A stretch of DNA of 31,900 bases from positions 1 to 31,900 of IMG/VR virus record IMGVR_UViG_3300045931_000225; one strand, written 5' to 3'. Shown here in pieces: positions 1 to 31,900 of this stretch (position 1 is its first letter; each line of letters starts with the position of its first letter). The notes under the pieces are model-generated. The model saw only the letters and a list, made by a program, of their open reading frames with translations, had not been told where the DNA came from and searched no databases. The translations under genes were made by a program, and so were the position numbers. The DNA comes from a virus. Taxonomy: Duplodnaviria > Caudoviricetes.

Positions 1-454
1 AGACACCACTCATAGAAGCATTCTGTGTTGTTTGATCGAGAATAAGGACACCAACAAGCGTAATATTCTTGCGTTTATCGGTCACAAGTGTGGTGCCTGT
101 CGTGCTGAAATTGCCGCCTTGCATGATCGCACTTGTCGCCCATTTGATGACATACACTTCAATGAAGTTGCCGACAACGTTAGGGTTGACGTTGACTTGA
201 AAGGTGCAATCAATATCCCAATCGAAGGGCTGTTGCGTTGCTGTTGCTCCAGAGATGGTGGATTTGTCGAATCTGTTGCTATATTTGCCTGCGGCATTGC
301 CCGTACTGTTGATGGGGAACGTAACCGTGCCACCCGAATCTTGAAAAGTGACTCTCGTACCTGCAACACGGAAAATCTTGTTTGGGGCTGCAAGCACAAG
401 GGTACTTGAGAGGAGAAAGAAACTTATCCATGCGAGGACAAAGTATTTTTTCAT
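1..454 (-). CDS. Signal-peptide-bearing beta-rich hypothetical protein (3' end runs off the window)
   Basis: Hand translation from ATG 454: MKKYFVLAWISFFLLSSTLVLA-APNKIFRVAGTRVTFQDSGG..., open to position 1; starts 1 nt after the upstream stop; absent from the ORF track. Confidence 0.8.
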   Translation of the reverse strand, partial: MKKYFVLAWISFFLLSSTLVLAAPNKIFRVAGTRVTFQDSGGTVTFPINSTGNAAGKYSNRFDKSTISGATATQQPFDWDIDCTFQVNVNPNVVGNFIEVYVIKWATSAIMQGGNFSTTGTTLVTDKRKNITLVGVLILDQTTQNASMSGV

Positions 455-455
455 G

Positions 456-1034
456 TTAAGGCATCCTTAATGCGTATTCAATATCGCCTTGCGTCAACAC
501 CCCTTGCCAACTTGCCACACCAGGATCCGCTTTTGTTCCTGCTCCCGAGGTGACAAAGAGCTTTTCAGCTCTCGACGTTTCTTTGCGACTCATATGACCA
601 ATATGCACTCGGTTCAGTTGCGCATCCCCTGTGCCAGCAAAGATGGTGAGTAACGCATCTCGGACGGTAAGCAGTCCTGGTGCTGTGGCATCATCACCGC
701 GAGAGAAGAGTTCAGTCCACCTTGGAATTTGTGCAAGAGGAAATCCCACATCAGTATTTTTAAAGGTTGTCCCTTCGCTTGAGGTGCCAAAAAGAATATC
801 AAGTCGTTGGACTTTATATTTATAGATATAGAAAGGAGGCGCAAGAGCCATGTTATATTTCTGGGTGATAACACCGTAATTCTTGGCAGCAACATCCGCA
901 GCAAATTCTGCTTGATTCGTCACAAGGATATCTGTTTGAATCTTCTTATAGTCAGCGTCAGTGAGCACAGGTTGTGCGAGGGCTACTCCAGAGAAAGCAA
1001 GCAGGAATAGCAGCAATACAAAACTCTTTCGCAT
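456..1034 (-). CDS. Hypothetical protein with signal peptide
   Basis: AAGGA RBS, then MRKSFVLLLFLLAFSGVALA-QP (basic n-region, hydrophobic core, A-x-A site); co-oriented in operon. Confidence 0.8.
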   Translation of the reverse strand: MRKSFVLLLFLLAFSGVALAQPVLTDADYKKIQTDILVTNQAEFAADVAAKNYGVITQKYNMALAPPFYIYKYKVQRLDILFGTSSEGTTFKNTDVGFPLAQIPRWTELFSRGDDATAPGLLTVRDALLTIFAGTGDAQLNRVHIGHMSRKETSRAEKLFVTSGAGTKADPGVASWQGVLTQGDIEYALRMP

Positions 1035-1044
1035 ACATGAATCC

Positions 1045-3369
1045 TTAGTTAGTAGCAATCACCTGATATTTTCCCAAGACACTTGAGCGTTCAATGCCAA
1101 CAATGAAATATTTCGTGACATCAGCAGGACAAGAAGCTGGAAAAGGCACATTAGGAGAAGCCACATAGACACCAGCAGTAGACCAATCGAGTGTTTGCGC
1201 TGACGTACACAGGAACTTATACCGTGTGAGCGTTCCATCAGCAGGCACCGCAGGAGGCGCCGCCACCACAATGGTGGTACTGGCAGCGGTGAAACTCATC
1301 TGGCACGTATGCGCGACGCGCCAATCACACGTATACGTTGTACTTGGTGACAGCGTCGTGACCCCTCGCCCGACCCCTGTAGTGGTAGCCACGAGTGTCC
1401 AACAGCTCTCGACAGCATTCCGCTTAAACTTCAGGCGATCATACGTCTTCACGCTGGCGATGTCCCCACTTGTTGCCGTAGGGAGTGCAAAGCCACTCAT
1501 GGCACAAAAGGCGGCGTTGTAGGCAATGGGTTGTGGCAGGGTGGATTGCAGACGATATTCGATCTCATGCTCTGGCTTGGGATTCGTCCCTGTGCATGTG
1601 GGCAGGGCGAGTGTAATTGCAGCAGTAATACCATCCAATGTCCCCACATCAGTCGTATCACAATCATACGCAACACTCCCCCCCGTGTTCACAAGGGCAT
1701 TGACCCTGGGGACGATTTGCTTATTGGAGACTTCTTTCGTGTTGGTCGTGGTCAGAATAATCGAAGGATCAGGAATGCCAGCAATAGGTTCTTGATAATC
1801 CGTCCCTGGAATAGCAAGACCTTGGACACCAGCTGTGATCTTCACAAGGCCAGTTCCAGTGGCTCTTTTAATTATTTTCCCTGTTGTGCCTGTAAACAAT
1901 GCCAGTTCATTCTCAACACTTGTGGTCGCCGTACTTGTGACATCACCTGTGCCTGTACCACCGCTCGGAGGAATAGATGAAAGTGGTGGTTGATAGGTAT
2001 TATGCCCTATTGTTACGGAAGCTATTGACACCCCAAAATTGATAGCTTCCTGCGTTGCTGCTGTACCGTCATGCTTAAAACTATGCCCCATGACCAAATC
2101 TCCAGCAGCTCCTACACGAACACCAGCCCGCCGAAATAGTCCCACATCTAACGCTCGACCGTTACCTAATGTTGTACCCCCCACTATGCCACTATAAGAG
2201 GCTTCTATATTGACACCACTCCATGAGCAATTCCAATAAAAACCTCCATTAATTATAATACCACCGAGATTATTGACAGTAAGAGCCAAGCAATCCCCTT
2301 GGTTCCGCATCACGGATGGTGTCAAAGCTGATCCTAAAGGAAAGCCATCCGCACGTCCTGAGAGTTCAATCCAGGGATTCGTGATAATGTGGCCAACTCC
2401 GTAGGTATTGAGCCACAATCCGTAGTTATTATCCGCACTACTTGCAATGTTGTAAAAGAGTAAGTCATTAAGAGGCGTAGTAGCCGTACCACTAAAAATA
2501 AAGCCGCCAAAGTCGTTGCCAAAGGTCCAAGAATTGTAGAAAAATGGTCCAATGCCATTCGCTGCTTGGGTGTTACTCCCAGCGAAGCCTACACCTTTGT
2601 TGAGTTGCGCCAGACTACCCACAACATTCCACTGAGCAGCGCTACAGGTAGTATCATAGACAAATTCAAATCCGTGGCTGTTGTTGTTTTCCGCTTTGAG
2701 GTCATTTGCGCGGGCAAATGCGGCACAACCAAGCACAAATCCTCGCCAATTCATTCGTGCATCTACCCGTTCTATAGTGGCGTAATTCACGCCAGCCGCA
2801 TTCCGAACGATAATTCCATCACCCCCAACAACGGCATGACCACTATGGGTCACCGTCAGATCAAGCAACGAGACATTGTTCGCGGTAATGTTGCTAATAA
2901 CTGGCACATTTGTTACGGTTTGTTGGAGTATAGTAGTATCGAGCCCCGCGCCTTGGAGTGTAAGGGGACGAGTGATCGTTAGCGGTGCATTAAGCACACA
3001 CGTACCTGGAGGTAGCATCAGACGACTTCCTAATGGGACCGTATTAAGTGCGTGTTGGAGTGCTGCCGCAGTCTGCGTAGTACTATCACATACCACGCCA
3101 TAAGTACGTGCATCTTCAACACTTCCACTAGGAGGGGAGAAACCTTCAATATGGGTTCCATCTACCCATCTCGCTATTTGGCCGGAGCTCGGCGTACCAC
3201 TCACCTGGACATCGCCCGTCCCGCCAGGCCCGCTAGGGGTCAGCCATTCCCCCTGACTCTTCACGCCGTTGACAAAATCCCAGACCACGGTTTCTTTGTG
3301 GATCGTTTGCGCCCAGACAACGACCGCAATCCCCAGCAGTGCCAGCGCGAGTAATCCCCAGCGTTTCAT
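1045..3369 (-). CDS. Tailspike/fibre-like protein with pectin-lyase-type beta-helix and N-terminal signal peptide
   Basis: Beta-helix start DARTYGVVCDSTTQTAAALQHAL...LPPGTC...LTLQGAG; N/G-rich repeats; fibre-type motif GDVTSTATTSVENELALFTGTTGKIIK; ATGA overlap with upstream stop. Confidence 0.8.
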   Translation of the reverse strand: MKRWGLLALALLGIAVVVWAQTIHKETVVWDFVNGVKSQGEWLTPSGPGGTGDVQVSGTPSSGQIARWVDGTHIEGFSPPSGSVEDARTYGVVCDSTTQTAAALQHALNTVPLGSRLMLPPGTCVLNAPLTITRPLTLQGAGLDTTILQQTVTNVPVISNITANNVSLLDLTVTHSGHAVVGGDGIIVRNAAGVNYATIERVDARMNWRGFVLGCAAFARANDLKAENNNSHGFEFVYDTTCSAAQWNVVGSLAQLNKGVGFAGSNTQAANGIGPFFYNSWTFGNDFGGFIFSGTATTPLNDLLFYNIASSADNNYGLWLNTYGVGHIITNPWIELSGRADGFPLGSALTPSVMRNQGDCLALTVNNLGGIIINGGFYWNCSWSGVNIEASYSGIVGGTTLGNGRALDVGLFRRAGVRVGAAGDLVMGHSFKHDGTAATQEAINFGVSIASVTIGHNTYQPPLSSIPPSGGTGTGDVTSTATTSVENELALFTGTTGKIIKRATGTGLVKITAGVQGLAIPGTDYQEPIAGIPDPSIILTTTNTKEVSNKQIVPRVNALVNTGGSVAYDCDTTDVGTLDGITAAITLALPTCTGTNPKPEHEIEYRLQSTLPQPIAYNAAFCAMSGFALPTATSGDIASVKTYDRLKFKRNAVESCWTLVATTTGVGRGVTTLSPSTTYTCDWRVAHTCQMSFTAASTTIVVAAPPAVPADGTLTRYKFLCTSAQTLDWSTAGVYVASPNVPFPASCPADVTKYFIVGIERSSVLGKYQVIATN

Positions 3370-5222
3370 GGGCACGTCACTCCTACGGTGAGGACACCAT
3401 TGTTGATACAGAGATACTTCGTGACGCCGCCTGTGTTATACGTGCCAGCTTCCGACGTCATCGTGTAGAGCTGCACCCCTGGATTAAAAAAGATGGTGGA
3501 GGCGTTCGCAAATTGGAGGACCGGAAACCCACCACTTTCATACGCCCGAAACAGTGTCGTTGGCCCAAAGATGACCCCGCCCGGCTGCATACTGGCGGTA
3601 AACGCGCCGCCATAGGACGGGGATGGATGGCTTGGATGGGCCACAATGAATTGATACCCGTCAATGCTAATATTGGAGCCGCTACTGGCATAGACGCCGA
3701 CGGCCCCGGCACCCCCCGTATTAAAATTCACGCAACGGATATTCGTCACAACGACCTGATTCCCACTCCCATCGGCTAACACACATTCCCGATCAAAATT
3801 GACCGTTTCGACATTGACGAACGTCCAATAGTTATTGGTGCCAAAGACAATCAGCCCGCCCGAATTGACCCCCGTGGTCCCCGCATGGGGATTGGACCCC
3901 ACATTGACCATCCACCCATAACTGCCGCTTTGATCGACAAAGACGCCTTTGTTGACGCCGTCAAGCTGAATCGTTTTGCCCGTAAACCCGGCGGACCCCC
4001 CATGGGCATTGGCCTGGAAATACAACCCGTAATACGAACTGAAGGAAAAGAAATTCTCCACATAACAGCCATCACACCGCCCAATCACCATGGAGGCGAG
4101 GTTGGCCGCTTGATAGCCCATGACATTCGCATCGCCTGACCAGAAGGGCCACATATGAATGTCATAGACGCGCGTGATATCCAGCAGATAGTCGAGAGCG
4201 ATACCGACCTTAAAGAACTGGCCAAAAATCTGGCGAATATGCACCCGCCCGCTGTTCACGGCGCCGACACTGATCTGCGCAATACCCCTGGTAGCCCGGT
4301 AGAAATACAGGTTCTCCAGGGTAATATCCGAAATCGCCAGGGTAGGATGGGTAATCACAATCGTATAGTCATAATCCACCGGCGCCCATCCAGGGCCAGG
4401 GTCCGGCTGGTCATGGTCAAAGGCCAGGTTGGTCAGGCCCGCGCCCGAATGTTCCAGTGAGAACGGACGAAAGCCCGTGCTACGGATATGGAGAAAGGTG
4501 CCCTCGGCTCTGTCGCTCTGGTTCATCGCAATGGAGGGGCCCCAGGCCGCGCCCTCGATCACGACCCCGCCATCCACAACCACGGCAGAATTGAGCGCAT
4601 AGCGACCTTTCGGGATGTGGACCCGCGCCGCCTGTTGCGCTTTTGCCGCCCCGAGGGCCAGCCGCAGCGCCGGGGCAATATCTGTGGTGTCATCCGCCAC
4701 GCCGCCATAGAGCGGGTCGGTCACGTCATACGTGCCGTTCCGCACATAGGACGAGGGCACGCGCCAATCGTCCACCGCGCTAATCACCCCACCTGCCACG
4801 GTGACCTTGGCGAGCATGGCCGCCCCGAAAAACGGGACCGGATAGCTGGCAGACTTCAGCCAGATATAGTGCGTCCCGCGTTGCCGATTCCACCCACTCA
4901 CCGTGCTAATGGTATCGGGATGGAGCGCCAGCCAGTACGTCCCATCGCCGCCCGTCAGCGGCCCGACTGTGGTAGCCGCCTGGCTCACCGGCGCCGACGA
5001 CCCTGGCACTTCCACCACGCCATCACAGGCAAACGCCGCCAGCGTGGTGGAGGACACGGGGACAGCCGGGAGACACCCCGTGACCATATAACTACCAGGC
5101 ATAATACTACTAAGCCTTTGACGCAACAGTTGAATCGCATCGGTTGCGGTCTCGTTCGCCGCCCAGGCCCCGCTGCACAGCACGAGCCAGACGGCTATCC
5201 CTCCCCAGACCTTCCTAGACAT
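3366..5222 (-). CDS. Tailspike-like protein with pectin-lyase-type beta-helix and N-terminal signal peptide
   Basis: YDVTDPLYGGVADDTTDIAPALRLAL...VHIPKGRY...VVIEG; AGGAGG RBS; follows the tail fibre adaptor gene. Confidence 0.8.
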   Translation of the reverse strand: MSRKVWGGIAVWLVLCSGAWAANETATDAIQLLRQRLSSIMPGSYMVTGCLPAVPVSSTTLAAFACDGVVEVPGSSAPVSQAATTVGPLTGGDGTYWLALHPDTISTVSGWNRQRGTHYIWLKSASYPVPFFGAAMLAKVTVAGGVISAVDDWRVPSSYVRNGTYDVTDPLYGGVADDTTDIAPALRLALGAAKAQQAARVHIPKGRYALNSAVVVDGGVVIEGAAWGPSIAMNQSDRAEGTFLHIRSTGFRPFSLEHSGAGLTNLAFDHDQPDPGPGWAPVDYDYTIVITHPTLAISDITLENLYFYRATRGIAQISVGAVNSGRVHIRQIFGQFFKVGIALDYLLDITRVYDIHMWPFWSGDANVMGYQAANLASMVIGRCDGCYVENFFSFSSYYGLYFQANAHGGSAGFTGKTIQLDGVNKGVFVDQSGSYGWMVNVGSNPHAGTTGVNSGGLIVFGTNNYWTFVNVETVNFDRECVLADGSGNQVVVTNIRCVNFNTGGAGAVGVYASSGSNISIDGYQFIVAHPSHPSPSYGGAFTASMQPGGVIFGPTTLFRAYESGGFPVLQFANASTIFFNPGVQLYTMTSEAGTYNTGGVTKYLCINNGVLTVGVTCP

Positions 5223-5242
5223 CGCGTCTCCTCCTGCGTGGC

Positions 5243-6109
5243 TTACAGTGGCGTCAGCGTCAGCCAGAACGCCGTGAGTCGTATCAGTCCCGCCGCGCCA
5301 AACAGCGCCCCTGGCGGGTTCGGCGTGATCACCACCGAACCCGCCGTCGCATAATTCGGCATGTCGGCGCGCATCTGCCCCACATTGTTCACGCTATCTT
5401 TCGTAATCCCGAGCGCGGAGCCCCAGCCGCCCCGGATGCCAGGCCCGCCCACATCGACACTCACAAGGCTGTTTTCGGTACTGAGACTTGTCACCACCCG
5501 GTAGCCCACGCCCATCAGCTTCACACCTGCGGGAATCAGCGCCACGGCGGTCAGAAATTCTGCCCCGCCCACGCTGGGCACCTCCACGGTACTCACGCCA
5601 TGCACTTCCCCTGTCCCTGGTGACACCGTCACCGTGGTCAGCGCACGATCAAAGAGCGTCAGCGCGGTCCCGCTGGCGGACCAGCCAATGAGTTTCAGCG
5701 GCTCCGGCCCTGGAAAGACCAGGTTGCGCAACACATTCGCCGCACTCACGGCAAACGCAGGCGATCGCGCGATACGTTCGTACAGGTCTTGCACCATCCG
5801 CGTCAACTTATCCAGCGCCGCCTCGTGGGCTTCCGCGCCAAAGGGATCACCTGCCACGTAATCGGTCTCTTGCGTCTGCGGCGTGACCCGGCGCAGGAAG
5901 ACGATTTGCCCCACGGGCGGCGCGTTGAAGAAGACGACATTCCCGCCTGTGGCACTGCCCACGCCCGTCACGGTGTACGCCGTGGTGAGGACATCGGCCA
6001 GGTAGACTTCGAGATCGCTGGCCGCGCCAATGCGCCAGGGGTAGGCAAAGGTGGTTTGTACCCCATCGCCGACGTAGAAGGTCCAAGGGATTACGGCTTG
6101 TTGCGTCAT
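5243..6109 (-). CDS. Tail fibre adaptor with T7 gp17-like N-terminal attachment domain
   Basis: YVGDGVQTTFAYPW...LRRVTP...EAALDKLTRMVQDL; TAATG coupling with upstream gene. Confidence 0.85.
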   Translation of the reverse strand: MTQQAVIPWTFYVGDGVQTTFAYPWRIGAASDLEVYLADVLTTAYTVTGVGSATGGNVVFFNAPPVGQIVFLRRVTPQTQETDYVAGDPFGAEAHEAALDKLTRMVQDLYERIARSPAFAVSAANVLRNLVFPGPEPLKLIGWSASGTALTLFDRALTTVTVSPGTGEVHGVSTVEVPSVGGAEFLTAVALIPAGVKLMGVGYRVVTSLSTENSLVSVDVGGPGIRGGWGSALGITKDSVNNVGQMRADMPNYATAGSVVITPNPPGALFGAAGLIRLTAFWLTLTPL

Positions 6110-9100
6110 TAGCGCGGGGCTCCTACCCGTAAGCGTTCCTCTTCCCGTCGCAATTGTTGTTCTTGCAGTCCGCGTAAGCGCTCGCGGTGCGGCAGAGGCG
6201 TCCGTTGCAAGTCCTGGAGCGCTTTGCCCGTCAAATACTGTTGGCGCAGCTCGGCATCATTCGCCATCAGTTGCGTATCGCCAAACTGCCGAAAGTCCCG
6301 ATCAATGCGGCGGAGGATTTCTTCTTTGTCGCCTTGCGGCCCCGGCATGCCTTCTTGGTAGCGCTTCGTGGTGGTCGCCCACAGCAAGACGGAGTACAGA
6401 TCGCCTGGCACAGCGGAGGGTAAGCGTTCCCCCGTGTGCCCGCCCACGTCCCGCCGAAGCTGCTCTACGGCCTTGTCATTCACTGTCATTCCGAGTTCCT
6501 GGATTGCTTCACGATTATTCGCGGCCAGCGCAACTCGTCGTTCATACTGTGCCGATGTGAGCACAATACGCTTGGCCGCATACGGATCAGCGGCTTCTGC
6601 CGCCGCATACGCATCTTCCGCCCCTTCGCCTGGCGCGTCCTGTGGCCCGCGTATCCCCAGCGTGCGGGTGGGCATACTGAGGCGTATCTGGTTGGCCAGC
6701 AGTTCCCGATCCAGCGGATCGCGGACGAGCGTTGTCACCTTGAGCGGGCTGATCGCTTCCGTAAAGCCTTCGACCCAGTTGAGCCAGTCTGGCGACCACC
6801 CCCACCCGAGCAAGCGCTTATCCCCCCATTTGTTGCGGTAATTCGGGAGGGCGGCGGCGGTGGCACTCTCTGGGAGCGGTGCCCACCCTGGCACTTTCTG
6901 CCGGAAGCCATCGGCCAGATCCCACGCGGCCTTCGTGGCGGGATCACTCGTTTTCTGCACGACCGACCACACCGCCGGTGCCAGACTGCTGAGCTGTCCC
7001 CGCGCAAACCCGCGCAAGCCTTCAAACTTGCTTTCCCCTTCAAAGGCTCGCATGGAGCGCGGTGCCATGATGTCAAAAAACTCCGACGTGCCGCGCATCC
7101 ACGACCGACTGCCAATATTGCTGATAATGGCAAACGCGGTGCCCATGACCGCGCGTTCCACCATCGAGACCTCTTGCTCCCCCCACGCTTCGATAATATC
7201 GGCCATAATCCCAGCGTGCTGGCCGACAATCGGATCGAGGCGTTGCAAGCTCACGTAGCCGCCATGCTGCCCCAGCCAGGGCACATACATGCTGTAGGGT
7301 TGCCACCCGGCGCGCACCATCGCGGCCCGCAAGTCTTTGTCTTCCGGCCCGCGCCCGGTAATCAGGCCACTGCTCGCCATCAGGCCAAACGTCGCCGCTG
7401 TGAGCGAGCCCATGAGCATCTTGCCCATGGCCATATCGCCTCGTGCCCCACCCGCAGCGATGTCGTCTCGGACTGACTTGAAGAAAAAGCCGAGAGGAGA
7501 ATTTTCCAGGGCATAGCGCGGGATATTCACGGCAATATGGAGGAACGGCATAATCATGCGGCCCAGGGGGAAGGGACCGAGGCCCGGCACATCGACACTC
7601 AAGTTTTGGATCGCACCTCCCATCTTGCCAATGGCCCCCATCATTTCGTTTTGAAACGTCTGGATCAGGGCATGCTGATTCGCGGCCAGGTGCATCTCTT
7701 CGGGCAGTGGCTCCCCCAGCACCCGCGCCATCGTGTCTGCAAACTTTTCTTGACTCGTCGAACCTTCGAGCATGGCCTTGCGGTAGGCCAGCGCTCCCAA
7801 CTCCCCGCCGTAGTTGAGCGTTTTGTAAAACTCATCCCGGCTCAGCATGATCTTGGTGCCCAGCCGTCCGCCACTGGCCAGGCCGACCCACTCAAACCAG
7901 AAATCCGCGAGTTGGCCATAGGGCGAATTCGGATCAATCGGCATGCCGTTGGCTTGGAGGTTGGCCACCGTGAGCGCTGGCCCTGTCGCTTTGCCCTGCC
8001 CAACCGGCTCCATGAGACCTGGAATATCTTTGCCATATTGAGGGAGCCCGGTTGTAAACGCTTCGCCACTGAGTTGCCAGGCGCGTTGCACCTGATGCAT
8101 GAGCCCGTAGGCATAGGCGGCGGTTTCCCCGAGCGTGATCTCCCCCGAGCCGACTGTCTGACTGTACACCCCCGCCATGAGCCGCACAGGGAGCGCCCAG
8201 GCAGCCGTCAGCGCATTGCTCACTTCGTTGGTGAGCCAGGTTTTCGGATTACTCAACATGCCCTGGTAATAGAGTTCCAGCACCATCCCGCCATAGCCTG
8301 GTGTGACGGCTTTCTGCGCAAACTTGACCGCTTCTTTGCCCCCCGCCCGTTGCAGCAGATTGATGTACTGTTGCGCCAGCTTATAGCTATCGAGTCCGGC
8401 GGCCTGTTGGGCAAGCTGCCCGACCATATTGAGCATCTGATTCGTACTACTCAGGGGATCATTCAAAATCCCGAGCGACCGTCCGGCTTCGGCCATCACG
8501 CCCAGCCGTTGCGGATGCGTTGAGGCCACCCCGCCAAACGCCGTCAACCAGTCCCGCTCTTCCTGACTCCCGGCCCCTGGCTGCGTCTGCCCCTGCTCGA
8601 CTTTCTGGATATACGCCGTCGCCAAGTCGCCTGTCTCAGCGGCAACCCGCCCAAGGGTGTGCACCAGGGCAGAGGTGGTCGTATCATCCAGGACAGTCCC
8701 CGGCATCAGTTCCCGCACATCGTCTATGGTAAACCCGCCGGATTCCACAAACGCTCGGCCTTCGTCGTGCACCTGCGCCCGTGGCCGTGTGCCCCGGCGC
8801 TGGTCCTGCGTCTGTGCCTCAAGCGTCTCGGCCATCGCGGCAATATCTTGATAGATACCCACCAACTCAGGGCTGTGAATCAAGGGGATATGTCCCGTGG
8901 ATTGATCGCTATAGACATAGTGGCCTTCGCCAATGCTGCGTTGCATGGCTTCCAGGAGCGCGGTTTTATCCGCCGAGCGCGTAAACCCCAATTGTTGCGC
9001 GGTCTCGGCCATCTGCTGTAACGTCATGCCATTGTTGTTCTGGAGTCCACCAAGCCCGGTTTCCTTACGCGAGATAAGGGCAGCCAACTCTCCGCGCAAC

Positions 9101-11835
9101 TCTTCACCTTCCAGACGGATGCCCCCCTGTTGCCGGATCAAATCTTGCAGCTCTAACTCAATCGAGGGCATCTGACTGAGCGGAATGCGCCAGCGGCCCT
9201 GGTCATCCCGGAAGTTGCCGCGCTCGATGCCTGTCGCTCCGGCCCCGATAGTCGGCGCTTGCTTCGGCGGCGGGGAGGGTTGATGGGGAAAGAGCGTCCG
9301 ATTCCGCAAGGGATTGATGGCCCCGGCTTGGCCCCCGAGCACACTCGTCCCGACACCAACGCCTGTATCTGTCAGCTCTCCGGCTTCACTCGTGGGGCGA
9401 TCCGCATAGGCGAGGACACTTTGAAACCAGGGATGCATTTCTAGGGCAAACGCCGGAATCACTTGCTCCGACGCAAAGGCGATATAGACGCGATGCGGGG
9501 CTGTATCGGTGATCGCCCCGCCCGTATGCGTGATGCCGTCATAGCCCGCTTGCCGTAAGATTTCTGAGGCTTGGGCCTTCCCCAGCGGCTCCTCCCGCTC
9601 ATCAGCCGCTTGCTGCGACAACAGCCGATAGAGCGCCGTGCCATCCACATGCTGCATGCCTCCCATGCGGTCCAGCGTATCACGGAGGTAGTCTGTGGCT
9701 CCTTCGCCAAGATAGGTATCGGCCACCGCGAGAATCCGTGACAGCTCTGCATCGCCTACCAGGGCATCCATATCAAACGGCTTTTTGATGTCCAGATAGA
9801 CGGGGCGAACATTGCCCCCTTCACGCATCGTCGGCACTTTGTAGGCGGTGATCTCGCCACCGATAGCGACCGGCACCACCTCAGTGCCCATCGCTCGCGC
9901 TGCCTGAGCCGCCTGGGCCGGATCATCAAAGGTCTGAAACGCCTGCCCCCGCGCATACTCGCCCGCTGTGCCAGGACTATCCGTAAAATAGAAGCCAGGG
10001 CCATAGAGCGCGGACGGATCGGCGTTCTCGGCTTGAAACGACGCAAACGAGGCTCCTGTCCCGTGATACATGCGCAGCAGCCGTCCTTCTTCATCCCGCA
10101 CCTGACTGTCTTCCATCTCCTTGATGCGCTCGCGCACGGCGTTGAGTTGCTGCTGTTCTGCGGCTTTCTGGGCGTGTGGCCCGCGCGGCTGTCCCTGTCC
10201 ACGCTGCCCTGCGAGCAACCCGCCTGTCACCTGCGTGAGCAGGTCCAGGCCCTTGCGCACCTGTTGCTCCGTGGCCACGGGTAACACCTGGCGCCCCGCC
10301 GCATCGACCGCGAGATGTGCGGCCCCACCCATCACCGCCCCGAGCGCACCCGCTTCAGCGGCATCACCAATATCAAACGGCTGATAGACTTGATGGCCGT
10401 GCTTTTTCCAGCCAATCGCCTGGAGTTGCGCTGCGACGGGATGACTGTCTGGCACCCAGAACTGCCGCCGTTGCACGTCATACTGCACGACCTCTTGGAA
10501 GCCCTCCATGGCGGCGGCTGTACTGAGCTTCAGGACGGCAGGCATGGCGGCTTCACTAAACACCCCGAGGCGATTGGTCAGGCCGAGCACCGCGACGTTG
10601 CGCCAGAAAACCGTATTGGCCCGCTGGGCTGCCGCTTCCTCGCCAATGAGGGGCGTCAAGCGGTCCATCGTCTCCTGGGCTTCCATCCCGGCTTCTTGCA
10701 CCGCCGCCGTCCCTGCCCCCAAGGCGCGCCCGATGGCTGGGGCAAAGCCCTCAATCGCCTGCGCACCCTTCATGGCAAGCGCCCCCGAGCCAAAGAACAC
10801 AATTTGCTGCCCGAGCGTTTGCGCAAAGCGATCCACGATGTTTTCTTCCGTGCCCACCGGATCAAACGTCTGGGCCATCTCGCGGAAGCTATTACGCAGC
10901 CCAGCCGCTGCCGGAAACAGTTGTTCGACCTCGCGCTCGGGAATGCCCAGCAGCCGCCCCGCCGTCATGGGCAGCGCACTGACCCCGGCCAGCGTGCCAA
11001 ACAGCCCTTGCATGACGCGCTGAGGCACCCGCTGCCAGGTCGGCTCTTCCAGCGACACTTCGAGCGCGCCCCCGGGCAAGTCAGGCCGAAACCGTTGCGG
11101 GTCAGGAAACGTCGCTGGCCCAAGCCCTTCACCTTCCCCCTTGCTGGTGTAGCCCAGCGTTTTACTCGTGTCGATCATCGCTGGCGTGAGTGCCGGGATC
11201 GTGGTATCGAGCATCTGGGTACTGGGCGAAGGTCGCGACGGCACTCCTGGCGCCGCCAGCGCCGTCTGGGCGCGGTCTGCCAGCTCATACGGGGCAGAGG
11301 ACACCTGCTCCGGCCCTACCCCGGCCCGTTTGCTCGTGTACGCTTGAGGCGCGGTGCCCCCGAAAACCTTGCGCACATACTGGACCGTCTCATCATACGG
11401 TGGAACTCCGTTGTACTGCCGCACCGCGCCCTCGCCTGCGTTATAGGCCGCGACAACCTTGACCGGATCACCAAACTCATCGGAAAGCGTCTTGAGATAC
11501 TTCAGCATGCCAGGAATCGCTTGGGTCGGATCAAACGGGTCTTGGACGCCAAAGCGCCGCGCCGTAGCAGGCATAAACTGCGCAATCCCTTGCGCGCCGG
11601 CAGGACTGACCGCCTGCGGATTCCAGGCACTTTCCGCCTGAATCATGGCCTTCACCATCAGCGGGTCTTGCCCATACTGGGGGGCCAACTCATCCACCAG
11701 CGCCTCATACTGCTGGCGAGGGGCCATCAGGGGCGCCGGTGGACGTAGGTTGTCTTCCAGCCAGCTATCCAACTGACGCTTGAGCCGTTGTGGCCCCCGT
11801 TCCAGATACAAGCTACTGACCTCATCAGCGGCCAT
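6109..11835 (-). CDS. Large internal virion/ejection protein (T7 gp16 position) with lytic transglycosylase and ART-like domains
   Basis: SLT motifs AES..NPQAVSPAGAQGIAQFMPATA, AAYNAG, ETVQYV; YHGT...GPGFYFT...GYDGI; 1908 aa; synteny. Confidence 0.85.
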   Translation of the reverse strand: MAADEVSSLYLERGPQRLKRQLDSWLEDNLRPPAPLMAPRQQYEALVDELAPQYGQDPLMVKAMIQAESAWNPQAVSPAGAQGIAQFMPATARRFGVQDPFDPTQAIPGMLKYLKTLSDEFGDPVKVVAAYNAGEGAVRQYNGVPPYDETVQYVRKVFGGTAPQAYTSKRAGVGPEQVSSAPYELADRAQTALAAPGVPSRPSPSTQMLDTTIPALTPAMIDTSKTLGYTSKGEGEGLGPATFPDPQRFRPDLPGGALEVSLEEPTWQRVPQRVMQGLFGTLAGVSALPMTAGRLLGIPEREVEQLFPAAAGLRNSFREMAQTFDPVGTEENIVDRFAQTLGQQIVFFGSGALAMKGAQAIEGFAPAIGRALGAGTAAVQEAGMEAQETMDRLTPLIGEEAAAQRANTVFWRNVAVLGLTNRLGVFSEAAMPAVLKLSTAAAMEGFQEVVQYDVQRRQFWVPDSHPVAAQLQAIGWKKHGHQVYQPFDIGDAAEAGALGAVMGGAAHLAVDAAGRQVLPVATEQQVRKGLDLLTQVTGGLLAGQRGQGQPRGPHAQKAAEQQQLNAVRERIKEMEDSQVRDEEGRLLRMYHGTGASFASFQAENADPSALYGPGFYFTDSPGTAGEYARGQAFQTFDDPAQAAQAARAMGTEVVPVAIGGEITAYKVPTMREGGNVRPVYLDIKKPFDMDALVGDAELSRILAVADTYLGEGATDYLRDTLDRMGGMQHVDGTALYRLLSQQAADEREEPLGKAQASEILRQAGYDGITHTGGAITDTAPHRVYIAFASEQVIPAFALEMHPWFQSVLAYADRPTSEAGELTDTGVGVGTSVLGGQAGAINPLRNRTLFPHQPSPPPKQAPTIGAGATGIERGNFRDDQGRWRIPLSQMPSIELELQDLIRQQGGIRLEGEELRGELAALISRKETGLGGLQNNNGMTLQQMAETAQQLGFTRSADKTALLEAMQRSIGEGHYVYSDQSTGHIPLIHSPELVGIYQDIAAMAETLEAQTQDQRRGTRPRAQVHDEGRAFVESGGFTIDDVRELMPGTVLDDTTTSALVHTLGRVAAETGDLATAYIQKVEQGQTQPGAGSQEERDWLTAFGGVASTHPQRLGVMAEAGRSLGILNDPLSSTNQMLNMVGQLAQQAAGLDSYKLAQQYINLLQRAGGKEAVKFAQKAVTPGYGGMVLELYYQGMLSNPKTWLTNEVSNALTAAWALPVRLMAGVYSQTVGSGEITLGETAAYAYGLMHQVQRAWQLSGEAFTTGLPQYGKDIPGLMEPVGQGKATGPALTVANLQANGMPIDPNSPYGQLADFWFEWVGLASGGRLGTKIMLSRDEFYKTLNYGGELGALAYRKAMLEGSTSQEKFADTMARVLGEPLPEEMHLAANQHALIQTFQNEMMGAIGKMGGAIQNLSVDVPGLGPFPLGRMIMPFLHIAVNIPRYALENSPLGFFFKSVRDDIAAGGARGDMAMGKMLMGSLTAATFGLMASSGLITGRGPEDKDLRAAMVRAGWQPYSMYVPWLGQHGGYVSLQRLDPIVGQHAGIMADIIEAWGEQEVSMVERAVMGTAFAIISNIGSRSWMRGTSEFFDIMAPRSMRAFEGESKFEGLRGFARGQLSSLAPAVWSVVQKTSDPATKAAWDLADGFRQKVPGWAPLPESATAAALPNYRNKWGDKRLLGWGWSPDWLNWVEGFTEAISPLKVTTLVRDPLDRELLANQIRLSMPTRTLGIRGPQDAPGEGAEDAYAAAEAADPYAAKRIVLTSAQYERRVALAANNREAIQELGMTVNDKAVEQLRRDVGGHTGERLPSAVPGDLYSVLLWATTTKRYQEGMPGPQGDKEEILRRIDRDFRQFGDTQLMANDAELRQQYLTGKALQDLQRTPLPHRERLRGLQEQQLRREEERLRVGAPR

Positions 11836-13632
11836 TTAACGGCTCCGTGGCTCTGTCGTGGGTGTCCCGCCTGTGCCCGGCAAGGTATACGAAGGCGGCT
11901 GTGACCGTCTCCCTTGCCCTTGTGGCTGGCGCTCTCGCCGTGCTTGTTCGTAGTCCTGCCAGGTATGCCAGTTCTGGACAATCTGCGCTAGCGACCCATC
12001 GGCCCACCCCTGCGAGCGGAGCTTACTGACAACCACCGCCAGTTCATGCCGGGTCTTCGCCGCTTGGGCTTCAGGCGGAATGTACTCTTGCGCCGGATCA
12101 TCTTTCTCCGGCTTGAGAAACTGAATCCGTGCTTGCCAGGCCAACTCGACTGCCTGTTTTTCGGCGGCCTGGGGATCACGCTCGTACAAGGTTTGCATTT
12201 GTTGTTCCCAGGCATCTTTCGCCCAGATGAGTTTTTGCTGCATCTGGGGCTTGAGTTGCCCCGCCAGCGTGCCCCCGTAGGGCACCAGCGCCCCGCGCAT
12301 CAGAATGTCATTACCCGCTTTGGCTTGCGGCTGCTCCCGCCAGGCCGACCCCTTCTCCCGTTGGGTCAGCTTGTCATCCAATTGGGAAAACGTCTCCGGC
12401 TTGAGCTTGGGATTCGGTTGCTCCATGATCGTGACCAGGGCCTGCCGGGCTGCCGCAAACTGCTCCGGGGTCCGTGCCTGGTGGACCATCAGCCGCACAA
12501 TCCGCTCGGTTTCCAGATCATCCGTCTGCCGTGGTGCGCTCGCCGCCTTGCCCAACGTCAGCGAGGTTTGAATTAAGTGCTCTCCCGTGGTCCGTTCAAT
12601 CTCCCCGGTGAGGATCTTTTGGCCAATCTCTTGCCGCAGTTTTTCAAAGGTGGGCACATTGTCCGGCGTCAACGGCGTCGTAAACAGGGTGGCACTCACC
12701 CCGATACTATTGCGTTCCTGCTGTTTCTTGCGTAACCGATCGTCCCGTTGTTCCAGATGTTCAGCCATAGCAAACCGGGCGCGACTTGTCTCGGTCGCTT
12801 CTTGCGTCAGCTTGGCCAGATGCTCCAGGGGCGCCAGAGGTAGAGCAGGGTCAGTCCCTTCGTCCGGATCGCGCCCGGCCAAGACATTGGCACTCTGCTG
12901 CTGCAACTGCTGTTTCATACGATCCGGCTCGGCTTGCGTCGCCGTTTGCACCGTCTGCACCTTGAAGCTGTCACTCGTTTTCTTGAGGACCGTGGCCGCT
13001 TCCGTGCCGCCGACCGCCCCGACCTCCACGAGTTGCTGCATCCCTTCTTCAATCCGCCCCCAAGCCAGCGTCCGCTCATACGTATTCGTGGCATTCGCAT
13101 AGTCTTCTTGGGCTTGCTGCACCCGCGTGGCTGTGGCAAAGGCGGTCTGTTGTTTCGTCTGGCGCACCATCTCCTCAGTCGCACGCCCATGCAGGACGCT
13201 GGCATATTCTTTCGCATCTTTGTAAAAGATCGCGTGCGCCTGGGGGCTGAGCTTTTGCGCCGTGGAATACTCACGGATCAACTTATCTGCCTCTTCTTCA
13301 AACCGTCCTGGAGCGGTTTGCCAGTTTTCTTGCCGCAGCCGCGCATCAAGCGTTTGGAGCGGCACCCGGATTTCGGCTCCTGCCGTCTGCCCATTGAGCG
13401 TATCGAAGACTCGTTGCCGCCGGGCCTGCAACTCTTCTGTCTGAACGGCCAGACTGCCCGCCTGCTGGAGGCTTTCTGGCAACGCCCCCAGGCTTTTCTC
13501 TAACGCGGTTGCCCCGCTGTCCTGTGCCCCTGGCTGGGTGATCGCCGGCACGCCCACGACGCCACCACGCACACCTTGCCCCCCGCTGCTGGGAAGCGCC
13601 TCGCGGGCAAGGTAGCTTGGTATAGTTGGCAC
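11836..13632 (-). CDS. Internal virion/ejection protein (T7 gp15 position)
   Basis: 598 aa, helical and Q/A/E-rich, MPTIPSY start, abuts the gp16-like gene. Confidence 0.65.
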   Translation of the reverse strand: MPTIPSYLAREALPSSGGQGVRGGVVGVPAITQPGAQDSGATALEKSLGALPESLQQAGSLAVQTEELQARRQRVFDTLNGQTAGAEIRVPLQTLDARLRQENWQTAPGRFEEEADKLIREYSTAQKLSPQAHAIFYKDAKEYASVLHGRATEEMVRQTKQQTAFATATRVQQAQEDYANATNTYERTLAWGRIEEGMQQLVEVGAVGGTEAATVLKKTSDSFKVQTVQTATQAEPDRMKQQLQQQSANVLAGRDPDEGTDPALPLAPLEHLAKLTQEATETSRARFAMAEHLEQRDDRLRKKQQERNSIGVSATLFTTPLTPDNVPTFEKLRQEIGQKILTGEIERTTGEHLIQTSLTLGKAASAPRQTDDLETERIVRLMVHQARTPEQFAAARQALVTIMEQPNPKLKPETFSQLDDKLTQREKGSAWREQPQAKAGNDILMRGALVPYGGTLAGQLKPQMQQKLIWAKDAWEQQMQTLYERDPQAAEKQAVELAWQARIQFLKPEKDDPAQEYIPPEAQAAKTRHELAVVVSKLRSQGWADGSLAQIVQNWHTWQDYEQARRERQPQGQGRRSQPPSYTLPGTGGTPTTEPRSR

Positions 13633-13637
13633 TATGC

Positions 13638-14390
13638 CTATCCCTTCAGCAGCGTCAGGTTCTTCCGCTGTTCTTCCAGGGTCTGATACACCGCCGCTCC
13701 TTTGGTCACCGACGCACTCGCCCTGAGCAACCCCGCGCCCACCGCCGACCCATCCGCTTCGCTGCGCAGCAACCCGCCCTGTGCGCCCCCGATGCGTAAC
13801 CGCTCCGCGCCGCCAAACCGGGCCAGTTGCGCCGCGTACTCGTCCTGCGTGATCTGTTCCTCAGCCGCCTGCCGCTGCTGGCGTAGCTGGACTTCCGTCT
13901 GGTAGCGCGTGGCGAGGATGTCGAGCTGTTGCTGGCGTGCCGTTTCTTCGTACACGGCCAGGGGCGAGCCGCTCATCATCAGGCCGCTACTCGCCACAAT
14001 CGCTCGCGTCTGCCCCAGAATCCGCGCGTCTTGCTCCCGCTGCCGCTCCTCCCGGTAGCTCTGCGCCGTCTGGGCAATCTGCTCCGCGTCCGCCAGTTGC
14101 TGCCGCGTCAGGGCGGCACGCCGGATGTATTGTTGCGCCTCGATTTCGGCGGCGTTGGCTTGCGCCTGGGCGTTGGCTTCCGTCACCTCGGCGTTATACT
14201 CGGCAATGCGCTTCGCGCGCTTCGCCGCGAGGATGCCTTGGGCAAGCTGCGCGAAGGCTTCCACGCCGTAGCCCGCGCCGGCAATGTTGGAGCCCGTGCC
14301 CAGCTTCGCCCAGTCAATATTGAGCGAGGCTGGTGTGGTCTCTGGCATGGGGCGATAATCGGGATAGCTGGCTTCACCTTCACTAGGCAT
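13638..14390 (-). CDS. Internal virion/ejection protein (T7 gp14 position)
   Basis: A/Q-rich coiled coil with GQTRAIVASSGLMMSGSPL motif; TGATG coupling to nozzle gene. Confidence 0.7.
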   Translation of the reverse strand: MPSEGEASYPDYRPMPETTPASLNIDWAKLGTGSNIAGAGYGVEAFAQLAQGILAAKRAKRIAEYNAEVTEANAQAQANAAEIEAQQYIRRAALTRQQLADAEQIAQTAQSYREERQREQDARILGQTRAIVASSGLMMSGSPLAVYEETARQQQLDILATRYQTEVQLRQQRQAAEEQITQDEYAAQLARFGGAERLRIGGAQGGLLRSEADGSAVGAGLLRASASVTKGAAVYQTLEEQRKNLTLLKG

Positions 14391-17299
14391 CAGGCACGAA
14401 CCTCCAGGTCCACGGTGCCCATGACACCGATCAGCGTACACGGCAATGGTTTGTCTACATGGAACGAAATAAACCCGTACTTATCGTACCCTAAAGCGAG
14501 AACCTCCCGATCCCCAGTAAACGGGGCAGGCCCCTGGTCCTGGGGCATGTGGGGCTGTCGGAAGGGTATGGTTTCCCCTTGGAGCACCAGGCACGCCGTC
14601 TGCATCACCCGCGCTCGCAGATTGGTCCAGCGCTTCCGCAGGCCCTGCCCGGTCTGCCCGCGTACCGTCACGTCCACCGGCATCGTGCGCCCGCGTGGCG
14701 TATAGTCCAGCCCGACAAACGCCGTGTGCACCGCTTGCGACAACACGACTTGCCCCCCTGTGACTGCTTGGGGAGGGAACACTGCTCCATCCCCAACAAG
14801 CTGCACCGTGGCGCCTTCGAGATGGCCTAAGCCCGTCAGCGTGGCGGTATTGATGCCCGTGTAGACGCGCGCACAATCCACCGTCAGCCCGTCCCAGCCT
14901 GTGATAGATTCCTGCTCCTGCGTCAGTTCGTTAAACATAGGTACGGCTTCCGGCAGGACCATCGAGGCTTCAGGATCGAGGTATTCGAGACACCGCGTCA
15001 CATGGCCCCCGATGGTACGTTGACACGCGATCCAGACCTGATACGCATTGGCCGTAGGATGTGGAATCGTCGCCACACTCTCGACCACGCCCTGCGTCAC
15101 AAACCGCCACGGCGCCACGACCTGTTCACTTTGGTCATACGTCATCGCTACCATCTGCCCATCTGACCGCACGCCCCACACCACAGGCAGCGGTTCCGGC
15201 TGATAGGCCAACTCGAGCAAACGATAGTGCTTCAGGAGGTGATCGCTCGTAATCAGCAGATCACGCGCGATGTACGTGGTTTGGGTACGCTCATCGTAGG
15301 ACATTTCCCGCAGTTTGGAGCCTTGCCGTTGGGCAAACAGCAACGACCCGCCGACCTTGAGCGGTTGCACCGTGTCACTGCCAAACGTGCTCTGGATACG
15401 GTTGCGCGGCGGCGTCGCAGGCGACAGCGGATCATCCCCCGAGCCGATCAGGCGATATTCGCCGTGCGTGGTCCCCACGAGCATGTTTTCCGCTGGCATG
15501 AGCCACCGGATACGGTTGAGCGTGATATTGCCGCCACTGTCCACCAGCGCGAGTTCGAGGGCATCGTCCGCGTTTGGCCCCACTGTAAAGTTAAAGAGGT
15601 CATCAATCACGCTGCCCCACACCGTCTGCGGAAACTGCGCCGTGCCCGCAAAATAGAGCCGCCCTTCATAGAGCACCACGGCGGAGGGCCACCCCAGCGC
15701 GTCCGACCAGGCGTCTTGCTCCAGCGACCAGGCCCCCGCTGCCGCCACAGCGTCACTCGACAATTCCTTGACGATTTGCCCCGTCATCTGTGACCCATTG
15801 ACATAGCCCGTTAAGCGCACCAACCCGCCATGCACCCGCACATACTGCCCGACTTCCGTGGCCCGAAAGCCCGCCACGCTATACTGGCGACACGTAATAC
15901 TGCCGACCCGCGCCGCACTATCCTGATTGTTGCGGAACTGGAGATACGAGGTGGTCGTGGTTGCCGTAAAACTGAACTCCCGATCCCCAATAGCGTAGCT
16001 GGCCTCCGCCTCGACATCGGAGGCTTCCGCCGTCGTACCGACCTGCGCCGAGACTTGCGCCTCACTGACCCGAAACGCCACCCGGTAGGTAACACCCACC
16101 ACCGTCGTGAGGGGTTGACTAATCCATCCCACCCCCGCCGTCCCGCCCGTGAGAATCGCCATTCCCGCGATCACCGAGGCCCCGCCTGTCCCCGCGATGC
16201 TATAGGTATCACCACTGTCAAAATCGTTATCCGTACCCCCGACCAGCCCCGGCTCCGCAATCAGCAGAAACAGGGTGCTGACCGTCGCCACCACCCCGGT
16301 ACACCCATCCGTCGTGTTGTAGACCACCTGCGTGGGCCGCACGCCCGCATTCACAAAATCCTGCGAGGCGTCCTGCAAATTATCGTTATTGCCGCCGCCG
16401 TCATGCGTGCCCGTGAGAAACGCCCCCCGTGAGGCGTTGGTCCACCCGGTCAGATCCCCCGTGCCAAAATCACCATTCGTCACAAGGTTGGCGGCGGCGT
16501 CTTGCTGTTGCAGCAGCGTCACCGTCACGGTCCCCCCGACGGGCCCGGTCTTATCGACCTGGAGCTTCGCCACTGGAGACCGCTCTAATTTCCAGTCCCC
16601 CGCTGGCAGGGTTGTCGAACTAAAGGCGTCAATGATGTCGAGGGTCGCACTGGTCGTGCTGGTGGCCGTGCGGATGATGCCGCGCCCAATGCCACTGCTC
16701 AGCACGCGGTCAATATCGCCCACCAGCCAGAACGCGCCGCTGGAGGTCACCGAGACGCCGGTGCCTGTCGTGGCGCCGAGCGTCAGCGTAAATGGTCCCT
16801 CGATGCCCGCCTCGTAGGTCGGCATGGGGTAGAAGGGCACCGGGCGAAAGTCCCACGCTGAGCCATCCGCCTCAAGTCGGGAGAGCCGTTGGGGTGCATA
16901 ATGGGGATGCACCCAGATCATCACATCATTGCTCTGCGCCGTGCGCAGCAAGCGCAAGTCCGCTTCCTGGTACGGTGTGGCCACCTCGATAGGCACGCTG
17001 GCGACTTCGAGGCGTGCGCCGTTGTGGTAGAACCGGATGTACTCATGGCCGACTTCAAGGATATAGGCATCGGTCGTGGACGGCTCAAAGGGCTTCACCA
17101 ACGTCAGGCGTGAAGGATACTTGACCGTGGCAACGTAGCGCGTCCCTGGACGGCGCGTAATGCCGCCTTGCGGCAGCACCTGGAAATTCTCCAAGAGGAT
17201 GGCGCCGTTCTTGTAGCGGTCGATGTCGCCACGCGCGGCCATGAGTGACGAAATTTCGCCACTCGTGAAGGCATTTTTGATGACATCGACTAACGCCAC
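14390..17299 (-). CDS. Tail tubular protein B / nozzle (T7 gp12-like)
   Basis: NAFTSGEIS...GGITRRPGT, GWPSAVVLYEGRLYFAG, VWGS..DDLFNF; 969 aa. Confidence 0.9.
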   Translation of the reverse strand: MALVDVIKNAFTSGEISSLMAARGDIDRYKNGAILLENFQVLPQGGITRRPGTRYVATVKYPSRLTLVKPFEPSTTDAYILEVGHEYIRFYHNGARLEVASVPIEVATPYQEADLRLLRTAQSNDVMIWVHPHYAPQRLSRLEADGSAWDFRPVPFYPMPTYEAGIEGPFTLTLGATTGTGVSVTSSGAFWLVGDIDRVLSSGIGRGIIRTATSTTSATLDIIDAFSSTTLPAGDWKLERSPVAKLQVDKTGPVGGTVTVTLLQQQDAAANLVTNGDFGTGDLTGWTNASRGAFLTGTHDGGGNNDNLQDASQDFVNAGVRPTQVVYNTTDGCTGVVATVSTLFLLIAEPGLVGGTDNDFDSGDTYSIAGTGGASVIAGMAILTGGTAGVGWISQPLTTVVGVTYRVAFRVSEAQVSAQVGTTAEASDVEAEASYAIGDREFSFTATTTTSYLQFRNNQDSAARVGSITCRQYSVAGFRATEVGQYVRVHGGLVRLTGYVNGSQMTGQIVKELSSDAVAAAGAWSLEQDAWSDALGWPSAVVLYEGRLYFAGTAQFPQTVWGSVIDDLFNFTVGPNADDALELALVDSGGNITLNRIRWLMPAENMLVGTTHGEYRLIGSGDDPLSPATPPRNRIQSTFGSDTVQPLKVGGSLLFAQRQGSKLREMSYDERTQTTYIARDLLITSDHLLKHYRLLELAYQPEPLPVVWGVRSDGQMVAMTYDQSEQVVAPWRFVTQGVVESVATIPHPTANAYQVWIACQRTIGGHVTRCLEYLDPEASMVLPEAVPMFNELTQEQESITGWDGLTVDCARVYTGINTATLTGLGHLEGATVQLVGDGAVFPPQAVTGGQVVLSQAVHTAFVGLDYTPRGRTMPVDVTVRGQTGQGLRKRWTNLRARVMQTACLVLQGETIPFRQPHMPQDQGPAPFTGDREVLALGYDKYGFISFHVDKPLPCTLIGVMGTVDLEVRA

Positions 17300-17302
17300 T
17301 GC

Positions 17303-17485
17303 TTACCCCTCGCCCGGGATCAGGTGCGCACGCACGATACGAATATGGCCCCACGGGATATACACATACTGCTCATCGTTCACACCAACGAGACAGAGCA
17401 CAGGATCGTAATGGCAGACAGAAACCGCCTCAAACTCCTCCTGTGTCCCGTCGATATAGTCCACAACCACCTTCAACTTGCGCAT
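17303..17485 (-). CDS. Small hypothetical protein
   Basis: 60 aa ORF packed exactly between its neighbours. Confidence 0.6.
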   Translation of the reverse strand: MRKLKVVVDYIDGTQEEFEAVSVCHYDPVLCLVGVNDEQYVYIPWGHIRIVRAHLIPGEG

Positions 17486-17803
17486 CTAGCCCCCGAGCAA
17501 CGTCTTGGTCCCGGTCTGTGTCCCGCTGCTACTACTGCCCAGCGGCGAGGTCAGAATGGTCTGTTGAATCCCATACCGCGCCTGCCGCTTCCGCCGTTCG
17601 GTAGCGACCGCTTCTCCGGCTTCCGTCTCGCTGGGAGGCGGTGGCAAGGGCGGCGGTGGGGCCAGGGCAGGCGGCGCGGGTGGTTTCACTGGTGGTTGCA
17701 CCTTCGTCGTTCCGTGCTCGCCCTTGGCCAGACTCGCCGTTGTCGTCCCTATCGAGAGTGCCAACCCCGCAATCGCCGCCCAACTCACGGGATCCAGTCC
17801 CAT
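17486..17803 (-). CDS. Small virion protein (T7 gp6.7/7.3-like position)
   Basis: GGAGG RBS; MGLDPVSWAAIAG, Pro-rich linker, C-terminal RYGIQQTILTSPLG...KTLLGG. Confidence 0.7.
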   Translation of the reverse strand: MGLDPVSWAAIAGLALSIGTTTASLAKGEHGTTKVQPPVKPPAPPALAPPPPLPPPPSETEAGEAVATERRKRQARYGIQQTILTSPLGSSSSGTQTGTKTLLGG

Positions 17804-18209
17804 CGCGCCCCCTCCATTGATATTCCACCATCGTTTCGCCGCCAGGCCCATAGCCCGGCTTGCGCGCCACGGGCACCAAGCCCAACCATTCCGCCAGGCG
17901 CCGGGAATCCTCGCGTCCCTCGACCACCAGCGCTTCGATATAGCGAAAGTCAGGGGTAAACCGGCGCCACGCCTGGCGCACCGCGCGGGCCATGCGAGCC
18001 GCATAGGGATGCCCCGCGAGCGGCTGACGCTCCAGGAACCACGCATAGCCCACCCCCGGCCACAGCGGCGTAATGCCAAAGCAACACAGCGGCTCGCCTT
18101 CACTGAGCACCGTGACGGCATGGGTCAGATGCACGGCGGCCAGCGTGACCGGCACGCGCAGCTCCATCACCGCAATATGCGCAGGCGTCGTCGGGCAGGT
18201 CGTCAGCAC
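17532..18209 (-). CDS. GNAT-fold virion-associated protein (T7 gp13-like)
   Basis: PLCCFGITPLWPGVGYAW...SRRLAEWLGL pattern; GTG start after GGGGG; tail overlaps next gene. Confidence 0.65.
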   Translation of the reverse strand: MLTTCPTTPAHIAVMELRVPVTLAAVHLTHAVTVLSEGEPLCCFGITPLWPGVGYAWFLERQPLAGHPYAARMARAVRQAWRRFTPDFRYIEALVVEGREDSRRLAEWLGLVPVARKPGYGPGGETMVEYQWRGRDGTGSRELGGDCGVGTLDRDDNGESGQGRARNDEGATTSETTRAACPGPTAALATASQRDGSRRSGRYRTAEAAGAVWDSTDHSDLAAGQ

Positions 18210-18218
18210 GACACCCCC

Positions 18219-18410
18219 CTAGTGTAAGATCGTCTTGGGCTTGTGGCCCTTCGTGTGCATAAAATCCTTCAGGCTGTCTTCACTCATTTCGGCCATGGAC
18301 TGCGCCGCCTCCCGTAACCCTTTGGGCAGATCGCCTGGCTTGATGCTGCCATGCTTCAGTCCCATGGCGACCCGAGCCGTGTTGGCCTGTTTCTGCGACT
18401 GCGCTGGCAT
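18219..18410 (-). CDS. DUF3008-like small protein
   Basis: GGAGG RBS; MPAQSQKQ...AMGLKHG...SMAEMSEDSLKDF resembles the DUF3008 pattern. Confidence 0.6.
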   Translation of the reverse strand: MPAQSQKQANTARVAMGLKHGSIKPGDLPKGLREAAQSMAEMSEDSLKDFMHTKGHKPKTILH

Positions 18411-18423
18411 AGGTCTTATCCTC

Positions 18424-19065
18424 CTACCCATCCACCACAATGGAGCCATACGGGAACACACGCCCGCTGGTGTGCCGCGCCCGCACCAGGGTCGTATTGG
18501 CCCGCAAGGCAAACGGCGACCCTTCCCGGCCATCACTGCCCCGCGCTTCGGGGAGGAGGGCATACAATTCTTTTAATTTCAGCTCTCCCAATGAACTCTG
18601 CCCCGTTAAAGGCTTGGCGAGTTTTGAAGCCAGCATCTTCACGAGGACTTGATACGCCAGGGGCGACCATGACCCAAGGTCTAGAACTCTCTTGGTATAT
18701 TCAATACTTACGTTGGCTTGATCGCTGAACAGGACACGCCCATTGTTAGGGTCAGTCCCGATTTCAAACTGTGCCCCGTTCCCCTCGTCAGTCCCCCGAA
18801 CCTTGATACAGTAGGGATCTGTGGGCAAGGGATATTGGTAACGCCACTTGAACGGCGGCGTGTCTGGCGACCGGGCCAACCGCGCAAACGCGGTAGCAAA
18901 ATTCCATGGCGACAATTCCAATACCATATCCCTAGAGGTAGGATAGAACTCCCCGCATAGCGTTGACAGACTGGTGCCATCCTCAAACCCCTGGATGCGG
19001 GGACTCTGAAATTCACCCCCGCCAAGCTCGCCTATGGCTTCATTGCATGCCTGAATGGGGTCCAT
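18424..19065 (-). CDS. Tail tubular protein A / head-tail adaptor (T7 gp11-like)
   Basis: CNEAIGELG...PWNFA...YQYPLPTD...LASKLAKPLTG; AAGGA RBS. Confidence 0.85.
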   Translation of the reverse strand: MDPIQACNEAIGELGGGEFQSPRIQGFEDGTSLSTLCGEFYPTSRDMVLELSPWNFATAFARLARSPDTPPFKWRYQYPLPTDPYCIKVRGTDEGNGAQFEIGTDPNNGRVLFSDQANVSIEYTKRVLDLGSWSPLAYQVLVKMLASKLAKPLTGQSSLGELKLKELYALLPEARGSDGREGSPFALRANTTLVRARHTSGRVFPYGSIVVDG

Positions 19066-19090
19066 TATCCTTTCTTCTCCTAGCTCTTTC

Positions 19091-19099
19091 TGGTATACT
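19091..19099 (+). promoter_or_regulatory. Extended -10 promoter for HNH-1
   Basis: TGgTATACT about 100 nt upstream of the HNH ATG. Confidence 0.5.
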
Positions 19100-19195
19100 T
19101 ACGTTGCCGGGTAAGGGTGGCCACTCTTCGTAAGTCCTGTTGGCCTATACCAACAGGAGCCCGGTACTCTTCATCATGCCGTATAGGAGGCAGCC

Positions 19196-19762
19196 ATGAA
19201 TCTTTTTACATGCACTAGCTGTAGAATCCCCAAGCCGCCAGACGCTTTCGCAATAAAACGTGCCAACAAAAGAGGCAGGAATAATCAATGTAAAGAATGT
19301 CGCAGCAAATACTCTGCGACCTACTATGCAAAGAATCGTGAGAGCTTTCTTGCAAAAGCCAAAGCCTATGCCCTTGCACATCCCAAGCAAAGAAAGGCTT
19401 GGGCCCATAGCCATTATCTTGCGAATATTAAGAAGAGACGTGCTGAGGCAAGAGAAGCAAGCAGCCGTCGATACGCAGAGAATCCAAGATATTTTATAGA
19501 AAAAACCGACAAGCGCAGAGCCTTGAAGCGTAAAGCTCCTTTTGTTGAAAGCGTTTCTATCGCTTATGTTTACGAGCGTGACAAAGGCATATGCCAGATA
19601 TGTTTGAAAGCTTGTAAACGCCAGGATGCCAGTCGGGACCATGTTATTCCTACCTCGCTAGGTGGGGCATGGAGCCGTCAAAATACAGTTCTTGCCCATC
19701 TTTCTTGTAATAAGAGCAAGAACAACCGCACCGTCCCCCAGCAACAGCGCCTGTTCGGCTAG
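19196..19762 (+). CDS. HNH endonuclease 1 (free-standing, antisense to the operon)
   Basis: N-terminal CxxC...CxxC finger; CQIC...DHVIPTSLGG...N...HLSCNKSK; AGGAGG RBS. Confidence 0.92.
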   Translation: MNLFTCTSCRIPKPPDAFAIKRANKRGRNNQCKECRSKYSATYYAKNRESFLAKAKAYALAHPKQRKAWAHSHYLANIKKRRAEAREASSRRYAENPRYFIEKTDKRRALKRKAPFVESVSIAYVYERDKGICQICLKACKRQDASRDHVIPTSLGGAWSRQNTVLAHLSCNKSKNNRTVPQQQRLFG

Positions 19763-19902
19763 CGTCCTACAGGTAACACCCGTAACAGCTCCACCACACA
19801 CAGCAGGAGTACCCCAACCCATAAGGGCGGTGGATAGCCCGTCCCCGCAAGCACGGTACAGATAAACGCCGCGACTACCAGTATCAGCATGACGGTAATC
19901 AT
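19759..19902 (-). CDS. 47-aa two-helix membrane protein (holin-like?)
   Basis: Hand translation MITVMLILVVAAFICTVLAGTGYPPPLWVGVLLLCVVELLRVLPVGR*; GAGG RBS; below the ORF-track cutoff. Confidence 0.7.
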   Translation of the reverse strand: MITVMLILVVAAFICTVLAGTGYPPPLWVGVLLLCVVELLRVLPVGR

Positions 19903-19943
19903 GTGCGCCTCACAGGGGAGCCCACAGACTCCCCCCATCCACC

Positions 19944-20438
19944 CTACGCAGTCTGAACTGCAAACGACCCGCTCAGAATATCTGCGGCTCCCGGTGCCTG
20001 CGTTCCTATAGTAGCAAACAGAGTAACGCTAGTACGATTATTAAATATTTTTCTACCCACAACAGGAATAGAGTCATCAGGCGTAGCGATCACGAGCATC
20101 GCGTGCGCCCACGCGCCGTCCGCCGTCATGGACACCGCACTGAGGAGCCCCGCCGCACTCGCCGACTGCAGCATGCCATCCTCATCCGTGTACGCCTGCC
20201 AGCCAATACTCAGCGTCGCGCCCGAGGTCCACCCCGACCACGCAAACCACGAGCGGTACATATCCACCGTGCTCTTGGGCGGCAGCTTGGCAAGGAGAAT
20301 GGTGTCACCCGCCGTGCCCGTCGCCGCTTGCACATAGTCAAAGTCAAACGGGCGTTGTGCCCGGCCATAGGCGTAGTTATTGCCGCGTGGCGCACTCACG
20401 AACGCCGCCGCATACTGCACCGAATAGGTCTCAGCCAT
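19944..20438 (-). CDS. Capsid decoration/cement-like protein
   Basis: 164 aa, beta-rich, directly after capsid; GDTILLAKLP motif; AAGGA RBS. Confidence 0.65.
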   Translation of the reverse strand: MAETYSVQYAAAFVSAPRGNNYAYGRAQRPFDFDYVQAATGTAGDTILLAKLPPKSTVDMYRSWFAWSGWTSGATLSIGWQAYTDEDGMLQSASAAGLLSAVSMTADGAWAHAMLVIATPDDSIPVVGRKIFNNRTSVTLFATIGTQAPGAADILSGSFAVQTA

Positions 20439-20511
20439 GCGTCAATCCTTTCAGGGCCGCACGTCGCCATCGCACGTCGCCGCCCCGTGACAAAGTTACA
20501 CCGTTACAGGG

Positions 20512-21698
20512 TTACAGCGTGCTTTGGCACACGATGCTCAAAACGCCCCTGTCATGCACGCGCACCGCGCCAAAGTGTTCTTTGACGATGATGCCGCGTG
20601 CCAGATGCCGTGTCGGCAGATCGCCCACCCAGATACGGCGCCCGCGCCACCGCGCAAAGCCCATGGCCTGCTTGTGGAACGCCAGGTTGATAAAGTCCGA
20701 CCCCGACAGGTTGAGCTGGTTGCTAATTTGGATACGGAACCCCATGTACGCCTCAATGCGCCCGTTCACGAGCGGCATACGACTGGAGACTTCCGAGCCG
20801 TTCACAATCATCACGCCGAGGTAATCGGTGGACGTGGCTTCCGTCTGTTCCAGCAAGTTTTTATGGCCTGCTGCATTGGTGATCCAGACGAAGTTGGCCA
20901 TGCCCATCGCCATCTCATCCGTGCCCACTTCGCGCGCATCAAACACCGCCCGCGCCTTGCGCATCTTATCAATCGTCAACCCGGACGCGGCCACGGCAAT
21001 CTGGTTGCCCCCACTGCCATCGACCGCAGCCTCCGTGGTGCTGTACACGCTGGTGCCCGTCCCCGTCGCCCCACTCACCGCCGTCGCCGTGACCGCGTCG
21101 ATAATCACCTTGTCAATCCTGCGGTTCATGGCCATCACGGCGTTTTGGCCATAGCCCATTTCCAGGTCAATGAGCATCTCCATGGCGTCTTCTTCATCCA
21201 GCATCTGCGCGTCTTCGTAGTCGCCCTTCACGGCCCAGCGCCGATACGACGGGCTGTCGTGAAAATGCGTCTCGCCGTGGCGCTCGCCCGTAATGTCCGT
21301 CACTTCCGATTCGCCCAGAAGCCCGAAGGCGGCCATGGTCCCAACCACGCCATCCTTGACCCGCACATAGCCCTGGAGACGTGCCATGCGTTGCTGAAAC
21401 AGGTGCATGTGTTACCGCGAGGGCTCTTTATCCCTCGCTTCTGCATGTCGCCATGCAGGTCAGACTATATCTTCGCCCCTGTACGGGAGCGCCGGGGGTT
21501 CGTGGGCGGGTTATTGTTGGGACGCACCGCCTAGTCGTTCGACCTTCCAGAGCACCGCTGCCCACTCTGGCTTGGTACGGGATTGGCTCAGAGAGCTATC
21601 CCCCGTTTATCCCGGTTTTATTACGACCAGATTTAGTTCAAATCGTAATCACTTTCGAATTGCAAAACGAGAGCATCATTTGGTCCGTTATTTGGCAC
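20512..21698 (-). CDS. Major capsid protein, spliced: exon 1 21698-21642, exon 2 21405-20512 (316 aa)
   Basis: AAGGAG + GTG; joined protein MPNNGPNDALVLQFESDYD|HLFQQRMARLQ; AMNRRIDKVII, YMGF, FGAVRV motifs; follows scaffold. Confidence 0.92.
21406..21641 (-). ncRNA. Group I self-splicing intron (236 nt, no ORF)
   Basis: P1 ATTACGAT/GTCGTAAT with U.G wobble; P3 CCGGG/CCCGG; P7 GACTA with AAGATATAGTC; P9 TGCATG-GCGA-CATGCA; terminal G; removal restores the frame. Confidence 0.93.
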
Positions 21699-21832
21699 AA
21701 ATAACTCCTTAATATACAAGGAGTTGCAGTGTACCGAGGGGTTGTCACGCTCGTGATCCCTCTGCGTTGTTCGTCACGCTTACGGCTGGTCTCACCCAGC
21801 AGTAGCCGCCTCCGCAGAGGGGTTGTGCGGCA

Positions 21833-21861
21833 TGGACAACTAGAACTTTTAAGGCTATAAT
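21833..21861 (+). promoter_or_regulatory. sigma70-type promoter for HNH-2
   Basis: TGGACA-17 nt-TATAAT. Confidence 0.7.
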
Positions 21862-22447
21862 GATGTGTGATAGACTTCCATGTGTGGCAACAGGTCTGCA
21901 GCCTGGGCAACCATCCATTGCCAGCCACACACCACCCATGGATACCCTTGATGGATGCAAGGACACTATGCCCCGCAAAGAGATCAGTGCGCGCCGCGCC
22001 TACAACAATGCTTATCATGAAGCCCACAGAAGTGAGCGTAATGCTGCTGAACGTGCGCGCCGCTCCCAAAAACGAGAACTTATCAGGGCTCAAAATCGTG
22101 CCTACTATCTCGCGAACCTTGAGCAAGAACATGCACGCAACGCTCGTTACAATGCAGCTCATCCTGAAGTCGTAAATGCCAGAAGTGCCCGTCATCGCAG
22201 CGTGCAAGCCAGCGCTCCCATCAACGACTTCACCGCGGCCCAATGGAAAGACATGCAAGCCCATTACAAACATTGCTGTGTGTATTGTGGCAAACGCGCC
22301 AAGGGGAAATTGACTCAGGACCACATCACACCTCTGGCAAAAGGCGGCAACCATACCAAGGCCAATATCGTGCCCGCCTGTAAATCCTGTAATTCCCGCA
22401 AACATACGAATGCTCCACCTGTGCCCGTGCAACCGCTGCTGCTCTAG
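21840..22447 (+). mobile_element. Putative HNH cassette 2 bounded by CTAG
   Basis: CTAG at 21840-21843 and 22444-22447. Confidence 0.55.
21968..22447 (+). CDS. HNH endonuclease 2 (free-standing, antisense to the operon)
   Basis: CVYCG...DHITPLAKGG...NIVPACKSCNSRK; AAGGA RBS before ATG 21968. Confidence 0.92.
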   Translation: MPRKEISARRAYNNAYHEAHRSERNAAERARRSQKRELIRAQNRAYYLANLEQEHARNARYNAAHPEVVNARSARHRSVQASAPINDFTAAQWKDMQAHYKHCCVYCGKRAKGKLTQDHITPLAKGGNHTKANIVPACKSCNSRKHTNAPPVPVQPLLL

Positions 22448-23421
22448 GCCGCCCGCCCCCGGCCTTGCCGCTCGCGTGCCGCTACAATCTGGTTGTTGAG
22501 CCGCAGCAACTCGCCCTGCTCGGCGTCGTTGAGCCCGCCTGGGGCATGGCGCTTGGCCGTCAGCTCCTTCTGCCGCGTCTCCATCGTGGCCATCGTGTTG
22601 CCGCCTGGCTGATAGTACGTACTCTCGATAAACTCGCCCTCGCCGACCCGGCGCATGACTTCGGCAAACGTGGCGACCATGTACGGGCTGTTGATGAGCC
22701 GCGATCCATCGCTCAACTTGGCGTCTTTCATCTGGTCCCAGAGTTTGCCACCGGCCTCGCCGGAGAACGCCCCCGCACCAAAGTGCTCGACAAAGCGCTG
22801 CGCCAGGGCAATTTCGCGCTCCGTGTTGGCGCCAAACTCCGCATAGAGGGCGTTGCGCCCGCTCTGGTAGCTGTCTTGTTCCCGGCCTTCCTGGATGTTT
22901 TCGGCATAGGCAACCGTGCGCCAGTATTCGCCCATCACGGCATCCACCTGGGGCTGCGACAACCCCGCCGCGTAAAAGGCTTTCTGCCAGCGCCCCGTGA
23001 TTTCGCCGTCCATCACCCGGCCTTCCGGGGCCGTAAGCGTGTACTTGTCAGACGACTCTGGCCGCCCGAGCTTGTCATACACTTTTTGCATGCCCGCCGT
23101 GTGCGCTTCCGTCCCCACGTCGTCTTTGGGCAGAAACAGCGCACGGCCAAGCATGCTCTCTTGTTCGATCAGCGTCTTGGCTGCCGCCTCACTGGTCAGA
23201 TGCCGCTGCACAATCCCGGCACTCCGCACGTTCTCGGCAAAGCCACTGCGCCAGTCCAGCAGATTGCCACTGCCGCCCTCATCGAGCAGGGTGCGACCCG
23301 CGCCGTCTGCTTGCCCACTGCCGCTCGCCTGGCTAGGAGGTGTGCCCCCGTCGCCTGCCGCACCACTCCCCCCTGTACCACCCTCACTACCTGCTTCTGC
23401 CATCAGCAAAGGCCACCGCAT
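22444..23421 (-). CDS. Capsid scaffolding protein
   Basis: G-rich acidic N-terminus, YDKLGRPES..KY, AGLSQPQ motifs; GAGGAG RBS; between portal and capsid. Confidence 0.85.
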   Translation of the reverse strand: MRWPLLMAEAGSEGGTGGSGAAGDGGTPPSQASGSGQADGAGRTLLDEGGSGNLLDWRSGFAENVRSAGIVQRHLTSEAAAKTLIEQESMLGRALFLPKDDVGTEAHTAGMQKVYDKLGRPESSDKYTLTAPEGRVMDGEITGRWQKAFYAAGLSQPQVDAVMGEYWRTVAYAENIQEGREQDSYQSGRNALYAEFGANTEREIALAQRFVEHFGAGAFSGEAGGKLWDQMKDAKLSDGSRLINSPYMVATFAEVMRRVGEGEFIESTYYQPGGNTMATMETRQKELTAKRHAPGGLNDAEQGELLRLNNQIVAARERQGRGRAA

Positions 23422-23460
23422 CCCTACGTACTCCTCTGGGGGATACCGGCGTCTGGGCAC

Positions 23461-23500
23461 AAAAAAAGCGCTGAATCCGTCTGCATGCAGATTCAGCGCT
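23461..23500 (-). terminator. Intrinsic terminator-like hairpin
   Basis: GCGCTGAATC/GATTCAGCGC stem followed by T7 on the minus strand. Confidence 0.7.
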
Positions 23501-23567
23501 CAGCCTTGCGTCACACTCTCACTGGCCGGTGAGAGAGACGCCGGTATTCAGTTGTCGTTACACTACC

Positions 23568-23861
23568 CTAGTGCCGCACTCGATCCCCTGGCAATGCGGC
23601 AAACACCTGTATCTGATCCCCGCCTTGCTTCGTGGCTTCCTTGACAATCTGTTGCTGGGCAATCTGCACCGCTTGCAAGAGGATGTTGTGGATAGTGACC
23701 CACGCCTCTAAGGGACTGCCCCCTGGCATGTTCGTACTACTGATGGACGGCGCCAGCACAAACTCGCCCAGCGTGCCACCGGACACATGGCGGCGCTTGC
23801 AAGCAATGACAATCGTAGGCTCAGGCTCCTGCGCCGCGAGCGTTGCGAGGTCTGGTGTCAT
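23568..23861 (-). CDS. Hypothetical protein
   Basis: MTPDLATLAAQEPEP...; ATGA overlap with upstream stop. Confidence 0.65.
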   Translation of the reverse strand: MTPDLATLAAQEPEPTIVIACKRRHVSGGTLGEFVLAPSISSTNMPGGSPLEAWVTIHNILLQAVQIAQQQIVKEATKQGGDQIQVFAALPGDRVRH

Positions 23862-24136
23862 GGCTGCCCCTCCTGTGCCGCCTGTTTCCCCGCCGCAATC
23901 GCCTTGAAGATTTCCAGCACCAACCGCCGTGCCCCTTCCTCGTGGGCATCTTTGCACGGCTGGGTCAGCCGCAGCGCCAGGTCGTCCAGGATCAGTTCGC
24001 CTTGTGGCTGGCGTTCCAACCACGCATAGGCTTGCAGCGTTTCGTACTGCCGTGTGTGCCGCTCGGCTTGGGTCTCGCGGCTGTCGTCTTGCACCAGCGC
24101 CGCCAGCGCCCGCCCTAACGGAATGCGTGACGCCAT
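23858..24136 (-). CDS. Small post-portal protein (BPP-1 Bbp19-like)
   Basis: Y..L...PQGELILDDL...EGARRLVLEI pattern; position between portal and scaffold. Confidence 0.65.
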   Translation of the reverse strand: MASRIPLGRALAALVQDDSRETQAERHTRQYETLQAYAWLERQPQGELILDDLALRLTQPCKDAHEEGARRLVLEIFKAIAAGKQAAQEGQP

Positions 24137-24140
24137 CGCG

Positions 24141-24395
24141 TTACTCCGGTAATACCACCTGCCCTTGCTCCAAGACATCGAGCACGTCCTGCAACGCCGC
24201 AGCATCGGTCCCCTGGACCAGCGTGATCACCTGACTGGCCATCGCCGTCGCTTTGAGCCCCAGGTTGACCCCTTCGAGGAGGCTGACATGCCCATCCTGG
24301 CACGCCACCACGACCGCGCGCGCAAACAGGGCAAACTGCGTATGGAGATCGTTCACGACTTCCAGGGCGATGCTGCGATCTTTGGCCTCAGCCAT
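24141..24395 (-). CDS. Hypothetical protein
   Basis: GAGGAG RBS, MAEAKDRSIALEVV...; tightly packed. Confidence 0.65.
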   Translation of the reverse strand: MAEAKDRSIALEVVNDLHTQFALFARAVVVACQDGHVSLLEGVNLGLKATAMASQVITLVQGTDAAALQDVLDVLEQGQVVLPE

Positions 24396-24606
24396 GAGCC
24401 GGCTCCTCGTGCCACACCAACGCATACTGGCCACACTGGCACGTCAGGGCAGGCCGATGCGTCATACACCAGTCCTGCTGCGGATCAAGCACGATATTGT
24501 GATCGTCTGCCCGCGCTATCGGCGCCTCTGTACTTCCGACTTCGTGGTATACCCACGCCATCGGAGGCAGTAACGCAATTTCTGGTTGGGCCTCGTCTGT
24601 CGGCAT
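24388..24606 (-). CDS. Hypothetical protein (possible metal-binding)
   Basis: 72 aa with CxxH and CxC; fills the gap after portal. Confidence 0.55.
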   Translation of the reverse strand: MPTDEAQPEIALLPPMAWVYHEVGSTEAPIARADDHNIVLDPQQDWCMTHRPALTCQCGQYALVWHEEPAHG

Positions 24607-24618
24607 CCCGTGTCCCCC

Positions 24619-26316
24619 TTACGCTGCTTGTGGCATCTGTTGCATCGTGTCGATCAGCGGCGCCACCCGGCCCATGGCACTTAACGATTCGTTCTGCATC
24701 TGCGCCTGTTGGATCTGCGCCGCTTGTTGGGCTCGCAACGCCCGCATCTTCGTCACCTCGCTATAATCCCGCTTGTACGCTTTCGGTACGCCTTGCACGT
24801 CCGCCAAGTAGCGGATAATCTGATCCCACTCGAAATTGTCGATCACGTCGAGCGATTGCTGCATGGTGCTGATCTGCGTTGTCGCCGCCATCAGCGACAT
24901 GATGCCCTGGACATCATCGCCCCGCTGCGCCCGCGCTAACGGCCCATCGTAATCGACATCGAGTTGCCCCTGGCTCTGTTGCGCCGCCAGAACCACCTCG
25001 CGCGGGATAGGCGGTAACGCCCCAGCCCGCCACATGATCCCAAAGACGCGATCTTCGAGGGGATTCAGGAACTCGGCCAGCAACCGATAGAACACCGGCC
25101 CCATGAGCCGCGTCATCAGTTCGATGCGCTGCGACACCTCATACGCCGTCATATTCGAGGCGTCAGGCGGGGGGAGTGCCTGGAGCGCATTGACGAAAAA
25201 GGTATCGTCAATCGACCGTCGCAGGTCCGCCTGGTCAATCTGCACCAGGTCTGGCCTGCCTGTCAGGTCCAACGTCTGCAAGGCATCCATCTGCCGCACC
25301 ACATTGACGGCGTTATTCTCCAGGCTAATGTTGCCGATGATGCCTTCTTGCAACGCCTTGAGCGGGGGACGCACCCACAACGCCAGTTGGGTCAGGTGCA
25401 GTTCCCGCAGACTATTGAGCATGCGCACGTCCGGCAACGCCAGATGGCCCGGCCCATAGCCATACGGCGCCCGGCTCAACGTTTCCCACCGCGACACCAG
25501 ATAGGGAAACTCCTGATACCCCGTCTCATCACAGATGTGCTTCTGGTCCAGCTCGAGGTAGACGCCCGCATAGGGCATATGCTGGTTGTCGTAACGCTCG
25601 CGGTCGCGATCCACGCGCGGATAGACGCAGTGTAAGAACTTCTGTTGCTTGTCGAGCAGATCGTTGTTCCGCGCCATCTCCCGCATCCGTTCGCTACACT
25701 CATTGCCAAACATCTGCAACGCCTGGCGCGGTGTCAGCCACAGTTCCCGAAACAGCGTATCGACCAGGCCATCCGCATTCTCCGCAATGACATACGACCC
25801 CGTGGGCAGCGTCTTAAAGTGGAGATGCTGGCCATCCGTCCCGAGCCTGGAGCCCGCATACATCGCCGCTGTGCCAAAGCCGCCGAGGTTCAGGTAATAC
25901 GTATGCGCCGCCTGATAAAAATTGCTACTACTATACGCCGCCATGATGCGCGTATCGCAGGCATGGAGCCAGCCATTCACCGCTTGCGTCTCGTTGAGCG
26001 CTTCATCGCGGAATTTCAAGCGCCGCCATTGCAAGCTCTGATTGGTAATGGCGCTCATCATATTGGCCGCCAGCGTCTGGGGCGCACGCAACGGATGCCC
26101 GTCAAAGATATGTTCGGTCCGCGACTGCCCAGGATCGTGCAACTCGATGATGTCGTCGGCACCGGGGATGAGCAGACGCACAATATCTTGAAAATCGAAA
26201 TCCCACGTCGAGCGCTGCGTTTTGAGCGCTTCATAGCGCCGCACCAACTCCTCTGCGCTACCATGCATCGTCCGCCGTTCGCTGCGCATCCGTGGGGCCA
26301 GTGCTGCCTCAGCCAT
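24619..26316 (-). CDS. Portal / head-tail connector (T7 gp8 / BPP-1 family)
   Basis: SNFY...LGGFGTA, EFPYLVSRW...YGYGPG..ALPDVR.LN, MTAYEV..R; 565 aa. Confidence 0.93.
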   Translation of the reverse strand: MAEAALAPRMRSERRTMHGSAEELVRRYEALKTQRSTWDFDFQDIVRLLIPGADDIIELHDPGQSRTEHIFDGHPLRAPQTLAANMMSAITNQSLQWRRLKFRDEALNETQAVNGWLHACDTRIMAAYSSSNFYQAAHTYYLNLGGFGTAAMYAGSRLGTDGQHLHFKTLPTGSYVIAENADGLVDTLFRELWLTPRQALQMFGNECSERMREMARNNDLLDKQQKFLHCVYPRVDRDRERYDNQHMPYAGVYLELDQKHICDETGYQEFPYLVSRWETLSRAPYGYGPGHLALPDVRMLNSLRELHLTQLALWVRPPLKALQEGIIGNISLENNAVNVVRQMDALQTLDLTGRPDLVQIDQADLRRSIDDTFFVNALQALPPPDASNMTAYEVSQRIELMTRLMGPVFYRLLAEFLNPLEDRVFGIMWRAGALPPIPREVVLAAQQSQGQLDVDYDGPLARAQRGDDVQGIMSLMAATTQISTMQQSLDVIDNFEWDQIIRYLADVQGVPKAYKRDYSEVTKMRALRAQQAAQIQQAQMQNESLSAMGRVAPLIDTMQQMPQAA

Positions 26317-26319
26317 CGC

Positions 26320-26721
26320 TTACCTCAGCGCCGTGAGTTCATCCCGCAATTTCTGCGCTGCCGCCACATCCGCTTGGAGCTGCGCCAGTGCCGCTTGTTG
26401 CCGCTGTTGCTCATTTTTCACTTCAGCCACAGCGTCAACCAACCCCGCCTTCTGCGTCTCTAAGGTCGCAATCTCACTGACCAGCGCCGCCTTCCGCTGA
26501 TCCAACGTGACTAATTCATCGAGCAGCACCTGGACACTGCCGCCTACGTGTGCCCGCAGGAGCTGCGCCGCCTCATAGGTCCGCGCGATGCGCTCTAACT
26601 CCTGATCGAGCAGTTTCACGGCATCCGCTAACGCTGAGGTGGTCATCGCAGCCTGACGTGGCGCAGGCTTGTCCTCCACAGCAGGCTTGTCCTCTGCCGG
26701 CATATTGCGTCGTTCACCCAT
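26320..26721 (-). CDS. Coiled-coil hypothetical protein
   Basis: Heptad-rich 133 aa; TAATG coupling. Confidence 0.7.
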   Translation of the reverse strand: MGERRNMPAEDKPAVEDKPAPRQAAMTTSALADAVKLLDQELERIARTYEAAQLLRAHVGGSVQVLLDELVTLDQRKAALVSEIATLETQKAGLVDAVAEVKNEQQRQQAALAQLQADVAAAQKLRDELTALR

Positions 26722-27068
26722 TACATCACCCCCTCTAGCGCTGTTGCGGTAATCGTGACCGTCCCCGTCGTCCCGCCACTGAGCCGCGCCCGCACGAGCC
26801 GAAACCCCCCGACCGCCATCCGCCAGAGCTGCGCCGTGGTGCCCGTCACCGTGGCCGTCAGCGCCGCCGTGCCGGTCGCCGCGTTCGTCGCCTGGATGGC
26901 CACGTAATTGGTGCCATCCTGACTCGCCTCAAAATTGACGACCCGATCCGCCCCAGCGGAGCCCACAATCCCCACCCCCACGACCCCATAGCCCGTCACC
27001 TCCAGCGCCGTGCCATTGCCCGAGCTGGCCGCGCTCTGGAGCGTGGCACTTTTGGTATCCGCACTCAT
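26721..27068 (-). CDS. Beta-rich hypothetical protein (possibly structural)
   Basis: G/T/A-rich; VNFEASQDGTNY...VRARLS; ATGA coupling. Confidence 0.7.
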   Translation of the reverse strand: MSADTKSATLQSAASSGNGTALEVTGYGVVGVGIVGSAGADRVVNFEASQDGTNYVAIQATNAATGTAALTATVTGTTAQLWRMAVGGFRLVRARLSGGTTGTVTITATALEGVM

Positions 27069-27793
27069 CGCCGCCCTCCTGCCACCCGCCTGAGAGGGTT
27101 ACTCGTGGCCGTCGCATATGCCTGCCCCTGCGACGAGGGCAGGCTGCGCGGCGCAAACCGCTCGCCAAACCACACGGCGATGGCGCAGGCCAAGAGCAGA
27201 TCATCGTGGGTACCCTCTCGCCACGCGCCGTACAGATCGTTCCCCGCTTTACTGACCTTCCAAGTGAAATTTTGACCTTCTCTAAATAAGGTCTCCGCAT
27301 CCTTCAGCCCTGCCGCCACCCGAAAGCGCCGTTGTTGCAACGCCACCATGAACGTCATAATCAGGTCACGCTTCGGCACGTACCACTCATCCCACCGCTC
27401 ACTCCGGGCATGCTCGGCGTTCGTGATCGTGATGGCGATGATCGTGGGCTTGCCGGGCAGTGTTAGGCGTTCGCCCGTCAGGGAATCATGCGACGTCCAC
27501 CCCTCACGGAACTGATCGACCACCACGCGCCCCACCCCCGTGGCATCAATCACCAGCACCGCGCGTTCGCCCAGCTTTTCTAACCGCTCCCGCACGCCTT
27601 TGACCATCACGGGATACGGCGTCTGTAAGGGCAAGCGTTCCAAGTAGCGCGTATCGAAGCGTGGCGCGAGTGCGCCCCTGTCGAGGAGCATCTGGCGCTC
27701 CATGATACAGAGGGCAGTCGGATCAGCAGTTTGCCCAATATCGAGACCAGCGATGAAGCGCGGAGGACGGTAGAGCGCAGCGGCAGTGTCCAT
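27065..27793 (-). CDS. Terminase large subunit, nuclease (RNase H-like) half
   Basis: IAGLDIGQTADPTAL, VIDATGVG, HDDLLLACAIA; start ATG 27793 coupled by TAATG. Confidence 0.87.
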   Translation of the reverse strand: MDTAAALYRPPRFIAGLDIGQTADPTALCIMERQMLLDRGALAPRFDTRYLERLPLQTPYPVMVKGVRERLEKLGERAVLVIDATGVGRVVVDQFREGWTSHDSLTGERLTLPGKPTIIAITITNAEHARSERWDEWYVPKRDLIMTFMVALQQRRFRVAAGLKDAETLFREGQNFTWKVSKAGNDLYGAWREGTHDDLLLACAIAVWFGERFAPRSLPSSQGQAYATATSNPLRRVAGGRR

Positions 27794-28164
27794 TAGAGTG
27801 CCAATTGCTCCATAAGCGTGCGCAATCCCATGCCCAGGCGTTCCAAGGCATAGGCCCGCTGGTACAACTCTCCCACCAGCCGACAACTCGGCGCCGGCGC
27901 TTCTGAGACTGGCACATGCTCAGGCTGCACCATTGGCTGCAACACCCCGCCCCGCTCCAGACGTATCCGTAATTGATCGAGTAAAGTCTCTGCCTGCGTT
28001 TCTAATTGTTCCAGAGCAATCATCGCTCGTTCAACCGGCGTGGCCTCCTGGCTCATATCCCGAGGCGGACGCGCCGCCGCACCATACGCCTGCTTCGCCG
28101 CAAAATCGCCATACACCATCTGGGAGGCTTCCCGCATCTGTTTGCTTATTGCTAGTGGGTCCAT
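27793..28164 (-). CDS. Helical hypothetical protein between the terminase halves
   Basis: 123 aa, GGGAG RBS, overlaps both neighbours. Confidence 0.7.
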   Translation of the reverse strand: MDPLAISKQMREASQMVYGDFAAKQAYGAAARPPRDMSQEATPVERAMIALEQLETQAETLLDQLRIRLERGGVLQPMVQPEHVPVSEAPAPSCRLVGELYQRAYALERLGMGLRTLMEQLAL

Positions 28165-29177
28165 CCGTTGCTCCCGCTAAAATCCAGTGCCGCGACCTCG
28201 CCCCGCACGACGCGCCCATCTTCCACCATCGCATCACCCGCACCAAAGAGCGGCACGACCTCGCCCGACAGCATCGCCATCAAGTCAGCCGTGGTAAAAA
28301 TTTGTTCGCCGTTATCGACAAATTCACAGAGCCACTCCGACCGCCAATACAGGTCAGGGATGGAGCGCCGCTCATGGGCCAGGAAGCGTTTACTCAGCCG
28401 CGTATTCTCCGGCCCTGTCAGCTTGGTCCGTGTCCACCCATACGCGCGCTCGACCGTCTCAGGTTCTGACGCCTCATCGAGCCGGATACCCAAATCCGCC
28501 AACAGGCTATTGACCGTGGCCACATCGAGCGGTTGTTCTTCCGCCCGCGACCCCTCCCACGCCTCGTAATACCACCCGCGCTTCCCGAACGGCGTCGAGA
28601 GCGCCAGGATACTCCCGCCACTCATCGCCAGCATGGGCCGCAGCGCATGATAGGTGGCATCGGCGACCCGTGCCGCTTCATCCGGGATCAGCCGCTTGAC
28701 ACTCGAATACCCGACGAGCGTTTCCGCAGACGCTGGTAAGCTAATAATGCGGCTACCGTTTTCCAGTTCCATCTCATGTTCCGTATCTTTGAGTAACCGC
28801 ATCGGCTTGACCTGATTGTAAAAATGTTTGGTCTTGCGGTACAACTCAGAACTCTGGCGCAAGGAGGGCGACACCAACAGAATGAGCGCCCCTGGCGTTT
28901 CGAGCGCATCCGCTAACGCTATCGCCGCCACAATGGTGCTTTTGCCCGCCTGCCTGTGGCACAAGAGCAACTGATCGCCTGGCGTCGTGGCCACCCGTAT
29001 CTGCCAAGGGTCCGGCTCCAGCCCCGCGCGCCGCATCAAAGAGACGGCATCATACGCCTGCTCGGTCAGTGCGACACATTGTTGCCGCTCACGCAACCAC
29101 GCGGAGGCTTGCTGCACTAGTGGTATGCGCTTCGATGATTGCTTGAAGCTCTTTCTGGGCGTCGCCACTCCCGGCAT
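28152..29177 (-). CDS. Terminase large subunit, ATPase half (true start uncertain, probably nearer 29096)
   Basis: PDPWQ, Walker A HRQAGKST, Walker B LIPDEAA, coupling motif LSTP, EWLCEF. Confidence 0.9.
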   Translation of the reverse strand: MPGVATPRKSFKQSSKRIPLVQQASAWLRERQQCVALTEQAYDAVSLMRRAGLEPDPWQIRVATTPGDQLLLCHRQAGKSTIVAAIALADALETPGALILLVSPSLRQSSELYRKTKHFYNQVKPMRLLKDTEHEMELENGSRIISLPASAETLVGYSSVKRLIPDEAARVADATYHALRPMLAMSGGSILALSTPFGKRGWYYEAWEGSRAEEQPLDVATVNSLLADLGIRLDEASEPETVERAYGWTRTKLTGPENTRLSKRFLAHERRSIPDLYWRSEWLCEFVDNGEQIFTTADLMAMLSGEVVPLFGAGDAMVEDGRVVRGEVAALDFSGSNGWTH

Positions 29178-29445
29178 ACTTCAACACCAAGGTCATCAAG
29201 TCGGCCATAAACGCTTGGTCATCCCGCGCCTGCTCGGCTGGACGCCCAAACTGGTAGTAAAACAGCATAGCTTCAAGGCCAGGTGCCAACTCGCCCAAGA
29301 CCGCACGCTTGTGGAGATTCTCTTGATACGCCGGATCATACAGGATCGCACCCGTAATAGACTCAATCGCCTCATTCTTCTTGTTACGCGATCCCTTTTG
29401 CCGTCCCGATCCCGCAGGACGTGTCTTCCCTTTTGGCCATGCCAT
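29089..29445 (-). CDS. Probable terminase small subunit
   Basis: PKGKTRPAGSGRQKGSRNK N-terminus, FGRP motif; immediately upstream of TerL. Confidence 0.7.
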   Translation of the reverse strand: MAWPKGKTRPAGSGRQKGSRNKKNEAIESITGAILYDPAYQENLHKRAVLGELAPGLEAMLFYYQFGRPAEQARDDQAFMADLMTLVLKYAGSGDAQKELQAIIEAHTTSAASLRVVA

Positions 29446-29467
29446 ACCCCAACCTATCCCAACCTAT

Positions 29468-29662
29468 TTACGCCTTCCCCACCAGCGCCGCCAGCAACTC
29501 GGTCAGCGGCCCCTGCTTCTGTCCTTGCCACCGCTCCAGTTGGAGCTGCACCTTTTCGTACAACCGCCCATCCTGTTGCAACGCCTCTTGCGCCAGTTCG
29601 AGGGCTTCAAGGGCGGCAGGCGTCAGTTCGAGCGGCAACAGCACCGTCTTGGGTGTGGCCAT
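29468..29662 (-). CDS. Hypothetical protein
   Basis: 64 aa, AGGA RBS. Confidence 0.6.
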   Translation of the reverse strand: MATPKTVLLPLELTPAALEALELAQEALQQDGRLYEKVQLQLERWQGQKQGPLTELLAALVGKA

Positions 29663-29671
29663 GTCATAGTC

Positions 29672-30295
29672 CTATGGAAACGCGACCAAAGCGACACATC
29701 TGGCGTCAGCCCCGCTCGCGTCGTAGTTCGAGACCGCCGCGATGTCCACCGGCGCATTCGCCGCAATGGCCGCCAGCGCATTCGTCTGGCTATGGCACTC
29801 CGTCGCCGTGCCGGTGATGGTACACGTCAGCGCCGTGTACGCGGCTTCGGTCGGTGTCGCCACCGCCGCATTGGCGCGGAGCGTAAAGACGTGGCTATTG
29901 CTGCCCGTCGGGGCGGCACTCACCTTGCAGCGAAAGCCCATCACTTTGACGGGCAACGTACTCAGGGGATTATCCGCCGTCGCCTCCGTGGTGGAGTCCA
30001 GCGCACTACACGCCGCGCCGGCCAGCACGTAATCTGTGGGCGTGCCCCCGAAGCCCGCGAGGCCCGGTCCCAGATAGGAGGTCGTCGCATTGGCCAGATC
30101 GCCGCAAAACGTGACCGGCTCGGCCAGGGCGTAGGCTTCGGTAATCGTCGCGCCACTACTCAAGCGCATCCCGTTTTTAAAATCGTAGATGTCATTATGC
30201 GGCGTGATGGTAGACTGCGCGACCAGCCCAGCCACCACCAGGAAAGGGAGCGCGAACGCGCCGAGCATCAGCCGCTTCCGGGTCAACCAGGGCAT
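29672..30295 (-). CDS. Exported/membrane-anchored beta-rich protein, first gene of the late operon
   Basis: GAGGA RBS; MPWLTRKRLMLGAFALPFLVVAGLVA-QS; six Cys. Confidence 0.7.
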   Translation of the reverse strand: MPWLTRKRLMLGAFALPFLVVAGLVAQSTITPHNDIYDFKNGMRLSSGATITEAYALAEPVTFCGDLANATTSYLGPGLAGFGGTPTDYVLAGAACSALDSTTEATADNPLSTLPVKVMGFRCKVSAAPTGSNSHVFTLRANAAVATPTEAAYTALTCTITGTATECHSQTNALAAIAANAPVDIAAVSNYDASGADARCVALVAFP

Positions 30296-30492
30296 ACACA
30301 GTTCCTCACAGATGTGGGTCACGCCGCCAGGTCTCGCCCCTGGTGAGGAGACGGTGGACCCCAGGGGCAGAGCCAGCGACTAGTGGGATATTGGGAGGCA
30401 GATGGGTGGACAGGAGTATAGCAGATGCGTCCAGGCGCAGCACAGCCATTGGATCAGAAGATATACCTCTGCCCACTAGCTGCTAGAGAGTA

Positions 30493-30522
30493 AGAGTAGA
30501 GAGAGAGAAGAGAGGTTGTCAA
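30493..30522 (-). promoter_or_regulatory. Candidate late-operon promoter
   Basis: TTGACA-18 nt-TACTCT; a second extended -10 TGcTATACT at 30423-30415. Confidence 0.5.
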
Positions 30523-30545
30523 GCGAAAAAAGGCACCAGTGCTCT

Positions 30546-30827
30546 TCAGTCCCAGGTCGTCGGCTGCACGCCTTGCGGCAGACAGCGGTAGTGCATCTCC
30601 CCCTGGACCGCGACCCCTTGCGCACGGGCCACGTCCCGATCCTTGTCCTCGCGCTCGATGCGCCGTTGCCACGCCATCATGCAATGGCCGCGATTCTCGA
30701 AATAGTCGAGGATATGGGGTTGCGCCGTGACACGCATCCCGCGTGTGCCCTTCCGGACAACCCCGGTATAGTCGCCGCTGGCCCACAGCGCCCAGGCGCA
30801 GGCCAGGTAGAAAGCAAGGCGTTTCAT
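30546..30827 (-). CDS. Hypothetical protein with hydrophobic N-terminus
   Basis: GGAGGAG RBS; MKRLAFYLACAWALWA; follows the HTH gene. Confidence 0.7.
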   Translation of the reverse strand: MKRLAFYLACAWALWASGDYTGVVRKGTRGMRVTAQPHILDYFENRGHCMMAWQRRIEREDKDRDVARAQGVAVQGEMHYRCLPQGVQPTTWD

Positions 30828-30828
30828 G

Positions 30829-31029
30829 TTACGACTCCTCCTTCGTCAAATGATCTAAGCTCACGCCGAGCGCGCGGGCAATCCGTTGCACAATACTAAA
30901 CCGTGGATCAGCCGCATCCCGCTCAATTTGACTCATATACTTCTGACTCAGCCCCGCAGCGTCAGCCAGGGCTTTCTGATTCAGGCCCACATCAATCCGC
31001 GTCTTCCGAATTTCTTTGCCTAAGCTCAT
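30829..31029 (-). CDS. XRE-family HTH regulator (Cro/CI-like)
   Basis: LGKEIRKTR...LNQKALADAAGLSQKYMSQIER...PRFSIVQRIARALGV. Confidence 0.92.
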   Translation of the reverse strand: MSLGKEIRKTRIDVGLNQKALADAAGLSQKYMSQIERDAADPRFSIVQRIARALGVSLDHLTKEES

Positions 31030-31056
31030 AGCGACAATTCCCCCTTTCAGAACAGA

Positions 31057-31084
31057 AATATACCTCAAAAGGGAAAAATGTCAA
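31057..31084 (-). promoter_or_regulatory. Promoter for the HTH gene
   Basis: TTGACA-16 nt-TATATT. Confidence 0.65.
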
Positions 31085-31102
31085 ATAGAAGGATTTTTAC
31101 CC

Positions 31103-31131
31103 TTGGCAGGTTATGCACCGTTCGGTATAAT
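31103..31131 (+). promoter_or_regulatory. Divergent promoter for the SWIM gene
   Basis: TTGGCA-17 nt-TATAAT. Confidence 0.7.
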
Positions 31132-31242
31132 GTAGGCAAGTGGTTGGCGAGACCAACCATACAACAAAGGCGGTGTGCCAACGCCCTAGGAAGCTCGACG
31201 CACCGCCCCGTGTTCACCATCCCTGGAAGGAAGGATGAAACG

Positions 31243-31869
31243 ATGGCTACCCTAGCACAGCCCCAGACCGTTGTCCAGTTCGACGTCGCGTTACGCGCCG
31301 CCGCGAACCGCGCCCGTGCCACGTATGCCCCGGCGCACCATCCCCGCATCCAGCGCGGCTTAGAGATCGCGCTGGCGGGTGGCGTCGACCTCCTGCCCGA
31401 TGGCACGGCGCATGTGCAGAGCCAGACGGCCCCCGAGGCGCGGTATCTGGTGAATGGGCGCTGCCCCTGCCCCGACCAGGCCGCGCCGCAGGAAGTGTGC
31501 AAGCACCGTTGGGCCAAATTGCTCACCAAAGCCGCGCTCAACGTGCAGAAGCGGCACCCTGGCAAAGATGCGTATTGGGCGACCTACACCACGCCCTACG
31601 GTGAGGCCGTGCCAGGCACCGCCGAGTTTGACCCCACGCGGCAAGCCTGGGTGTTCACGCCGGAAGATGGGCAGGAGCCACTGTACGCCGCGATCCAAGC
31701 CTTAGCGCTGGGCGGACATATCGCCACGGCACAGGCGCAACGCGAGGCCGATGGCGACCTGGCCGCGAAGGTCGGCCAGCCGCAGTACCGCGAGGTGCCA
31801 GACGCCGTCGCGGCTGCCAAGGCGGCAGTGGCAGCCCGGCAGGCCAAGCGTAGCGCGTGGGGTTTTTAA
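31243..31869 (+). CDS. SWIM-type zinc finger protein
   Basis: CPCPD-x7-CKH motif; AAGGA RBS before ATG 31243. Confidence 0.75.
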   Translation: MATLAQPQTVVQFDVALRAAANRARATYAPAHHPRIQRGLEIALAGGVDLLPDGTAHVQSQTAPEARYLVNGRCPCPDQAAPQEVCKHRWAKLLTKAALNVQKRHPGKDAYWATYTTPYGEAVPGTAEFDPTRQAWVFTPEDGQEPLYAAIQALALGGHIATAQAQREADGDLAAKVGQPQYREVPDAVAAAKAAVAARQAKRSAWGF

Positions 31870-31882
31870 CGATCACCACCAC

Positions 31883-31900
31883 GGGGAGCCCGCGCTCCCC
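31883..31900 (+). terminator. GC hairpin after the SWIM gene (possible terminator, cut by window edge)
   Basis: GGGGAGC-CCGC-GCTCCCC. Confidence 0.4.

What the first reader, a model, noticed from the sequence alone, without database searches (positions are those of the whole stretch)
21406..21641. ORF-less group I intron splitting the major capsid gene
Seen (minus strand): exon 1 ends GATTACGAT; the guide GTCGTAAT pairs with a U.G at the splice site; P3-P9 are identifiable, including AAGATATAGTC (21473-21463), GACTA, an extra GGCGG/CCGCC stem after P7 (IA-like) and a terminal G at 21406. Unspliced RNA stops two codons into the intron; splicing gives QFESDYD-HLFQQ. Established: phage group I introns are mostly described in DNA-metabolism genes, with some in terminase, lysin and other late genes. 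Here production of the most abundant virion protein would depend on splicing.
Basis: partly seen in the sequence, partly recalled or inferred. Interest (0 to 1): 0.85.

Follow-up and report, generated by a model that had tools for sequence, protein, structure and literature searches.

The report
Self-splicing intron in phage capsid gene
A 236-base self-splicing-type intron with no gene of its own splits the major capsid gene of an uncultured phage and likely has to be spliced out before capsid protein is made; such capsid introns are already known, and the extra here is a neighbouring stand-alone DNA-cutting gene that may help it spread.

Summary
The 236-nt insert (21641-21406, minus strand) matches the group I intron model (E 8.7e-10; 49.2 bits, gathering 50). 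All helices tested pair. One excision, U21642 to G21406, best restores a 316-aa capsid, and near-identical intronless alleles exist. No RNA run was listed, so splicing is inferred.

The implied novelty does not hold. Capsid-gene introns are published (LittleE by RT-PCR, PMC3706429; crAss-like phages, PMC7886860), and this scan noted many on other DNA. In my IMG/VR sample, 26 of 58 introns of this type lay in major head genes.

(1) An antisense free-standing HNH gene with a promoter-like site (21833-22447) just upstream, absent from 19 of 20 relatives; candidate collaborative homing, but not an obligate pair.
(2) This capsid family carries introns at four sites, one at the same codon in a roughly 40%-identical capsid.
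(3) A strongly covarying leader RNA without Rfam match in front of the gene.

Verdict: new member of a known kind.

The parts
21406..21641 (-). ORF-less group I intron, 236 nt, IA-type (one P7.1 stem, no P2), ends in omega-G 21406
   Evidence: RF00028 E 8.7e-10; helices; exact removal restores the homologous capsid
21642..21698 (-). Capsid exon 1, 19 codons, GTG start
   Evidence: matches residues 1-19 of intronless P0001; M1 and A9 invariant in 40 homologues
20512..21405 (-). Capsid exon 2, 297 codons plus stop (PF19821 Phage_capsid_2, phrog_3437 major head)
   Evidence: 98% identical to P0001 residues 20-316
21620..21627 (-). Internal guide sequence (P1 3' strand), 8 pairs with the exon end including U.G
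   Evidence: 30 of 20,000 shuffles reach 8 pairs
21633..21635 (-). In-frame TAA in the P1 loop; unspliced RNA gives a 21-residue peptide
21463..21536 (-). Catalytic core: P7 (21536-21532 with 21467-21463), P7.1 (21531-21527 with 21509-21505), P3', P8, J8/7
21417..21458 (-). P9 (21458-21441) and 3' hairpin (21438-21417), the 3' signature used for the collection scan
21703..21725 (-). Hairpin that encloses the Shine-Dalgarno sequence (21710-21705) of the capsid gene; similar hairpins seen by eye in intronless relatives
21699..21830 (-). Conserved structured leader of the capsid gene, shared with intronless relatives, no Rfam match
   Evidence: 17 of 18 pairs change on both sides in 15 sequences; 0 of 500 shuffles reach it; slid controls far lower; no Rfam hit
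21833..21861 (+). Sigma-70-like promoter (11 of 12) facing the HNH gene, divergent from the capsid leader
   Evidence: 1 site found, 2.3 expected at the looser 9-of-12 threshold; contigs in runs X8 and X12 carry the consensus base at 21834
21968..22447 (+). Free-standing HNH endonuclease gene, antisense to the structural genes; likely start 21968 (or 21938), because the ORF's first ATG at 21860 overlaps the -10 box
   Evidence: Pfam HNH E 2e-13, above cut-off; database gene calls of 159 and 169 aa; an HNH-like frame in only 1 of 20 relatives with at least 1,100 nt upstream

Best explanation
The insert is an intact ORF-less group I (IA-type) intron after codon 19 of a podovirus-like major capsid gene; it likely excises itself from the late mRNA to give the 316-residue capsid protein, and it likely spreads with help from the antisense HNH endonuclease gene next door. 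Splicing (inferred from the group I family, about 0.93): P1 presents U21642.G, a guanosine bound in P7 attacks there, and the freed exon 1 attacks after G21406, joining Asp19 to His20 in frame. Unspliced RNA stops two codons into the intron. Mobility (inferred, about 0.55 in any form): the HNH, expressed from its own sigma-70-like promoter, would cut intronless, HNH-less alleles in or near the start of the capsid gene. Repair would then copy the HNH, leader, exon 1 and intron together. The strict form, in which the intron itself shields the cut site (collaborative homing), I put at about 0.35.
For: Intron model match and full helix set. A unique U...G junction restores the homologous protein. 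Intronless proteins P0001 and P0177 are 98-99% identical to the spliced product. Contigs in run X8 join the two exons at the DNA level in a related allele. Exon-1 residues are conserved, and the alternative ATG at 21408 has no Shine-Dalgarno-like sequence in front. For HNH help: the close relatives L029 and L032 (88% and 86% capsid identity) lack both intron and upstream HNH. One X8 contig carries intron 5' half, exon 1, leader, promoter and a diverged HNH together. It differs at 11 of 408 bases over that block, while the overlapping contig into exon 2 differs at 35 of 330. In L029 and L032 the leader is far less conserved than exon 2 (54-57% against 78-80%). This fits a recent block transfer. 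The HNH passes the Pfam cut-off. The closest full-length relative among my loci (L068, 66% global) is an ORF-less psbA intron followed by a free-standing nuclease-like ORF.
Against: No RNA-level test was possible. The Rfam score is 0.8 bit under the gathering cut-off. P10 is only 2 bp by inspection. The pair is not obligate: L040 has a related HNH (48% over 109 aa) in the same place and orientation before an intronless capsid gene. L027 has an intron at the same codon with no HNH-like frame in 1,300 nt upstream. The exon-junction sequence of L040 does not stand out from HNH-less alleles. The X8 evidence rests on two separate contigs from a mixed metagenome that overlap by 30 bases. The surroundings of P0001 and P0177 are unknown. 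A second antisense HNH lies at 19196-19762, so free-standing nucleases are simply common here.
Confidence: 0.8

Rival explanations
1. The intron is real and spliced, but its spread has nothing to do with the HNH. It was inherited vertically after losing its own endonuclease, or arrived by reverse splicing, while the HNH homes on its own at another site such as the scaffold gene.
For: An HNH without intron in L040 and an intron at the same codon without HNH in L027. Related capsid introns L052 and L053 carry HNH frames within or beside the intron, so loss of an internal ORF is plausible. The L027 intron at the same site is barely more similar to this one than shuffles are (52.5% against a mean of 47.6%, maximum 51.8%).
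Against: Intron and HNH occur together in the window lineage and in one X8 contig, and are jointly absent from the closest relatives. The block covering intron, leader and promoter is more conserved in X8 than exon 2.
Confidence: 0.42
2. Splicing is dispensable or dead: the capsid is translated from the AUG formed by the intron's last three bases, giving a 298-residue protein, as gene callers annotate it.
For: An open 298-codon frame exists, and database entries start there (P0175, P0178).
Against: No Shine-Dalgarno-like sequence lies before that AUG, whereas the GTG at 21698 has a strong one. The 18 lost residues are present in 51 of 54 homologues and include invariant A9. All core helices are intact.
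Confidence: 0.04
3. The insert is an assembly chimera or chance insertion.
For: The Rfam score is slightly under the gathering cut-off.
Against: An identical copy lies in a second IMG/VR contig. Contigs of other studies carry it at 89-100% identity joined to the capsid exons. E-value 8.7e-10.
Confidence: 0.01

Closest known systems
Capsid-gene intron of mycobacteriophage LittleE (Pope et al. 2013, PMC3706429; passages read)
   Same: Probable group I intron in a major capsid gene, with U at the end of exon 1 and G at the end of the intron; splicing needed for the most abundant virion protein (shown there by RT-PCR and N-terminal sequencing)
   Different: LittleE's intron is 819 bp with an antisense endonuclease ORF inside, in a siphovirus. 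Here the intron is 236 nt and ORF-less, with the nuclease outside the gene, in a podovirus-like phage
Group I introns in MCP genes of crAss-like phages, Delta and Zeta groups (Yutin et al. 2021, PMC7886860; passages read)
   Same: Group I introns interrupting MCP, sometimes several per gene
   Different: Those were found mainly through intron-encoded endonuclease domains, in large gut phages. This one has no ORF, and the capsid is of the PF19821 family (about 30% identical to Pelagibacter phage HTVC010P and Ralstonia phage DU_RP_II capsids)
Collaborative homing: cyanophage S-PM2 psbA intron with free-standing F-CphI (PMC6083498, passages; PMC3984707 section 12)
   Same: ORF-less intron with an adjacent free-standing beta-beta-alpha nuclease; the closest full-length intron among my loci is a psbA intron beside a nuclease-like ORF
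   Different: Cleavage and protection are shown for F-CphI and untested here. This nuclease is a zinc-finger HNH lying upstream and antisense, and relatives show each partner alone
T4 segD (PMC2988022; passages read)
   Same: Free-standing endonuclease gene antisense to the structural genes, next to the major capsid gene
   Different: segD is GIY-YIG, has no identified promoter of its own, and the passages read mention no intron in gene 23. This HNH has an 11-of-12 promoter-like site

Membership tests
Group I intron | Match to the covariance model RF00028 | tested here: met
   E 8.7e-10 over model positions 1-253; 49.2 bits, 0.8 under gathering
Group I intron | P1 with U.G at the 5' splice site | tested here: met
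   8 of 8 pairs; 30 of 20,000 shuffles
Group I intron | Core P3, P4, P6, P7, P8, P9 with conserved R and S elements and the G-binding pair | tested here: met
Group I intron | Terminal G whose removal with the intron restores the host frame | tested here: met
   the junction 21642|21405 is the best fit to intronless P0177
Group I intron | P10 pairing with the 3' exon | tested here: inconclusive
   only 2 contiguous pairs by inspection
Group I intron | GTP-dependent self-splicing; spliced RNA in vivo | not testable with these tools
   needs an in vitro transcript or infected-cell RNA
Class IA | Extra stem(s) P7.1/P7.2 between P7 and P3' (assignment to IA recalled; PMC3984707 section 5 lists these as class features) | tested here: met
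   5-bp P7.1; changed on both sides in L024 intron B, L052 and L068 (read by eye)
Subgroup IA2 or IA3 | Best score against subgroup covariance models | not testable with these tools
   only the general RF00028 model is held; PMC11878797 notes that phage IA2/IA3 assignments are heterogeneous
Collaborative homing system | ORF-less intron | tested here: met
   236 nt, fully accounted for by helices; no sense ORF of 70 aa or more inside
Collaborative homing system | Adjacent free-standing endonuclease with intact motif | tested here: met
   Pfam HNH above cut-off, about 330 nt from the intron
Collaborative homing system | Joint presence and absence in relatives | tested here: inconclusive
   together in the window lineage and one X8 contig; both absent from 18 of 20 relatives at this site; but L040 has the HNH only and L027 the intron only
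Collaborative homing system | Nuclease cuts the intronless site and the intron blocks the cut | not testable with these tools
   needs a cleavage assay

The most novel reading that the evidence does not exclude
The start of this podovirus-like capsid gene is a collaborative-homing hot spot. An antisense HNH with its own promoter cuts at or near codon 19 and carries an ORF-less intron and a new leader RNA with it. More broadly, major capsid genes, not DNA-metabolism genes, are the commonest hosts of this IA-type intron in uncultured phages (26 of 58 sampled, 7 PHROG families).
Probability: 0.35. Interest if true: 0.55.

Novelty: new member of a known kind. Interest (0 to 1): 0.36.

Why it matters
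On its own the intron is ordinary. It does matter for annotation: gene callers clip this capsid to 298 or 291 residues. Three wider points are more useful. First, the sample suggests that the textbook list of phage intron hosts (polymerases, ribonucleotide reductases, terminases; PMC3984707 section 11) under-counts capsid genes. Second, a compact 236-nt ribozyme with a near-identical intronless allele and one adjacent 159-aa HNH is a cheap system for testing collaborative homing in a structural gene. Third, the covarying leader with a Shine-Dalgarno-enclosing hairpin is a candidate translational control element without an Rfam family.

Tried and rejected
RNA evidence: no RNA holder listed among 14 runs; only DNA contigs could be laid, and run X9 gave no laid contig.

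Close relatives of the HNH in IMG/VR: only the identical contig. The 520 protein homologues come without context. An exact 21-base intron pattern found only the identical contig. The capsid family was not found in GTDB genomes. The divergent-capsid alignment and L046 queries added one repeat and one distant locus.

BLAST of the intron against cultured phages gave only partial 3' matches. S-PM2 was not among the 15 of 81 rows shown for the L068 psbA intron, so I do not claim that L068's intron is the S-PM2 intron.

No sequence difference at the junction separates HNH-bearing from HNH-less alleles.

A suspected second intron in the terminase was rejected: the ATPase part (28152-29177) and a following gene (27065-27886) are separate frames with a gene between them, and cmscan found only one intron in the window. 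The exact 5' end of L024 intron B was not fixed; several cut points fit.

Literature searches returned no paper on this capsid family's introns, nor one stating that capsid genes are the commonest host. The library lacks most subscription journals. I read no supplements; those of PMC11835236 and PMC12350094 may list host genes.

Full report
Context. The window is a 31.9-kb virus record, 64% complete by CheckV. Its structural genes lie on the minus strand: terminase, portal, a scaffold-like gene, capsid, tail tube proteins and internal virion proteins. This is a podovirus-like order. The capsid belongs to PF19821/phrog_3437, and the nearest cultured capsids are about 30% identical (Pelagibacter phage HTVC010P, Ralstonia phage DU_RP_II). 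The runs that hold at least half of the stretch are on record as soil metagenomes; five of these six may be its source.

Observation. A hand check pairs P1 8/8, P3 5/5, P4 6/6, P5 4/4, P6 2/2, P6a 8/8, P7 5/5, P7.1 5/5, P8 6/6, P9 7/7 and the 3' hairpin 7/7. Only 30 of 20,000 shuffles give an equally long guide. There is no P2, and P10 is only 2 bp by inspection. The region folds with z -2.99.

Splice sites. Joining 21698-21642 to 21405-20512 gives 316 residues. P0001 and P0177 are intronless 316-aa proteins, 98-99% identical to that product. Among the trial excisions, the best fit to P0177 is the U21642...G21406 junction. Of 54 homologues, 51 carry the exon-1 peptide in one piece with exon 2; three start further downstream and may themselves be split or miscalled. 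A contig in run X8 joins the two exons at the DNA level, with synonymous changes in the last four codons of exon 1. The alternative start at the intron's last three bases has no Shine-Dalgarno-like sequence, and the GTG at 21698 has one. Splicing itself was not observed.

How it most likely works. From established group I chemistry (PMC3984707 section 5), a guanosine bound in P7 attacks the U.G site in P1, and exon 1 then attacks after the terminal G. Ribosomes on unspliced RNA stop at the TAA two codons into the intron. In-frame stops of this kind are common and are thought to help folding (PMC3984707 section 11). The Shine-Dalgarno sequence lies in a 9-bp hairpin, which might delay initiation long enough for P1 to form. 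Similar hairpins appear by eye in intronless relatives, so this is not an adaptation to the intron. That last step is inference.

The neighbouring nuclease. Between the scaffold-like gene and the capsid leader lies an antisense HNH gene (Pfam HNH E 2e-13). An 11-of-12 sigma-70-like promoter precedes it at 21833-21861 (one site found, against 2.3 expected at the looser threshold). Contigs in two other runs carry the consensus base at the one mismatch. I screened 24 other capsid loci, about one per sequence type and not fully independent; 20 had at least 1,100 nt upstream. One of the 20 (L040) has an HNH-like frame there, 48% identical over 109 aa, in the same orientation, before an intronless capsid gene. 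One (L027) has an intron at the same codon and no HNH. The other 18 have neither at this site. One X8 contig holds the intron's 5' half, exon 1, leader, promoter and a diverged HNH. It differs at 11 of 408 bases over that block, against 35 of 330 in the overlapping contig that runs into exon 2. In the intronless relatives L029 and L032 the order is reversed, with the leader at 54-57% and exon 2 at 78-80%. This hints at a recent transfer of the block, but it rests on two contigs from a mixed sample. The layout resembles collaborative homing (S-PM2 psbA intron with F-CphI; PMC6083498) and the antisense position of T4 segD (PMC2988022). The defining cleavage test could not be done, so I call it a candidate, not a member.

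The capsid gene as a recurrent host. Two of the 24 other loci carry introns, at three further sites and at this one. L027 has one after the same Asp codon (69.5 and 61 bits for its two introns) and one near residue 82. L024 has one in codon 12 of the alignment, about 1.27 kb with an antisense LAGLIDADG-like frame, and one near the C-terminus; the latter was found by BLAST and not by cmscan. The same-site intron of L027 is hardly more like this one than shuffles are (52.5% against 47.6%), whereas L024 intron B (63.7%) and a psbA intron in L068 (66.4%) are closer. The site was therefore probably occupied twice. An exact 3' pattern found three other IMG/VR loci, all in capsid genes of other families.

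Host-gene sample. A looser pattern gave 121 loci from 6 of 64 parts of IMG/VR, about 1,300 stretches estimated in all. I kept matches with a J8/7-like motif, a distinct 3' end and a downstream frame of 40 aa or more: 89 of 123 matches. I scanned 58 of the 59 with long flanks, leaving out L115 (a near-copy of L072) and the 30 with short flanks. PHROG best hits at E 1e-8 were: major head 26 (7 families), DNA polymerase 6, tape measure 4, terminase 3, ATPase 3, portal 2, helicase 2, Sak4 1, amidotransferase 1, unknown family 4, none 6. The pattern came from this intron, the loci cluster in families, and IMG/VR favours contigs with capsid genes, so 26 of 58 is not an unbiased rate. It does show that a capsid host is common.

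What is known. PMC3706429 (passages) shows a spliced capsid intron in LittleE and cites one in Tuc2009, which I did not read. PMC7886860 (passages) reports group I introns in crAss-like MCP genes. [quoted passage not shown] PMC11835236 (passages) says that over half of viral group I introns are IA2. PMC11878797 (passages) finds phage IA subgroups heterogeneous. PMC6669764 (passages) added nothing. PMC12350094 was seen as a listing only. Earlier notes of this scan hold 340 findings with the words intron, capsid, phage and splicing, and several candidate collaborative-homing pairs at giant-virus capsid genes. None covered this genome or this capsid sequence. I did not test those notes.

Leader RNA. 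The roughly 130 nt in front of the capsid gene align across 15 sequences with strong covariation: 17 of 18 pairs change on both sides, 93% of cells pair, 0 of 500 shuffles reach this, and slid controls pair 35-45%. The structure was derived from the same alignment, which favours it. No Rfam family matched the window's leader or those of six relatives.

Verdict. A real, intact ORF-less group I intron in a phage major capsid gene: a new member of a known kind, interest 0.36. Splicing is about 0.93 likely, HNH-assisted spread about 0.55, and strict collaborative homing about 0.35.

Noticed in passing
window 21699-21830 (-) and leaders of L029, L032, L041, L014, L016, L017, L022, L037, L039, L040, L044, L042, L043, L019: A conserved, strongly covarying structured leader before this capsid family's gene (17 of 18 pairs with changes on both sides), ending in a hairpin over the Shine-Dalgarno sequence; no Rfam match. 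Candidate new cis-regulatory RNA.
   Followed up: partly
L027 2235-2500 and 2687-3008: Two ORF-less group I introns in a roughly 40%-identical capsid gene, the first after the same codon as in the window but of different sequence.
   Followed up: partly
L024 1232-2499 and about 3330-3610; ORF 3666-4508: A capsid gene with two group I-like introns, the first holding an antisense LAGLIDADG-like frame (1469-2365), followed by a free-standing 280-aa nuclease-like ORF without a Pfam hit.
   Followed up: partly
L040 1717-2259 (-) and 2258-2321: A related antisense HNH before an intronless capsid gene, with an int-alpA RNA match (37.2 bits, above gathering) just upstream of the HNH.
   Followed up: partly
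window 19196-19762 (+): A second antisense free-standing HNH, two genes downstream of the capsid; related frames sit at a similar place in L005-L008 and L046.
   Followed up: no
window 28152-29177 and 27065-27886 (-): The terminase large subunit appears split into an ATPase gene and a separate probable nuclease-domain gene, with a small gene (27793-28164) between them; no intron signal.
   Followed up: partly
L054-L133 (IMG/VR sample): Major head genes host 26 of 58 sampled introns of this type; in 12 of the 26 the downstream exon starts at profile position 34 or earlier, so N-terminal sites dominate across unrelated capsid families.
   Followed up: partly
L068 (psbA locus): An ORF-less psbA intron, 66% identical to the window's intron, followed by a free-standing 235-aa nuclease-like ORF; PhotoRC-II RNA upstream.
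   Followed up: partly
L051 201-429, 1520-1752, 1823-2058 (-): Three group I introns around one P22-like capsid locus (phrog_283), with an antisense HNH-like frame related to the window's (37% over 73 aa).
   Followed up: no
window 6109-11835 (-): A 1,908-aa virion protein with a transglycosylase SLT domain and an ART-PolyVal ADP-ribosyltransferase domain.
   Followed up: no
window 14390-17299 (-): A 969-aa tail protein whose PHROG matches (5-187 and 418-964) leave about 230 residues unmatched between them; possible insertion.
   Followed up: no
P0022, P0025, P0027, P0178: Capsid homologues called without the N-terminal peptide; they may be further intron-split alleles. P0178 starts at the same intron-derived Met as the window's gene call.
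   Followed up: no
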